64,000 bases of DNA, from contig JADLDI010000048.1 in NCBI GenBank assembly GCA_020846745.1, positions 3-64,002 on the forward strand, read 5' to 3'. Below are positions 1 through 64,000 of this stretch, piece after piece. The stretch is from Bryobacterales bacterium. GTDB lineage: Bacteria > Acidobacteriota > Terriglobia > Bryobacterales > Bryobacteraceae. The notes under the pieces are model-generated. The model did no database searches, had not been told where the DNA came from, and saw only the letters and a program-made list of their open reading frames with translations. Position numbers and translations under genes: made by a program. Numbering within the stretch: position 1 is the first letter of the stretch; the number at the start of each line of letters is the position of its first letter.

Positions 1-67
1 GTGCCCCGACTGTCAAGCAGGGGTTGCCGACCGAAAGCGGAATTTACGCGAAAGGAGCACGACACAA

Positions 68-802
68 ATGTCCCATCAAACCGGACCCCGCATCGTCGAA
101 GCCACTGAACAAAACGAAGCCAATTTGGAAAAGGTCCACCGCTACTACCAGCGCTGGGAAGAGTCCTACAAGTCCGCCGTCCGCGAGATCCGCATGCTCC
201 AAACCGATCGCGCAATCCAGGACATCTCCAACCAAACCCCGCCCGACGAGTTCGCCCCGCTCGCCTATGTCCCAAAGATTCATCATTTTGCGAGACGAAT
301 TGGCAGGCCGCCGCTGACCGTCGACGACAACGTCCGTCACGCACTCTCCACTCAGCCGGCAACCAAACCCGACCCGAGCCCGGAGCGTAAGCGACGGGTT
401 GCCGACGCCTCCACCAAACCAGCTACCCCCGTACAATCAACAACTTGCGAGACGAAATCCCCCACCCAAATTGGGCCTTGGCCGCCGAAGCCTCGGCGCA
501 GTCGGCGGTGGCGTCAACGCCGCGCCCATCTACGACCAGGCCGCTTAACACCCCAACTAAATCAACACTTTGCGAAACGAAGTCCCCCGGAGATCGGCCT
601 TGGCCGACGAGGCCTCGGGGAAGTAGGCTGCGGACCCAACGCCGCTCCCCATCTACAACCAGGCCGCCTGCTACCCCAACCAAATCAACATTTTGCGAAA
701 CGAAGTCCCCCGGGGATCGGCCTTGGCCGACGAAGCCCTCGGCGAAGTAGGCTGCCGACCCAACGCCGCGCCCATTTACAACCAAGCCGCCTAATACCCT
801 AA
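68..802 (+). CDS. hypothetical protein, doubtful (possibly 5'-partial; 3' half reads through the tandem repeat)
   Basis: The frame stays open back to base 2, so the true 5' end may lie outside the window. The N-part (EANLEKVHRYYQRWEESYKSAVREIRMLQTDR) resembles the C-terminal helix of the 198-aa ORF at 60844-61440. From about aa 120 onward it is translated from a ~122-bp repeat whose period is not a multiple of 3, so that part is unlikely to be genuine coding. Confidence 0.25.
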   Translation: MSHQTGPRIVEATEQNEANLEKVHRYYQRWEESYKSAVREIRMLQTDRAIQDISNQTPPDEFAPLAYVPKIHHFARRIGRPPLTVDDNVRHALSTQPATKPDPSPERKRRVADASTKPATPVQSTTCETKSPTQIGPWPPKPRRSRRWRQRRAHLRPGRLTPQLNQHFAKRSPPEIGLGRRGLGEVGCGPNAAPHLQPGRLLPQPNQHFAKRSPPGIGLGRRSPRRSRLPTQRRAHLQPSRLIP

Positions 803-1135
803 CCAAATCAACAGTTTGCGAAACGAAGTCCCTGGAGATCGACCTTGGCCGACGAAGTCTCGGCGCAGTCGGCTGGGGCGTCAACCTTGCGCCCATCTAC
901 AACCAGGCCGCCTAATACCCCAACCAAATCAACACTTTGCGAAACGAAGTCCCCGGGGGATCGGCCTTAGCCGACGAAGCCTCGGCCAAGTCGGCTGTGG
1001 CGTCAACGCCGCTCCTATCTACAAGCCAGGCCGCCTGCTACCCCAACCAAATCAACACTTTGCGAAACGAAGTCCCCGGAGATCGGCCTTGGCCGCCGAA
1101 GCCTTGGCCCGGTCGGCTCTGGGGGTAGCCCGGCC
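434..1135. repeat. tandem repeat array, ~122-bp unit, about 5.7 copies
   Basis: The core AAATCAACACTTTGCGAAACGAAGTCCCC recurs near 434, 559, 682, 805, 926 and 1049 (period 121-125 bp). The remaining ~90 bp of each unit is also homologous, with two alternating variants (..GCAGTCGGC.GTGGCGTCAAC.. versus ..GAAGTAGGCTGC.GACCCAAC..). A further degenerate core lies at 278-299. Confidence 0.9.
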
Positions 1136-1362
1136 ACCGGTGCGGATCGGATTGGACAGGGTGTGCCGTGGATTGTGCCGGCGCACGCGGTGGGGCCGAT
1201 GGAATGGCAGATTCTGGATGGGTGCAACGAAGAGGGTGATTGCGCTTCGGGCGGCTCCCTGCACCGGCCGGGTCGCTGACGCTCCCATCTCCGGTCGGGC
1301 GGCAGCCGTCACGCGGATCGTGTGTTTGCAGTCACAATCACGTTCGATTCGGGGGCCACAGG

Positions 1363-2508
1363 TTAGCTTAGGCTTAGTTTCACCCAACCGGCTAAGGCGC
1401 CGGGTTGGTTGCCGGTGAATACGACTTGTCGTGTTTTGGGGAACGGGAGACCGGTGCGGATGGCGCGGGCGTAGTAGGGTTGCTCGGCCATGATTTTGCG
1501 ATAATTTTCGTCCTGCACCTTGGGCCAGGCGGTTTTGCCGAACAGGCCGGTGCCCCAGCCCAGGGCCAGGAGGCACGAACCGGATGCGGAGGCTTCGGCC
1601 AGGGTGTGGTCCAGTTTGTCTAACGTCCTCAAGAGCGGCGTCAGGCCGGTCATGGTGGCGAACTGGCGGTGGGCGGCCAGGGCCTGTTTAGCGTAATCGT
1701 TGGCGGCGGTAAGCAGGCGTTCACGGGAAAGAGGTCCTCGCCAGTGGAGGGCGCGGACGATTTCGGGTTTGCTGTAGAAATCGTTTTCTTCCCAAGCGCC
1801 TTCGAAGGCGGAACCGGGTTGGGCCATTTCGGCGAACAGCGGTGTGCTGTCTTCGATGCGGCGGGAGTCGACGGAACCGCGGCCGCTTTGCTTCCAGCCG
1901 AGGCCGATGCCCTTCTGCGGCGGGCGCATCTCGACCAACGTGGCCGTACGAAGCATGTAGACCTTGAGCGTGTTGACGGGCACCGTGCGCGAGTCGCCGA
2001 CGCCTAAGGCCTTTAGCAAGTCAGCACCACTGCGGCCGGCTTCCTTGTGCATGGCGCGCGATTCGAAGGCATCGCCGGGGCGGCGTTGACCGGCCGCGGC
2101 TTCCAAGGTCTTTTCGTCGGCCGCGGCGGCCAGGAGGGCGGTTCGCAGCGCGCCTTTGAGGGCGCTGCCAGGGAGATAGGGTCCGCCAGTCAGCGTGGCG
2201 AAGGTCGGGATGAAGCAGCCTTCGGCCGGCAGCTTTTCCCAGTATTGGGTGTAGTTGGGATGCTCGAAGGGGATGCGGCGGCCGGCGAAGTTTTGGGCGA
2301 AGCCGCCCCAACTGGCGAAGTCGAGTTTGTCGGCCTTTTTGACCTGCGCCAGGTAGTTATCGAGCCGCGAGCCTTTGGCGAGGAGGCGGAAGATACGCTT
2401 CTGGTCGAGGACGTTGACCTGGTCTTTCCAGACCATGTAATCGATGGGGGCCAGCGCGGCGCCATCGCCCACGAGGGTCGGCGTCAGCACTTCGAGACGG
2501 TACTTCAT
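1363..2508 (-). CDS. csm5: type III CRISPR RAMP protein Csm5
   Basis: 381 aa. N-terminus KYRLEVLTPTLVGDG, RAMP loop YLPGSALKGALRTALL, LALGWGTGLFGKT, and C-terminal FPKTRQV...LAGWVKL are typical of Csm5. Its start overlaps the csm4 stop as ATGA (plus-strand tcat at 2505-2508). The ORF-track start at 2523 is an alternative. Confidence 0.8.
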   Translation of the reverse strand: MKYRLEVLTPTLVGDGAALAPIDYMVWKDQVNVLDQKRIFRLLAKGSRLDNYLAQVKKADKLDFASWGGFAQNFAGRRIPFEHPNYTQYWEKLPAEGCFIPTFATLTGGPYLPGSALKGALRTALLAAAADEKTLEAAAGQRRPGDAFESRAMHKEAGRSGADLLKALGVGDSRTVPVNTLKVYMLRTATLVEMRPPQKGIGLGWKQSGRGSVDSRRIEDSTPLFAEMAQPGSAFEGAWEENDFYSKPEIVRALHWRGPLSRERLLTAANDYAKQALAAHRQFATMTGLTPLLRTLDKLDHTLAEASASGSCLLALGWGTGLFGKTAWPKVQDENYRKIMAEQPYYARAIRTGLPFPKTRQVVFTGNQPGALAGWVKLSLS

Positions 2509-3545
2509 ACGTTCACCCGCCACGGCAGCGGCACGGCTACCGCGAATCCATTGCGATAGACAGGATGGGCAAAGCCTTCGGGCGCCACGTTGGGGGCGCT
2601 ACCCAGGGGCGGCTTGGCAGATAGCAGCACCGAGCCTTCACGCACCATCGCGAGCGCCTGCTTTTCGGTGCCCCACCCGGCTCTGCTTTCGATACGGCCG
2701 GTGCGGTCCATTAGCGAGAAACTGCCACGGTTCCAGTCGACCTGGTCGGCTTCGCCGGGGCAGAAGGCGGAAAGCAGCCAGTACGACGTTTCGGGGGTGG
2801 GCGCGCCTTCGTTTTCCGGAGCGGCTTTGGCGTTGCCCAACACGAGATTCGGCAACGCACCGGGCGTGATGGAGTCTACGGTGAAGTGTCCCCAACCGGT
2901 GCTGCGCTTGCCGCCGACGCCGGTATCGCCCAGCAGGCGCAGGGCGCCTTCGAGGCGGGCGCTCCATTGATCGCGAGCGGCATCGTTGGCGAATTCGGCG
3001 ACGAACCAGAGCCAGGCGCTTTCGGCCCACTCGATGCACGCGGTCTGGTGGGTGTTGATTTTGCCTGGTTCCAGACGGTCGACCGCGGCGTGGCTACGCA
3101 GGGCGATGCGATAGGGACCGGTGCGGGACGAGCGGCGGCCGCGGCGCAAGAGGCAGCCACTGAAACCGTCGACTTCCCACTGATCTTCGTTCCACGACCC
3201 GCCGGCGGCGAGCTGACCGACGAGGTACGCGGGGATGTAGTGCGCCCCTTCGACGCAGAGTTTGCCGGAAGCGTTGGCGGGAGGCCAGACGTTGGCGGGC
3301 GCGGGGACGAGCAGCGCATCGTCGAGACCGAAGAAGAGGGACGACAGGCGGACGGCGGGTTCGGCTGTGGCCGCGGTGGCCGTAACCCACTCGTCGAGCC
3401 ACCCCAACTGATCCATCGCCGCGGTGACGGCCGAGTACCACGAATCGCTGTGGAGGATGCGGTCGACACGGTCGCGCGCACCGCTATCGGCACCCATGCG
3501 CCACGGACCAGTCGGCTTCAATTTGGCCAGCAAAGCCACTGACAT
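2505..3545 (-). CDS. csm4: type III CRISPR RAMP protein Csm4 (Cas5 family)
   Basis: 346 aa. Motifs LKPTGPWRMG..HSDSWYSAVTAA, LSSLFF, glycine loop GDTGVGGKRSTGWGHF, and C-terminal YWLLSAF...REGSV. It occupies the canonical slot between csm3 and csm5. Confidence 0.75.
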   Translation of the reverse strand: MSVALLAKLKPTGPWRMGADSGARDRVDRILHSDSWYSAVTAAMDQLGWLDEWVTATAATAEPAVRLSSLFFGLDDALLVPAPANVWPPANASGKLCVEGAHYIPAYLVGQLAAGGSWNEDQWEVDGFSGCLLRRGRRSSRTGPYRIALRSHAAVDRLEPGKINTHQTACIEWAESAWLWFVAEFANDAARDQWSARLEGALRLLGDTGVGGKRSTGWGHFTVDSITPGALPNLVLGNAKAAPENEGAPTPETSYWLLSAFCPGEADQVDWNRGSFSLMDRTGRIESRAGWGTEKQALAMVREGSVLLSAKPPLGSAPNVAPEGFAHPVYRNGFAVAVPLPWRVNV

Positions 3546-3565
3546 TGGTTTGCCCGGTTCCGATC

Positions 3566-4402
3566 CTACTCGCTCAGCTTGGCGGCGAAGTCATCGCCGC
3601 GGGCGAGCGATTGGACAGCCCCGAGGTCGGCCCCGGCGAGCAGTTCGGTTTCGGCGGCGCCGGCGGCATAGTAGCCGCGGCCGCGCCAGCGCAGGCGGAG
3701 GTTGGAGAAGTGCACACGGCCGGAACCGCGCGAACCGCCGCCACCGAGGGTGTCGTCTTCGAGGAGACGCAGACCTTCGGCCAAGCGGGCGAGCAGGACC
3801 TTGTCCTCTTCGCAGAGGACGTCGAGCGTCATACGGACATGGAAGCGGGCGCCTGCCGGCACGCGTTCGAGGGTGCGCGGGTTGGCTTGCGAGGTAATCC
3901 GGTCGATGGCGTTCTCGCTCTTCACCTCGGTGAGTTCGTCGTCGAGGTTTTCGCGCATGGCGGGTGTGATGGAATCCGGGTCGAGCGGGGCGTCGTACAC
4001 CGTGAGCCGGGAGGGGCTGGCCGAGGCGCCTTCGATGATGTCGCCCGAAACGCGATCCATACGGCCGGGATTGCGGCCGAACAAGAGGCAGATTTCGTCG
4101 TCCGGCCGGTCACTCTGGTGGATGCGAACCTCCTGGCCTTTGCGGCGCGACAGGTAGACGAGTTCCGAAGGGACGGCGAGGCCGTTCGACTGTTCGAGCA
4201 GTGAGCGGAGACGTCCGCGCAGGGTGCTGCCGGGAACGTAGGGACGTCCGAAGGCATCCTTGACGACGGGATTGTCGGCGCCGCCGATTTCGAGCGAGCC
4301 TTTGCCGGCTCCGACATGCAAACCTGTGTCGCAGTGCAGTTCGCCTTCGAGCAACAGCTTGCCAATCAGCTTCAGCTCAGTTTTGGCAGTATGAGCACTC
4401 AT
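3566..4402 (-). CDS. csm3: type III CRISPR backbone RAMP Csm3 (Cas7 family)
   Basis: 278 aa. Motifs LIGKLLLEGELHCDTGLHVGAG, EIGGADNPVVKD, GRPYVPGSTLRGRLRSLLE and GGGGSRGSGRVHF. The Asp of the GGxDNPV loop, equivalent to the catalytic D33 of S. thermophilus Csm3, is present. Confidence 0.9.
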   Translation of the reverse strand: MSAHTAKTELKLIGKLLLEGELHCDTGLHVGAGKGSLEIGGADNPVVKDAFGRPYVPGSTLRGRLRSLLEQSNGLAVPSELVYLSRRKGQEVRIHQSDRPDDEICLLFGRNPGRMDRVSGDIIEGASASPSRLTVYDAPLDPDSITPAMRENLDDELTEVKSENAIDRITSQANPRTLERVPAGARFHVRMTLDVLCEEDKVLLARLAEGLRLLEDDTLGGGGSRGSGRVHFSNLRLRWRGRGYYAAGAAETELLAGADLGAVQSLARGDDFAAKLSE

Positions 4403-4417
4403 GTGTGTTCCCTCTTC

Positions 4418-5104
4418 CTACTCGTTGTAAGCGACGATGGCTTCAAACAGATCGCGGAACCGCTCGTAGCCGCGGAGGTCGTTTTTGCGGGTGACCTGGA
4501 GGAGCAGCTTTTCGAGCGAATCGAGACTGCGTAGCGAATGACGCGCGATGGTGTACGCCAGGCGTGCGCGGAGCATGACGAATTCATGCTGGCGGTCGGC
4601 ATCGGCGGCGCGGCAGGCGCGGCGCACTGCATTGTAGAAGCGGCGGAGCTGAGACTTGGTTCCCGAATCCATGTCGCGCATACGGCTGACGACCGCGTGG
4701 GCCTGATTGTCGAGATATAAAGGATCGGAAATCAGCTTTTCGAGGTCGATTTCCGGGGGGCCTTCCATGCGGCCACCACCGCCGCCACCGGGACGGCCGA
4801 AGTCGCGACGGTCGCGTCCACCGCGATCACCGCCACGCTCACCACGGTCGCCACCACCGCCTTGACGTTCGCCGCCTTGACGTTCGCCACCGGGGCGACC
4901 CTCACGACGGTCGCCGCGCGGAGGGCGGCCACCTTCGCCCTGCTGGGACCGCGGCCCCTGAGCTTGGCCTTGGCCCTGCTCGCGGCGAGGCGGCTGTTGT
5001 TGGGGCGGTGCCGACTGCGCTTGGGGTTGCGGCGTTTCCTGCTGCTGGGGCGTTTCCTGCTGCTGGGGCGGTTGCTGCTGTTGATCTTGTTGCTCTTCAG
5101 CCAT
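4418..5104 (-). CDS. csm2: type III small subunit Csm2 (Cas11) with long N-terminal low-complexity extension
   Basis: 228 aa. The C-terminal ~115-aa helical part (TKSQLRRFYNAVR...LRARLAYTIAR) is Csm2-like and sits between cas10 and csm3. The N-terminal ~110 aa is Q/P-rich, then RG/RGG-rich. Confidence 0.65.
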   Translation of the reverse strand: MAEEQQDQQQQPPQQQETPQQQETPQPQAQSAPPQQQPPRREQGQGQAQGPRSQQGEGGRPPRGDRREGRPGGERQGGERQGGGGDRGERGGDRGGRDRRDFGRPGGGGGGRMEGPPEIDLEKLISDPLYLDNQAHAVVSRMRDMDSGTKSQLRRFYNAVRRACRAADADRQHEFVMLRARLAYTIARHSLRSLDSLEKLLLQVTRKNDLRGYERFRDLFEAIVAYNE

Positions 5105-5117
5105 CGGTCGTTACCTC

Positions 5118-6773
5118 TTATGCACCCTGCTCAGTTTCGAGATTGGACGCGGGTTCCGCGTCTGAGGGTGATGGTTGTTCCTGAGCCGGGGCCGTTGTTT
5201 CGGCGGTCACCGGCGATTGTTCGATTTCTTCGGATTCGGTTGGGGCAAGTTCGGGGGCGACAGCGTCGACGGTCGGGGTTTCCGATCGCTCCCTTACCGT
5301 CGCGGCTCCGTTCGTTTGGAGTGCCGCGGGGGTGGGGGTTTCTTCTATCGTGCAGACGGGACCGGCCAGCAGACGCGCCCATTCTACGGCGACGCGCCCG
5401 GCGGGACGAAGCTTTACCTGCGTGGACGACTTGCCTACGATGTCGGTAATCAGGGCCTTCTGCAGGCGCTGGAGTTCGCGGTCTTTGTGTTCGCCGAGCA
5501 CTACGGCGAGGCGGCGATAGTAACGCCAGGGGCGATCGGCACGGCCGGAGGGCTTTTCGCGGTAGAAGGCGCTGAGCTCGCTGAGGAACTCGGGCGGACA
5601 GTCGTACTGGCGGACCATGCGCATCATGAGTTCCTTGAGGTCCGAGGCGTGGTTGACGTGGCGCCATTCGACGGTGCGGCCGAAAATTTGGAGGCAATCC
5701 TTGTCGGCGGCTTTGGCGATATCGAGGCTGCGGCCAGCGGCTTCGAAGACGAGGCCAAATGGCGCGTCGACTTCGGGGGCCAGTTCCAGGGCCATGGTGA
5801 TGGTTTTGCCTTCCGGCCCGGGAAGTTCCTTTAGATTCGCTTCGGCAAAGCGGTGGAAAAGGCGCTGCATCTCGCGGGCGAGTTGGAGGAGGGCGTCCCA
5901 GGTTCCGTATACGGCGAAGTCATCTTCACCGGACCAGAGGACGGAGACCTTGCGCCAGAAGTCGGGCATGGAGCACGCGACTTCGAGTTCGCCGGCGAAG
6001 AACTGCTGGAACTGCAGAGTCAGCTGCAGGTACTCTTCGATAGTTTGGGCACGGCGGAGGCGGATGCGGAAACCGTCGACGGCTCCGCGGAGGATGCCCC
6101 ACATGGCATGTCCGGGCGCGCGCTGGGCGAGTTCTTCGACGGTGGCGGTATGGCCCGCGTCGTCGAGCGCGGCATGGCGGGCTACGGTGATGCCGTCGGC
6201 AGTGCCCGCGGCCCAGGTATGCTTACCTTCGTCGATGAGGACGCGGCCCGGCGTGTCGGGCGACCAGCCAAAGGTGCGGGCTTCGCGAACCCGGGGCGCC
6301 AGGTAGTCGCTGAAATAGGCGCTGTCGGCCGCGGCGCTACCGATGGACCGTGGAGCGAACGAGCCTTCCGCGACCGGAACGGTGTTTTCGCGCCGCCACA
6401 TCTCTTCGGCGAGGCGCTTGCGCACGATTGTCCAATCGCCGAGATTTTCCGTGCCGGCCCATACCAGCCGCAGCATTCCGCCGCCGGTTTCACGGATAGC
6501 TTCGTTGGCTGCTTTTAGAAAAGCTTCGGCTTGCGGAACGGCTTCAGCCGGGAGAACGAGAAAGAAGTTGCCGCCACCGGAGCTACCCAGCAGGATACGC
6601 GCAAGGCCGAGTTCGGCGAGCAGGGCACGGGGTAGAACCTCGCTTAACAGCGCCGCCCAATGCGCCCGTCCCGCCACGAGAGCCTGGCCGGCCGGTTGCC
6701 CGGTAGGCGCATCACTTGGCAGGAACCGCTCGATCCCGAGGAGTTTACCTTGCAGAAAGATTTGTACCGACAT
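5118..6773 (-). CDS. cas10: minimal Cas10 (Csm1-like) lacking an HD domain
   Basis: 551 aa. It starts directly with Palm1-like FLQGKLLGIERFL..AGRAHWAALL..SSGGGNFFLVLP. The second palm carries GILRGAVDGF and WSGEDDFAVYG, so the GGDD position reads GEDD. No N-terminal HD motif and no CxxC pairs are present. The C-terminal ~76 aa form an acidic/Pro/Thr-rich tail. Confidence 0.75.
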   Translation of the reverse strand: MSVQIFLQGKLLGIERFLPSDAPTGQPAGQALVAGRAHWAALLSEVLPRALLAELGLARILLGSSGGGNFFLVLPAEAVPQAEAFLKAANEAIRETGGGMLRLVWAGTENLGDWTIVRKRLAEEMWRRENTVPVAEGSFAPRSIGSAAADSAYFSDYLAPRVREARTFGWSPDTPGRVLIDEGKHTWAAGTADGITVARHAALDDAGHTATVEELAQRAPGHAMWGILRGAVDGFRIRLRRAQTIEEYLQLTLQFQQFFAGELEVACSMPDFWRKVSVLWSGEDDFAVYGTWDALLQLAREMQRLFHRFAEANLKELPGPEGKTITMALELAPEVDAPFGLVFEAAGRSLDIAKAADKDCLQIFGRTVEWRHVNHASDLKELMMRMVRQYDCPPEFLSELSAFYREKPSGRADRPWRYYRRLAVVLGEHKDRELQRLQKALITDIVGKSSTQVKLRPAGRVAVEWARLLAGPVCTIEETPTPAALQTNGAATVRERSETPTVDAVAPELAPTESEEIEQSPVTAETTAPAQEQPSPSDAEPASNLETEQGA

Positions 6774-6855
6774 GGTCTACGTACGCGGGGCGGCCCGCTG
6801 GCACCAAATCTCTCAATGTAGCAGGATCGCCGCATAGCAAGCTACCGCCATTCGA

Positions 6856-6873
6856 GTAATTACGCGTAATTAC
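6856..6873. promoter_or_regulatory. 18-bp perfect palindrome GTAATTACGCGTAATTAC (candidate operator) upstream of cas10
   Basis: Verified base by base as its own reverse complement. It consists of two palindromic GTAATTAC half-sites separated by GC. It is an AT-rich island in GC-rich DNA, about 85 nt upstream of the cas10 ATG. Its existence is certain; the regulatory role is inferred. Confidence 0.4.
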
Positions 6874-6976
6874 GATAGTGCCGGGGTGGGGTTGATCACC
6901 CGCGCGGTGAGGCAACAGGGGCCGGCAGCGGAACACAGCGGAGGGCCGACGGCCCGCGCTCCACGGAACCTGCCGC

Positions 6977-9900
6977 CTACCGCGCTACTTCTGAGACGCA
7001 GGCGAGGCGGCTGAAGTACCCCTTTTGGAAGACGGGCGGCGCGCCGCCCATATCGAGGTCGAAACGGACGGTGAGAGGCTTGCCGCCGGGAAGTGTGACG
7101 GGATCTTTGCCGATGCGGATGACCCATTCGAGACTGGCGGTGCTGCCGGTTTGGCGCCATTGTTCAGCCTTGCCGAAGAACTGCCAGACAGCCCAGAGAC
7201 CGTCGTTGGTTGACCAGGCGAGGTCGGGCCCGCCGCCGAAGCGGACGGTCGCCTTGGCTTCGTGATTGCCGCCACCTTGCCAGATGAACTGCTTGGCCGC
7301 GGCCGTTCCGCCTGTGTAAGTGAGGGTCTGACCGTCGAGCGAGAGACCCACCGTCTGAATTCCTTCCACCGGCACCGGCTTCAGCGCATAAGTGAGGCGC
7401 GGTTCCTGCGAGCCGTCGGGATAGAAGGCGCTGGAGAGGGCGACGGCCTGATTGAAGAACGAAACAAAGGCCGGGCTGAGAGAAACGGTTCCACCGGAGG
7501 CGGGTACAAACTGGGTGCCCTGCTGAATCAGATACTTCTTCAGGCTGCCCTCGTAGAGGGCCCACAGCGCTCCTTCGGGCTTTTTGAAGACCTTGTTCAC
7601 GTCGGCCACCGACGCTTGAATGGTCGCGTTCGAGTTGAACGGATACTTACTGATGAGCGACCGGTACTCACTACAGAAGCCTTTGCCCTTGTCGTTGAGT
7701 TCGGCGGGGCCGAGGCTGCGCAGCAAGGCTTCGACGTTGGTGATTGGATCTTCGAGTAGTTTTTGAACCGTTGCCTCGGCATGAGCGTCGGGGTCGATGC
7801 GGAAGGATTGGGCTAACTGCCGCGTAGTTACTTTGGCGTTGGTGGCGTTCTGCAAGGTCTGCATGGCGGCGGCTTCGCCGGGTTGAGGTTGGCTAGCGAC
7901 GCCTTCGACCGCGGTTTGCAGGGCGACCAGCGCGTTCATATAGGGCTGGTTAGGACCGGCGATATAACGGTCGACGCTGGTAGGCGGAACCACGGCATGA
8001 ATCGGCTGGAACGTGTTTTTCACGTCAGCGTTATCGACATCGGTGTTCTGCGAAGCAAGCCAGAACAAAGCCAACAACGGCGACTGGTTACCGGAGAGGG
8101 TATTAAGTTTCTTACTCGCGTCCTGCAGGTTTGCGTACTTCACGACGGAAGCGGCTTTGAGGTAAGCGCGCCACTGGGAGATGAAGTCGTTGTAATACCT
8201 GTCGGCGAGTTGCTTGCCTAACTGGGCGCGATCGAGGTTGGCGGAGGCCTGGTCACCCAAAACCCACTGTTCACCGCGGAAATACTTTTCGGGGTTCTTC
8301 AGCGAGTTTTTCATGAAATTCCAGCCGGGCTTGGTGAAGGCGCCGGCGATGTCGCGACTGTCGATGACGACTTCGGCAGAACCTGGGAATTTCTTGTTGA
8401 AGTTGACGGAAGGGGCCGTACGGGCGGCGTCGGCCAGCATTGCCTGGTAGATCGGCTCGAAACTGTTCGACTGGGCCAGATACTTACGCGCGGAGGAGAT
8501 CGACGCACTGTCGTTATCGTTGGTATAAGGATTGGCCGCGATGAGTTCTTCGCTATAGAACTCAAATTGCTTTTCAGCTAACTGGCGGCGGGTTGGGTCG
8601 ACCTCACGGCCGGCGGCCCAGTATTTGACCAGGACGGGGGCGAGGAACTCGCGGGTGCTCTTGTCGTGGTGGGAGGTGGTGATGAGATAGGCTTTGAGGG
8701 TTTCGTAAGTGTCGTTGGCGTTGGGTGTGGACCGGACTACAGACAGCACGTTGGTTTGGGTCTGCTCGAAGAGTAACTTACGGAACCCATCGAAATAGGC
8801 ACGGCGGACGGAATCGTAGAGGGAATCGCCGACGTAGAGACCCCAGCGGTAACTCAATCCCGGACCTTCGCGCAGAGTTACGAGGACCTGGCGAAGGGTG
8901 TCGAGGCGCTGCAAAGCATCGAGGGGGGCGAGGTTGCCGCCGGTGGCGGGAAGACCTTGGATGCCCTCCGCGGCCTGCTTCACCTTCGATTCGAGGGCTT
9001 TGTTGCGGGCAAACGAGACGACGAGAGCACCGGCGTACAAGACGCAGGCTAAGATGCCCAGGGTCAGGAGCATGCGTTGGAGCGACCGGCCCTTGACGCT
9101 GGCGCCACTTGCGCCCATGGCAAGTTGGTCGCCGAGGAGAATGTCGTTGAAGAGGTGGCCGAGGAACACCCACTGGGGAACCTTCTTCTTGCCGACAATG
9201 CGAGGGGTGGAGGAGGCCGCCGCGGCGCGCTGCTTGAAGATACCGGTGGCTCCGAACTTATCGTCCGCCTGGGCAGCAGGCGCGGGAGCTACTTCATTGA
9301 CGATGACCGGACGGACGCCGCTGAAATAGAAGCCACGCAGGAACGGCCCGGCGTTGAGCTGGCTGGGGCGGCATAACTCGACCAGGAACTTAACGAGCGG
9401 GGTGCGGAGTTTGCGAAACTCGCGGGGGAATTCGTAGATGCCGGAACGCAAGCCGGGGTCGTTTTCGCGGGAGAGCAGTTCGGGACGGCCGTTGGCAAGT
9501 TTGCGAATCAACTCGTCGAACGAGCCGTTGAGGCGGGCGGTCTCTTCTTCCTGATAAAGACCTTTGCGGTCTTCCATCATGGGGAGGGTGGCTCCGACGA
9601 TCTTGGTGGCTTCTTCGTTATTGAGGGTTCGGACGTAATCGTCGAAGAAAGGCAGCCTGTCGGACCGGGTGAATAGTACGTAGACGGGAAGGTTGATTCC
9701 TAACTGCTGGGAAATCTCGGAGAGGCGTGTGCGGAGGTTGCGGGCGGAGGTGGCGAGTGCGTCGGCGCCGCCGGCGACAACGAGACTTTCGGTATCGATG
9801 CAGACGAGGGCGGCGCGGGCCGGTTCCCGTCCGCCGTGCAGCATGGCGGCGATGCGGCCCGACTGGGTACGTTTGAGGATGCGGACCCAAGCGCCGGTGT

Positions 9901-10396
9901 CGGGAATGAGTTTGCCCGCGCCTTCGACAAAGAGGGTGCGGCGGGCGTACCACAGGTTAGCGGAGGCGGTGGGTACGATGGCGTTTTCCGCGTAGACCTG
10001 ACCGGCGAGCAGTTCGGCCTCGGTTCCGGAGTTGACGATGGTGGTGGTTTTGGCAGCGCCCTGTTCACCGATGACAAAGATGGCGGGCAGGGTGGAGAGC
10101 TTGGCGTCTTTCTCGGATTGGGCGGTTTTGAGGCGCTGGTCGGCTTCGCGAAGCACGAGGTCGAGATCGTCGGCTCCGACGCTGGTGGGGGCGGCACCGG
10201 CGGCAGCACCGCCGCTTTTCTTTCTGCGGTCGAGCCAGGTCAGAGCGCCTGTCACAACGAGGCCGACGACTATGACAAACGCCTGAGCGATGTAGACGTT
10301 GCCGCCCGCCAGAGCGGTAACCATGCCGCGAAGCGGGTAGAGCGCGACCGTAAGAACGATAACAAGGCCGGTAATGATGAGGTAAGTAACTTTCAT
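6977..10396 (-). CDS. tssM: type VI secretion membrane-complex protein TssM (IcmF family)
   Basis: 1139 aa from MKVTYLIITGL. It has N-terminal TM helices and a P-loop-like FVIGEQGAAKTT, then WYARRTLFVEGAGK, followed by ImcF-related and IcmF C-terminal-like regions. The ORF-track N-terminal extension to 10714 is Arg-rich and overlaps tssL. Confidence 0.9.
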   Translation of the reverse strand: MKVTYLIITGLVIVLTVALYPLRGMVTALAGGNVYIAQAFVIVVGLVVTGALTWLDRRKKSGGAAAGAAPTSVGADDLDLVLREADQRLKTAQSEKDAKLSTLPAIFVIGEQGAAKTTTIVNSGTEAELLAGQVYAENAIVPTASANLWYARRTLFVEGAGKLIPDTGAWVRILKRTQSGRIAAMLHGGREPARAALVCIDTESLVVAGGADALATSARNLRTRLSEISQQLGINLPVYVLFTRSDRLPFFDDYVRTLNNEEATKIVGATLPMMEDRKGLYQEEETARLNGSFDELIRKLANGRPELLSRENDPGLRSGIYEFPREFRKLRTPLVKFLVELCRPSQLNAGPFLRGFYFSGVRPVIVNEVAPAPAAQADDKFGATGIFKQRAAAASSTPRIVGKKKVPQWVFLGHLFNDILLGDQLAMGASGASVKGRSLQRMLLTLGILACVLYAGALVVSFARNKALESKVKQAAEGIQGLPATGGNLAPLDALQRLDTLRQVLVTLREGPGLSYRWGLYVGDSLYDSVRRAYFDGFRKLLFEQTQTNVLSVVRSTPNANDTYETLKAYLITTSHHDKSTREFLAPVLVKYWAAGREVDPTRRQLAEKQFEFYSEELIAANPYTNDNDSASISSARKYLAQSNSFEPIYQAMLADAARTAPSVNFNKKFPGSAEVVIDSRDIAGAFTKPGWNFMKNSLKNPEKYFRGEQWVLGDQASANLDRAQLGKQLADRYYNDFISQWRAYLKAASVVKYANLQDASKKLNTLSGNQSPLLALFWLASQNTDVDNADVKNTFQPIHAVVPPTSVDRYIAGPNQPYMNALVALQTAVEGVASQPQPGEAAAMQTLQNATNAKVTTRQLAQSFRIDPDAHAEATVQKLLEDPITNVEALLRSLGPAELNDKGKGFCSEYRSLISKYPFNSNATIQASVADVNKVFKKPEGALWALYEGSLKKYLIQQGTQFVPASGGTVSLSPAFVSFFNQAVALSSAFYPDGSQEPRLTYALKPVPVEGIQTVGLSLDGQTLTYTGGTAAAKQFIWQGGGNHEAKATVRFGGGPDLAWSTNDGLWAVWQFFGKAEQWRQTGSTASLEWVIRIGKDPVTLPGGKPLTVRFDLDMGGAPPVFQKGYFSRLACVSEVAR

Positions 10397-10407
10397 CGCG
10401 CTGCTCC

Positions 10408-11133
10408 CTATACTTTCGCCTTCGAAGTAGCGGTGACGGCGCGAACTTCGTCGGCCCCGCTGCCGAGGATGACTTTGAAGGCGACGAAACAGAGTACGAC
10501 GGCGACAACGCAAACGGCCGCGGCGATTTGAAGGCGCTTCACCCAGGGGTCGGCGGCAACGGGTAGAACGGCGCTGTCCTGAACGAACTGGGTGAATGGA
10601 TCGGAGCTGACGCCGCGGATGCGCTCTATTTTGTCGGCCACCATCCTGGTGACGGTTTGCAATTCGGCGCGGCCGCCGACGCTGTAACGCCCACCGAAGC
10701 CAAGCAGGAGGCACAGGAGATAGACTTCCAGCAGATCGGCGAGATCGTAGCTGTCGGGCCGTTGGAGTAACTGTTCGACGTTTTGGAAGAACAACTCGCC
10801 GGCCATGTGAATGCCGAATAACTCTTCCTGCAACGGCTTGCGCGACCAGCCGACAAACATCGGGCTGCGCGTGTTCAACACCGACTCGTCGAGAAAGCCG
10901 ACGAGCGCAAGCGTAGCCATCTTGATATCTTCGGTGGAGTAGCCGCCTTTACTACGAGCCTCCTGAATGGCGGCTTTGAGGGCCTCGCGCATGCGGACGC
11001 GAAACGATTCGGCATCGTTGATCTCTTGCCGATCGGACCGCAGACGTACGATGGCCGTCAGTACTTCCTGAAAAATGAGCGCGAGGTTTTCCGATCGCAT
11101 TTTACCCGTGGCGTTCCCAGCTTCCGGTTTCAT
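10408..11133 (-). CDS. tssL: type VI secretion protein TssL (DotU family)
   Basis: 241 aa. DotU signature LALVGFLDESVL..W..LQEELFG...GELFF..LADLLEVYLLCLLLGFGGRY plus a single C-terminal TM. There is no peptidoglycan-binding extension. Confidence 0.85.
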   Translation of the reverse strand: MKPEAGNATGKMRSENLALIFQEVLTAIVRLRSDRQEINDAESFRVRMREALKAAIQEARSKGGYSTEDIKMATLALVGFLDESVLNTRSPMFVGWSRKPLQEELFGIHMAGELFFQNVEQLLQRPDSYDLADLLEVYLLCLLLGFGGRYSVGGRAELQTVTRMVADKIERIRGVSSDPFTQFVQDSAVLPVAADPWVKRLQIAAAVCVVAVVLCFVAFKVILGSGADEVRAVTATSKAKV

Positions 11134-11173
11134 CCCCTTCGTCCTCTAACTAACAACTAACTAAATAGTGCGA

Positions 11174-12517
11174 CTACCGTTCCAGAACGGCGAATAATTC
11201 CAGTTCCGCATTGGGCAATTCGGCGGGCACATACACGCCGACGCGCTGCGTCTGGACGATGTGGTCCCAGAACGGCCCTTCGCGGGAGACGCTGAAATAC
11301 TGCGAAGTCATTTGCATGGGCACGGAACTGGGGGGCATCGGCATGTGCGTCAGCGCCAGTCCCGCGATGGCACGCCTGACCAGTTCGCCCACGAATTTGG
11401 CGGAGCAAACCTTAACGAGCTGAGGCGTGCGCGCAATCAACTCGGGTTCGCCAACAGCGGCATGAATACCGAGAATCCACCGCGCCCTGCCGAGCGAGCG
11501 CGAATCGGAGACGTCGGCTTCCCAGAAACAGTCGGCCGTTTTGGCAAGCGGAATAGCAATACAGTTGGTGGGCACCACGGTTTCGAGGTTGGCGCGGATG
11601 TGGCGGTCCAATTCCTCGAAGCAGGCCTCCGGCCGGTCGTGGTCGTAAACGGGGAGATTGCGCGGGTGGGCGTCGAGCGAGAAGGTGCATAGGGCGCCGG
11701 CGAGGCGCGACATCTCCAGGTAGAGTTCCTCCGGGTGGCCGCGCTTGGTCATCCACAGGTGGCGCAAGGCGGAAAGACCGGAATTGGTGCAGTGGAGGAG
11801 CCAGAAGTTGGCAACCTCACGAGGGGAAAACTGAGTGCCGCTGGCGATACCGGCGGCGGCGCGTCCGAGGCTGGAGCTTTTGGCCTCGAGGATTTCGATG
11901 AGACGGCGGACGAGCAGCATCAGCCGCTCACTGGCGCGGATCTGCAGGCAGGTGGGAATGAAGTCGGAATCGTAGACGAAATGACCGGCGCCGTCGCGCT
12001 TGATACGCGCAACGGGCAGGGAAATCACGTCCTCGTTCAGTTCGCTTTCGAGAAAAAAGCGGATATTCTTGCGGCCCAGTTTGACGCCGCGGGTATCGGT
12101 GCCGGTGGTTTCGTCGGTGATGTCGCGTTGTTCGGCGACATATCGCGCTTCGGCCGTGAGGGCCGGGCTACAGTTAGCTCCCTGTGGCTTGCGCTTTTGC
12201 AGGCCGAGGAAGAGGGTCACGCTTTCGGCAGTGGGAGGGAAATCTTCCACAATCGAGCGGACGGGCGGTAATTGGTCCGCCTGAGGCATGTGGAACAAAG
12301 CGCCGTCGGGAAAGATGCCGCAGGCGTGGGTGAGACTCAGGGTTCCATTCCGAAGCGCATCGCCGTCAAGGGAGACGCCGGTGAGGCCATAGCCGCGGAA
12401 CCACAGCGAGTTGGTGGCGAAATGGATGGAGTCTTCGAAATACCGGCTCTGCGCCTGAAACTCGTGTGGTCCCAGGTACATACCTTCGGACCATACAACT
12501 CTCGACAGAAGTTTCAT
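11174..12517 (-). CDS. tssK: type VI secretion baseplate protein TssK
   Basis: 447 aa from MKLLSRVVWSEGMYLGPHEFQAQSRYFED, the classic TssK N-terminus. The ORF-track start at 12562 is an alternative. Confidence 0.9.
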   Translation of the reverse strand: MKLLSRVVWSEGMYLGPHEFQAQSRYFEDSIHFATNSLWFRGYGLTGVSLDGDALRNGTLSLTHACGIFPDGALFHMPQADQLPPVRSIVEDFPPTAESVTLFLGLQKRKPQGANCSPALTAEARYVAEQRDITDETTGTDTRGVKLGRKNIRFFLESELNEDVISLPVARIKRDGAGHFVYDSDFIPTCLQIRASERLMLLVRRLIEILEAKSSSLGRAAAGIASGTQFSPREVANFWLLHCTNSGLSALRHLWMTKRGHPEELYLEMSRLAGALCTFSLDAHPRNLPVYDHDRPEACFEELDRHIRANLETVVPTNCIAIPLAKTADCFWEADVSDSRSLGRARWILGIHAAVGEPELIARTPQLVKVCSAKFVGELVRRAIAGLALTHMPMPPSSVPMQMTSQYFSVSREGPFWDHIVQTQRVGVYVPAELPNAELELFAVLER

Positions 12518-12633
12518 AGGGCGATCTGCAATAGATCCGGCGGCAATGGAATACTGTATCATAGGCGGCGTTTCCCAGCCACGACTTTCGGTACGGTCCC
12601 GAATGCCTGGACTGTCAGTTTAGCGAGTGAAAA

Positions 12634-15369
12634 ATGATTCTTCATCAAAGGTTTGAAGCCCCTGACGCACTGCCGGCCCAAGCGCCGGCGAACGCGGATT
12701 GGACGCTGCCGGGCCGCGACCGGAGCACCGGAAATGCGGTCGCGATTCATCTGCTGGCCGGGGCGGATGAAGCGGCCAACGAGGAGATGTTCCGGAACCT
12801 GGCCGGCCGGCATCAGGTGTTGTCGGCGGCGGACTGGAACGGGCGGACATGCATCATCACGGAACCGCTGCCGAGCGGGCTGCATGTCCGGACTTGGATA
12901 AAGGGTTTGTTGGAGGAGGCGGCGGATCCGCTGGCGCGGGCGGGAGTGTTTCGGATCAAGCCGGGTCCACCGCCGGAGACTGCGGTGGAGACGCTGAAGC
13001 CCGGCCCACCGCCTGAGCCGGTGGGCGGGTTTACGGATATGTTCAACGCTCCGGCTGTGCCGTCCGCGACGCAGCCGGGCGAGTTTACGCGGATGTTCCA
13101 GGCGAAGCCGGTGGTCCGGGCTGCCGTGGAAATCGGGACTGAAGGGAGGGCGGCGCCCAGAGGTGAGCCGACCCCGGCCGCCGGCTTACCTGACGAGTTG
13201 CCCACGCAAGCGATGCCGGCACTGCGCGCCGAGCCTTCCGGTGTGACGGAACCGGGGGAGTTTACCCGGATGTTCGCAGGTCCGCCACCGCCACAGAGTG
13301 CAACGCCACCGCCGCCGAGTGCTCCGCCACCGCCGCAGAGCCTGCCGGATGATCTGCCGACGGCGGCTATTCCTGCTCCGGTGGTACCGGCACCGCCGCC
13401 TGTGGCCAAGGCGGAACCGGGGGAATTTACACGGATGTTCGCGGGTCCGCCGACGCCACAGAGTGCTCCGCCACCGCCGCCGAGTGCTGCGCCGCCGCAG
13501 AGCCTGCCGGAAGATCTGCCGACGGCGGCTATTCCCGCTCCGGTGGTCCCGGCACCGCCGCCAGCGGCCAAGGCGGAACCGGGGGAGTTCACGCGGATGT
13601 TCGCGGGTCCGGTGGCAACGCCACCGCCGCCGAGTGCTCCACCGCCGCAGAGCCTGCCCGAAGATCTGCCGACGGCGGCTATTCCCGCTCCGGTGGTCCC
13701 GCCACCATCGCCTGCGGCCAAGGCGGAACCGGGGGAATTTACGCGGATGTTCGCGGGTCCGCCGGCGCCGCCACCGTCGCCGAGTGCAACGCCACCGCCG
13801 CCGAGTACTCCACCGCCGCAGAGTCTGCCGGAAGATCTGCCGACGGCGGCTATTCCCGCTCCGGTGGTCCCGCCACCATCGCCAGCGGCCAAGGCGGAAC
13901 CGGGCGAGTTTACGCGGATGTTCGCGGGTCCGGTTGCGCCGGCGCCGCCGCAGAGCCTGCCGGAAGATCTGCCGACGGCGGCTATTCCCGCTCCGGTGGT
14001 CCCGCCACCATCGCCAGCGGCCAAGGCGGAACCGGGGGAGTTCACGCGGATGTTCGCGGGTCCGGTTGCGCCACCGCCGCCGAGTGCTCCGCCACCGCAG
14101 AGTCTGCCGGAAGATCTGCCGACGGCGGCTATTCCCGCTCCGGTGGTCCCGGCACCGCCGCCAGCGGCCAAGACGGAACCGGGGGACTTTACGCGGATGT
14201 TCGCGGGTCCGGTCGCGCCGCCGCCGCTGCAGACGTTGCCGGAAGATCTACCGACGGCGGCTATTCCCGCTCCGGTTATCCCGGCACCGCCGCCTGCGGC
14301 CAAGGCGGAACCGGGGGACTTTACGCGGATGTTCGCGGGTCCGCCGGCGCCACAGAGTGCAACGCCACCGCCGCCGAGTGCTCCGCCACCGCAGAGTTTG
14401 CCGGAAGATCTGCCGACGGCGGCTATTCCTGCTCCAGTGGTCCCGCCACCATCGCCGGCGGCCAAGGCCGAACCCGGGGAGTTTACGCGGATGTTTCAAG
14501 GACCGCCTGCGCCGAGCGCGGGGCCCGCTTCGGGACCCCTTGGTCCGGCCCCTGGTCCGGCCGAACCCGGCGAGTTCACGCGAATGTTCCAGGGCAGTGC
14601 GCCGGCCGGTGGTGCATCGAAGGGCGGTGTGTCCGAACCAGGTGAGTTCACGCGGATGTTCCGGCCGGGGGGAACGCCACCCGCGCCGCCTCCGAATCCA
14701 GCGGCGGCTCTGCCACAGTACGCGGCTCCGACGCCGGCCGGGGATGTCCCGCAATTTTTCAATCGGCCGCCGGAGATGGCCTTATCGGAACCAGCCAAGG
14801 CCGCCGGGGGTGCGCCGGCTTCAGAGTTCACGCGGATGATGCACGGTTTCAACGAACCGGGTGCACCGGCGGAGCGGCCGCTGTTTCCAAGTGCGGGACC
14901 GCCTCCGCCGAAGACGGGCCAGGGCGAATTCACGCGGATGCTGGAGACGCCGCTGCCGTCGCTAAAACCGGGGCAGCAGTTTACGCCGCCGCCATCCGGA
15001 GCGGGCCGGGGCGAGCCGGGCGAGTTTACGCGGATGCTCGAAGCGCAGGTGGATGCAACGCCACGGGGATACCGGCAATCGAGCCGGCTGCAGTCCGGCG
15101 GAGATGCCACGCAGGCATTTTCGATGAACGAATTGCCGGTTGCGCCGCCGGCGGGGCCGGAGGAGGGGACGGCGTCGGGGGAACCCACGGAGAGTGAATA
15201 TACGAAGCTGTTCAAAGCTCCGCCGAAGGCCCCTGCTGCGGCACCCGCTCCGGCGGCGGTGAAGCCGGTGATTAAACAGAAGACCGGCAGCTACACTCCG
15301 CTGATCGTGATTGCGGTGCTCCTCTTCCTGGTTATGTTCGGCATCATTATCTATCTGTTGGCGCGGTGA
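12634..15369 (+). CDS. tail-anchored repeat protein with ~17 (G/S)(E/D)FTRM(F/L) motifs
   Basis: 911 aa. It has a ~110-aa N-terminal globular region, then Pro-rich spacers alternating with EPGEFTRMF motifs. It ends in one TM (YTPLIVIAVLLFLVMFGIIIYLL). It is divergent from tssK with a 71-nt (ORF-track start) to 116-nt (preferred start) gap. Confidence 0.8.
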   Translation: MILHQRFEAPDALPAQAPANADWTLPGRDRSTGNAVAIHLLAGADEAANEEMFRNLAGRHQVLSAADWNGRTCIITEPLPSGLHVRTWIKGLLEEAADPLARAGVFRIKPGPPPETAVETLKPGPPPEPVGGFTDMFNAPAVPSATQPGEFTRMFQAKPVVRAAVEIGTEGRAAPRGEPTPAAGLPDELPTQAMPALRAEPSGVTEPGEFTRMFAGPPPPQSATPPPPSAPPPPQSLPDDLPTAAIPAPVVPAPPPVAKAEPGEFTRMFAGPPTPQSAPPPPPSAAPPQSLPEDLPTAAIPAPVVPAPPPAAKAEPGEFTRMFAGPVATPPPPSAPPPQSLPEDLPTAAIPAPVVPPPSPAAKAEPGEFTRMFAGPPAPPPSPSATPPPPSTPPPQSLPEDLPTAAIPAPVVPPPSPAAKAEPGEFTRMFAGPVAPAPPQSLPEDLPTAAIPAPVVPPPSPAAKAEPGEFTRMFAGPVAPPPPSAPPPQSLPEDLPTAAIPAPVVPAPPPAAKTEPGDFTRMFAGPVAPPPLQTLPEDLPTAAIPAPVIPAPPPAAKAEPGDFTRMFAGPPAPQSATPPPPSAPPPQSLPEDLPTAAIPAPVVPPPSPAAKAEPGEFTRMFQGPPAPSAGPASGPLGPAPGPAEPGEFTRMFQGSAPAGGASKGGVSEPGEFTRMFRPGGTPPAPPPNPAAALPQYAAPTPAGDVPQFFNRPPEMALSEPAKAAGGAPASEFTRMMHGFNEPGAPAERPLFPSAGPPPPKTGQGEFTRMLETPLPSLKPGQQFTPPPSGAGRGEPGEFTRMLEAQVDATPRGYRQSSRLQSGGDATQAFSMNELPVAPPAGPEEGTASGEPTESEYTKLFKAPPKAPAAAPAPAAVKPVIKQKTGSYTPLIVIAVLLFLVMFGIIIYLLAR
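13249..14497 (+). repeat. intragenic near-identical tandem DNA repeats (9 units of 126-171 bp)
   Basis: GAACCGGGGGA(G/A)TT(T/C)AC(G/C/A)CGGATGTTCGC recurs at about 13249, 13414, 13576, 13726, 13897, 14029, 14173, 14299 and 14470. Each unit encodes LPEDLPTAAIPAPVVPxPPPAAKAEPGEFTRMFAGP with a variable Pro-rich linker. Confidence 0.85.
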
Positions 15370-15575
15370 CCCACTCTTGGCACGGTGGCCCACTCTGGCA
15401 CGGCGGCCGAGGCCGATCAGGCGGCGGCACGCGCAGCCACGGGCAAGAATCGAAACAAAGGTTTTTTCGTCACCTGAAACCTGAGTTCACAAAGTTGCGT
15501 CCAGCACAATTGCTATACTCGGATGTTGCACGATAGGCACTCTGCCGGGGATTGTTGCGCTCTCATATCCAAACG

Positions 15576-18317
15576 ATGAAGTACGTTTTGACTCTTGCAC
15601 TTGCGGCGACTAGCGCCTGGGCGGCCGCCGACTTCACCACGGGGCAGGCCGCGCGCCTGGTTATTGGCCAGCGCACGTTCACTGCCCAAGATCCGGGTAC
15701 GGCCAAGGAAGTATTGGGCGGGGTATCGGGAATTGCGTACGCCAACGACACACTGTTCGTAGTCGACTCGAACCGTTTGGGGATCGACCCGCAAAACCAT
15801 CGCATCCTTATATACAGGAACATTTCAAGCGCTTTTCCGGCACCGACGGCTGAGATTCCGCCTAACGCGGGCAGGTGTCCGGTATGCGTGGGCATTGCGG
15901 ATGTGGTTTTGGGTCAGCCCGACTTCACGACCAAAGACTTAAAGGCCGCCTCGGACAAAACCCTGCGCGCTCCCATGGGCATCGCGACAGACGGCACAAC
16001 CATCGCCGTGGCGGACACGGACAATAATCGAATTCTGATCTGGAGCACGATTCCGCAGACCAATCAAGCTGCGGCGAACGTCGTGCTGGGGCAGGCGAAC
16101 TTCACAAGCGTGGCGCCGAATGAAGGGCATCGCGATGTGCCGAGCAATCGGTCGATGAGGGCGCCCCAGGGCGTGTGGATTCAGAACCGGAAGCTGTTTG
16201 TCGCGGATACAGGGAACAACCGGATTCTGATTTGGAATTCGATTCCGACTTCGAACTTCCAGCCGGCCGACGTGGTGATTGGTCAACCGAACTTCAATAC
16301 GACTGTCCAGACGGACTTGACGCAATTGACGATACAGGCCGATCAAAAGAACCTGTACACGCCAGTGTCGGTGACCAGTGACGGTGTGCGGATGTATGTA
16401 TCGGACCTGGCATTCAACCGGGTGATGATCTGGAACACGATTCCGACTTCGAACAACACCGCCGCGGACGTGGTGCTTGGCCAACCGGACTTTACGCAGA
16501 GCACGTACAACAACTCGTCGAAGATGTGCGCATCGAATGGGACGGATAGCAATAACAATCCGACTTACCCAGAGAGCTGCCTGTCGACGTTAGGATTTCC
16601 CCGCTTCGCACTATCGGATGGCAAGCGGCTTTTCGTTTCCGACGGCGGTAACGATCGTATTCTGATCTGGAACACGATTCCGACGACAAACGGCGTTCCG
16701 GCGGACACCGTGCTGGGGCAGATCACGGCGACGATCAACTTGGTTTCCGACAGCGCGGATCCGCGCGGCGTAGCGAGTTCGGGGGCGGTACGAACGCCGG
16801 TTGGGCTGGCGTTTGACGGCCAGAACTTATATGCCACCGACCCGTTTAACCGGCGGGTATTGGTATTCACCATGGCCGAGCGGCAGGTTCCGAATTCCGG
16901 GGTGCGCAACGCGGCGTCGAGAGAAGTGTTCGCCGTGGGGGCGCTGACGTTTAGCGGCGAGGTGAAAGAAAACCAGGAAGTAGTGGTAAAGATCGCCGAC
17001 GCGCGCGAATACAAGTACAAAGCCGTTAAGGACGATACGTTTGAGAAGGTAATCCGGGGCGTGGTGGCGGCCATCAATGCCGGCAGCGGCGACCCGGACG
17101 TTTTGGCAACACCGAACCTGTCGCGATTGATGATCATCCTGACGGCTCGCAAGAGCGGTGAAGAAGGCAATAGCGTGACGGTTTCGGTGGCAGTGAACAA
17201 CGATGCATCGCTGGTGGTGTCGACCACTGGCGCGACACTGGCGGGCGGGCAGGACGCGGCGAAAATCGCGCCCGGCACCATCGTGTCGATTTTTGCGGCT
17301 CCAGATCAAACGTTGTCGGAAGGGACGGCATCCGCTCCGGCGGATGCGGAACAACTGCCCGATGAGCTGGCGGGCGTGCAGGTGTACTTCGACGGCATTC
17401 GTGCACCGCTGTTTTCGGTGTCGCCCACGGAGATCCGGGCACAGATTCCGTGGGAAGTTCTGGATACGGAGAGCATCAACGCGTACGTGCGGACGAGGCG
17501 GAACTCGGGCGAGGTGACGGTGACAGCAGCGGTTTCGGTACCGATCGTGTTATTCAACCCCGGCATTTTTGCGGTGGAAGGACAAGCCGACCCGCGGCCG
17601 GCGCTGGCGTTCCACGGCAGTTCAAAAGCGACAGGTACGGTATCGGTGGACGGTTCAGTGCGCGCCGGCGACGTGGCGACAGTGACGATCGAAGACCGGC
17701 CTTATCAGTACACGGTACAGACCGGCGACACGTTGAACTCGATCGCGCTGAAGCTAATCGATCTGATCAACGCCGATCCGAAGGTGGAAGCTTATCCGGC
17801 GGCGGCGTTCCTGTTTAGCGGGTCGACCACACGTATCCGGCTGCGCGCGCGGCAGCCTGGTCCGGATGGGAACGACATCCCGTACACCGCGAGTTCGCGC
17901 ACAGACGACCAAGTGATTCTGACGGCCACGACGCCGGCGTTGTGCTGTGCGAACAGTGGTCCGGTGACGGAACAGAACCCGGCCAACCCCGGCGAAACGA
18001 TCGTTGTTTACGCGACAGGTTTGGGACTGGTGAAACCGGAAGAGGGCAAGCAAGGCCAGAATACCGGACAGATCTACACGGGTCCGGAACTAAACGACCC
18101 GGTTGAATTCGTGTCGGCACTGGCGGGCGGCAAAACCGCGAATATCCTTTCCGCGGGGATGCGGCCGGGGTCCATTGGCCTGTTCGAGATCGCGTTGGAA
18201 TTGAATTCCGACTTGCCTACCGACCCGGCAATGCAGGTGACGATCGCGCAAGACGTTTACGTCTCGAACATCGTATCCGTGCCGATCGTAAACCTGAACC
18301 CACCGTCGACGCAGTAG
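15576..18317 (+). CDS. secreted NHL-repeat beta-propeller protein with Solibacter-type C-terminal domains
   Basis: Signal peptide MKYVLTLALAATSAWAA. Repeated VVLGQPDFT...NNRILIW NHL-like blades. C-terminal modules (PGTIVSIFA..LAGVQVYFDGIRAPLFSVSPTEIRAQIPWEV; GETIVVYATGLG) resemble TIGR03437. Confidence 0.8.
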   Translation: MKYVLTLALAATSAWAAADFTTGQAARLVIGQRTFTAQDPGTAKEVLGGVSGIAYANDTLFVVDSNRLGIDPQNHRILIYRNISSAFPAPTAEIPPNAGRCPVCVGIADVVLGQPDFTTKDLKAASDKTLRAPMGIATDGTTIAVADTDNNRILIWSTIPQTNQAAANVVLGQANFTSVAPNEGHRDVPSNRSMRAPQGVWIQNRKLFVADTGNNRILIWNSIPTSNFQPADVVIGQPNFNTTVQTDLTQLTIQADQKNLYTPVSVTSDGVRMYVSDLAFNRVMIWNTIPTSNNTAADVVLGQPDFTQSTYNNSSKMCASNGTDSNNNPTYPESCLSTLGFPRFALSDGKRLFVSDGGNDRILIWNTIPTTNGVPADTVLGQITATINLVSDSADPRGVASSGAVRTPVGLAFDGQNLYATDPFNRRVLVFTMAERQVPNSGVRNAASREVFAVGALTFSGEVKENQEVVVKIADAREYKYKAVKDDTFEKVIRGVVAAINAGSGDPDVLATPNLSRLMIILTARKSGEEGNSVTVSVAVNNDASLVVSTTGATLAGGQDAAKIAPGTIVSIFAAPDQTLSEGTASAPADAEQLPDELAGVQVYFDGIRAPLFSVSPTEIRAQIPWEVLDTESINAYVRTRRNSGEVTVTAAVSVPIVLFNPGIFAVEGQADPRPALAFHGSSKATGTVSVDGSVRAGDVATVTIEDRPYQYTVQTGDTLNSIALKLIDLINADPKVEAYPAAAFLFSGSTTRIRLRARQPGPDGNDIPYTASSRTDDQVILTATTPALCCANSGPVTEQNPANPGETIVVYATGLGLVKPEEGKQGQNTGQIYTGPELNDPVEFVSALAGGKTANILSAGMRPGSIGLFEIALELNSDLPTDPAMQVTIAQDVYVSNIVSVPIVNLNPPSTQ

Positions 18318-18335
18318 CGGCGGGTTGCGCGGCAG

Positions 18336-18698
18336 TCACTGGACAGCCCGGCGGTATCCGCCGTTGGCTAACGCCTTTGCGGCTAATTCCTCTTGCGTGG
18401 GGTCGACGTAGAAGAAGGCTCCGGCGCGTTCGCTGCGAAAGATGAGGCCTCCGGCGTAGTAGTCGACTTCGATGGCATAGTCGATGCCTGCGTCATCGAA
18501 CGCTTTCTCAACGGCTTTGGCCTCGCGCAGCTTCTTTCCTATGTAGATGAGGACAAGTTCCTTGTCGCCGAAGAAGTCGGGTTCGCGTCGCAAATCACAG
18601 TGTATCGTGGGGATTCGCGCGGCTTGACTGGTACAATAGAGGTTTCCCTCGTATTCTCCAATGCCCATTCCACGTCGTGAGTACGACCGTACGATCAA
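18336..18698 (-). CDS. hypothetical protein
   Basis: ORF only, with no recognisable motifs. Its 5' end overlaps the divergent DinB-like gene, so the true start is probably internal. Confidence 0.4.
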   Translation of the reverse strand: MIVRSYSRRGMGIGEYEGNLYCTSQAARIPTIHCDLRREPDFFGDKELVLIYIGKKLREAKAVEKAFDDAGIDYAIEVDYYAGGLIFRSERAGAFFYVDPTQEELAAKALANGGYRRAVQ

Positions 18699-19269
18699 CG
18701 CCGAAATCGAGCGGCTTCAGTATCAAGTGCATGTCATCCGACAGGATGCCGATGGTCTGTTCTGGGGCCTGACGGATGCTCAATTCAACTGGTCGCCGTC
18801 ACCGGGCCGGTGGTCGATGGCGCAGTGCTTTGATCATTTGAACGTCACGAACGAGCTATTTTTACGGCAGTTCGAGACAGCCATGCGCCAGGGCCGCGCC
18901 GCAGGCCTGCTCGGCGACGGTCCATACACTTACGGTTTGCTGGCACGCTGGTTTTACCGGCTGACGCAGCCTCCGGTCAAGCGGCGCTTCAAAGCACCCG
19001 CAGAATTCGCACCCAAAGCCGGTACGAAGACGCTGGCTGATGTCGTAGCGGAGTGGAAGCGAACTCACGACCACTTTGAGCAACTGCTGAAAGATGCGAG
19101 CGGATTGGACCTGGCTAAGATCAAAGTTCCGTCGCCCGCCACGGGGTTGCTGAAGTTTAACCTCGGCATGGCGTTTTGGATCATGACGGGTCATGACCGG
19201 CGCCACATCTGGCAGGCGCGCGAGGTGCGGAACAGCGCCGGCTTTCCTGCCGGCGCTGCTGCGGCCTGA
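18661..19269 (+). CDS. DinB-family (DinB_2-like) protein
   Basis: 202 aa. FNWSPSPGRWSMAQCFDHL and C-terminal MTGHDRRH resemble the His-containing four-helix DinB fold. Confidence 0.7.
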   Translation: MPIPRREYDRTINAEIERLQYQVHVIRQDADGLFWGLTDAQFNWSPSPGRWSMAQCFDHLNVTNELFLRQFETAMRQGRAAGLLGDGPYTYGLLARWFYRLTQPPVKRRFKAPAEFAPKAGTKTLADVVAEWKRTHDHFEQLLKDASGLDLAKIKVPSPATGLLKFNLGMAFWIMTGHDRRHIWQAREVRNSAGFPAGAAAA

Positions 19270-19353
19270 AACACTTCCCTACCCTACCCCGACGTAGCCC
19301 TTGGTCCCGTCTGGTCAGGAATGCGACACGCGGTGTGACCGAGTGTTCCGCAC

Positions 19354-19710
19354 CTATTGAATTTCTATCTTGGTTTTTGTTCCACCGAGGTCGATTTGCT
19401 TGAGCAGGGTGGCGCCGTTCTCGGCTTTCATCGACAGTTTGGTGGTGTGGAACTTCTTGTCGACAGTACTAATGGTGGCCGGAATCTCAAAGCGCTCGGT
19501 TTTGCCTTTGGGGGTAAGGATAATCTTTGTCTGCTCAACGGTAACTTCGTACCTGCCCTGGTGGAGGGCGACGTTACCGGCCTTGACGTCCTCGCTCAGT
19601 TGCAAGACGTAAGTCTTCGCACGAGGTGCGGCACCTGATTTAGGGTTGTTCGCGGCGCTCAGTGAAGTAACAAGAAGAATCGCAGGAACAAGATATTTGA
19701 GTAATTTCAT
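19354..19710 (-). CDS. small secreted hypothetical protein
   Basis: 118 aa from MKLLKYLVPAILLVTSLSA (signal peptide). No recognisable domain. Confidence 0.55.
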   Translation of the reverse strand: MKLLKYLVPAILLVTSLSAANNPKSGAAPRAKTYVLQLSEDVKAGNVALHQGRYEVTVEQTKIILTPKGKTERFEIPATISTVDKKFHTTKLSMKAENGATLLKQIDLGGTKTKIEIQ

Positions 19711-19819
19711 GTTGTAATTAGGTCCTTTCCGTAAGGTCACGGAGGGTTGACACCTGTTAGGACGCCGGAGTAACGGAGACGGTTATCGGTTAAATAAGCA
19801 TTAATTGACTGTGAGGACG

Positions 19820-21424
19820 TCAGGCGACCAAGCCGTTATGGGAACCGCAGATGGCAACTTCCAGGCCTAACTCGCGGAAGGCTGCGGCTTTGGCGGCTAG
19901 CGCTTTGTTGGCGGTTTCAGCATTTCTGGCGTACGCGACCTGTATGTGATTGGACTTATGGCGGGCCATTAGTTGGTCGCGGCTTACGCCATAGGTTACG
20001 GCGTGCATGATCGGCCACTGGGGAGTGGTGATATTCCAGCGGCGTTCGGTTTCGGACTGGGGGAGTTCGACTACCTTGGCGCGGCCGAGGTCGGCGCACA
20101 GTTTGCCGTTATCGACAAAAACCCGGCTCCAGACGATTTCGCCGGGTTTGGAGACACCCTTAAGGCTGCCGCCGCCCGCGGGGAAGTACATCGGAGGTTG
20201 TCGTTCGCTGGAGGCTCCCTTGTAGCCGCCGATGAGATGTTGCGGAGGCACGGCCCCGCTGATTTCAAAGACCCAGACGAATTCTCCGTTGTAGTCTTCG
20301 CCATAGCGGACATCGTGGAGGGTGTTTTCGGGATCGAGGCCGAGGGCGCGCCACAGGCGGTAGGTGAGCAGACCGTCGAGGCCGGCGCATTCATCCACTT
20401 CGTTGAAGTGAGGCAATGCCTCACCTTCGTACAGCACGCGGCCGTTGCTGGCTGCTTTCACCGGAGGCCGGTCCACATTGTTGAGGATGCCTTCGACAAG
20501 GTCCGATGCGGGGGCGAGGTCCTTCAGACCTTGCTGGTATTGGATGCCGACCGTGTCGCAGCCGAACTCGTCGGCGATCCGGAGGACGGCGATGTACATC
20601 TTCGACTGGTCGAGGATCTGAGCATCGGTGAGTTGAGTGCCCGGATCGGCGCCGGTGACGAACTTCATGCCCTTGGCGTCGAGCCACGAACGAATTGCGG
20701 CGGCTTCCTCATCGGGAACGGTGCGCATGGCGGCGAACAGGGCGGATTGGCTGAGGCGTTCCTTAAACAAGCCGGTCCGGTGGAGGAGTTCGTCGGGGAT
20801 GATGGCGTTATACATTCCCATACAGCCTTCATCGAAAACGCCCATAATCGCCTTGCGGTGGTGGAGAGCTTGCGCAATGGAGACGCCTACCGCTTCGGCG
20901 TCGGCAGGGAGTTGAAGAGACGAGAGCGGATGGACATGGGTGAGGTCGTGTTGAAGGGGGTCGCCGTTCAGCCAGCGGTTGAGCTTTCCCAGGAAGAAGT
21001 CATCCTGGAAGTCGACACTCCAGAGCGTGTCGTATTTCACACCGGCTTTGGTGAGCGAGGCGTTGAGGTTGAGCATGCCGACGAGACCGGGCCACTGGCC
21101 GCTCCAGTTGGCGACGGTGAGGATGGGTCCTTTGTGCGTATAAAGGCCGTGCAGGACGTGATGGCTGTATTGCCAGACCGCTTCCACAACGACGAGGGGC
21201 GCGCCGGCCGGAATCTGGCGGAAGACTTCCATGCCGCGCTTTTGACTGTCGATGAATCCGTGCTGTTTTTCGGGGTCGTACTCGTGGCCGCGAACGACCT
21301 GACGGCCCAGTTTGGCGAAAGCCGCAATGACGGCTTCTTCCGCCTTCTGCTGGGCGGGCCAGCACATACGATTGGCTGACAGACGTAGATCACCACTGGC
21401 GACGAGGTAGATATTTTCGGACAT
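19820..21424 (-). CDS. L-fucose/L-arabinose isomerase-like family protein
   Basis: 534 aa from [18 protein letters not shown]. The overall resemblance is to FucI-like sugar isomerases; the specific substrate cannot be called. Confidence 0.65.
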
Positions 21425-21540
21425 CACTCTATTATTTTGACACTGTTCGATGGTGCCGTGACACACAAAAGCAGGTGTGGCAAAGGCATGAAGAACGATG
21501 TGATGCGGTGAGGTCGCCGACCTTTCATCGGGATCCAATC

Positions 21541-21647
21541 AGGGCCTGTCCCCGGTTCCGCGGTTTGTCCCCGGTTCCGCGGTTATCCCGGTTATCCGCG
21601 GTTATCCGGGGCTGTCCCCGATCGGTTATCCGGGGCTGTCCCCGATT
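21541..21647. repeat. REP cluster (four direct GTCCCCG cores)
   Basis: AGGGCCTGTCCCCGG, TTTGTCCCCGGTTCCGCGG, and GGGGCTGTCCCCGAT twice. The core is the same as in the REP pairs flanking the RAYT gene at 27.1-28.1 kb. Confidence 0.75.
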
Positions 21648-21693
21648 GAAGCGCAAGACCGGGGCGGGGATGGGCGGTACGGGGCGAGGGGAG

Positions 21694-22377
21694 TCAGATC
21701 TGGGTTTGCTGGCGGGCGACGACGGTGGAAGAGGAGGAGGAAGCGGCGGCCATGGCGCGTTTGCGCTTCCGTTCGACCGCGAGGAGTTCCTTGCGGCGGC
21801 GCTGCTTGACGCCTTCGTCGACCTTATGCCAGAACTTGCGGAAGTACATTCCGGCCGAGACGATCGAGAAGAAAACGACCAGCCACATACAAATGGAAGC
21901 GGCAGTGCGCAGTTCAGGCATGCGCATAGCGAGCAGGGTCAAGGAGACGGCGACGACTTGGGACACCATCTTGGTTTTGCCGAGGTCGCTGGCCTTGATG
22001 GTATAGCCGGCCGACGCGGCGATGGACCTCAGGCCCGAGATGGCGAACTCTCGACCGATGACCAGGATAGCCATCCAACCCGGCATAGCCCGTTCCTGAA
22101 CGAGCGAGATGAGCGCGGCGGAGATGAGCAGTTTGTCGGCGATAGGATCAAGGAGGGTGCCGACAGTTGTAATCTGTCCCCAGCGGCGGGCGAGCCAGCC
22201 GTCGAGCAGATCTGTGGCAGCGGCGGCGAGGAAGATGCCAAGGGCGAGGATTTCGTTTGTGATGGCAACGGAATCCAGCCGCAGAACCCAAGAGTCCTGG
22301 ACCAGCGCCGCGACGAGGAGCGGCACGAAAAAGATCCGCAGAAGAGTCAAGACATTCGGCAGATTCATCCGTGACAA
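21694..22377 (-). CDS. pgsA: CDP-diacylglycerol--glycerol-3-phosphate 3-phosphatidyltransferase
   Basis: NLPNVLTLLRIFFVP and the CDP-alcohol phosphatidyltransferase motif DLLDGWLARRWGQITTVGTLLDPIADK. Confidence 0.9.
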   Translation of the reverse strand: MSRMNLPNVLTLLRIFFVPLLVAALVQDSWVLRLDSVAITNEILALGIFLAAAATDLLDGWLARRWGQITTVGTLLDPIADKLLISAALISLVQERAMPGWMAILVIGREFAISGLRSIAASAGYTIKASDLGKTKMVSQVVAVSLTLLAMRMPELRTAASICMWLVVFFSIVSAGMYFRKFWHKVDEGVKQRRRKELLAVERKRKRAMAAASSSSSTVVARQQTQI

Positions 22378-22382
22378 ATCAA

Positions 22383-23735
22383 CTATAACAGGACCGGGGA
22401 TTGGGTCCGGACAAAATTGCTAAGTTGGCGTTTCAGCGATTCCGAAGCCTCGGCGCGGATGTAGCAACTATCGCCAGTCCAGTGCTCTTCGAGAACACGG
22501 CCGTATTCATGCAAAAGGTGGCGTTGGGAGCCGGCAGAGGGCGGGAATTCGAACCAGTCGACCGAAAGCGGATCGACCGGAAGTAGCTGGTCGACCATGG
22601 CAAGCAGGCGGCCAACCCCTTCTCCAGTGGCAGCAGAAACGGCCACAACACCGGGTTCGCCGATGTTGGACCCGGAGTCGGTGGGATCGGCGGAGGCGAG
22701 CAGGCGGCGCGCGACGGCTTTGAGTTCCGGCGCATCGGGCGGGTGCGGCAGCAAATCGACTTTGTTGAGGACAAGGATTTGCGCGGTTTGGCCCGAATTG
22801 ATGTCGCGGAGAACCTCCATCACCTGAGCAGTATGTTCAGCGGCCCAGGCGGAGTTGATGTCGACAACATGAAGCAGGAGCGACGACTCGCCGACCTCTT
22901 CCAAGGTCGCACGAAACGCTTTCACCAAGGTTGGCGGTAGGTTCCGGATAAATCCAACCGTATCGGAAAGCAGAGCACGGCGGCGGGAGGGAAGAACCAG
23001 ATGACGGACCGTAGGATCGAGCGTCGCGAACATGCGCGCGTCGGCGAGTACTTCCGATCCTGTCAGCCGGTTGAATAGGGAGGATTTACCGGCGTTGGTG
23101 TAACCGACAAGGGCGACGGTAGCCAAGGGAACGGAGCGGCGTTGCCGGCGCTGGACGCCACGATGGCGGCGAACGCGTTCGAGGTCGCTTTCGATTCGGC
23201 TGATGCGGCGGTAGATGCGGCGGCGGTCCGTTTCGAGCTGCGTTTCACCAGGACCTCGCGTGCCGATACCACCGCCGAGGCGGGACATGGCAGTTCCCCG
23301 CCCCGTGAGGCGCGGCAGCAGATAATTCAGTTGAGCAAGTTCGACCTGCAGTTGCCCTTCGCGTGTGCGTGCACGGCGGGCAAAGATGTCAAGAATGAGC
23401 TGCGTACGGTCAAGTACTTTGCAGGGAAGCGCCTTTTCCAGGTTCCGCAGCTGGGTCGGGGTGAGGTCGCGATCGAAGAGGCACAGGTCGGCTTGGAGCG
23501 CTTTCACCTCCTCGCCGAGTTCCTCCACCTTTCCACTGCCGATAAGGGTGGCGGCGACGGGTTTGTCGCGAGTTTGCAGGTGGGTAGAGACGACTTCGGC
23601 ACCGGCGCTTTCGGCCAGAACCTGAAGTTCCTGCAGGGATTCCTCAGCCGTAGGCTCCGTAGCGGAATCGCTCGGCCTGTGATTCAGATCGAGGCCGACC
23701 AGAATGGCTTTTTCTTTCGGTGCGCTCACGGTCAC
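22383..23735 (-). CDS. hflX: GTPase HflX
   Basis: DRTQLILDIFARRARTREGQLQVELAQLNYLLPRL, GPGETQLETDRRRI and P-loop GYTNAGKSSLFN. It lies immediately downstream of hfq. Confidence 0.95.
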   Translation of the reverse strand: MTVSAPKEKAILVGLDLNHRPSDSATEPTAEESLQELQVLAESAGAEVVSTHLQTRDKPVAATLIGSGKVEELGEEVKALQADLCLFDRDLTPTQLRNLEKALPCKVLDRTQLILDIFARRARTREGQLQVELAQLNYLLPRLTGRGTAMSRLGGGIGTRGPGETQLETDRRRIYRRISRIESDLERVRRHRGVQRRQRRSVPLATVALVGYTNAGKSSLFNRLTGSEVLADARMFATLDPTVRHLVLPSRRRALLSDTVGFIRNLPPTLVKAFRATLEEVGESSLLLHVVDINSAWAAEHTAQVMEVLRDINSGQTAQILVLNKVDLLPHPPDAPELKAVARRLLASADPTDSGSNIGEPGVVAVSAATGEGVGRLLAMVDQLLPVDPLSVDWFEFPPSAGSQRHLLHEYGRVLEEHWTGDSCYIRAEASESLKRQLSNFVRTQSPVLL

Positions 23736-23774
23736 GGGTTCACTCTCATCAGCCCCAAGGAGCGCAGAATGGAG

Positions 23775-24077
23775 TTACTCCTGGGCTTCGCCGCCAGACA
23801 TGCCGACCGGGTGACCGGGTGTAGAAGGACCGACGCCGGCAGCACTATGCATAGTGGACCCGCTATGGGTGGGACGCGCTACCACGACAGTAGAAATAGC
23901 GTGCTTGAAGATTAATTGCTCTTGGTTGTTGGACTCAAGGACGACGGAATACTTGTCAAAGCTCTTGATGCGGCCTGAGAGCTTAACTCCGCTCATCAAG
24001 TAAATCGTGAGAAAGATTCGCTCCTTACGCGCGCTGTTCAGGAACGCCTCTTGTATGTTTTGGGCTAGCTTTTCCAT
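23775..24077 (-). CDS. hfq: RNA chaperone Hfq
   Basis: Sm motifs [42 protein letters not shown]...[12 protein letters not shown], followed by a ~30-aa C-terminal tail. Confidence 0.95.
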
Positions 24078-24226
24078 TTATTTTTCCTTTTGACCCGGCG
24101 TTGAAAGAACTGATGACGCTGGCACGCAGCCGAACTGCGGCACCTGCTCCGATACTCACACCCCGCCCTCACCGATTGTACATCAGTTTGCTAGGAAATC
24201 AATCAGTTAGGCGTGATGAGGCGTAC

Positions 24227-24535
24227 TTACTCGTCGTCGTGGTGGTGCTGCTGATCGGCGGCGTGCGAAGTACTAGACGTTCTAAGCAGGGATTCGAGGT
24301 CCGCACGGGAAATAGTACGAGGGCGGCCGGAACTGAGCACAACGGGTTCAAGCGAGAACTGATGTGCGGCGGCCAGTTCCTGTTCAAGATCGATCGGCGG
24401 AGCGGATGAGATTTGAGGCGAAGGCACCTTAGCGATGCCGTGTTCGTCGATGACGCACTGGAAAGCGTCGCCAAAATTGAATTTGATTCGGGACTGCTGC
24501 TGAATGGCGAACTTGCGAAGGTCTTGGAGCTTCAT
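24227..24535 (-). CDS. hypothetical protein
   Basis: ORF only. It has an acidic/His-rich C-terminus (QQHHHDDE). Confidence 0.45.
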   Translation of the reverse strand: MKLQDLRKFAIQQQSRIKFNFGDAFQCVIDEHGIAKVPSPQISSAPPIDLEQELAAAHQFSLEPVVLSSGRPRTISRADLESLLRTSSTSHAADQQHHHDDE

Positions 24536-24538
24536 CCG

Positions 24539-25120
24539 TTACTGCTTTTTAATCGGCATCTCGTAGACGTAAAGGGTGTGCTCGCGCCGCAGTGCGTGCA
24601 CCCGCTCGGTCCGAGTGGGTATCCAGCCGCGGATTTGATAATCGTGGGAGACGACGCGTGCGCCGGGTTTAAGATACTTTTCCAGGTTGGGGCGAAGCAG
24701 GTCGTTGGAAGTGGTCAGCAGGTAGAGAGTTACGACGTCGGCGGAGGACAGGTCGGCCTGAAGGAGGTCACCCTCAATGATCTTTACCTGATTATCAAGT
24801 TTGAGCCTTCGAATATGCTCCTGCGACGATTTGACGGCTGACGAGGAGATTTCAATACCAACTGCCTTCGCACCAAAGCGCTGGGCGGCCATAACGAGCA
24901 CACGGCCATCGCCGGAGCCGAGATCGTAAAGCGTCTCGCCGGGCTTCAGATGAGCCACATCGAGCATCCGCTCGACCACGTTTTCTGGAGACGCAACAGA
25001 AGGGGCCAATTGCTTAACTGGATTCGTGTCGAGTTTCATCTGGCCGAAGACGAGCACGGGCGAGAGTGCCGCCGCGGCGGCGACGATCAAGAAGCCACGA
25101 AGATTCATAAATCTGATCAC
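24539..25120 (-). CDS. class I SAM-dependent methyltransferase
   Basis: SAM-binding motif I TLYDLGSGDGRVLVMAAQRFGAKAVGIEIS, with an N-terminal hydrophobic segment. Confidence 0.8.
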   Translation of the reverse strand: MIRFMNLRGFLIVAAAAALSPVLVFGQMKLDTNPVKQLAPSVASPENVVERMLDVAHLKPGETLYDLGSGDGRVLVMAAQRFGAKAVGIEISSSAVKSSQEHIRRLKLDNQVKIIEGDLLQADLSSADVVTLYLLTTSNDLLRPNLEKYLKPGARVVSHDYQIRGWIPTRTERVHALRREHTLYVYEMPIKKQ

Positions 25121-25126
25121 AACTCC

Positions 25127-26338
25127 CTATTTAGAAGAGACTGATGCGACCTGTTTGCCGTTTCTCGATTTTACTATGCGTGACACCATTTCGGTGACGG
25201 CATACCACAGGTCTCGCGGACGGGAGATGGTGTATTCGGTTCCTTTAAAGAATTTTACGGCATTGCCGATCGCGTCTCGCCAAGGCTGTGCCTGCGGGTT
25301 GAGGACGTAATTCATGTAGAAGAGCGGATACTCCAAGTCTCCGACTCGCTTCAGGTCCTCTTCGGGGACATTGCTGGACAGCAGGGCTTTCGGGCCGGCG
25401 AAGATAACCGCGTCGGGACGCTTGCCGCTTGCCGGCAGTTCCTTCGACAGCAGTTCGGCGAGGAACTGCGTCTCGCTGTTCTTGACAGCCAGGTGTTTCA
25501 GGTCAACCGTTCCCAGGCTGACACTGTTGAGAGATTCCCCTAGGGCCTTGAAGTCGATTCGATCGGCACTGTCCTGGCGGAAGAACACCCGCTGATCCTG
25601 CATATTGAAGGCAACAATGGAGTAATGTCCGATACGAGGTTCGCGGTTCAGGGACCGAAGCATCGAGACCAACGCGGCCGTATCCAAGGGCCGCATGGCA
25701 GCTGCGGTGACCTTTTGCGGGGCGAAGTTGACCAGAATCTTAACGTTTAGGAGCGCGTCGCCAGTGCTTCGTTCGACGGGCGGATCTTCATGGAACTGTT
25801 CACCATGGGTAGGCTCAATCAGGCCGGGGTTGATGCCAACTGCGATCTGTTTGTCGCGGGTGGGAAGAGAAGCTTCGGTGTCCCAGGAGAAAGAACAGAC
25901 GCGCTCGGCACGGTCGCGCATGAGCCAATCGATGTGGTATTTTCCTTCGCCCACGTCAAACGATCCCTGCAGGACTGCATCTCCCTTGGCTTCCTCTTCG
26001 ATGGTAGGGACGCGAATCCTCTGAACGAAGTAGTTGGGAGATTCCGGGCGGCCTTCGGGGTACACGCGGAACAATATCGTCAGCAGGTTCTCATTCCCCG
26101 CGATTTCGCGAAGAGGTAGAGAGACGTCGTAGCCGCCGTGGAACCGAAGGTCGAAGCCCAGGAAGGGCTTTTCAGGGCTGACGACGCACGGCAGATCTTT
26201 CCGTGTTTCGCCCGCCTCGAAGACGGCGAGGTCAGTGTTGTGGATACGAACAAGTCCGCCTTCTCCTTTGATTAGGATCTGAGCATTAGCAGAAGCTATC
26301 AGAAGACCGAAGAAAAAAACGCTGCGACCGGGCATCAC
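25127..26338 (-). CDS. secreted hypothetical protein (possible VWA-like C-terminal half)
   Basis: Signal peptide MMPGRSVFFFGLLIASANA. No firm motif; the VWA suggestion is weak. Confidence 0.55.
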   Translation of the reverse strand: MMPGRSVFFFGLLIASANAQILIKGEGGLVRIHNTDLAVFEAGETRKDLPCVVSPEKPFLGFDLRFHGGYDVSLPLREIAGNENLLTILFRVYPEGRPESPNYFVQRIRVPTIEEEAKGDAVLQGSFDVGEGKYHIDWLMRDRAERVCSFSWDTEASLPTRDKQIAVGINPGLIEPTHGEQFHEDPPVERSTGDALLNVKILVNFAPQKVTAAAMRPLDTAALVSMLRSLNREPRIGHYSIVAFNMQDQRVFFRQDSADRIDFKALGESLNSVSLGTVDLKHLAVKNSETQFLAELLSKELPASGKRPDAVIFAGPKALLSSNVPEEDLKRVGDLEYPLFYMNYVLNPQAQPWRDAIGNAVKFFKGTEYTISRPRDLWYAVTEMVSRIVKSRNGKQVASVSSK

Positions 26339-26464
26339 CTCTAGCGCCTTTATGCAACCCGACTGCCACCACCGACACGACTAGCGCCTCTACGGAGGTA
26401 CCGATCCGCGTCCCTTTCGATTATGTAACAAAGTGTTCGAAACTCAAGTAAAAAGGAGGGTAGA

Positions 26465-27094
26465 GTGACAAAGTTTCAGAGCCCTAACCTTGAGTGGCAG
26501 AGCCGCTATGCGCGGCTGCAGGCAGCGTACGCCTCAGAGTTCGAGCGAAATCGGCAGTTGCACGGCGACCGGATCCGGTGCTGCCGCGGATGTGACGACT
26601 GCTGCCATCAGTTGTTTCAGATCAGTGAACCGGAAGCGGCAGAAATCTCGCGGGCAGTTAAGGAATTGCCACCAGAGGTCCAGGCGAAGGTCCGTGAACG
26701 GGCAGCAACCTATCTGGATCGCCGGGCCGCCCTCGTGGCCAGGACGGGTCAGGTGGAAAGTTGGGGAGCGTTACACGGCGAAGGTTTGCGCCTGCCATGC
26801 CCTGCTCTACAGGACGGCGCCTGTCTGGTCTATGCACGTCGGCCGCTCATTTGCCGAAAATTCGGCATTCCGCTGTGGAACCCGGATCGGCCGGGCCGGG
26901 TGTACGCATGTCAGCTGAATTTTCGAGATGGGGAGGAAATTGCGGATAGCCGCCTGGTGCAGATCCAGACGGAACTGCACGGTCAGTGGAAGCGTTTGCA
27001 GCACGACTACAGCGTGGCTGGAGGACATCGCGACAATCGCCCTCTGACGGTGGCCAGAGCGGTTGTGGAAGACTGCAGTTCGTGGTTCCCGTAA
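26465..27094 (+). CDS. YkgJ-family cysteine-cluster protein
   Basis: CCRGCDDCCHQ cluster plus a second Cys set (LPCPALQDGACLVYARRPLICR), typical of UPF0153/YkgJ. Confidence 0.7.
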   Translation: MTKFQSPNLEWQSRYARLQAAYASEFERNRQLHGDRIRCCRGCDDCCHQLFQISEPEAAEISRAVKELPPEVQAKVRERAATYLDRRAALVARTGQVESWGALHGEGLRLPCPALQDGACLVYARRPLICRKFGIPLWNPDRPGRVYACQLNFRDGEEIADSRLVQIQTELHGQWKRLQHDYSVAGGHRDNRPLTVARAVVEDCSSWFP

Positions 27095-27103
27095 TCGCGT
27101 CAC

Positions 27104-27137
27104 AATCGGGGACAGGCCTTCAAAGTGGGGACAGGCT
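27104..27137 (+). repeat. REP pair, left flank of RAYT (CGGGGACAGGCC / GTGGGGACAGGCT)
   Basis: Two copies of GGGGACAGGC(C/T) 18 bp apart. They are the reverse complement of the pair at 28073-28118. Confidence 0.8.
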
Positions 27138-27182
27138 TTCGTTGGAAGAGAACTTTCGGGCGTAGACGCTACTTGGTTTGCG

Positions 27183-27869
27183 ATGGCCCGCCAGAAACGT
27201 TATGTGCGGGACGGCGAACCTGTCCACGCTACTGCTCGCGGCGTTAACCGCACTCCCATCTTCCGTCACGGATTCGACAAGCGTAAATACCTGAAAAGAT
27301 TCGCCTTGGTCGCCGAACAGGAAGGCGTCGAGATTCATGGCTATTGCATTCTGGACAATCACGTTCACTGGCTGCTTGTGCCAAAACGCAAAGAGGGGAT
27401 CGCGCGGGTGTTTCTCCGCGTCCACACATGGTGGGCACAGTACTTCAATAAGCAGAGTAGCCGGTCAGGGCATCTGTTCCAGTCCCGCTTTCATTCCTGC
27501 CTGCTCGATTCGGCTCATTACTTCGCCGCTATGCGCTACATCGACCTCAACCCGCGAGCCGCAAACCTCGTAAAGGACGCCGCCGATTATGAATTCTCTT
27601 CGGCGCACGCGCATCTGACGGGTCGACCGGACCCGTTTGTCGTTCTGATGATGGAGAACTGGCGGCACCGGTTCTCAGATGATCCGCACCGATACCGCGA
27701 GTTCCTCAGAGAAACACCTCGCGAGGAAGCGGAGCGACTCGAGAAGGGTCTTCGCAACGGCTTCCCGGTCGGCAACGACGAGTGGATCCGGCAACTCGAG
27801 AGCGAGTCGCACCGACGCCTACGACCTGCCCCGCCCGGACGACGCCCACTTCGTCACTTCGCCGCTTGA
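27183..27869 (+). CDS. REP-associated tyrosine transposase (RAYT; IS200/IS605-like Y1 HUH transposase)
   Basis: 228 aa from MARQKRYV. HUH motif LDNHVHWLLVP, SGHLFQSRF, and catalytic Tyr context AAMRYIDLNPRAANLV. It is flanked by inverted REP pairs. Confidence 0.85.
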   Translation: MARQKRYVRDGEPVHATARGVNRTPIFRHGFDKRKYLKRFALVAEQEGVEIHGYCILDNHVHWLLVPKRKEGIARVFLRVHTWWAQYFNKQSSRSGHLFQSRFHSCLLDSAHYFAAMRYIDLNPRAANLVKDAADYEFSSAHAHLTGRPDPFVVLMMENWRHRFSDDPHRYREFLRETPREEAERLEKGLRNGFPVGNDEWIRQLESESHRRLRPAPPGRRPLRHFAA

Positions 27870-28072
27870 TTCTAGTCGTAATCCGTATGTTACTGGCCTG
27901 ATCTCAGGGAGTAGTGCGCCCTTTTACCTGTTCCAGCCGGCTCACGTTTACCTTGTTTCTACACCCACACGCTTGCCGTTCGTTAGCGAGAGTTCCGCCG
28001 GCCGCGTTGCGCTGTTCCAACCGTGTATTTTTGGCATACGAGCCCTGCGCGGGTCGGTCGTACCGTGATCAG

Positions 28073-28118
28073 GGCCTGTCCCCGTATTATGCCCGTATTA
28101 TGGAGCCTGTCCCCGATT
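28073..28118 (-). repeat. REP pair, right flank of RAYT (GGCCTGTCCCCG / AGCCTGTCCCCGATT)
   Basis: Inverted relative to 27104-27137, with the direct repeat CCGTATTATG x2 between the two copies. Confidence 0.8.
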
Positions 28119-28431
28119 ACGGGGTGGCGTTTAGGGGGATTGGTGCGGGCACCGGGGCGGGCGGCATCAGAATCCAGGCCAGGATATAGGCGATCAGGCC
28201 GGGGATAAAGCCGGTGAGGCAGATCGCGACTAGCGTGAGGATACGGATCAGTGTTGCGTCGACGTCGAGGTATTCGGCGAAGCCGGCACAGACGCCAGCG
28301 ATCTTTTTCTCGGCTGAGAGGCGAAAGAGGCGCTTCGGGGCGGTCCTCACTCCCAAACCAGTCGCCTTCCCACAGGCGGAACAGTAGCGCGCATCTGCTG
28401 GAATTTCGCGGCTACATTGCGTGCAAAACAT
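28117..28431 (-). CDS. zinc-ribbon + PspC-domain membrane protein
   Basis: N-terminal CTQC..YCSAC zinc ribbon, then the PspC motif KKIAGVCAGFAEYLDVDATLIRIL and a TM segment. Confidence 0.8.
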   Translation of the reverse strand: MFCTQCSREIPADARYCSACGKATGLGVRTAPKRLFRLSAEKKIAGVCAGFAEYLDVDATLIRILTLVAICLTGFIPGLIAYILAWILMPPAPVPAPIPLNATP

Positions 28432-28516
28432 GGTGGAACCCTCCGGTGAGGAGAACGTAGGGGACGTCCCGAAAGTTCCCGTGGAAAGTGGCTAATTCCG
28501 CCGGACAAACGGTACG

Positions 28517-29236
28517 ATGAAAGTCTCACAGCTATCCGCAGGCATGCCATTGTTTGACGCGCAATTCTTTCTGGACGCGCTCGCCATCGTATTGATCGAC
28601 ATCATCCTGGCCGGCGACAACGCGGTGGTAATCGCAATGGCAGTTCAAGCACTTCCCCACGCGCAAAGACGTGTCGGTATTATGGCCGGTGCAGGTTTGG
28701 CCGTTGCGCTGCGGGTGACCCTTACATTCTTCGCGGCCCAACTGCTGCAGACGCAGTTCGTAAAACTGGCCGGCGGCACACTGGTGTTGTGGATCGGGGT
28801 AAAACTGCTGGCCGAATCCGGTGGGGACGAGCAGGGGCGGCAGGCGCGCAATATCTGGGACGCGATGTGGCTGATTCTGGTCGCCGACCTGACGATGTCG
28901 ACGGACAACATTCTGGCCATCGCGGGAGCATCGAAAGGAAGCTTTGGCCTGGTGCTGTTCGGTCTGGCTCTCAGCATTCCGTTTGTGGTGTTCGCAAGCC
29001 AGATCTTATCCAATTTGATGGACAGGTACCCCGCCATCATGTTCATCGGTTCCGCTGTGCTGGGGAGGGTTGGCGGGGAGATGCTGCTCACCGATCCGGT
29101 AGTTGTGACCAACTTGCACCCGGCGCACTGGATGGAATATGCAGCCCAGGCGGTTCTCGCCATTGCCGTTGTCCTGGCCGGATGGGTTTTGCGGAAACGG
29201 AACCTGGCGGCCGCTCCTTCATCAGGCCCCGCATAA
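28517..29236 (+). CDS. TerC/YjbE-family integral membrane protein
   Basis: Duplicated motifs AGDNAVVIAMA and STDNILAIAGA, multi-TM. Confidence 0.85.
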   Translation: MKVSQLSAGMPLFDAQFFLDALAIVLIDIILAGDNAVVIAMAVQALPHAQRRVGIMAGAGLAVALRVTLTFFAAQLLQTQFVKLAGGTLVLWIGVKLLAESGGDEQGRQARNIWDAMWLILVADLTMSTDNILAIAGASKGSFGLVLFGLALSIPFVVFASQILSNLMDRYPAIMFIGSAVLGRVGGEMLLTDPVVVTNLHPAHWMEYAAQAVLAIAVVLAGWVLRKRNLAAAPSSGPA

Positions 29237-29271
29237 CATCTCCGAACGATTGGCAACCCGCGCGAGCGAAG

Positions 29272-30861
29272 TTACGAAATCGGGCGGTCAATGCCGACCA
29301 ACTTCCAACCGCTCCCGCTCCGGCGGAGAAAGACGCTTACCTGGCGGGAGTCATTGTGGGGCTTGACATCGCAAACGAGATACTCGGCATGGCGCACGGA
29401 GGGAATTTCCGGACCCGTTTGCGGGAGCGGCGCGCGCGATTCGGTGCTGTTGTCGAATGTGAACCAACTGTACTGAAAATTGCGCGCCGGGCTGAGCTTG
29501 TGCACAGCGGCGAGATCGTCGAAAACCAGGCGCTCGCCGCGAATCGCGAACCTGTCGAGAGGGACTGTCCGTTGGAAGAAGCCGCGGCCTACCTTATCGC
29601 GGCGGGCGATCAAGGTGTCGGCAATATAGTTTTCCGCACGCTTGTCTGAGTACTGCCCTGTTCTGACGATTGCCCGGATCTGAGCGTCAGTAAATGCCAT
29701 CACCTGCTTGGCCGCCCAAAACTCGTCGTCCCGAAGACGGTTGGTAAAAGCGGGATTCGGGTACTCCGGCACCCATTCGACCGGATCGAAGAGCTTCGAT
29801 TCAAAGCGGCCTACAGAGGGTAAAGGTGGATACTCGGCAGTGCTCCAGGAAGGCCGATAAAGTCCAAGCGTGGCGAACTGCTTGATGGCAGGCTTCCACT
29901 CGAACAAGTACTCGAAGCCGGACCGCGGACTGTTCGGTCCGCTCGATGCGCTGCCGAGTGTGGAGCCGAAATCGATAAGATAGTGCCGGACCCGCGGTAT
30001 GGCGTCGACGTTCGCCAAAATGTCGAGGGTGTTGATAGCCCGTGAGTCGTCATGGCCGAGCCAGGCACAGAAGACGGACAGGCCGCGCAGTTCGCGCCGG
30101 TGCTCATGCGGAATGGTGTCGTTTGGATCGTCGGTGCGCGTGCCGTAATAGCGGAAGGGCCCGAGCGGTTTACCGGGCAAGAACAGGCTGGCGCCGCCGC
30201 GGTAGCGGCCCTCTGCGTCATGCGGTACGTGGACTAGTAACTCGGTAATGTCCCGTGAGGTCATCTTACGCGGCCGGCCTCGCAGGTTGTTGATCTGGAC
30301 GTCTTCACCGACTTCTAACTGGTCGCGCGTGAAATAGACCACGTAGTTCTCGGGCACGTGATAGCCGAGCGCATAGAAGAACCGTGCCACGAGAGCATCG
30401 GGAGCGGTAGCGATTTCCGGGTTGGTAACCGGATCGAATTTGAGCATGTACCGCCGGCCTTTGGCGTCGATGAATTCGAAGCCGGGCGTGATGCCTTCGG
30501 TCTTGGCTTTGACGACCTTCCACTTGCCGTCCATTGAGGGGGCATTGGAGTTGCCGGGCCCGCGAACGAGTTCGTCGATCGACATCGGCTTGAAGTAGTG
30601 ACGGTGGGTATACCAGTCGCCGTCCATTGGCTCGCCGAGTGTGTTGATGCCCCGCGCGATTATTGGACTGCCCTTCTTCGGCTGGCCGTCGCCAGGATTC
30701 GAGAAGGTATTGATGATGAAGTCGTAGTAGTCGCTGACCTTGCGGCGCAGGGCATCCTTTACGTGGATCGGGGCCGGCTCGCGTTCCAGCGGATCGTCCG
30801 GGTAAAACTTCGCGGCAACGGCGAGGTTGGCAATCAGGAGGAGAAGGCTAATGGTTCGCAT
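29272..30861 (-). CDS. secreted protein with PI3/PI4-kinase-like (atypical kinase) catalytic motifs
   Basis: 529 aa. Signal peptide MRTISLLLLIANLAVAA with an AAAGGAGG RBS upstream. WLGHDDSRAINTL...HYLIDFGSTLG matches the HxDxxxxN...IDFG pattern. It is tightly coupled to the upstream Omp85-like gene. The ORF itself is solid (~0.8); the function is tentative. Confidence 0.5.
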   Translation of the reverse strand: MRTISLLLLIANLAVAAKFYPDDPLEREPAPIHVKDALRRKVSDYYDFIINTFSNPGDGQPKKGSPIIARGINTLGEPMDGDWYTHRHYFKPMSIDELVRGPGNSNAPSMDGKWKVVKAKTEGITPGFEFIDAKGRRYMLKFDPVTNPEIATAPDALVARFFYALGYHVPENYVVYFTRDQLEVGEDVQINNLRGRPRKMTSRDITELLVHVPHDAEGRYRGGASLFLPGKPLGPFRYYGTRTDDPNDTIPHEHRRELRGLSVFCAWLGHDDSRAINTLDILANVDAIPRVRHYLIDFGSTLGSASSGPNSPRSGFEYLFEWKPAIKQFATLGLYRPSWSTAEYPPLPSVGRFESKLFDPVEWVPEYPNPAFTNRLRDDEFWAAKQVMAFTDAQIRAIVRTGQYSDKRAENYIADTLIARRDKVGRGFFQRTVPLDRFAIRGERLVFDDLAAVHKLSPARNFQYSWFTFDNSTESRAPLPQTGPEIPSVRHAEYLVCDVKPHNDSRQVSVFLRRSGSGWKLVGIDRPIS

Positions 30862-30875
30862 GGTCATGTCCTCCT

Positions 30876-32123
30876 TTAAAAAATGTGCGGGGCGCTCGAT
30901 GAACCGCGCGGGCGCTGTTGCCAGATCTCGCGGAAGCGGACCCAAATCTGGAATCCCTCATGCGAGAACCCGACATCGAGGCGCAGAAAGGGGGTGTTCT
31001 TAGCGTTAAAGCGGAAGCCAAAACCGACGGCGCTTTCCATTTCGTTCATTTTGAGGCGCCAGTGCTTGGATTGCACTTGCCCGGCGTCGGCGAACACCGC
31101 CATATCGAGTCCGCTGAAAACTTCCCAGCGGTATTCGGCGCTGAAGGCGTGCATATTGGCGTCGTAAAAGCGGTAAGGGCGGAAGCCGCGCAGATCGTCT
31201 CCGCCGAGAACAGACTGCTGATAGAAAGGGACGCGATTGCCTTTAGGATTGAAGGTCTGCTGCGTTCTGGCGCGCAAAGCGAAGACGCGGCGTTTGTTGA
31301 GGATCGGGATGTATTGCTGAGCTTCCATTTCCAGGCGCTGAAAATCGTACGCACGGCCGAGCATGTCCTGGAAGTCGTCCCAGCGAATGGTGTAGTTCCC
31401 GCCGGAGCGTGCGCCGGCAGGGGTATCGCGGTAGTCGAATTGGGCGTTGAAGCCGCGGCGGAGATAGTTGGTCTGCTCAAGCATGCCGGCGACCTGAGGG
31501 TGCTGTTCAGCGGAGGATATGCGCTGTGAATGAACACCAGGACCGACGTTGGTCATGACGTAGCCGAGACTGCCGCCAATGAGCAATTTCTTGACCGGGC
31601 GGACGCCGAAGAGCATGTCGAAGGAGGTGTCTTCGAGGCGATAATTGCTGCGGCCGGTCTTTTCGGAATCCGGACCCGGCCCGTAATAGTCGAGCGAACT
31701 GTAGTTGTGATGGACGGCAGCAACGCTCCATGCCAATTTGTTCCGCGCGAATGCGGGAGCGGAGAGGCGGACCTGGCCGTTGTACCATTTGCGCAACGAG
31801 GCCTGAGTTGTGGCTTCAAAGTGCACCTGTCCGCGCACTAAGTCGTCGCGGAAGTAGTCGGGGCCGAGGGCGAAACCAGACCCGGTCGGCATACCGCCAA
31901 TCTGGCCGCTCAACCCGGCATACCCGATGGCAAGCCGCTCGATGAGGCGTGCGTCCTTGATGAAAAGCAGGCGGCGCTCCCACTTGCTCTGAATGTCGGG
32001 CTCGAGCGTTTTCTGCTTGGCCTCGTGCTCCTGATCGATCAACTCAGCACGGGTCTGCGGTTGCTGTGCGGCAGCGGCCAAGGTGAGCAGGCTAAGGAAA
32101 AGGACAGTTACGAAAGACAACAT
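30876..32123 (-). CDS. Omp85/BamA-family outer-membrane beta-barrel (no obvious POTRA array)
   Basis: 415 aa from MLSFVTVLFLSLLTLAAAAQQ (signal peptide). VGFGFRFNAKNTPFLRLDVGFS is D15-like, and the terminal residue is Phe. The ORF-track start at 32372 overlaps the divergent gene. Confidence 0.7.
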   Translation of the reverse strand: MLSFVTVLFLSLLTLAAAAQQPQTRAELIDQEHEAKQKTLEPDIQSKWERRLLFIKDARLIERLAIGYAGLSGQIGGMPTGSGFALGPDYFRDDLVRGQVHFEATTQASLRKWYNGQVRLSAPAFARNKLAWSVAAVHHNYSSLDYYGPGPDSEKTGRSNYRLEDTSFDMLFGVRPVKKLLIGGSLGYVMTNVGPGVHSQRISSAEQHPQVAGMLEQTNYLRRGFNAQFDYRDTPAGARSGGNYTIRWDDFQDMLGRAYDFQRLEMEAQQYIPILNKRRVFALRARTQQTFNPKGNRVPFYQQSVLGGDDLRGFRPYRFYDANMHAFSAEYRWEVFSGLDMAVFADAGQVQSKHWRLKMNEMESAVGFGFRFNAKNTPFLRLDVGFSHEGFQIWVRFREIWQQRPRGSSSAPHIF

Positions 32124-32208
32124 AAAGAATTTCACATTTTTCGGACGGAAACACCAGCGCACGATGACATCCGAAAAAGGAGACGCGCAAAAAGCTAGAC
32201 TGTAGGTC

Positions 32209-33630
32209 ATGAAAATCACCTTTTGGGGTGCGGCGCGGACCGTCACCGGGTCGATGCACGAAGTGGAAGTGGACGGCGGCCGCTTTCTGCTGGATTGCGG
32301 GTTATACCAGGGCCGGCGGCAGGACGCTTTCGAACGGAACCGGCATTTGCCATTCGCCGGGCGGAGCATCAATGGAGTGGTGCTATCGCACGCGCATATC
32401 GATCACAGCGGGAACCTGCCATCACTGAAGCGGGCCGGCTTCGATGGACCTATCCACGCCACCAGCGCGACCATCGATTTGTGCGGCGCGATGCTGCGCG
32501 ATTCCGCGTATCTACAAGTGAAAGATGCGGAGTTCCTGAATAAGCGGTGGGAGAGGCGGCGGGCGCTGCGGGCGAATCGAACTAACGGGCGCACGGCGGT
32601 GGAGCCGCTCTACACAGTCGAGGATGCCGAAGGGGCGCTCAAGCAGTTCAAAGCAGTGGAATACCACCAGCCAACTAACCTGACCGGCGAGCTGACGTTT
32701 GAGTATTACGATACGGGCCACCTGTTAGGGTCGGCAGCCACGATGCTGCGGTGGCGCAAGAACGGCAACGAACGTCGCATAATCTTTTCGGGTGATGTCG
32801 GGCGAAAGAACCTGCCGATCATTCGCGATCCGGAGGCGCTGCCCGAGGCCGACTACCTGATCATGGAGAGCACGTACGGCAACCGCCTGCACAAGCAGGA
32901 AGAGATCGTGCTGACGAAATTGGCGGGTGTGATCAACCGGACAGCGCAGCGGGGCGGCAAAATCGTGATTCCGGCGTTCGCGGTGGGCCGAACGCAGCAA
33001 CTGGTGCTGTTGCTGCATGAACTCACCAATCAGAAAGCGATTCCGGATCTGCCGATTTTCGTGGACAGCCCGCTGGCGGTGAATGCGACGGAGGCCTACC
33101 GGCGGCATCCGGAGTGCTTCGACGAAGAGACGCGCCTGTACCTGGAGGATGGCAACGATCCGTTTGGTTTCCGCCGCCTCCGGTATATTCGGGACGCGAG
33201 CGAGTCGAAGGCGCTGAACGATTTGCACGGTCCGATGATCATCATCTCGGCGTCGGGCATGGCGGAAGCAGGCCGCATTTTGCATCATTTGCGCAACAAT
33301 ATCAGCGATCCGCGCAATACTGTCATGATCGTCGGGTTCCAGGCGGAGAACACGTTGGGGCGAAAGATCGTGGACCGGCAGGTGGAAGTGCCGATCTTCG
33401 GCGAACCGGTACGGGTGCGCGCCGAGGTGGTGACGATCAACGAATTGAGCGGCCACGCGGATCAACGGGAATTGCTGCAGTGGATGAAGCCGTTCGCGAA
33501 GTCGCTGAAGAAGGTGTTTCTGGTGCACGGCGAACCGGCGCAGTCCCTGCCGCTGGCCGAGACAATTCAGGAACTGCTAGGAGTGGAAACACACGTGCCC
33601 GAACGTGGACAGAGTTTCCGGATAGACTGA
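32209..33630 (+). CDS. MBL-fold metallo-hydrolase, beta-CASP (RNA-metabolising) family
   Basis: MKITFWGAARTVTGS, LSHAHIDHSGNLP, ESTYGN, and C-terminal LSGHAD...LVHGE. Confidence 0.9.
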   Translation: MKITFWGAARTVTGSMHEVEVDGGRFLLDCGLYQGRRQDAFERNRHLPFAGRSINGVVLSHAHIDHSGNLPSLKRAGFDGPIHATSATIDLCGAMLRDSAYLQVKDAEFLNKRWERRRALRANRTNGRTAVEPLYTVEDAEGALKQFKAVEYHQPTNLTGELTFEYYDTGHLLGSAATMLRWRKNGNERRIIFSGDVGRKNLPIIRDPEALPEADYLIMESTYGNRLHKQEEIVLTKLAGVINRTAQRGGKIVIPAFAVGRTQQLVLLLHELTNQKAIPDLPIFVDSPLAVNATEAYRRHPECFDEETRLYLEDGNDPFGFRRLRYIRDASESKALNDLHGPMIIISASGMAEAGRILHHLRNNISDPRNTVMIVGFQAENTLGRKIVDRQVEVPIFGEPVRVRAEVVTINELSGHADQRELLQWMKPFAKSLKKVFLVHGEPAQSLPLAETIQELLGVETHVPERGQSFRID

Positions 33631-33639
33631 AATACTCGC

Positions 33640-34962
33640 ATGACAAACGCCGACGTTTTGGCCGGCCGCAACCCGCGCCGCACATGGCTCGATCGCTTTT
33701 TATCGATATTCAGTACGGTACACGCCGGCGAAGGATTAACGGCCGTGCTGTTGGCGGCCAATGTTTTCGTGCTGATGGGGACTTACTACATCCTGAAAAC
33801 GGTCCGCGAGCCCTTGATTCTGAACCAGCCGGGCGGCGCGGAAGTGAAGGCCTACTCGTCGGCCGGGCTGGCGATGCTGTTTCTGTTGATCATGCCGGCA
33901 TACAGCGCGTTTGCGTCGCGCGTGAACCGGCTATGGCTGATTTCAGGCGTAACCGCGCTATTCATCGCGAACCTGGTGCTGTTCAGCGCGCTGGGCGCCG
34001 CGGGGGTGAAGATTGGGGTGGCTTACTATCTCTGGGTAGGCATCTTCAACATGCTGTTTGTGGCGCAGTTCTGGGCGTTTGCGAACGATATCTATACCGA
34101 AGAACAGGGTAAGCGCCTGTTTCCGATTGTGGGCGTGGGCGGGTCGATCGGCGCGGTGGTCGGGTCGCTCGCGACGAAAGAGATGTTCGAATACATCGGC
34201 CCGTTCCAGATGATGCTGCTGAGCGCGGTTTCGCTCGGAATATGCATCGTACTGACCTGGATCATTCACGTTCGCGAGAAAGGGCGCGTGGATGCGGACC
34301 GGGCGAAACAGGTCGACAAGCCGCTGGACAAGAAAGGCGGTTTCGCGCTGATTATAAGCCGCCGCTACCTGGCACTGATCGCCGCGCTGGTGTTTCTGCT
34401 GAACTGCGTCAACTCGGTGGGCGAGTATGTGCTGAGCGCATTCGTGAGAACGGCGGCACAGGCGCTGCCGGCGGCCGAGCAGGGTAAGTTCATGGGCCAG
34501 TTCTATGGCGACTACTTCACTTGGGTGAACCTCATTTCGCTCATCGTGCAATCGTTCCTCGTGGCGCGGCTGTTCAAGTGGATTGGCGTGCGCGGAGCGT
34601 TGTTTATTCTTCCGCTGATCTCGTTGACCGGTTACGGACTGCTGGCGACCATACCCATTCTGGCGTTGGTCCGCAGTGTCAAAATCCTGGAGAACGCTAC
34701 CGATTACTCGCTGAACAACACGGTGCGGGCGGCGCTGTTCCTGCCCACCAGCCGTGAAGAAAAATACAAAGGCAAGGCGACCATCGACACGTTCTTCGCA
34801 CGGGCGGGGGATATGTTGCAGGCGGGATTTGTGTTTGTGGGGACGCAACTGGCGCTGGGCGTTACGGGGATGGCGACGATCAATATCGTGCTGGTGAGTA
34901 TCTGGCTGGCGGTGTGCGTGGGTATCTATAAGGAGCACAAGCGGCTGACGGCGGAGAAGTAG
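33640..34962 (+). CDS. TLC (ATP/ADP translocase-like, Npt1/Npt2) family transporter
   Basis: 440 aa, about 12 TM. The N-terminal signature TYYILKTVREPLIL and FWAFANDIYT are typical of the TLC family. Confidence 0.75.
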   Translation: MTNADVLAGRNPRRTWLDRFLSIFSTVHAGEGLTAVLLAANVFVLMGTYYILKTVREPLILNQPGGAEVKAYSSAGLAMLFLLIMPAYSAFASRVNRLWLISGVTALFIANLVLFSALGAAGVKIGVAYYLWVGIFNMLFVAQFWAFANDIYTEEQGKRLFPIVGVGGSIGAVVGSLATKEMFEYIGPFQMMLLSAVSLGICIVLTWIIHVREKGRVDADRAKQVDKPLDKKGGFALIISRRYLALIAALVFLLNCVNSVGEYVLSAFVRTAAQALPAAEQGKFMGQFYGDYFTWVNLISLIVQSFLVARLFKWIGVRGALFILPLISLTGYGLLATIPILALVRSVKILENATDYSLNNTVRAALFLPTSREEKYKGKATIDTFFARAGDMLQAGFVFVGTQLALGVTGMATINIVLVSIWLAVCVGIYKEHKRLTAEK

Positions 34963-34965
34963 GGG

Positions 34966-36372
34966 TCAATGCGCCCCGCGGCCGGATAGGACGCGCGGGA
35001 TGGTGCGTAGGATTATCTTCCAGTCGAGCGCGAGCGACCAGTTGTCGATGTACTCCATGTCCTTGCGCATCCAGGTTTCGAAGTCCAGGTGGTCGCGGCC
35101 TTCGAGCGCCCAGAGGCAGGTCAAACCCGGGCGCATGCGGAGGCGGCGGCGCTGCCAGCGTTTGTAATGTTCGACCTCTTCCGGAACCGCCGGCCTGGGC
35201 CCAACCAGGGACATGTCGCCTTTGAGCACGTTCCACAACTGCGGCCACTCGTCGATCGAGAACCGGCGCAACCAGCGGCCGATACCCGTTAGCCGCGGAT
35301 CGTTCGGGATCTTGAACGCGATCTGCTTCTTGTTCAGGTGCTGCAGGCTTTGCTTCAATTCCTCGGCATTCTGCACCATCGACCGGAACTTATAGAACGT
35401 GAACCGGCGGCCATTCAGACCGCAGCGGATTTGGCGGAAGATCGCCGGTCCGGGAGAGGTCACCTTAATCAACAGGACAATGGCGCCCATGATCGGCGCC
35501 AGCAGAACCAAAGACGCGATGGCCAGCATGACGTCGGTGGCGCGCTTGAGGAACAGGAGAATCTCATCGTGCGGCGCGGCGGAGAAGGTCAGCAGCGGCA
35601 CGGTTTCGAGGCGGTCGAGGTAGACATCGCTGTTCACGTGCGGGAAGAAATCGACGGCCACGCGGGTGCGGACACCGTCTTCGTCGCAGAGCAAAAGGAT
35701 ATCTTCGAGCTGGCGCAGGCGGTCGGAATCGACGGCGAAGATGATTTCGTCGATGATGTGCTTTTCGAGCAGGTTCTGCAGCCCTGCGAGGGGGTAAACG
35801 GGGTGGTCCTGGAGCCGTGACGCGGGCTGATCGCTGTGGTCGGCGAGGAAGCCGACGAAGCGAATTCCGTACCGGGCCGAGCGCACAAGCGACTCCGCCA
35901 GGCGTTGCGCACGCTGTCCGGTTCCGACCAGCAAAACAAAGTGCGGCGCACCGAACTCGCGGCGAATCCAGCCGACCACACGGCCGGCGTTCAGCCGGAA
36001 CAGGCACAGCAGCACCCAGCTATACACCGCGAGCAACGCCATGAACAAACGGGAAACATCCAGGCGCAGCAGGTACTGCAGAAACACAAGCGCTGCGGTT
36101 CCCAACAGGCTTTGCTTAAATGAGTCGCGCAGAATCACCCGCGGATGGGCGGAATCGAGCCTGTCGTACACCTGGAGCCAGTAGCCCAGCACAGGCCAGG
36201 CGAGCACACACGCCCCCAGCAGCAGGCTCTTCACCGGGGGCAGGAAGTAGAACACCCGCTCAAGCGGCAGCAACTCGCGGCTTTCATAAGCGGCAGCAAA
36301 GGCCAGAGCAACGACGACCACGTCGGCTAAGGCAAACAGTAGCTTGACCTTACGATGGCTGCGGCTAAACAC
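34966..36372 (-). CDS. undecaprenyl-phosphate sugar phosphotransferase (WcaJ/EpsB-type initiating transferase)
   Basis: KRATDVMLAIASLVLLAPI, SPGPAIFRQIRCGLNGRRFTFYKFRSM, PRLTGIGRWLRRFSIDEWPQLWNVLKGDMSLVGPRP. A GTG start at 36372 is proposed; the ORF-track start at 36729 overlaps the divergent gene. Confidence 0.85.
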   Translation of the reverse strand: MFSRSHRKVKLLFALADVVVVALAFAAAYESRELLPLERVFYFLPPVKSLLLGACVLAWPVLGYWLQVYDRLDSAHPRVILRDSFKQSLLGTAALVFLQYLLRLDVSRLFMALLAVYSWVLLCLFRLNAGRVVGWIRREFGAPHFVLLVGTGQRAQRLAESLVRSARYGIRFVGFLADHSDQPASRLQDHPVYPLAGLQNLLEKHIIDEIIFAVDSDRLRQLEDILLLCDEDGVRTRVAVDFFPHVNSDVYLDRLETVPLLTFSAAPHDEILLFLKRATDVMLAIASLVLLAPIMGAIVLLIKVTSPGPAIFRQIRCGLNGRRFTFYKFRSMVQNAEELKQSLQHLNKKQIAFKIPNDPRLTGIGRWLRRFSIDEWPQLWNVLKGDMSLVGPRPAVPEEVEHYKRWQRRRLRMRPGLTCLWALEGRDHLDFETWMRKDMEYIDNWSLALDWKIILRTIPRVLSGRGAH

Positions 36373-36421
36373 GCTTTGGGACTCAGGATAACAAATAGAA
36401 AGGCCTTGGTAACCTATCCCT

Positions 36422-38155
36422 TTGGCCCTCTCCCAGCGCTCCCACTGGATTATCCTTATTACCGCGGCCCTACTGTTCGGCCTGTCGGCTACGTCTCCGC
36501 CTTCGCTGATGGATGACGTCGATGCCGTGCAGGCGCAGATCGCACGCAACATGCTCGATTCGGGCGACTGGGTGACGGCACGGCTGAACGGCGTGGCGTA
36601 TCTGGAGAAAGCGCCGCTCAAGTACTGGATGATCGCCGTGTCGTACATGATCTTCGGCGTACACGATTGGGCGGCGCGGATTCCGATGGTGCTGGCGGCC
36701 ATTGGGCTATCGCTGCTGGTGGCGCGCATGGGCGCGTGGGGTTATAACGATTGTGTCGGCCGGTACGCCGGGCTGATCCTGGCCACGGCGCCGGGCCTAT
36801 GGCTCTTTACGCGCATCCTGATACCCGATGTTGTACTCACCCTGACGATTGCCCTGGCGCTGTGGAGTTTCATACGGGCGCTTGAGGAAACGGCGCAATG
36901 GGCCTGGGTGTTCTGGGTTTGCCTTGCACTTGGTTTTCTGCTGAAAGGGCTGATCGCCATGGTGTTCCCGGCCGGCATTGCGGCCGTGTACCTGGCGATG
37001 ACGGGACAGTGGCGAGTGTGGCGGCGGCTGCGCCCATTTTCCGGCATGCTGGTCACGCTCGCGATTGCCGCGCCGTGGGTGGTTCTGGCCACCCTTCGCA
37101 ATCCGCCCTATTTCGACTTCACCATGCACTCGGCGAAGGGCGAATACCACGGCTTCTTCTGGTTCTTCTTCTTCAACGAGCACCTGTTCCGTTTTCTGAA
37201 CATGCGCTACCCCAGGGATTACAACACGGTGTCGCGACCGCTTTTCTGGGCGTTCCACCTGCTGTGGTTCTTCCCCTGGAGCGCTTACGCGTACCAGGCG
37301 TTCCGCCAAAAGTTGCGACTGACCGACCGGCCGGGACGGATGCGCCTGCTGTGCCTCATCTGGGTGCTATTCATCCTGGGATTCTTCACGTTTTCGACCA
37401 CGCAGGAGTATTACTCGATGCCCGCGTATCCGGCCATTGCGCTGCTGCTTGCGCTGGCGTGGCGCAGTCCCAAGTCGGAGGCGCCGGTGCGCGCCGTGGC
37501 ATTCATCACCGGCCTGATCGCGATCGTCCTCGGGGCGTTGTTCGTTCTGTCCGCAAGCTATCCGACACCGGGCGATATCTCGCAGGCGCTCACTTTGAAC
37601 CCGGACGCCTACACACTCTCTTTAGGACACATGCAGGACCTCACCCTGCCGGCACTCGCCTATCTACGGCTTCCGCTGCTCGTGGCGGCGCTCGCATTCG
37701 CTGGGGGAACGGCGGCGGCGCTCATGCCGCGATACCGTGTGATCGGGTTGGTGGCGATGATGCTGATGTTCACGTTCGCAGCGCGGCTGGCGTTGATCGC
37801 ATTCGACCCGTACCTGGCGTCGCGGCCGCTGGCGGAAGCGTTGAAGGCAGCGCCCAAGGGAGAAGTGGTTGTGGATAACCAGTACTATACGTTTTCTTCC
37901 GTGTTCTTCTACGCCAACCTGAAACAGGCCTGGCTGCTGAACGGCAGGGTGACGAACCTGGAATATGGATCGTACGCGCCCGGAGCGCCGGACGTGTTTC
38001 TGACAGACGAGGAATTCGTGGAGAAGTGGAAATCGCCGCAGCGGTACTATCTGCTGATCGAAGGGCCGTCGGTAAGCCGGCTGAAGGACAAGGTGGAGTT
38101 AGTGGAAGTTAAGGCGGCGGGCGGGAAGTTTCTGTATACGAACCGCAAGTTATAG
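36422..38155 (+). CDS. ArnT-like glycosyltransferase (GT39/GT83 family)
   Basis: Multi-TM. N-terminal motif DDVDAVQAQIARNMLDSGDWVTARLNGVAYLEKAPLKYW. Confidence 0.85.
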   Translation: MALSQRSHWIILITAALLFGLSATSPPSLMDDVDAVQAQIARNMLDSGDWVTARLNGVAYLEKAPLKYWMIAVSYMIFGVHDWAARIPMVLAAIGLSLLVARMGAWGYNDCVGRYAGLILATAPGLWLFTRILIPDVVLTLTIALALWSFIRALEETAQWAWVFWVCLALGFLLKGLIAMVFPAGIAAVYLAMTGQWRVWRRLRPFSGMLVTLAIAAPWVVLATLRNPPYFDFTMHSAKGEYHGFFWFFFFNEHLFRFLNMRYPRDYNTVSRPLFWAFHLLWFFPWSAYAYQAFRQKLRLTDRPGRMRLLCLIWVLFILGFFTFSTTQEYYSMPAYPAIALLLALAWRSPKSEAPVRAVAFITGLIAIVLGALFVLSASYPTPGDISQALTLNPDAYTLSLGHMQDLTLPALAYLRLPLLVAALAFAGGTAAALMPRYRVIGLVAMMLMFTFAARLALIAFDPYLASRPLAEALKAAPKGEVVVDNQYYTFSSVFFYANLKQAWLLNGRVTNLEYGSYAPGAPDVFLTDEEFVEKWKSPQRYYLLIEGPSVSRLKDKVELVEVKAAGGKFLYTNRKL

Positions 38156-38202
38156 CGGCAGGGGCGGGCTTGGGTAACCCGCCCCTATCCTTAGATCAGT
38201 TA

Positions 38203-38577
38203 CTACTCGTAAGTCGGAATCGAAGCGACAAAGGCGGCCTCAACCAGGAGCCCCGGGCGTAAGTCGACCCCATACTCGCCGAACGTCGGAGAATGGTCGC
38301 CGAAATACTCCTTGTAGACGGCGTTCACGGCGGCGGAATCGGCCATATCCTGCAGATACACCTTTACAGAAACAACCTCATCCTTGTTCGCGCCGACCTG
38401 TTCCAGCTTGTGATCCAGTTGGCGGAAGATCTCGCGCATCTGCTCGGCGGCGCCGCCGGGCACCGGCTCGGTTTGACCTTCCGGAATGCCCGTCAGCTCC
38501 ACCTGAAGCACATTGCCGGCGTAAAAAACGGCATCACTTACGGGGAAATCAGTATGTGAATCAATATACCTGGTCAT
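38203..38577 (-). CDS. RidA/YjgF-family protein
   Basis: 124 aa with the typical length and pattern (FRQL...VGANKDEVVSVKVYLQDM..AVNAVYKEYF). Confidence 0.8.
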   Translation of the reverse strand: MTRYIDSHTDFPVSDAVFYAGNVLQVELTGIPEGQTEPVPGGAAEQMREIFRQLDHKLEQVGANKDEVVSVKVYLQDMADSAAVNAVYKEYFGDHSPTFGEYGVDLRPGLLVEAAFVASIPTYE

Positions 38578-38625
38578 GGCTTACCTTTTCCTGCTTGGGT
38601 TTCGTTTCAGGACCACATAAGAGCA

Positions 38626-39540
38626 CTAACTACTTGCTTGCGGCGATTGGGCCATCAGTATGGCGATTGCGATCGAGTGGATCTTTGTCTCCGGCGTTTC
38701 GGCCCGCGACAGCAGTATGAGCGGAACCTTGGCCCCGATCACCACGCCGCCCGATTCACCATTCGCAAAGTAAAGGATCGCGCGATAGAGTATGTTCGCC
38801 GCCTCAATGTCGGGCGGGATAAAGATGTCGGTCTGTTCGACCAGCGGGCTGTTGATCCCCTTACGGTCGGCCGCGAACTTACTCAACGGCACGTCCATCG
38901 CAATGGGACCTTCGACATAGGCGCCGGTAATCTGCCCGCGGCGGTTCATCATTGTCAGGGCGGCGGCATCGAGCGTCGCCGGCATATCGGGATTGACGAA
39001 CTCCAGGCCGCATAGCAGCGCGAGCTTCGGTTCGGTAATGCCGATCGCATGGGCAACCTCAATCGCATTGCGGCAGATCTCGGCTTTCTGCGCGAGGGTG
39101 GGGGCGATGTTGATCGCTGCGTCGCTCATCAGCATCAGGCGATCGATGCCAGGCACCTGAAACACGATCACCTGGCTGAGCAGGCGGCCGGCGCGCAATC
39201 CGGCCTCTCTGTCCAACACACCGTGCATCAAGGCTGACGTTTTGATCTTGCCCTTCATCAGAAGGGAAGCCGTTTTGTCACGAACCAGACCGATGGCTTT
39301 GCGGAGCGCGAGTGATTCCTCGCGCTCGTCCACCAACTGATCGTCGGGAATTTTCCAGGAAACCTGTTCCGCCAGGGCTTGGATCTTCGCCTTGTTACCG
39401 ACGAAGATCCCTCTGGCCAAACCGATTTCCTCGGCCGTTTTCATGGCCTCGACGACATCCGGATCGTGCGCGGCCGCTATCGCCACCGTGGCGGGGCCCT
39501 TTTGGCGGGCGGCCTCGACGAGGTCCTGCAGTCGCCGCAT
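38626..39540 (-). CDS. phosphate acetyl/butyryltransferase family protein
   Basis: 304 aa. VAIAAAHDPDVVEAM and GNKAKIQ fit the PTA_PTB-like layout. Its start overlaps the upstream stop by 1 nt (TAATG). Confidence 0.8.
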   Translation of the reverse strand: MRRLQDLVEAARQKGPATVAIAAAHDPDVVEAMKTAEEIGLARGIFVGNKAKIQALAEQVSWKIPDDQLVDEREESLALRKAIGLVRDKTASLLMKGKIKTSALMHGVLDREAGLRAGRLLSQVIVFQVPGIDRLMLMSDAAINIAPTLAQKAEICRNAIEVAHAIGITEPKLALLCGLEFVNPDMPATLDAAALTMMNRRGQITGAYVEGPIAMDVPLSKFAADRKGINSPLVEQTDIFIPPDIEAANILYRAILYFANGESGGVVIGAKVPLILLSRAETPETKIHSIAIAILMAQSPQASS

Positions 39541-40772
39541 TACTTCACCGGCGTCTTCGCGACAACCGATTCGACGATCTGGTCGAACTCTTCCCCGCTG
39601 AGCAGCGCTTTCTTCTCGATCGAAAGCTGTTTCACCTTGGCGACGATGGCGTCCATCTCCTGCGCGGTGGCTTCGATTTTGCGCCGTTCCAAGTGCTCTT
39701 CGATGTTGGCCAGACCGCTGCCCTTGCCGAGCGCGACGTCAACACCCGGGCGGCCCACCATTTCGGGCGCGAATGGGATATATTCGAGCGGCTCAACGAC
39801 GCGGCAGCGGCGATGGAACATGCTGACGATGCCGGACTCGATGTTATACAGCCAGTCGCCGACGATCGGCCGGTTCGACGGTACGGTAATGCCCGCGAGT
39901 TCCTGCACCAGCTTCGACATGCCGTAGAAAGTCTCGGTCTTGATGCCCAGGTCGACGTCGTACATGCAGCGCAGCGCCATCACCGTGTCTTCCAAAGGCA
40001 CGTTGCCCGCGCGCTCACCCGTTCCGGTGATCGTCAGATGGGCGACGGAAGCGCCCGCGGCCAGTGCGGCGATCGTGTTTGCCACACCCATGCCGAAGTC
40101 TTCATGGCAGTGGATTTCGATCGGCTTGTTGAACCGCTTTACCAACTGCGCGACCACGCTCGCCACCGCTTCCGGCGTGCAACCGCCGAACGAATCGGCC
40201 AGCGTCAGCGAATCCATGTGGCCGTTGGTGGCCACTTCGTCGATCAGGTCCATGTACTCGTTCAGATCGGACCGTGTGCTGTCGATGGTGAAGAACGCGG
40301 TGTACAGGCCGGCTTCCTTCGCCGCCAGCGTGGTTTCGATCGACGACTTCTTCGCCCAGTCCATCGTCTTGCCATAGGCGTTCTTAATAATGTGCGAGCT
40401 GGACGGAATCTCCGTCACCACGCCGAACACGCCGCAGTCTTTCGCCAGTTTCACATCGGCGGGCATGCAGCGTGCAAACGAGAAGATCTCGCAGGGCAGA
40501 TCGAGCGCGACGATGTCTTTGATCGCCGCTTCGTCTTCGGCCGACACGGCGGGCATTCCGGCTTCAATGCGGTGGATGCCGGCTTCGGCCAGTTTCTTTG
40601 CGATTGCCACTTTCTCCTGGCGCCGGAAGACGATACCAGTCTGTTGTTCGCCGTCGCGGAGGGTTACGTCGTGGACTCTGATTTTCGCGGGAAAGTTCAA
40701 TTTCGCGCGGACTTCGGGGCTGTGGTTCCAGGGGCTTGTAAACCAGCGGTTTGTTTTCCAGGGAGTGCTCAT
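39540..40772 (-). CDS. HMGL-like pyruvate carboxyltransferase family protein (isopropylmalate/homocitrate synthase-like)
   Basis: IRVHDVTLRDGEQQTGIVF and HCHEDFGMGVANTIAALAAGA are DRE-TIM metallolyase motifs. Confidence 0.85.
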   Translation of the reverse strand: MSTPWKTNRWFTSPWNHSPEVRAKLNFPAKIRVHDVTLRDGEQQTGIVFRRQEKVAIAKKLAEAGIHRIEAGMPAVSAEDEAAIKDIVALDLPCEIFSFARCMPADVKLAKDCGVFGVVTEIPSSSHIIKNAYGKTMDWAKKSSIETTLAAKEAGLYTAFFTIDSTRSDLNEYMDLIDEVATNGHMDSLTLADSFGGCTPEAVASVVAQLVKRFNKPIEIHCHEDFGMGVANTIAALAAGASVAHLTITGTGERAGNVPLEDTVMALRCMYDVDLGIKTETFYGMSKLVQELAGITVPSNRPIVGDWLYNIESGIVSMFHRRCRVVEPLEYIPFAPEMVGRPGVDVALGKGSGLANIEEHLERRKIEATAQEMDAIVAKVKQLSIEKKALLSGEEFDQIVESVVAKTPVK

Positions 40773-41005
40773 GATAAATCCTTACAGGTAAAAGCATACA
40801 CCTCTGACGTGAAAGCCGTCCAGATAATCAGGTCGGCTTGTCGCCGTTGCCGATTTCAGCATACTGCCGATTCCCTGGACAGCGTCGCCGGTCCGGCTTT
40901 CCACCAGACACGGGGAGGTAGGTGCATTATATAAGGCTTCGCCGGGTGCTTGGGGAAACAGGGGCGCGGCCGCGGGGCTCTAACCTGATGGAAGGAGGTT
41001 CGAAC

Positions 41006-41230
41006 ATGCGGCGAACTGTACTGGTGTTACTAGCAGGCGCGGGGCTGATCGGCTGCACGGGCGGCAAGGATGTAAGCCATGGCGCGCGCGAGGGGGTGGA
41101 ACGGACGGGGTCGCTGACAGGGTCGACACCGCAGCCGTCTCAGAGTAACAACGAAAGCCGCGGGCCTTCGTCGGCCGAAGCCTATGGGACAAACCGGTCG
41201 TCCGGCACGGAGGGTACGCGCGGGCGGTAG
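41006..41230 (+). CDS. small putative lipoprotein
   Basis: 74 aa with a GGAGG RBS 5-6 nt upstream and the lipobox LLAGAGLIGC. Confidence 0.5.
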   Translation: MRRTVLVLLAGAGLIGCTGGKDVSHGAREGVERTGSLTGSTPQPSQSNNESRGPSSAEAYGTNRSSGTEGTRGR

Positions 41231-41377
41231 GAGAGTCAAGAGCCACCGGGAACTGCGACAGCGACGGGCGCGCACCAACAACGCCCAATCAGGCAGACGC
41301 GCATTGGGTCGGGCAGGCACCAGATAGAGAGCACAATCCGGGGCTATAGCGCCACGAAACAGTGTAGAATACTTCAC

Positions 41378-44035
41378 ATGTGGTGGTCCGCTATAGTGAA
41401 ATTCATCTCGCAACGCCGTCGAATTTACCCCTTTTTAGGCGTATTGCTGATTTTAGGTCTTACCCTCCCACTTTGGCTTAGCCGGGCACAGTCGTCGGGG
41501 CAGCCCCCGCTGAGAGTTGGAAGCATTCCGGCTTACGGGACCGACGGACTCGTGAAAGGAGAAGTTGCGGTTGCATCACCGGCCGACTATTGGGTCGGCG
41601 TGTACATCTTTGTCCCGGACGTGGGCTGGTTTGCGCGGCCGGGGGCATGCTTCTCTCAGGCGGTTCCAGGGCCGGACGGAAAATTCCAGGCCGACGTCAG
41701 TCAGGTCCCTTTAGACCGCGAAGCCACCGAGATCAGCATCTATGTGTTCGAGCGTCGCTTTACGCCCCCTTGTGTGAACAAAGCAGCTGCGCTTCCTTTT
41801 GCAATCGAGAGGAACGCCCTGGCCTCACGCACGTTTCAACGGGAGCCCCGATTACGAAGGCTTCGGTTTGGCGGCTTTGATTGGTACGTAAAGACGAGCG
41901 TTGTTCCGACCGGGCCCGGGCCCGAGACCCCGAACTATTTCCTGGACTCGCCTAACAACGTGTATATCGACGCGCTAGGCCGGCTGCACCTGAGAATCAG
42001 CCGTTGCGGCGACACCTGGTGTAGCAGTGAAATCTTCACAGAGAAGACCCTAGGCTTCGGAACATACAGGTTAACGGTTGAGACCGACGTTAGTAAGATT
42101 GACAGCAATGCCGTTCTGGGCGCCTTTACATGGAACCATCGGGCCGAAGCGAACCACCGCGAGATAGACATCGAATTCTCGAAATGGAGCCGTCCTGCAG
42201 AAGTCAACAACGCACAGTATGTGATTCAGCCCTATGAACAGCCCGGCAATATGCGGCGGTTCGCAATTCCCTCGGGATCAGGATCCACTACACATTTCAT
42301 CAACTGGAATCGGGACCGGGTCACCTTCCAATCGCAAACGTTAGCGGGCCAATCTATTCAATCCTGGACTTACTCGAACAACATAGCTATTCCCGAGAAT
42401 GCGCTCGGAACGCAGTTTCATTTGAACTTTTATTTAAACAACAGCATTCCCCCAACCACGAACGCGGAGCAGGAAGTAATAATCTCGAACTTCGGATTCT
42501 TCCCGGCCGCGCCAGAAGTCACGTTCACCAGTCAGTCTGTAACTTCTTCGTTCACCGCTCAAGCCCTGTCTGTCGCAGTGAATAGCATCGACCAGAGTTG
42601 CCGGTGGAGTGTTGTGTCGCAAACGCCGTGGGCTGAGGTGATCGACGGGGCGGGTTCCGGTAACGGATTACCGAAGATTCGCCTTGAAGAAAACACCGGA
42701 CCGGCAAGAACGGCAGTGCTGCAGCTCGACTCGCGCAACTGCAATTTAGGCAATCAGTCCATCGTGACGGTCACTCAGGCTGAACCCGATTGTTCCGTCA
42801 CGTTCACACCGGGGGCGCTCTATACGGACTTCCGGTCGAAAGTGGAAACAGTGGCGGTGGCATTGGCTTCCCCGGCCTGCGGCTTCACAATGTCATCGGT
42901 GGCGCCATGGCTGCGGATCATCCGGCAACCAGTCATTTCGCAGCAGGGAACGGGCACATTTGACGTGGCGGTCACGGCGAATGATGGGCAATTCCGCACG
43001 GATAGCATTCGCGCAAATCTGAGCACCTTGCCGGTGCTTCAGGATGCCGCCGGCACCGTCTTCTCAGTACATCCCTCCCCCGCCGTGGGCTGCAGAGCCA
43101 CCGGCACCAAACCGGCGGTGAAAGCGTTTGCCTCTTCACCGCTACCGTTAATGCAGATTCGTTTGGGATCACCGGAAGGAGCATTAGTTGCAGAACTGCA
43201 GTCCGCTGGCCTGATCACTCTTGGTGACCGGATTTCGGATGGCAATCAACTCTACCTGGTTGGACGCAGCAATCCAGCGGATGCGAACGTCACATTGGCA
43301 GTAGCGCGGGTTTCCATACGAGACGACTGCGGAGCTGCGAGCACTGGCTTGGCAGGATCGGCGGTTGTTGACGGCGTAAGTTTCAGCAAGCCTGTTCTAG
43401 TACCAAACAGCATCGCAACTCTGTTTGGTTCAAATCTGAGTTCCGCGACCGTATCGGCCGCTGCTGGTCCGGTTGAGGAGCTTGGCGGTGTCGGGTTGCG
43501 GCTGTGTGGCGTGCGCCCGAAACTGTTTTTCGTAAGTCCCAAGCAGATCAACTTCCTGGTCCCGACAGAATGTACGGCTGGAAGGCATCGGCTTACGTTG
43601 AATGACCAGCTCATGCAGGAGGTGGCGGTCGTTTCTAGCGCTCTTTCTCTGGCTGTGGTCGGTGGAGGGGAATCTGGCGTTCCATTGGGGTTTGCAACCC
43701 TGGTGAACGGCAGCAGCCGGACAGACATACCGCTGTTCACATGCGATGACAAAGGGAGTTGCATGGCGGCAAAGATCGAGGCATCTGGCGCTAGTGACTT
43801 ATACCTTGCACTATATGGAACCGGATTGGGCGACGCGGCGAAAGAGCGCATTGTCGCACGCCTCGGAGATGAAGCCGGCGAGGTCTTGTTCGCCGGACCG
43901 CATCCACAGTACCCCGGCATGGACCAGATCAACATCCGGTTCCGCGTGGATCAGTTGAAAAATGGAACCTCATCCCTGACGTTAAGGACGAATGGAATTA
44001 CCTCGAACGAGGGCGTGATCAACCTGGCATTGTAA
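41378..44035 (+). CDS. secreted GH16-like (ExDxE) protein with Ig/BACON-like repeats and Solibacter-type C-terminal domain
   Basis: HREIDIEFSKW matches the GH16 catalytic ExDxE motif. Mid-region repeats follow (CRWSVVSQTPWAEV...NTGPARTAVLQL). C-terminal PNSIATLFGSNL...VSPKQINFLVP and LYGTGLG resemble TIGR03437. Confidence 0.7.
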   Translation: MWWSAIVKFISQRRRIYPFLGVLLILGLTLPLWLSRAQSSGQPPLRVGSIPAYGTDGLVKGEVAVASPADYWVGVYIFVPDVGWFARPGACFSQAVPGPDGKFQADVSQVPLDREATEISIYVFERRFTPPCVNKAAALPFAIERNALASRTFQREPRLRRLRFGGFDWYVKTSVVPTGPGPETPNYFLDSPNNVYIDALGRLHLRISRCGDTWCSSEIFTEKTLGFGTYRLTVETDVSKIDSNAVLGAFTWNHRAEANHREIDIEFSKWSRPAEVNNAQYVIQPYEQPGNMRRFAIPSGSGSTTHFINWNRDRVTFQSQTLAGQSIQSWTYSNNIAIPENALGTQFHLNFYLNNSIPPTTNAEQEVIISNFGFFPAAPEVTFTSQSVTSSFTAQALSVAVNSIDQSCRWSVVSQTPWAEVIDGAGSGNGLPKIRLEENTGPARTAVLQLDSRNCNLGNQSIVTVTQAEPDCSVTFTPGALYTDFRSKVETVAVALASPACGFTMSSVAPWLRIIRQPVISQQGTGTFDVAVTANDGQFRTDSIRANLSTLPVLQDAAGTVFSVHPSPAVGCRATGTKPAVKAFASSPLPLMQIRLGSPEGALVAELQSAGLITLGDRISDGNQLYLVGRSNPADANVTLAVARVSIRDDCGAASTGLAGSAVVDGVSFSKPVLVPNSIATLFGSNLSSATVSAAAGPVEELGGVGLRLCGVRPKLFFVSPKQINFLVPTECTAGRHRLTLNDQLMQEVAVVSSALSLAVVGGGESGVPLGFATLVNGSSRTDIPLFTCDDKGSCMAAKIEASGASDLYLALYGTGLGDAAKERIVARLGDEAGEVLFAGPHPQYPGMDQINIRFRVDQLKNGTSSLTLRTNGITSNEGVINLAL

Positions 44036-44327
44036 GTGCTTGTCACGGCACGTGGCAAACCTCACTCAGGTGAAAGGTCGAGGCGGAATTCGATTGCAGC
44101 GAGTGGCGGCTTCGCGTGTCAACGGGATATGCCAACCTTTACAACAAAACGCAACAACTCGCCCGCGAAGGCGCATAGCGCCCAATCCAATGCCGGATCT
44201 TCGCATACAAATCCGGACCGGAAGAAAAAGTCGAGCGGAGGCGGGGCCAAGCAGCGCAAACGCGGCGCTGCCGAATAGGCTGCACGTCCTCGCGTCCGCC
44301 ACAACATGCCAATGCTATCGTGGTCGC

Positions 44328-45653
44328 ATGTGGCGACTTCCCGCCGCCCTGCTGTTACTATCGGCATTCGCGGCGGCCCAGAACATCGCGATCAGTTCGC
44401 ATACGCTTTCAAACGGGATGAAGATCCTGATTCACGAGGATCGCGACATCCCGAACGTCGCCCTGTACTTCTTCTATAAGGTCGGCTCCAGAAACGAACG
44501 GCCGGGCGCCACCGGTATGTCGCACTTCTTCGAGCACATGATGTTCAACGGAGCCAAGAAGTACGGTCCCAAGATGTTCGACGTGGTGATGGAGAAGAAC
44601 GGCGGGCGGAACAACGCCTACACCAGCCGCGATGTGACCGTGTATCAGGACTGGTTTCCGGCCACCACCCTCGAAACCATCCTCGACCTCGAGGCCGACC
44701 GCATCGGACACCTGGCCTTCGACCCCAAAATTATCGAAAGCGAGCGTGGCGTCGTCTATTCGGAGCGCCGGCTGCGGGTGGATAACGATAACTCGGGACT
44801 GCTCAGCGAGAACCTGAACGCCGCCGCCTATCTGGCGCATCCCTATCACTGGCCGGTGGTCGGTTGGGCGTCGGATATTGAGACCTGGACGATCGACGAT
44901 TTGAAGCACCACTTCGCCATGGGATACGCGCCGAATAACTGCGTGCTTGTGGCGGCCGGGGCCGTGAAGGAAGCGGAGTTTCTGGCGCTGGCGCGGAAAT
45001 ATCTCGAACCCATTCCCCGCCACGATCCGCCGCCGCCCGTCCGGACGAAAGAGCCGGAGCAGTTAGGGGAACGCCGGTTTTCGATCCGCAAGCCGGCGCA
45101 GGCGCCGTTGCTGGGAGTGAGTTACCACATACCGCAGACTACTCATGCCGATTGGTGGCCAATACAGTTATTACGCGCGGTGCTGACCCAAGGCCGCAGC
45201 GCGCGCCTCTACCGGCGCTTGGTGGAGCAGGATCAACTGGCGGTAGATATCGATGGCATGGCCGGGGAGTCGCTCGATCCCGGGCAATTCCTGCTATTCA
45301 CCCAACTGCGGCCGGGCGTTGATCCCGCCAGGGCAGAGGCAGCTCTGCTGGATGAGATCGCGACGATCAGGATTAAGTCCATCCCTGATGCGGAACTTAC
45401 TAAGGCTCGTAACCAGCTAATGGCAGCGTTGTTTCGAAACCTGAAGACCATCGACGGCAAGGCGAACGCGATCGGCGAGGCCGAAGTGTTCTACGGCGAC
45501 TATCGCAAGATCAATACGTTTGCCCAGGACTTGCAGAAGGTCACGCCCGCCGATCTGCAGCGCGTGGCGAAACAGTATCTGCGAGACGACAAGCGGACCG
45601 TCGGCACGATTGTGCCGTCAACCGATGCGGGCGCGGAGGAGTCCGCGCGATGA
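44328..45653 (+). CDS. M16-family zinc peptidase (active subunit)
   Basis: Signal peptide MWRLPAALLLLSAFAAAQ and the inverted zinc motif HFFEHMMFNG (HxxEH). Confidence 0.9.
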   Translation: MWRLPAALLLLSAFAAAQNIAISSHTLSNGMKILIHEDRDIPNVALYFFYKVGSRNERPGATGMSHFFEHMMFNGAKKYGPKMFDVVMEKNGGRNNAYTSRDVTVYQDWFPATTLETILDLEADRIGHLAFDPKIIESERGVVYSERRLRVDNDNSGLLSENLNAAAYLAHPYHWPVVGWASDIETWTIDDLKHHFAMGYAPNNCVLVAAGAVKEAEFLALARKYLEPIPRHDPPPPVRTKEPEQLGERRFSIRKPAQAPLLGVSYHIPQTTHADWWPIQLLRAVLTQGRSARLYRRLVEQDQLAVDIDGMAGESLDPGQFLLFTQLRPGVDPARAEAALLDEIATIRIKSIPDAELTKARNQLMAALFRNLKTIDGKANAIGEAEVFYGDYRKINTFAQDLQKVTPADLQRVAKQYLRDDKRTVGTIVPSTDAGAEESAR

Positions 45654-47056
45654 GACGGCCGATGCTGGTAGCGATGCCGGGAGCGGTGCTGGTAGCGCTG
45701 CTGGTAGCGGTGGAGACGTTCGCGCAAGTGAAACTGCCGCCCTATACACGGCAAACGCTGCCCAACGGACTGGTCACCGTGCTGTCGGCCAAGCACGACG
45801 TTCCGCTGATCACGTTATCCGCCGTGATCCGCGGCGGCAATGAAGCGGACCCGCCGCCTCAAGCCGGGCTGGCCGATCTGACCGCGGAACTGCTGCGCCG
45901 CGGCACCGCGACACGCACGGCCGAGCAGTTCGCGCAGGAACTGGACTTCATTGGCGCGGAGTTCCGCACAGCGGTGGATAACCAGTCGACCACCGTATCG
46001 ATCGAGTTTCTCGCCAAAGATACTGACCGTGCCCTGGAGTTATTCCTCGATGCGCTCCTTCATCCGGCCTTTGCCGAGACGGAGTTCAAGAAAGCGCGGG
46101 ACCAGAAGATCGCGGCCGCCAAGGCGCTGAAGGACGAGCCGAACCGCGTAATCCCGCTCTATGCGCGCACCTTCTTCTTCGGCCGCAATCATCCCTATGG
46201 CCATCCGGCCGATGAGCTGAGCCTGTCCGCGATTACGCGCGACCAGGTGATCGGCTATCACAAGCAGCTCTATACCGCCAAGAACATATTCCTCGTCGCC
46301 GTCGGCGATTTTGCGCCTGAGACCATGCTGGCAAAGTTGCGGGACCGCGCCGCTTCCCTTCCCGCCGGCAGCCTTTATTCCTGGAAAGTCGCGCCTGCCG
46401 TGAAGTTCTCAAAGCCTGCTCTCTTACTGGTCGATGAGTCCGATGCCACGCAAACCTACTTTTCGATCGCCCAGCCCGGCATTCATTACACCCATCCGGA
46501 TCGTGTGGCGCTAATGCTGGTGAACACCCTGTTTGGCGGGCGCTTCACATCCATCCTGAACGATGAACTACGTGTGAACTCAGGGCTAACCTACGGCGCT
46601 TCGTCCCGGATGCAGCTCGACCGGTTGACCGGAGCGCTGTCCATTGTTACTTTCACGAAAACGGAGACGACCACGAAAGCGATTGACCTCGCCGTGTCAC
46701 TATTGGCGCGTTTGCGCGAGCAGGGCATCAACACGGAACAACTGCAATCGGCCAAGGCGTACGTGAAAGGCATCTTCCCCACCGAGAACCTGGAGACCGC
46801 GGACCAACTCGCGCACATTCTCGGCTTGCTCGAACTCTACAACCTGAACCGCGGCGAGATCGACGACCTGTTCTCGCGAATCGATGCCCTTACCCCCGAA
46901 CAGGCTACCGAGGTGGCGCGCAAGTACTTCCGTTCCGACAACCTCCAATTCACGCTCATCGGCAATGCGGCCAAGATCAAGGCCGAAGTCGCCAGGTACG
47001 CGCCCGTTATCAAAGTGATCGCCATCGACAAGCCCGGCATCCGGCCGCTCGAATAG
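45650..47056 (+). CDS. M16-family peptidase-like protein (no HxxEH; non-catalytic partner)
   Basis: M16 fold pattern with GLADLTAELL replacing HxxEH. There is a 4-nt overlap with the upstream M16 gene. Confidence 0.85.
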   Translation: MRRPMLVAMPGAVLVALLVAVETFAQVKLPPYTRQTLPNGLVTVLSAKHDVPLITLSAVIRGGNEADPPPQAGLADLTAELLRRGTATRTAEQFAQELDFIGAEFRTAVDNQSTTVSIEFLAKDTDRALELFLDALLHPAFAETEFKKARDQKIAAAKALKDEPNRVIPLYARTFFFGRNHPYGHPADELSLSAITRDQVIGYHKQLYTAKNIFLVAVGDFAPETMLAKLRDRAASLPAGSLYSWKVAPAVKFSKPALLLVDESDATQTYFSIAQPGIHYTHPDRVALMLVNTLFGGRFTSILNDELRVNSGLTYGASSRMQLDRLTGALSIVTFTKTETTTKAIDLAVSLLARLREQGINTEQLQSAKAYVKGIFPTENLETADQLAHILGLLELYNLNRGEIDDLFSRIDALTPEQATEVARKYFRSDNLQFTLIGNAAKIKAEVARYAPVIKVIAIDKPGIRPLE

Positions 47057-47072
47057 GTACAATCGTTGGGCA

Positions 47073-48197
47073 ATGAAGCCTCTTATCCTTGCGGCCGCCC
47101 TCATAACCGGCGCCGCCCTTCTTTGGAGCGTCAGCCGCCCGCCCGATATCCCCTTTGAGAAACATACCATCGACCTCGGCGCCAATGAAACCTGCGCCAT
47201 TGCCGACCTCAACAAGGACGGCAAACTCGACATCATCTCCGGCGAGAACTGGTTCGAAGCGCCTAAGTGGATCAAACATAAGTTCCGTGAGTTCCACTTC
47301 GCCAATAACTACATCGATAATTTCAGCGACTTAGCCTACGATGTCGACAGCGATGGCTGGAGCGATATCGTCAGTTGCTCGTGGTTCTCTCGCCAGCTGG
47401 TCTGGTGGAAGAACCCCGGCCGCACCCGCATGGCCTGGCATCCGCAGCCCATCGAAATGGGTACGAACGTCGAGTTTTCCTTCCTGGTGGACATGGACGG
47501 CGACGGCAAGGCGCGCGAGGTTCTCCCCCAGTTCGGTGGACCCAAAGCGGTTACCGCCTGGTACGAATTCAAAGACGGCGCCTGGAAGCGCCACTTAGTG
47601 TCCGAAAAAGCCTACGGCCACGGCATCGGCGCCGGCGACGTGAATAAGGACGGTAAGATCGACGTCCTCACTCCCGCCGGCTGGTTTGAAGCTCCCAACT
47701 GGAAGTTCCACCCCGATTGGGAAACCAAAAAGGCGCTCAGTTTCCTGTACGTCACCGACGTCAACGGCGATGGCCGCAACGACATCGTCAGCTCGAACGC
47801 TCACGACTACGGCATCTTCTGGCTGGAACAGGGCGCCGACGGCAAATTCACCGAACGCAAGATCGACGACACCTGGTCCCAGGTGCATGCCATTACGCTA
47901 ACCGATCTAAACAAGGACGGCAAACCCGACCTCCTCGCCGGCAAACGCTACATGGCCCACGAACATGAACCCGGCGCCTTTGAACCGCTTGGAATCTACT
48001 GGTACGAAACCATCATGACGACCCCCAACCCCGACGCCAAGCCGGGGCTGCAGTGGGTCCGCCACGTCATCGACTTCAGCACCCGCGCCGGCGGCGGCAT
48101 GCAGATCCCCGTAGCCGACATCGACGGCGACGGCGACCTGGACTTTGCCGTAGGCGGTAAGTTGGGCGTGTTCTTGTTCGAGAACAAGACCAAGTGA
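47073..48197 (+). CDS. FG-GAP/VCBS-repeat protein
   Basis: Seven DxNxDGxxD-type Ca-binding loops (DLNKDGKLDII, DVDSDGWSDIV, DMDGDGKA, DVNKDGKIDV, DVNGDGRNDIV, DLNKDGKPDLL, DIDGDGDLDF). Confidence 0.85.
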   Translation: MKPLILAAALITGAALLWSVSRPPDIPFEKHTIDLGANETCAIADLNKDGKLDIISGENWFEAPKWIKHKFREFHFANNYIDNFSDLAYDVDSDGWSDIVSCSWFSRQLVWWKNPGRTRMAWHPQPIEMGTNVEFSFLVDMDGDGKAREVLPQFGGPKAVTAWYEFKDGAWKRHLVSEKAYGHGIGAGDVNKDGKIDVLTPAGWFEAPNWKFHPDWETKKALSFLYVTDVNGDGRNDIVSSNAHDYGIFWLEQGADGKFTERKIDDTWSQVHAITLTDLNKDGKPDLLAGKRYMAHEHEPGAFEPLGIYWYETIMTTPNPDAKPGLQWVRHVIDFSTRAGGGMQIPVADIDGDGDLDFAVGGKLGVFLFENKTK

Positions 48198-48268
48198 ATC
48201 GCCCGGGCACCTGCTTCGATCAGTGTCCTAATCAGCCAAACCCGCGGTGATAGTCTGCAAGGAGCACC

Positions 48269-49297
48269 ATGACCGGATATCACCGCGGGCGTGTTCGACC
48301 CCACTTCGTTAGCATTCTCTTTCTGTCGCCGCTCATCGCATTCGCGCAGAGCCCTGCTCCCGAACCACCCGCCGTCAAACCCGCCAGCATCACCTGCGAG
48401 GAATGTCCTTACCCTTACGCGACGTCCTACCTGCCGCTGACCCTCTACGGGCACGATGTTCGGATGGCCTATATGGACGCGCCACCGACCAAACCGGCGA
48501 ACGGCCACACAGTAGTGCTTCTGCATGGCAATAACTTCGCCGGTTTCTACTTCGGCGCCATCATGGACGCCCTTCGCGGTGAAGGCTTCCGCGTCATCGT
48601 CCCTGACCAGATCGGTTACGGCCGCTCCTCAAAACCCATCATTCCGTACTACCTGTCCGATATGGCCAGGAACACCCGCGCCATCCTACAGAAGCTCAAC
48701 ATCGGCAAAGCCATGATCGTGGGCCACTCCATGGGAGGAATGCTAGCTGCGCGCTTCGCGGCACAGTACCCGGACCTCACCGAACGCTTGGTCCTCTTCA
48801 ATCCCATCGGACTCACCGACACACGCTTCGGTGATAATGCTGCCGCGAACCCCGATCCCGACGAAGCCTATCGCCGGAACCTCTCCTCTACCTACCAATC
48901 CATTCGCGCCAGCCTCATGCGCTACGTCGCGCATAAACCCTCCGCCTGGAACGCTGAATTCGAATCCTACGCCCGTATCCGCTACGCCTGGACGCTAAGT
49001 GCCGACTGGCCTCGCCTGGCGAGGGTCCAGTCACTGATCAGCAGGCTGATCGTTCTCGACCCTGTCGTCTACGACTGGCCCCACATCAAAGCACCGACAC
49101 TGGTCTACGGCGGCGCCGAAGACATGCTCCCCGGCACTGCCGCCGCATTTCAAGCCGGCATGAAGCGGATCGTGCAAGCGATTCCGAACGGCAAAGCCCG
49201 CCTGCAACTACTGCCCGGCCTGGGTCACGTACCCTTTATCGAAGACCCGCAACGATCGTTACCTCCACTAGTCGCGTTTCTCAAGGAAGACAAGTAA
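48269..49297 (+). CDS. alpha/beta-fold hydrolase
   Basis: HGNNFAG and the nucleophile elbow GHSMGG, with a signal-like N-terminus. Confidence 0.85.
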   Translation: MTGYHRGRVRPHFVSILFLSPLIAFAQSPAPEPPAVKPASITCEECPYPYATSYLPLTLYGHDVRMAYMDAPPTKPANGHTVVLLHGNNFAGFYFGAIMDALRGEGFRVIVPDQIGYGRSSKPIIPYYLSDMARNTRAILQKLNIGKAMIVGHSMGGMLAARFAAQYPDLTERLVLFNPIGLTDTRFGDNAAANPDPDEAYRRNLSSTYQSIRASLMRYVAHKPSAWNAEFESYARIRYAWTLSADWPRLARVQSLISRLIVLDPVVYDWPHIKAPTLVYGGAEDMLPGTAAAFQAGMKRIVQAIPNGKARLQLLPGLGHVPFIEDPQRSLPPLVAFLKEDK

Positions 49298-49682
49298 GCT
49301 CAGATGACGCTTAAGCGCACTGCTGGTGGAATTCTGGGAGCAGGCCGGTGATGAAGAGACATGTCCGGGATTGCACGGGCGTCCCACACCAGTGAAAGAG
49401 CTAAGACTCTTGCAGCGTTGTACTTAGGCAGGCCGCCCGCTTGGGGAAGAGGAGTTTGTGGAAAGATTTGGAGGAGCGCTTTCGCCGGCGGTGGAGGCGG
49501 TGGGATTTGTGAGGGGAAAGTGGCGAAGTGGACCGAGCGCTGCGTCGATCTGGGGGAAACGGCGAAGGGTTCAGGTGAGGCTGACCACCTCGGCCAGAAG
49601 TACTGGAGAGAGAGGGCAGGACAGAGATAACGCTAATCCTGTCGATCAGCTAGTATCAGCGAGTGACCGGATGCTGCCAAGT

Positions 49683-50174
49683 TTACGCAGCCACGCTGAA
49701 AACAGCTCCAACCTCAATAGTCTGGCGGTGGCTGAGCTGGAACTGGGCAATTGTGTCGAGGCCGGAAAGGCTTTTCTCCAGGTTGTCGAGACCGCTGGTG
49801 CCGTTGGATTGAGAGTTCGTTGTGGTCCCGAGGGCATCGATGAGCTTTGTGATGTCGCCCAACTCGGCTTCGCTCAATTCGCCTTGCACTGAAACGCGGG
49901 CGCTTGTGCTCGAAGACGCATGGTCCGTTTGCTCACTGTGGCTGAGCCCGATCCGCGAGGTAGTCGCCAACCGTGCGTCCGCGTTGAGCGAAATGGTGAT
50001 TCGGTCACCTTCGGCTGTCTCGACCGTGAGGCTGGTTCTGCTCCGGAATCGCGCTGCTGTCGCGGACTGCTGAGCCGGCTGGCCCCCTAGCCGATGCGGA
50101 GTGTTCTGCCGCGTCGCGAATTTGTAAACGTCTTGTCTTCCCAGATCCGACTGCGGAAACCCTAAACGCATCAT
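49683..50174 (-). CDS. hypothetical protein
   Basis: ORF only, Ser/Thr-rich, with no recognisable motif. Confidence 0.35.
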   Translation of the reverse strand: MMRLGFPQSDLGRQDVYKFATRQNTPHRLGGQPAQQSATAARFRSRTSLTVETAEGDRITISLNADARLATTSRIGLSHSEQTDHASSSTSARVSVQGELSEAELGDITKLIDALGTTTNSQSNGTSGLDNLEKSLSGLDTIAQFQLSHRQTIEVGAVFSVAA

Positions 50175-50356
50175 GCCTCCTGCAGTGCCTCATCGGCTGA
50201 GGTCCGCCCGATTTGAGCTGACCTTCCCAAAAGAAGCAGGGCGTTGGCGAGGGTATCTGCCCAAACGGGGGCAATTAGGTTCCTGGGCTCGCCGAAGCGG
50301 AGGCACCGGGCATGAGTTGTGACAATACAATGTCTCATTTCTGATACACTCATCGT

Positions 50357-50689
50357 GTGAGACCCGTTGTCTTCCACCCGAAGGCCCGGGAGGCCATTCG
50401 GGGGTTCCCTCGAGAAGTGCGCGATCGGCTTGGGAAGGCGCTGTATCTGCTGCAAAGCGGGGAGCAACTCGGAATGCCACTATCAAGGTCGATGCCTTCC
50501 GTTGCGCCAGGTGTTGCCGAGCTGCGGTTGCACGGCCAGGACGGCCAGTTTCGGACGTTCTATTTAGCCGCGAGATCCGAAGGCATTCTTGTTTTCCACG
50601 CTTTTGCGGAGAAGACCCGGCAGACTCCGCCATCTGAGATCGCGTTGGGAAGGCGTCGACTAAAGGAGTTGATGAATGTCGAAGAGTAG
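50357..50689 (+). CDS. type II toxin, HigB/Gp49-like (RelE superfamily)
   Basis: 110 aa. FHPKAREAIRGFP..VRDRLGKAL..LQ.G......SRSMPSVAPGVAELRL...FRTFY resembles phage Gp49/HigB-type toxins. It overlaps the following HTH gene by 14 nt. Confidence 0.7.
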   Translation: MRPVVFHPKAREAIRGFPREVRDRLGKALYLLQSGEQLGMPLSRSMPSVAPGVAELRLHGQDGQFRTFYLAARSEGILVFHAFAEKTRQTPPSEIALGRRRLKELMNVEE

Positions 50690-50984
50690 ACCTGTTACTG
50701 CAAAGACACCAGAGGAATTAGCCGAAGCTCTCGGACTTAGCCGGGCTGAGTCGCAGGAGTGGCAGGTGCAGTACTCGCTTCTCAAGAAACTTCGGCAGGT
50801 CGTTCAAAGAGAGTCACTGACGCATGCGGAAGTGGCGCGGCGTGGTGGATCGTCGCGAACGAGAGTGACCGCCATTCTGAACGGAAATCTGGACAACGTT
50901 TCGAGCGACCTGCTGATCCGGTTGCTGAGCGGATTGGGCTATCGGGTGAGAGTTTCGGTATCGCGTGTGGACACGGCGGCTTAG
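50676..50984 (+). CDS. XRE-family HTH antitoxin (HigA-like)
   Basis: 102 aa. HTH LTHAEVARRGGSSRTRVTAILNG and the C-terminal SSDLLIRLLSGLGYRVRVSV pattern are typical of this antitoxin family. Confidence 0.7.
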   Translation: MSKSRPVTAKTPEELAEALGLSRAESQEWQVQYSLLKKLRQVVQRESLTHAEVARRGGSSRTRVTAILNGNLDNVSSDLLIRLLSGLGYRVRVSVSRVDTAA

Positions 50985-51231
50985 GTGATGGTCCCCTCAC
51001 CCCGCGGGTGACACTCCGCGCATTCATCTCTCAGTGCCACGGCGGGGCCAGCAGGGAGAGCCTTGCACTACCTTGGGCGGCTCACTCGTCTGCGACCAGC
51101 CCTTCCGAAGTACTTACACGGCCGGTAGACGACTCAGTATTCCGTTCGGCTTCAAACCCCACCTTCATCATGACGCTGGACAAGATCTACGCTTTGATTG
51201 AGTCCAGATCACGGATGGAGGGAAGCGATTC

Positions 51232-51453
51232 ATGTCCAGAGCGGCTGTCGATAACAATGAGCGTTTGAAAGTCAGGCTGCGGCGGGCGGTTAAAGCAGCG
51301 CTCGTCCGGGAGGCGGCGGTAAAAAACACAGATCTGACGGATTTAGTCCTCCAGCCGGGGCTACGCGAAGCCAGGGCGGTGGGCCGTCAGGGCCGTCAGG
51401 GCCGTCAGGGACAGCCAGTGCGCCGGGATAAACCGGCATGTTGTAGGGGATGA
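51232..51453 (+). pseudogene. TacA/DUF1778-like RHH antitoxin N-terminal fragment
   Basis: ERLKVRLRRAVKAALVREAAVKNTDLTDLVL aligns by eye with the DUF1778 pattern (L.lR......l...A......TDFVL). Similarity ends at the (GGCCGTCAG)3 repeat, and no GNAT toxin follows. Confidence 0.4.
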
Positions 51454-51696
51454 AAGAGCCCTGCAGGAAAGGAGAAGCGACTCCATCCTGACCTCGAGTC
51501 TTGCAGCGGATGCCGCGAGGTAGACGTTGAAGCGTAGACAGAGGCAGCAGTGGGCGGGGTATCGAGCTTCGAAGATCAAGATCCGGGCGCCGACCCTGTG
51601 GCTGTAGCGGGAAGGCAACACTGGCGATTGGCGCAAACTCGCTAGCCAACGCTGGGCCCGGCGTAGTCAAAGACCCCACGCACGCCGCGAAACAGC

Positions 51697-52423
51697 ATGC
51701 ACGAGAACCGGGAGACCTCCAAGGCGCCTGCGCAAGGAGCAGGCCGGTCCGGGAAGGCCAATAACCACAATCCGGATATGCACGTCTTGGAGGAGTCGGA
51801 CTGCGCCATAGTACCAATGAAGCAATCGAACAACGGGCCGTCGGACGGTCCCGCGGAGGTTGCGGAGGGAAGGGCGCGGACCAAGGAGAACGACGCAGAA
51901 CCTCACAGGAGCCCGACACAGAGCGGGGAACGAATGTCGCAGGGGTTAGGCGGCGTGCGCCAGCGGGCGCGGGAGGGTAAGCAGGAACGGTTCACCGCTT
52001 TGCTGCACCATCTAACAGTCGACTTACTTCGGGAAAGCTATTACGCGTTGAAGCGGAACGCCGCCCCGGGTGGATGGCCAACGATGGGGCGAGTATGAAA
52101 CCGGCGTGGAAGATCGACTCCAAGATCTCCATGGCCGGGTGCATCGTGGAGCGTACCGTGCCAAGCCGTCGCGAAGAGTCTACATACCGAAAGCCGATGG
52201 CCGGGAACGGCCGTTGGGCATTGCCGCGCTGGAGGATAAGATCGTCCAGCAGGCTATGGTGACCATCCTCAATGAGATATACGAGGTGGACTTTCGAGGC
52301 TTTAGCTATGGGTTTCGGCCTGGGCGCAGCCCGCATCAGGCGCTGGATGCGCTGAGTGCGGGCATCTACCGGAAGCGGGTGAACTGGATACTGGATGCCG
52401 ACATTCGGGGGTACAGTTCATGA
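51697..52423 (+). pseudogene. group II intron reverse transcriptase/maturase, frameshifted and 3'-truncated
   Basis: ESDCAIVPMK, VAEGRARTKEN, FTALLHHLTVDLLRESYYALKRNAAPG, then in another frame VDGQRWGEYE...RRVYIPKADGRERPLGIAALEDKIVQQA...FRGFSYGFRPGRSPHQALD...LDADIRG (RT domains 0-3 only). Confidence 0.8.
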
Positions 52424-52810
52424 ATGATTTCAGCAGCGGCGAATGGAGCATGGCCGAGCTCTGCCGGTTCTACGGCATCACCCGCGCGACCGGCTACAAA
52501 TGGATCGAGGGGGACGAGTCAGGCGGCGTGGAAGCTCTCCGGGATCAATCCCGCGCTCCGCGCCATCATCCGAACGCCATCCCCGTCGCTACCGAAAAGC
52601 TGGTGCTGGCCCTGCGCAGACAACACCCGACGTGTGGCGCGCCGAAGATCCGCGCGCGTCTCGGCATTGATCACCCCGCAATTGGCCGTGCCGGCGGAGA
52701 GCACCATTGGCGCGATCCTCCAGCGTCACGGATTAACGATCCCGCCTAGCGCCAATCGGCTGGCCCGGGCCGCCGTTGAGATCGTAAGTCCTCTTGCGTG
52801 CCGCAGTTAG
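52420..52810 (+). pseudogene. IS481-like transposase N-terminal fragment (frameshifted, lacks the catalytic core)
   Basis: MAELCRFYGITRATGYKWI..GVEALRDQSRAPRHHPN...LRRQHPTCGAPKIRARL, then frameshifted AVPAESTIGAILQRHGLT. No DDE/rve region follows. Confidence 0.65.
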
Positions 52811-52913
52811 TCTTCTACGATTGGTTAACCAGCAACCATACAAATCAACCTCTAGATCATATTGCCTGCGACGCTTCCACCACATTACCTTCCCTCGCAT
52901 GTTCAGAACACGT

Positions 52914-53885
52914 TCAGAACACGTCCAGATCATGACCCGACACAAATCGTCCGCGGTAGGCCGCTTTCATTTCGCGCATCAAATCTTCCTCTGTCGATTC
53001 CGTGAACTGATAGCTCTGGTGATACAGAATCAAGAGACCGGGACGCGCCCGCGTAGCTAGCTCCGCAAGTTGCCTGGACGAAGTATGATACTCGCGCCGC
53101 ATCCGCTGCCATTCCGGGGATGATTTCGCATAGCCGGCCTCTGTGTATACCTCATGGATCAGAACGTCGCAACCATTGCACTGCTCCACGATGCTTTCAG
53201 CCGGACTCGTATCACCGGAGATGACAATTGACCGATCGGGAGTCTGGACGCGGTAGCCAAACGCGCGCGCACCCCACTCGCCATGTTTCACATTGAACGC
53301 CGTCACGGTCACGTTGCTGTCTTTGTACACGACCCCGGGTGAGATCTCGTGCACGTTGACTCGATATGCGTCGCTGGCTCCAATAAGTGTGCGCTCGTTA
53401 GGACCCTGGCGAATTTTGATGTCATCGGCCCAGGCCGCAAGCACATGAGAGGTCATGGCTTTGAGGCCCCGCGGACCGTAGACCTCCAGCCGGTGCTTTC
53501 GACCAACGACCCACGGTGTGAAGATCAGATCCGGATATCCGAGGGTGTGGTCCGAGTGCAGGTGAGTCACGAAGGCGTGTCGCAGATTGATTGGGTTGAG
53601 CGCCGCCACGCCCTTCAGTTGCGCAGCCGCGGCCCTGCGCACCACACCCGGACCGAAATCAATGAGGTATGGCTGGCCATTCACAACGATGGCAGTCGCT
53701 GGGCCCGATCGAGCGGGCGCCGGACCAGGGTTTCCCGTGCCTAAAAGCACGACCTGAGTCCGTGGTCGATTTGCCTGCGGCGTGGCAGGACGCGGTATCA
53801 GCATCAGCGCCACGCCGATACACACGGCAGCACTGGCCGTCTGAAAAGATCTAGACATAACTCCCTTTCTGCAAGTCCTGTTCAA
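52914..53885 (-). CDS. secreted MBL-fold metallo-hydrolase
   Basis: Signal peptide, then VTHLHSDHTLG (HxHxDH) and later His/Asp ligand motifs. Confidence 0.85.
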   Translation of the reverse strand: MNRTCRKGVMSRSFQTASAAVCIGVALMLIPRPATPQANRPRTQVVLLGTGNPGPAPARSGPATAIVVNGQPYLIDFGPGVVRRAAAAQLKGVAALNPINLRHAFVTHLHSDHTLGYPDLIFTPWVVGRKHRLEVYGPRGLKAMTSHVLAAWADDIKIRQGPNERTLIGASDAYRVNVHEISPGVVYKDSNVTVTAFNVKHGEWGARAFGYRVQTPDRSIVISGDTSPAESIVEQCNGCDVLIHEVYTEAGYAKSSPEWQRMRREYHTSSRQLAELATRARPGLLILYHQSYQFTESTEEDLMREMKAAYRGRFVSGHDLDVF

Positions 53886-54282
53886 TTGCGGCGAACAGCC
53901 GCTTCTGGAAGGGCGAGCGCGCCGGAGCGCCGTACATCACCTGCGTCATGAAAACCACTGCGCCGCGACGTTTCTGGTCTATCCAGAAGAGTGTTCCTGC
54001 GGCGCCCCCGCCGCCGACGGTGCCGGGTGGTGTGAGTGGAGGGTCCGAACAAGCGTCTTTGGAGAAACGCACCATAATCGGTTCCGGTAATATGCTCGAT
54101 TGCCACGCAACCCCAACACCCGCGGAGCTGCGCTCTTTAACGAACTCTTGAAGAGTCTTCTTCAACGTGGGCCAGCGTCGTTCGGTTATTCCAGGCAGAA
54201 GGGCCGAAGATCCCGAGGGCGCGAGTGCCGTCGTCACTAGTGCCTTGATGGCGCATCGGCGTCGGAGACTCACTGGCGTCAT
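53851..54282 (-). pseudogene. serine hydrolase (beta-lactamase-related) C-terminal remnant, frameshifted
   Basis: GTLFWIDQKRRGAVVFMTQV in one frame and ITGTDYGAFLQRRLFGP in the overlapping frame (53882-54106). The N-terminal SxxK part is absent. Confidence 0.55.
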
Positions 54283-54322
54283 GGCTTCGAGACCTTCAAC
54301 ATAGTCACCGGTTTCGCAATGA

Positions 54323-55834
54323 TCATCTCGGCTGAGTTCCTATCGGAGCCCGAACGGGCTGGCCTGGAGCGCCGTCTTGAAGTGTCCCGTCACGGACTGC
54401 GAAGGCGCCTCCAACAAGAACAAAACGGATGCCGTCGGAATAGAGCCCAGGCTGCTCAAACGTTGCGCGGTCCGTGACGCGCTCCGGATCGAAGACTGTG
54501 ATATCGGCGTCTGCACCGACGCGTAGTCGTCCTTTCGACTTCATCATCGGCACACGCGCTTCCAGCCGTTTTGCCGGCAGCAACGTCATCTTGCGAATCG
54601 CTTCCTGCCACGTGAGCAGTTTTCGTTCCCGCACGTAACGTCCAAGCACCAGCGAGTACGTCCCACTGGCGCGCGGGTGACCTTTGCCTTTCTCAAGCAC
54701 GCCGTCGGTCGCTATCGTCGTCATGGGGCTGACAACGCATGCATCGACCACAGTTTGCGGGATCGCAAATATAATCACCATTCCCCCGGCTTTGCGATAC
54801 CGCTTGAAGCTCTCCTCAGTGAGGCGCTCACCGGTCGCGACCCACATTAGATCGCTATAACCGATTCCGAGTTTTTCCTGCCAGCCGGGATCGAGCAGGG
54901 CGCTGCCGATAGCACCCATACCCGAGCCATACACCGTGCATTCGGTTGTAATGTCGATACCGTGCTCCTGGGCATCTTCAATCATCCCGAGCACCTTTGG
55001 CAGACTGCCCAAAGCCATGCCCCCGACGTGGACAATGTGCAGAGCCGCGCCGGAGACCGCGGCGTCAGCGATGACTTCCTCCAGAGCCGTAAATACGCTC
55101 TCGGGTTCTTTTAAGCCTGCATAACGAATGTGCGGATGCAGAGATGCATGGTAAGGTGCGGCTGTACGAAACGTTTGCAGAATTTCCCAGCGCGATGCGC
55201 CTGGCATGTACTGGATGCCGAGGCCAACCGCCGGCGCCCCCCTTTCGAGACCCTTTGCAATGATCTGCTGGATTTGCGAGATCTGATCATCGGTGGCAGG
55301 ATTTCGAATCGCGTCGCATTCCGGCGGGCAGGCGGGAGGCCCGCCACGATTGTTGCTCTCGGCTCCTCCCATGACGGTTCTCCGTGCGCGGGTGTGGCTC
55401 ACCGCCGCTCCATAGTGGATGAGCCGCTTGCCTGTTTGCGCGGCGTACCAGGAATCGACATCAACTGTTCCACCCTCGAGGTCAAGCGCAGCCGTCACTC
55501 CGTCCATCGCGTGAGCCCGGTCGTTTTCGAGGTTCTGCCCATGCGCGTGCAGATCGATGAAGCCAGGCGCGACAATCAGGCCACGCGCATCGATCACTGT
55601 GCGGCCGGTTATCCGGTCCTGGGTGATCGCTCGAACTGTGCTGTCGGATATGCCAACGTTCCGAACTGCATCCACGTTGGACTCCGGGTCGATCACTCGT
55701 CCGCCCTGCAGAACAATGTCGTATTGCTGGGCCGCCAGACTTGGGAGCAGCAGGAACAGGAATACGATCAGCATCGACAAGCGACTACCTGCGGCGTCTG
55801 GCTTGGAGTGAATGTTCGATCGCATGGGTTTCAT
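54323..55834 (-). CDS. N-acyl-D-amino-acid deacylase-like amidohydrolase
   Basis: Signal peptide, YDIVLQGGRVIDPES...VAPGFIDLHAHG, and the C-terminal pattern of the D-aminoacylase family. Confidence 0.8.
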   Translation of the reverse strand: MKPMRSNIHSKPDAAGSRLSMLIVFLFLLLPSLAAQQYDIVLQGGRVIDPESNVDAVRNVGISDSTVRAITQDRITGRTVIDARGLIVAPGFIDLHAHGQNLENDRAHAMDGVTAALDLEGGTVDVDSWYAAQTGKRLIHYGAAVSHTRARRTVMGGAESNNRGGPPACPPECDAIRNPATDDQISQIQQIIAKGLERGAPAVGLGIQYMPGASRWEILQTFRTAAPYHASLHPHIRYAGLKEPESVFTALEEVIADAAVSGAALHIVHVGGMALGSLPKVLGMIEDAQEHGIDITTECTVYGSGMGAIGSALLDPGWQEKLGIGYSDLMWVATGERLTEESFKRYRKAGGMVIIFAIPQTVVDACVVSPMTTIATDGVLEKGKGHPRASGTYSLVLGRYVRERKLLTWQEAIRKMTLLPAKRLEARVPMMKSKGRLRVGADADITVFDPERVTDRATFEQPGLYSDGIRFVLVGGAFAVRDGTLQDGAPGQPVRAPIGTQPR

Positions 55835-55944
55835 GGCTGCTCAATTACTAGAAGCGGCGTTTTCCAGCCCAAGACACCACGGCTTCGAAAACTTTTCTTG
55901 TTATCATGAGTGGCAAATAGGGGCTCCCTTCAACGGGAAAAGGC

Positions 55945-56541
55945 ATGCAGGAGGCAGGCGACATCACGGGATTGCTGGCGGGTTGGCGCAATGCGGACCC
56001 GGCGACCGTGGATCGCGTCTTTCCGGCGATTCGCGCGGAATTGTATCGGCTGGCCCGGCGCCATCTCGCGCGCGAGCGTAACCACCACGCCATCCAACCT
56101 TCCTCCCTGGTCCAGGAGGCGTTCGTACGTCTTATTCCGGGCGTTGAGGCCGGATGGCGCGATCGCGTGCATTTCTTCGCTGTGGCTTCGCAGATCATGC
56201 GTCACGTGCTGGTCGATTACGCGCGCGAACAGCATCGCGTCAAACGCGGAGCGGGCGCCGTTCACATTCCGATAGACGCTGCTGTGGTGCTCTCTTCCGA
56301 GCAGGTAGAAGAGATCGTGGCTGTTGATCTCGCGCTGCAACGTCTCGCAGAAATCGACGAGCGAAAGAGCAAGGTCTTCGAGATGCGTTTTTTCGGCGGC
56401 TTGGGCGCTGAGGAAGCAGCCGAAGCGTTGGGAGTAGCGCCAAACACGGTCATCCGGGATTGGAAATTTGCTTGCGCATGGCTGCGCCGCGAACTGAGCG
56501 GCTCTGGGATGTCAGACAGTGGAACGATGGCAACAGATTGA
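55945..56541 (+). CDS. ECF-type RNA polymerase sigma factor (TIGR02999-like)
   Basis: DITGLLAGWRNADPATVDRVFPAIRAELYRLARRHL, LVQEAFVRL, and the region-4 HTH AEEAAEALGVAPNTVIRDW. It overlaps the downstream kinase gene. Confidence 0.9.
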   Translation: MQEAGDITGLLAGWRNADPATVDRVFPAIRAELYRLARRHLARERNHHAIQPSSLVQEAFVRLIPGVEAGWRDRVHFFAVASQIMRHVLVDYAREQHRVKRGAGAVHIPIDAAVVLSSEQVEEIVAVDLALQRLAEIDERKSKVFEMRFFGGLGAEEAAEALGVAPNTVIRDWKFACAWLRRELSGSGMSDSGTMATD

Positions 56542-59401
56542 GGAGATCTTTCATCAGGCGTTGCAACACGATCCCGCCCAGCGCGAAGCGTATTTGCGCC
56601 ACGCCTGCGGCCCGGATGGAGTTCTACGCGACGAAATCGCCGGTCTGCTCGCGCATCATGAACAAAGCGCCGGGTTCGAGCCGTGGGCTGCGGCGGCAGC
56701 GGCGCAATTGATCGGCTCATCCTCTTCACTTCGTCCGGGTCAATTCTTGGGTCCGTATCGGATCGAATCGTTCATTGCTGCGGGAGGCATGGGCGAAGTC
56801 TACCGGGGTACGGACACACGCCTCAATCGAGAAGTCGCAATCAAAGTGTGCGGCGGACGATTCAGTGATCGCTTCGAGCGCGAAGCGCGAGTCGTCGCCT
56901 CTATGAATCATCCCAACATCTGCCACTTGTACGATGTTGGCCCCGACTATCTCGTGATGGAACTCGTCGCAGGACCCACACTGGCTGACCGGATTGCGCA
57001 AGGCGCTCTGCCACTTCAGGAAGTCTTGCCCATCGCGCGTCAGATTGCTGAGGGGGTCGAGTCCGCACATGAAAAAGGAAGCATACATCGCGATCTCAAA
57101 CCGGCGAATATCAAGATCACTCCAGACGGCGTGGTCAAATTGCTGGATTTCGGGCTGGCGAAAGCGGGGGACGAAACCGCCGCTTCTGACGATTTCGCCG
57201 GCTCACGGAATGTGCCGATATCCGCCCCCAGTTCCGGCATAGTTGTGGGCACAGCGTCGTACATGAGTCCGGAACAAGCCACCGGCAAGCCCGTGGACAA
57301 ACGCTCGGACATTTGGTCTTTCGGCATCGTGCTCTACGAAATGCTCACAGGCCGGCGTGCATACGAAGCCGGGGATATGTTGGCCACCCGCGCCGCAGTG
57401 CTGACGCGCGACGTGGACTGGAAAGCGCTGCCGGCGGATGTGCCGCCGAGACTCATCGCCCTGTTGCGCGACTGCCTCGTGCGCGATCCCAAGCAGCGAC
57501 TCCGCGATATCGGCGACGCACGCCGAGTGCTCGATCAGATCATCGCGGGAGCGCCAGATCCGGTAGCAGCGATCTCATCAGAGCACCCGCACGCACGGCG
57601 CTGGGGTGTTCGAGTGCTGCCGTGGAGCGTGGCGGCCATTGCGCTCGCGGTCGCCGCGGTGCTTACATTCGTTCACTTCCAGAAGAGGCCCTCGACACGG
57701 CCACGCGTTCAATTTCAGGTACATGCTCCGGAAGGAACTTCGATCGTGGCCTTTGCTCTCTCCCCGGACGGGCGGCACCTCGCGTTCTCGACCGGCGACC
57801 CCTACAGTGGCGTGCAAGGCGCTACCAGTAAACTGTGGCTCCGCCCGATTGATTCGACGGAAGCGCGCGCGCTGCCGGGCACCGAAGGAGTCAGCGTTCT
57901 GCCGGACGAGTTCTTTTGGTCCCCCGACAGCGAGTTCATCGGCTTCGTCACTCAGGACGCGAAACTGAAGAAAATTTCCGTCAACGGCGGTCCCCCGCAG
58001 ATACTCTCCGACGTGACGCCAATGGCGTCTGGCACTTGGGGCAAGGACGGAACCATCCTGGTCGTCCGCGGTCCGGGCGCGCCAATCCAACGTGTCCCGG
58101 AGACCGGCGGCGTGCTGGTCAACGTGACCAAGACAGATGGACATCCGCTGTTCCAGCCGCAGTTCCTCCCGGACGGGCGTCACTTTCTCTACTACATGAA
58201 CAGAGTCAGCCCTGAGGCCGACGGCGTGTATGTAGCGTCGCTGGAAGGCAACGCGCCGGCCAGGCGGCTTCTGCCCGACAGGACGGTCGCGAAGTTTATC
58301 CCTTCCGGGGCGTCGAGCCGAAGCGGATACCTGCTGTTCGTCCGTGAATCGACGTTGATGGCTCAGCCATTCGATCTGGACACGGTCGCATTAACCGGTC
58401 GGATGTTTCCTCTCGCTCAATCGGTCGGTCGTTTCTCCGTTTCGCAGAACGGTGCGCTCGCCTGGATGGCGGGCAGCCCGATGTCCCGTCGGGAGCTTCT
58501 GTGGGCCGATCGCAGCGGCAGACAACTCGAGGTTGCGGCTGCGGCGGCAGACTACCGCTCCGTGCGCTTGTCCCTGGACCAGAGGAGCATTGCGTTCGAT
58601 CGGAACGAGCAGGGGAATAGCGATGTTTGGGTCACTGATCTGGCGCGGAGCGTGGTCTCCCGCATTACCTCTGATCCCGCTCCGGACCGTCTTCCCATCT
58701 GGTCTCCGGATGGACTTCGGATTCTCTGGGCGCGCCGGATTCTCTCGTCGGGGCCCAGCGGCAACATGGACCTGTTCATCAAAGCCGCGAGTGGGACGGG
58801 CGAGGATGAAAAGCTCATCACGACCGGCGCCACTTTTGCCTTTCCAAACGATTGGTCACGCGACGGCAAGTTCGTCCTGTATCAGCTGCTGGCAGACAAG
58901 ACCGGGTTTGACCTCTGGATATCGCCGCAAAGCGCGGGCGCCGCGGGGGAACCAACGAAGCCTTTTCCTTACCTCGCTTCTCTCTTCAACGAGAGCTACG
59001 GGGTGTTCTCGCCGGATGGGCATTGGATCGCGTACGAGTCAGACGAGTCCGGCCGGCCAGAAGTTTACGTGCAGGGGTTTCCGCCGACGAATCAGAAGGT
59101 GAGGATTTCCGTGGGCGGAGGTACCGATGCGGCATGGAGCAGGAACGGCGAGCTGTTCTATCTCGCGGCGGATCGAAATTTAACGGCCGTGCCGTACCGT
59201 GCGACAGCGGCGACCTTCAAGCCTGGCGCGGCCAAAGTGTTGTTTCCAGTTCCGGGTACCGGCCGACATCGCAGCTATGCCGTGAGCGGTGATGGCAATC
59301 GTTTCCTCATCGGGAAGCCCGTCGATGAAAGCAGTGGTGAGCCAATAACGTGGGTCCTCAATTGGCTCGACGAACCGACACAGCGTGTACAGTCGAAATA
59401 G
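56519..59401 (+). CDS. Ser/Thr protein kinase with TM segment and TolB/PD40-like beta-propeller
   Basis: GMGEVYRG..VAIKV, HRDLKPANI, DFGLAK, GTASYMSPEQ. A TM follows, then repeated SPDG...F PD40-like blades. GTG start. Confidence 0.9.
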   Translation: MERWQQIEEIFHQALQHDPAQREAYLRHACGPDGVLRDEIAGLLAHHEQSAGFEPWAAAAAAQLIGSSSSLRPGQFLGPYRIESFIAAGGMGEVYRGTDTRLNREVAIKVCGGRFSDRFEREARVVASMNHPNICHLYDVGPDYLVMELVAGPTLADRIAQGALPLQEVLPIARQIAEGVESAHEKGSIHRDLKPANIKITPDGVVKLLDFGLAKAGDETAASDDFAGSRNVPISAPSSGIVVGTASYMSPEQATGKPVDKRSDIWSFGIVLYEMLTGRRAYEAGDMLATRAAVLTRDVDWKALPADVPPRLIALLRDCLVRDPKQRLRDIGDARRVLDQIIAGAPDPVAAISSEHPHARRWGVRVLPWSVAAIALAVAAVLTFVHFQKRPSTRPRVQFQVHAPEGTSIVAFALSPDGRHLAFSTGDPYSGVQGATSKLWLRPIDSTEARALPGTEGVSVLPDEFFWSPDSEFIGFVTQDAKLKKISVNGGPPQILSDVTPMASGTWGKDGTILVVRGPGAPIQRVPETGGVLVNVTKTDGHPLFQPQFLPDGRHFLYYMNRVSPEADGVYVASLEGNAPARRLLPDRTVAKFIPSGASSRSGYLLFVRESTLMAQPFDLDTVALTGRMFPLAQSVGRFSVSQNGALAWMAGSPMSRRELLWADRSGRQLEVAAAAADYRSVRLSLDQRSIAFDRNEQGNSDVWVTDLARSVVSRITSDPAPDRLPIWSPDGLRILWARRILSSGPSGNMDLFIKAASGTGEDEKLITTGATFAFPNDWSRDGKFVLYQLLADKTGFDLWISPQSAGAAGEPTKPFPYLASLFNESYGVFSPDGHWIAYESDESGRPEVYVQGFPPTNQKVRISVGGGTDAAWSRNGELFYLAADRNLTAVPYRATAATFKPGAAKVLFPVPGTGRHRSYAVSGDGNRFLIGKPVDESSGEPITWVLNWLDEPTQRVQSK

Positions 59402-60024
59402 CGTTTCGCACCACTATGGCCGTCAGGGAAAGCCTGCTGGCGTGAACCCTGGTGGTGAGACGTGGCCGGCAGGGACGGCCGGCAGGGACACCAGTCCCAC
59501 CTGCGAAATCATTGGCAGTTTTCGAGCTTCGCCTTCTCGGAACTCGTCTGCCATTCTTCGATAGACCCTCCCCCAGGCAGCGCCCCTAATTTCTTGCTAT
59601 CTCCTTGCAAGTAAAAGACATATGCATCGCGCCGGCGATCCTCCGGAATTTTGCTCTATTCCGCTGTTTTCGCGTGATTCGACGAACCGACTTGTCCCCA
59701 ACTCGCCACCAACTCCAAACACGACCAGAACTTTATCCCCACCATCCGCGTTTACTCGCGTTTATCAGCGGCCCAATTCAGTTTCCGCTCGCCAGCCGCT
59801 ATGCCGCACCGTCCCGCCCAGTCCGCGCCCCCCAGAATTCCTCTTTGCGAACTTAGCGCCTTTGCGAGCCATTCGGAGCTCTGAAAGCCGCCTACCCCAA
59901 GGCGCAATGCACATCAATCGGCCACAAAACCCGTTTAGCTAACAGCTAACAGCCAACAGCTAACAGCACCTATCGGCTATTCGCCCATTTTTCGCCTCAC
60001 CCGAAAAAGTTCGTTCACAAACAA

Positions 60025-60537
60025 TTGAAATTTATTTTTGCCCTCATTTCAAAGCTTTGCGGAAAACCTCAGGGGGGCAAAAGAGATTCCCACGCTAATA
60101 TCGCGCACGGAAGGGCTCTTATGGCCATCAACGCGGAACAACACGTAACGAATAACGGCGGCGGCACGAACAGCGAACAACAACAGCAACCGCAAACCCG
60201 CAAACGCTTCCTCCAAATCCGCCCCAACGTCCCGCTCCCGTTCCTCTCCTCCCTCTTCCCATGCCTCCGCCACCGTGCCGACACCGCAACTCCTGCCACC
60301 CCTCCGCCTGCTGCTCCAACGCCGTCCGATCCTCCTGCCCCCGCCGAGACTCCAGTTGCTCCCGCACCCATCCAACCCACCCCGAACTCCAACGACGTCC
60401 TGATGTCTGTCGAGGACTTCGCGCGCTTTGTCGATGCCGCAGAGGACCTCTTCAAACCCGTCCCCCAACTCTGGCATGGCTTCCTCCGCCTTCTCGAATC
60501 CTTCCTGCCGCCCTCTCCAGCGGCGGCGGAGGGCTGA
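60025..60537 (+). CDS. hypothetical Pro-rich protein
   Basis: ORF only. It lies in a repeat-rich intergenic-like region, and the start is uncertain. Confidence 0.3.
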   Translation: MKFIFALISKLCGKPQGGKRDSHANIAHGRALMAINAEQHVTNNGGGTNSEQQQQPQTRKRFLQIRPNVPLPFLSSLFPCLRHRADTATPATPPPAAPTPSDPPAPAETPVAPAPIQPTPNSNDVLMSVEDFARFVDAAEDLFKPVPQLWHGFLRLLESFLPPSPAAAEG

Positions 60538-60843
60538 CCCTAAATGACTTCTCTACTCACCAAACACCGCGACATATTGCCAAGTACACCCCCGGCATCT
60601 GGAACCAGTTCCTGCAGATCACCAGCGACTTCATTGCCGCCCACAACCCCTCCTCCAACCAGCCCAACCCATCCCCCGCCTGAACAACCCGGCGCGGCGG
60701 CAGGAAAAACCGGCCGATGAAAAAAATACGGAAAACGAACCCGGCTAAGTCGTTGAAAATATGCAAAACCCGCAGCCACCGGCTAGAAGCTGATACTGGA
60801 CGGCTGCTAGCCATCGAGTTCAACAAGCAACAGAACCGCAACT

Positions 60844-61440
60844 GTGAAGGCGCGGACCTCGAAGGAGGAAGTTATGACGACTGAGAGAACAATGACGACT
60901 GAGAGAAAGAAAGAAACCGCCCGTGCCAACGGCGCCAAATCCCGCGGACCTGTCACGTCCAAAGGCAAAGCCCGCTCTTCCATGAATGCCACCACGCACG
61001 GCCTCACCGCCGAAACCGTGGTTCTGTCCGGTGAATCCGAGCAGCGGTTTCACGCGCTCCTGGAATCGATGCTCGAAGCCTATGCGCCATCCAGCAATTA
61101 CGAGGTCTCTCTGGTCGAGAAAATGGCCGCCCTCAACTGGCAACAGGATCGTCTCCTCGGCATCGATACCACGACCCTCGCCGTCCAGATGGAAGTCATG
61201 GCGCCTGCACTTGAAGCGGAACTGGAACATCTCTCCCCTCCCGCCCGCATTGCGCTCGCCTACCGCGACCTCTCCGACCACTCCCGCGTCCTCTCTAACC
61301 TCGACCGCCACGCCTCCCGCATCCGCCGCCAGTTCAACCAACTCCGCACCGAGCTTCTAGCGCTCCATACGGCGCGCAAACCACCCCAAACAGAACCCGG
61401 AGTGTCAACGACGGGTTGCACAACCAACCCGTCGTTGTGA
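60844..61440 (+). CDS. conserved hypothetical protein (NGAKSRGP..KGK..S..NA..HGL family), 3' end apparently replaced by the IS21 terminus
   Basis: ANGAKSRGPVTSKGKARSSMNATTHGLTAE and C-terminal LDRHASRIRRQFNQLRTELLALH fit a pattern I recognise from small hypotheticals of Acidobacteria and Planctomycetes. The last ~13 codons coincide with the IS21 terminal repeat region. Confidence 0.55.
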   Translation: MKARTSKEEVMTTERTMTTERKKETARANGAKSRGPVTSKGKARSSMNATTHGLTAETVVLSGESEQRFHALLESMLEAYAPSSNYEVSLVEKMAALNWQQDRLLGIDTTTLAVQMEVMAPALEAELEHLSPPARIALAYRDLSDHSRVLSNLDRHASRIRRQFNQLRTELLALHTARKPPQTEPGVSTTGCTTNPSL

Positions 61441-61539
61441 TCGGCGACAATTAGATTTCCCGGTCAACGACAATTAAAATTCCCTACTAACGACAACCAT
61501 CAACGACCATCTAGGTTCGCGCCGGAAGACGCGGACAAG

Positions 61540-63033
61540 ATGGTGACCGACGTACAAGTCAGGAGGTTGAAAAGGTTGTCGAAGATGGAATCCACCCAGG
61601 AGTTAGCCGCCGCAAAGGCGGGCATGGACGTGAAGACCGCGCGGAAGTATCTGGCCGACGGTCGGATGCCGAGTGAGAGCCGGCCGGAGAGAGACTGGCG
61701 AACCCGCGAGGACGCCTTCAAGGAGTTTTGGCCACAGATCCGCGAGCAGATCGGGATGAATCCCGGCCTTGAGGCCAAAACGATATTCGAGGCGTTGCAA
61801 CGTGAGCACCCCGGCCGGTTCGCCGATGGTCAGTTGCGAACGCTGCAGCGGCGCATCAAGTGCTGGCGTGCGACCGAAGGCCCGGGTCGCGAAGTGTTCT
61901 TTACCCAGCAGCATGTCGCCGGCCGGTTGGGCCAGTCCGACTTTACGCGCATGAATGAACTCAACATCACGATCGGCGGGCAGAGCTTTTCGCACATGCT
62001 GTACCACTTCGTGCTGACCTATTCGAACTGGGAACACGTTACGCTTTGCTTTTCCGAAAGCTTCGAGAGTCTCAGCGAAGGCCTGCAGAACGCCCTCTGG
62101 GAACTCGGCGGCTCGCCGGCGGAGCATCGCACCGACCGCCTGTCGACGGCAGTCAACAACATGACCGATGAGAAAGAGTTCACGCGGCGTTACGGAGCTT
62201 TGCTGGGGCACTACCGCATGGAGGGCCAGAAGATTCAAGCCGGTAAGGCCAACGAGAACGGTGACGTCGAACAACGGCATTACCGCTTCAAGCGCGCGGT
62301 CGATCAGGCGTTGCTGCTGCGCGGCAGTCGGGACTTCGCCTCCAGCGAAGACTATATGCGTTTCCTCCGATTGCTGCTGGCTCAACTCAACGCTGGACGC
62401 AAAGATCGTCTGAAGACCGAAATGCAGTATTTACGGGCATTGCCCGAGCGGCGGCTGGAGAGCTTTAAACGGGTCGATGCGCGAGTGGACTCCGGCAGCC
62501 TGATCTATGTAGACCGCAACGTGTACTCGGTGAACAGCCGTTTAATCGGAGAAGAGGTCCAGGCTCGGCTTTCCGCCGACACGGTCGAGGTCTGGTACGC
62601 CGGTCAGAAGGTAGAACAGATGCCGCGGCTGCGCGGGCGCGGAAAGCACCGCGTCGACTACCGGCACATCATCGACTGGCTGGTGCGCAAGCCGGGCGCC
62701 TTCGACAACTATCGCTATCGCGAAGACCTGTTTCCCACTAGCCGGTTCCGCATAGCGTGGGACGCGTTGCGCGAACTGATTCCAACTAAGGCCAATCGAC
62801 GTTATCTGGAGATTCTGCAACTGGCCGCAACAGAAGGCGAGGCGCGTGTGGACGCAGTGTTGCGGCACGTGCTCGAACAGGGTGAGATTGGTGAAGGGAA
62901 GCTAAGCATCAAAGTCTTGGAGGAATTGCTGGTTGCGGATTCGGTGTTGCCGGTGACCGACGTCGCAGTGGCCGAGATCGCGCTGGCCAGTTTTGACGAG
63001 TTACTGGGCGGCTCTGGCGAGGTTCGGCAATGA
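61540..63033 (+). CDS. istA: IS21-family transposase IstA
   Basis: N-terminal HTH, GQSDFT...LYHFVLTYSNWEHV, and the HRTDRLSTA / ANENGDVEQ DDE-region pattern. Confidence 0.95.
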   Translation: MVTDVQVRRLKRLSKMESTQELAAAKAGMDVKTARKYLADGRMPSESRPERDWRTREDAFKEFWPQIREQIGMNPGLEAKTIFEALQREHPGRFADGQLRTLQRRIKCWRATEGPGREVFFTQQHVAGRLGQSDFTRMNELNITIGGQSFSHMLYHFVLTYSNWEHVTLCFSESFESLSEGLQNALWELGGSPAEHRTDRLSTAVNNMTDEKEFTRRYGALLGHYRMEGQKIQAGKANENGDVEQRHYRFKRAVDQALLLRGSRDFASSEDYMRFLRLLLAQLNAGRKDRLKTEMQYLRALPERRLESFKRVDARVDSGSLIYVDRNVYSVNSRLIGEEVQARLSADTVEVWYAGQKVEQMPRLRGRGKHRVDYRHIIDWLVRKPGAFDNYRYREDLFPTSRFRIAWDALRELIPTKANRRYLEILQLAATEGEARVDAVLRHVLEQGEIGEGKLSIKVLEELLVADSVLPVTDVAVAEIALASFDELLGGSGEVRQ

Positions 63034-63794
63034 GTGCTGCACGCGATGTCAAGCAAGCGCTCAACGGGTACCTCGGAGAACTCTACTTGCCGGCGATCCG
63101 CGAGTGCTTTGAAGATAAAGCGCGCCAGGCGGAACGGGAGACGCTCAGCTACGAGCCGTATCTGCTGGAGTTAGTAGAGCGGGAATGCCAGCAGCGGCGT
63201 GAGAATCGCATAGAACGGTTGCTGCGCGCGTCCAAGCTGCCTTTAGAGAAGACTCTCGAAAGCTTCGACCTGAAACGACTGCCCACGAAGGCCGCCCGAC
63301 AAGCCAAAGCACTGCTGGATGGCACCTTTCTGGACCGCAAGGAGAACGTGCTGGCCTTTGGCAATCCGGGCAGCGGAAAGACGCACTTACTCTCGGCGGT
63401 CGGGCAGGAACTGATCCGCTTGGGGCGGCGGGTGGCCTTCGCCACCTGTGTCCGGCTTGTCCAGGATCTTCTGCGAGCCAAGAAAGAACTATCTCTGAGC
63501 CGGGCCATCAAGAAGCTGGCCTACTACGAGGCGCTCGTGATCGACGACATTGGCTACGTGCAGCAAAGCCGCGAGGAGATGGAGGTGTTATTTACACTGC
63601 TGGCCGAGCGTTACGAACGTGGCAGCGTGCTCATCACTTCCAACCTTCCGTTCTCCAAGTGGGAAAACATCTTCAAGGACCCGATGACCACGGCCTCGGC
63701 CATCGACCGGCTGGTGCACCATAGCGTGATCCTCGAACTCAACATCTCGAGCTTCCGCATGGAGCAAGCCAAGCAGCGGAAGGCTGAAGAGTAA
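63030..63794 (+). CDS. istB: IS21-family helper ATPase IstB
   Basis: Walker A GNPGSGKTHL, Walker B LVIDDIGY, and ITSNLPFSKW. Confidence 0.95.
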   Translation: MSAARDVKQALNGYLGELYLPAIRECFEDKARQAERETLSYEPYLLELVERECQQRRENRIERLLRASKLPLEKTLESFDLKRLPTKAARQAKALLDGTFLDRKENVLAFGNPGSGKTHLLSAVGQELIRLGRRVAFATCVRLVQDLLRAKKELSLSRAIKKLAYYEALVIDDIGYVQQSREEMEVLFTLLAERYERGSVLITSNLPFSKWENIFKDPMTTASAIDRLVHHSVILELNISSFRMEQAKQRKAEE

Positions 63795-64000
63795 TGACGG
63801 CTCCCCGCTCAAAAAGGAAATGGTCATTTCTTGATCTGGAGGCTCTGCCTCCAGACCTCCGGGATTTAACGCTTTCATGCCATCCCAGGCTCTCAAGGCG
63901 AACGCCAGGGGCGGATTCGCTCCGCCCCAAGCCTGGTCTAGCCCCGGAGTCAGCGCTCAGGTTGCATCCCTGCAGAGCCTTATCCTCTGCTCCGGTCCTG

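Follow-up and report, generated by a model that had tools for sequence, protein, structure and literature searches.

Type III effector complexes are seen as components of adaptive loci, or else as relying on crRNAs that co-resident arrays supply. Conserved class 1 effector cassettes with neither an array nor cas6 nor adaptation genes, in which the nature of the bound RNA is in question, are known from type IV-B; type IV systems are mostly plasmid-borne and are not known to contain Cas10. Among type III-A systems, about 35% have a Cas10 without HD domain and loci without effector are common; 133 of 1113 type III loci have a Cas10 with a cyclase motif but neither an HD domain nor a known effector nearby, and signalling or crRNA supply in trans has been proposed for them (PMC11229360). 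Arrayless type III loci are common as well and use crRNAs in trans (PMC12669027). [quoted passage not shown] Finally, the Cas10 of the Bacteroides fragilis Cmr complex, which synthesises SAM-AMP, combines conserved Palm2 catalytic residues with a changed second-substrate pocket (PMC10600005).

The locus described here was found in a stretch of 64,000 nucleotides (the window), which represents essentially a whole contig (64,006 bp) of a Bryobacterales bacterium. Five ORFs on the minus strand, in the canonical Csm order cas10-csm2-csm3-csm4-csm5, match type III-A profiles, and the assignments and gene order proposed in the initial annotation are borne out by profile searches ranging from TIGR02582 (Csm3) to PF22335 (Cas10). 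The features referred to below are:

474 to 1118: tandem repeat with a 123-bp unit, 5.2 copies, 85% identity
1363 to 2523, minus strand: csm5 (Cas7-like cap), 386 aa from a GTG at 2523; TIGR01899 6e-18, PADLOC Csm5 2e-26
2505 to 3545, minus strand: csm4 (Cas5), 346 aa; TIGR01903 1e-32, PF17953 Csm4_C 9e-11
3566 to 4402, minus strand: csm3 (Cas7 backbone RNase), 278 aa; TIGR02582 6e-58, best PDB match 4qts_C 8e-40
4418 to 5104, minus strand: csm2 (Cas11 small subunit), 228 aa; PF03750 4e-11, TIGR01870 7e-11, PADLOC Csm2 2e-14
5118 to 6773, minus strand: cas10/csm1, 551 aa; assigned by HMMs, PDB sequence matches, family alignment, hhalign, AF2, Foldseek and site mapping
6812 to 6825, minus strand: family-conserved box CCTGCTACATTGAG, resembling an extended -10 element (TG-n-TACATT); hexamer and cas10 ATG are 41 nt apart

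In HMM searches, Csm2 to Csm5 all exceed the curated profile cutoffs. Cas10 matches PF22335 (Palm2; 4e-9) and TIGR02578 (4e-36), the latter with 124.9 bits and thus below the cutoff of 170 bits, because only model positions 482-749, the C-terminal half, are matched. In public gene calls csm5 starts at an ATG at 2508, and a public record exists of precisely this product of 381 aa. Csm2 is composed of a low-complexity N-terminal extension of about 120 aa (Q/P-rich, then RG/RGG-rich), whose length differs between species, and a conserved core (residues ~131-227) with a median identity of 85% across loci. In alignments with solved structures of Csm3, the catalytic loop EIGGADNPV of the window's Csm3 corresponds to their IGGxDNPV loop; its Asp43, correctly recognized earlier as the Asp of the GGxDNPV loop, is kept in 78 of 78 loci (pattern EIGG[AS]DNP), and median identity of Csm3 across loci is 78%. 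Conservation is highest for the two filament subunits that contact the RNA, Csm2 and Csm3.

The initial annotation considered this combination of features a misfit to subtypes III-A to III-F, a view that our data do not support: by HMMs, profile-profile alignment and fold, the locus is a reduced III-A module. A profile-profile alignment (hhalign) of Cas10 with full-length Csm1 covers 455 columns with a probability of 100% and an E value of 2e-47, and an AF2 model of Cas10 (pTM 0.77) retrieved solved structures of III-A Csm1 with Foldseek (E 1e-19, TM 0.61-0.68), all of the top 50 matches being III-A Csm1. With the type III-A Csm complexes of Enterococcus italicus, Thermococcus onnurineus and Streptococcus thermophilus (PDB 9g9a, 6o7d, 6ifn) the cassette shares the same five subunits in the same order, its best HMM, profile-profile and fold matches, the Csm3 catalytic loop and, in the Bryobacterales family, the Palm2 motifs RGDVDxFG, GGDD and AK. 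In contrast to these complexes, the Bryobacterales Cas10 lacks the N-terminal HD region of about 260 aa and the CxxC...CxxC zinc finger, its Palm1 domain is altered, cas6, array, cas1/2 and csm6 are missing from the locus, and a single bacterial order carries the cassette in fixed form. It falls short of a complete type III-A CRISPR-Cas locus, array, cas6 and cOA effector being absent beside the operon. Reductive evolution, the missing adaptation module, the missing array (as in III-G) and a possible loss of the cOA pathway recall III-G and III-H, but the Bryobacterales family is their opposite in having no HD domain, a conserved Cas7 Asp and a mostly intact cyclase site; consistently, Csm3 matches the PADLOC model of Csm3 with 1e-58 and that of Cas7_IIIh with only 3e-8.

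Cas10 starts with MSVQIFLQGKLLGIERFL and comprises Palm1 (residues ~1-110), a Cys-free linker domain (~111-225), Palm2 (~226-361), a helical D4 domain (~362-470) and a disordered, acidic/Pro/Thr-rich C-terminal tail (473-551). The hhalign alignment begins at canonical Csm1 position ~262-270, so the protein does begin directly at Palm1, as noted initially, and with the HD domain missing HD-type DNase activity is lost. Its four cysteines (267, 360, 392, 474) form no CxxC, the alignment contains no counterparts of the canonical Csm1 zinc-finger residues C423/C426/C437/C440, and a zinc-finger CxxC is absent from 84 of 84 family members. The possibility that Cas10 is a 5'-truncated pseudogene, raised in the initial annotation as a potential refutation, is contradicted by three in-frame stops within 70 codons upstream of the start, by the distance of only 203 bp to tssM and by a start Met common to the relatives that were aligned and checked by regular expression; an in-frame HD-coding remnant was not found upstream of cas10. 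Judged by these features, the short N-terminus is native and genuine.

The cyclase motif of Cas10 indeed reads SGEDDF instead of GGDD (residues 281-286, with GEDD at 282-285 in the Palm2 loop), from which it had been concluded that cOA signalling is questionable. A better argument for an impaired synthase is a residue that had been missed. Ala231 occupies the position of a Mg-binding Asp, which was mapped to Asp530 of EiCsm1 by a PDB sequence match together with PMC11734703, and is unique among 82 species; close relatives carry Glu at this position. The argument from GEDD is weak, because GEDD is listed among the variants of Cas10 proteins in loci with known effectors (PMC11229360). By analogy with EiCsm1 Asp530, Ala231 would speak more strongly than GEDD for a disabled synthase, and Ala231 and Glu283 together probably cripple the enzyme in the window's genome. 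Residual activity may persist, as GEDD is tolerated elsewhere and Glu is found at the Asp530 position in close relatives. Across the family the cyclase residues are well conserved (beta-1 Asp in 76 of 82 species, GGDD in 74-75, the catalytic Lys in all 82; Lys323 and Lys354 in the window's Cas10); the Palm2 site is intact in 74 of 82 species and in the ancestral state, with about four departures, and GEDD arose secondarily in a small clade. The residues with which Palm1 coordinates the second nucleotide are substituted throughout the family: the motif QGKLLGIE stands in place of the canonical GDxSGIQ (D to K, S to L, Q to E), and Ser takes the place of the stacking Tyr. The product may therefore differ from canonical cyclic oligoadenylate. 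This recalls the B. fragilis Cmr Cas10, with the difference that the residues are D70/E151 there (PMC10600005) and K10/L12/E15/S64 in the Bryobacterales Cas10, and that no CorA, NrN or lyase partner is located near the Bryobacterales cassette.

The description of the locus as an orphan, minimal Csm module lacking array, cas6, adaptation and sensor genes also proved correct. No CRISPR array was detected in the 64-kb window, no Cas6, Cas1, Cas2, CARF or SAVED protein among its 53 other ORFs, and no PADLOC match to a cOA-responsive effector (Csm6/Csx1 or other CARF/SAVED proteins) among these ORFs. A match to 'Cas1_IIIb' was restricted to the RT part of the model and originates from a 117-aa fragment of a group II intron RT (52070-52423). 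Array and partner genes are missing from 88 related loci too, none of which has a CRISPR array within 10 kb on either side of the cassette or cas6, cas1/2 or CARF genes beside it. A Cas10 with a cyclase motif but neither HD domain nor known effector nearby is also typical of the HD-less, effector-less type III loci (PMC11229360), yet in Bryobacterales the absence of partners is lineage-wide rather than sporadic. The cassette likewise resembles type IV-B in being an effector module without array, cas6 and adaptation genes, and differs from it by the presence of Cas10 and by having been found on chromosomal contigs only.

Searches of species-representative genomes yielded 438 matches, almost all of them in Bryobacterales. 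In the relatives examined the cassette is always a solo five-gene operon; it is complete at 75 of 88 loci, with at least one of csm2-csm5 giving no tblastn match at the other 13. Viral, plasmid or phage copies of Cas10 were not found. In the clade to which the window belongs, all five genes, cas10 included, have dN/dS values of 0.03-0.24 and are thus under purifying selection, and the distribution looks order-wide and vertical. The Csm operon with its naturally short Cas10 is therefore real and selectively maintained, and as a stand-alone cassette it is found across hundreds of species of Bryobacterales, an order of soil Acidobacteria. The family has escaped the main filters. Its Cas10 proteins are labelled 'hypothetical' by NCBI because they score below the TIGR02578 cutoff, and the largest type III census (Hoikkala et al. 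2024, PMC11229360), from which incomplete genomes and Cas10 proteins shorter than 500 aa were excluded, does for this reason not cover a family with Cas10 proteins of ~485 aa that are mostly MAG-borne.

At many of 84 loci cas10 is preceded, at a distance of 35-60 nt, by boxes related to the one listed above (TGTGCTACAGT, TGCTAGATT, TGGTAAAGT). This conservation points to a probable operon promoter, although a generic sigma-70 scan did not call the box. No conserved guide-like element flanks the cassette, as there is only the promoter-like box upstream and nothing downstream. The T6SS genes adjoining cas10 were rejected as functional partner, since other species all have different neighbours there. 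The sole recurrent neighbour, at 25 of 84 loci and across deep Cas10 lineages, is an XrtA/PEP-CTERM-type ATPase (TIGR03015 5e-87, 291.7 bits, below the cutoff of 324.5 bits); this downstream AAA ATPase has no support from defence models as a sixth cassette gene and reads as ancestral synteny. Apart from it, no recurrent accessory gene was found beside the cassette. The number of shared flanking genes rises with Cas10 identity, and traces of the ancestral chromosomal site remain around the cassette.

We favour the interpretation, to which we assign a probability of about 0.6, that the locus is a functional, chromosomally fixed III-A effector operon, vertically inherited as a self-contained five-gene cassette with its own promoter-like box, and not a fragment or pseudogene. 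The five proteins would assemble into a Csm-type ribonucleoprotein with Csm4 and Cas10 at the guide RNA's 5' end, filaments of Csm3 and Csm2, and Csm5 as the cap. The guide RNA would be encoded away from the operon, by distant CRISPR arrays or as a non-CRISPR RNA. Such a complex is expected to base-pair with complementary RNA and to cut it at 6-nt intervals via Csm3 Asp43; an HD DNase step would not be possible. As the Palm2 catalytic set (beta-1 Asp, GGDD, two Lys) is intact in most of the family, binding of a target probably triggers, in these species, the synthesis of a nucleotide signal for an unlinked receptor. With a crippled synthase, guide-dependent RNA binding and cleavage would be the main output in the window's genome. 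A point against this reading is that RNA cleavage alone is generally considered a weak defence and would hardly account for the retention of the operon.

A tentative alternative, to which we give distinctly less credence, is a domesticated, array-independent Csm complex which has left adaptive immunity, takes up cellular RNAs of non-CRISPR origin or no RNA at all, and serves for innate sensing or for the control of host RNA, conceptually similar to type IV-B. The apparently order-wide and vertical distribution, the traces of an ancestral site, the own promoter-like box and strong purifying selection are unlike patchy, mobile defence islands, and would agree with such a role, as do the consistent absence of array, cas6, cas1/2 and CARF genes beside all 88 loci and the strong conservation of the RNA-contacting Csm2 and Csm3. 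In addition, the complete 9.9-Mb genome of Ca. Solibacter usitatus Ellin6076 is reported to have no CRISPR arrays but three Cas genes, Acid_0892, 0893 and 0895 (PMC3174227), and their numbering would fit a candidate block Acid_0891-0895; no text equating this block with the cassette was found in papers or supplements, and MAGs with the label Solibacteraceae do not form a single cluster. For Bryobacteraceae strain F-183, a second putative carrier, no CRISPRs are reported. However, both are only putative instances of the cassette, arrays frequently drop out of MAG bins, and many ordinary type III loci are arrayless and use crRNAs in trans (PMC12669027). Moreover, the Palm2 catalytic set is kept in ~90% of species, which suggests a signalling output typical of defence. 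The full version of this scenario, in which an order-wide, vertically inherited Csm with reduced Cas10 uses non-CRISPR RNA, makes in most species a non-canonical nucleotide signal by means of its remodelled Palm1 pocket and was exapted for a host function or innate sensing, is possible but in our view rather doubtful.

It is very improbable that the 123-bp repeat directly after csm5 is an unconventional guide-RNA array of the Csm module. The initial annotation had pointed out that the window extends only 1.36 kb past csm5; the stretch does end there, and other assemblies from this organism reach no further left, being interrupted within csm2 or within the repeat, but this segment is not empty and the repeat had been overlooked. 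A core of ~38 nt occurs in seven copies, within the window confined to the repeat region, and recurs in three short unrelated metagenome contigs (2-4 copies each) with non-conserved intervening sequence. These contigs lack csm genes, though, and the repeat was rejected as a CRISPR array because whole units are ~85% identical and without unique spacers; its period is far beyond CRISPR ranges, it has neither an Rfam match nor a consistent fold, and nothing comparable adjoins the cassette in 84 other species. Equally remote is a decaying, functionless remnant of a once complete III-A locus, as might be suspected from the lack of HD domain, zinc finger, cas6, array and effector and from the altered Palm2 site in the window's clade, given five intact ORFs, low dN/dS even for cas10, the same architecture and start codon in the relatives examined of a family with 438 genome matches, and no in-frame remnant upstream of cas10.

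The lineage-wide cassette is a more interesting fact than the observation at a single locus: a reduced Csm operon is apparently kept by purifying selection across an order of abundant soil bacteria, always alone and never on the mobile elements searched. Should it work in the absence of arrays, it would clearly exemplify a Cas10-containing effector that has been redirected from adaptive immunity to another role, and the source of its guides and the chemistry of its signal would be directly testable in cultured strains (Ellin6076, Bryobacter, Paludibaculum).

The operon under study comprises five closely packed or overlapping ORFs on the minus strand, whose products gave the following matches in profile searches.

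Genes of the csm operon (1363-6773, minus strand) and their profile matches
5118-6773, minus strand: cas10 (Cas10/Csm1); PF22335 Palm2, 4e-9; TIGR02578, 4e-36
csm2: PF03750, 4e-11
csm3: TIGR02582, 6e-58
csm4: TIGR01903, 1e-32
1363-2523, minus strand: csm5; TIGR01899, 6e-18; PADLOC Csm5, 2e-26

Cas10 remains under the curated TIGR02578 cutoff (124.9 bits; cutoff 170) because its match is restricted to model positions 482-749; the exact protein is on record as 'hypothetical protein' on a 64,006-bp Bryobacterales MAG contig. Its N-terminus reads MSVQIFLQGKLLGIERFL, residues 282-285 are GEDD, and none of its four cysteines forms a CxxC pair, while the Csm3 loop EIGGADNPV aligns to the catalytic loop (IGGxDNPV) of Csm3 proteins with solved structures. 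The initial annotation had thus read the Cas10 start, the GEDD, the missing CxxC and the Asp of the Csm3 GGxDNPV loop correctly. Csm2 carries an N-terminal low-complexity extension of about 120 aa (4745-5104, minus strand), Q/P-rich and then RG/RGG-rich, whose length ranges from none to about 240 aa across species. Cas10 ends in a disordered, acidic/Pro/Thr-rich tail of 79 aa (5118-5354, minus strand) that is limited to the clade of the window (P0001-P0006), and the extension and the tail are of opposite charge.

That the short Cas10 is a 5'-truncated pseudogene is contradicted by three in-frame stops within 70 codons upstream of cas10, by the gap of only 203 bp to the tssM stop, and by the start Met, which is the same in 28 of 28 aligned relatives. 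An AlphaFold2 model built from the 28-sequence family alignment reached a pTM of 0.77, with residues 473-551 disordered, and the best 50 PDB matches of this model were without exception Csm1 chains of type III-A (E values as low as 1e-19, TM 0.61-0.68). In profile-profile comparison with the nearest full-length Csm1 proteins (758-795 aa; probability 100%, E 2e-47, 455 columns) the alignment of the short family begins at about position 262-270 of canonical Csm1; therefore the entire HD region (LFHDIGK...) is absent. In this comparison nothing in the short family corresponds to the canonical CPVC...CxFC zinc finger, and CxxC was found in none of the members checked, so that the absence of both HD and zinc-finger pairs, as noted initially, is borne out. 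When 1.8 billion representative proteins were searched exhaustively, the short family emerged as a discrete set (450-506 aa, at least 250 bits); next came canonical Csm1 proteins, of which the C-terminal halves alone aligned, at 28-32% identity. Judged from these comparisons, the short Cas10 is native and not truncated.

For the Csm complex of Enterococcus italicus (EiCsm) it has been described that two Mg are bound by Asp530 and Asp584, with Lys648 being catalytic, that the triphosphate of the second nucleotide is held by Palm1 Asp256, Ser258, Lys382 and Lys385 and its base by Gln261, Ser280 and Tyr580, and that the other adenine is contacted by Tyr307, Phe538 and Ser556 (PMC11734703). These residues were mapped onto 82 species-level Cas10 sequences of the short family via PDB sequence matches and profile-profile alignment.

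Cyclase-site residues in 82 short-family Cas10 sequences (EiCsm numbering)
Palm2, beta-1 Asp: D in 76, E in 5, A in 1 of 82
Palm2, GGDD: 75/82
Palm2, Asp584 equivalent: 81/82
Palm2, Ser556 equivalent: 80/82
Palm2, Tyr580 equivalent: Y, H or F in 78/82
Palm2, both Lys: 82/82
Palm1, D256 to K: 77/82
Palm1, S258 to L: 73/82
Palm1, Q261 to E: 74/82
Palm1, Y307 to S: 68/82

The Palm2 residues are conserved while the Palm1 ligands are replaced nearly throughout: GDxSGIQ has become QGKLLGIE across the family and the stacking Tyr a Ser (window residues 10, 12, 15 and 64). Since an altered second-substrate pocket accompanies a non-ATP substrate in SAM-AMP synthases (PMC10600005), these changes could, as a lead, point to a non-canonical substrate or product. 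According to a neighbour-joining tree combined with parsimony, the Palm2 site was intact in the ancestor and has been altered about four times. The clade of the window is one of these cases, with GEDD or GEDG and with the beta-1 Asp replaced by A or E. Signalling had initially been doubted on account of the GEDD, which is a weak reason as GEDD is among the cyclase variants listed in loci with known effectors (PMC11229360). A better reason is A231, which aligns with Asp530; only the window among the 82 sequences has Ala at this Mg-binding position. The nucleotide synthase is probably disabled in this genome.

Within the window's own clade (WIN, the window, and the loci L003, L004 and L007) all five genes have dN/dS values in the range 0.03-0.24, and the least saturated pair, L003 versus L007, gave 0.11 for cas10, 0.03 for csm2, 0.06 for csm3 and 0.07 for csm4. 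Compared with the proteins of the window, those of the other loci have a median identity of 85% (Csm2 core), 78% (Csm3), 54% (Cas10), 48% (Csm4) and 53% (Csm5). On sequence grounds, the module is maintained and not decaying.

The initial report of an operon with no array, cas6, adaptation or CARF genes in view held up: PADLOC and Pfam scans of the 53 further window ORFs detected no Cas6, Cas2, CARF or SAVED, and no CRISPR array was detected in the 64 kb. Other features of the window are as follows.

6977-12562, minus strand: partial type VI secretion cluster adjoining cas10 upstream (TssM/IcmF, DotU/TssL, TssK/VasE)
51453-52810, plus strand: group II intron RNA (RF02005, 152 bits) at 51453-51676, then reverse transcriptase (RT) fragments
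61540-63794, plus strand: IS21-type pair closing the contig on the right; the first ORF has 497 aa, the second 254 aa and an IstB-like ATP-binding domain (PF01695, 6e-63)

The group II intron looks degenerate, its RT being represented by fragments only (117-aa and 128-aa ORFs), and it is the source of a misleading 'Cas1_IIIb' PADLOC match, which was rejected as it stems from the 117-aa fragment and spans positions 34-143 of a 617-position model. The public gene call for TssM/IcmF is 1139 aa. On the opposite strand beside the secretion genes, a 911-aa ORF (12634-15369) contains Pro-rich in-frame tandem repeats with units of 132-279 bp (13283-14495, plus strand).

Downstream of csm5 the first reading had missed a 123-bp tandem repeat (474-1118, plus strand; 5.2 copies, 85% identity). 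This is not a repeat-spacer array, as conservation extends over whole units. A core of about 38 nt, CCAACCAAATCAACACTTTGCGAAACGAAGTCCCC, occurs seven times at 264-1160 (plus strand); two copies, from 264, lie outside the tandem part, and the last five make up the 123-bp array. The core varies in a codon-like manner ([QK]IN[TN]LR[ND]E[IVF]P), and unit spacings of 125/123/123/121/123 interrupt the reading frame. For the 123-bp repeat, neither an Rfam match nor a consistent fold was found, and nothing comparable lies beside the cassettes of relatives. The core also occurs 2-4 times in each of three metagenome contigs (L096-L098), with non-conserved intervening sequence, and in two of these each core is preceded by three phased, iteron-like TTCGACAC repeats. 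Other assemblies of the same organism end within the 123-bp array.

Cas10 has more than 2300 database relatives, the best 120 of which have a median length of 484 aa, and a one-genome-per-species scan gave 438 matches, nearly all in Bryobacterales, Bryobacteraceae or Solibacteraceae MAGs. Of 88 fetched loci, 75 have the complete set of five genes in collinear order; in the remaining 13, at least one of csm2-csm5 gave no tblastn match. No CRISPR-like array was detected within 10 kb on either side of the 88 loci (array detector and TRF), the only regular repeats being perfect 60-nt and ~120-nt tandem units without variable spacers, which we read as coding repeats. A conserved TG-n-TAnAnT box precedes cas10 by 35-60 nt (in the window CCTGCTACATTGAG, 6825-6812, minus strand). 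Flanking genes vary by species; the type VI secretion genes adjoin cas10 in this organism only and are missing from the other species examined, where the neighbours include genes with Pfam domains of DnaB, PAS histidine-kinase, sulfatase and redoxin type. Clustering of flanking ORFs gave one recurrent neighbour (25 of 84 loci), a same-strand gene that follows csm5 after 58-216 nt (L010, L014, L016, L018, L022 and about 20 others). It matches TIGR03015, the model for the XrtA/PEP-CTERM system-associated ATPase (5e-87; 291.7 bits versus a 324.5-bit cutoff), and has no support from defence models. Because loci with this ATPase are spread over the deepest splits in Cas10, and loci with more similar Cas10 proteins share more flanking genes, we read it as a probable leftover of an ancestral chromosomal site under vertical descent. 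Searches of IMG/VR viral contigs, PLSDB plasmids and GenBank phages gave no copy.

The module is a reduced III-A. The initial claim that it fits no subtype from III-A to III-F is not supported, since comparable loci are documented: 35% of III-A loci are without HD, 133 of 1113 loci are cyclase-positive but have neither HD nor an effector (PMC11229360), and arrays are usually absent in many type III subtypes (PMC12669027). It differs from III-G and III-H, in which HD is kept and the Cas7 Asp is lost (PMC12669027). We found no published description of the Bryobacterales short-Cas10 family, and our literature search retrieved no paper connecting Solibacter to Csm3 or Cas10; neither Solibacter nor Acidobacteria is named in the 2025 classification paper (PMC12669027), and the 2024 census left out Cas10 proteins of less than 500 aa and incomplete genomes (PMC11229360). 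The complete genome of Ca. Solibacter usitatus Ellin6076 was described as having no CRISPRs and three Cas genes, Acid_0892, 0893 and 0895 (PMC3174227), a numbering that fits a candidate five-gene block Acid_0891-0895 with cas10 and csm4 unrecognised. Bryobacteraceae strain F-183 has likewise been reported without CRISPRs.

That the operon represents an array-independent, domesticated Csm system is a tentative alternative, which we consider rather unlikely. The module is best read as a stand-alone Csm operon that is functional, has been inherited vertically, targets RNA and encodes a reduced Cas10; its guide RNA would be supplied from elsewhere.
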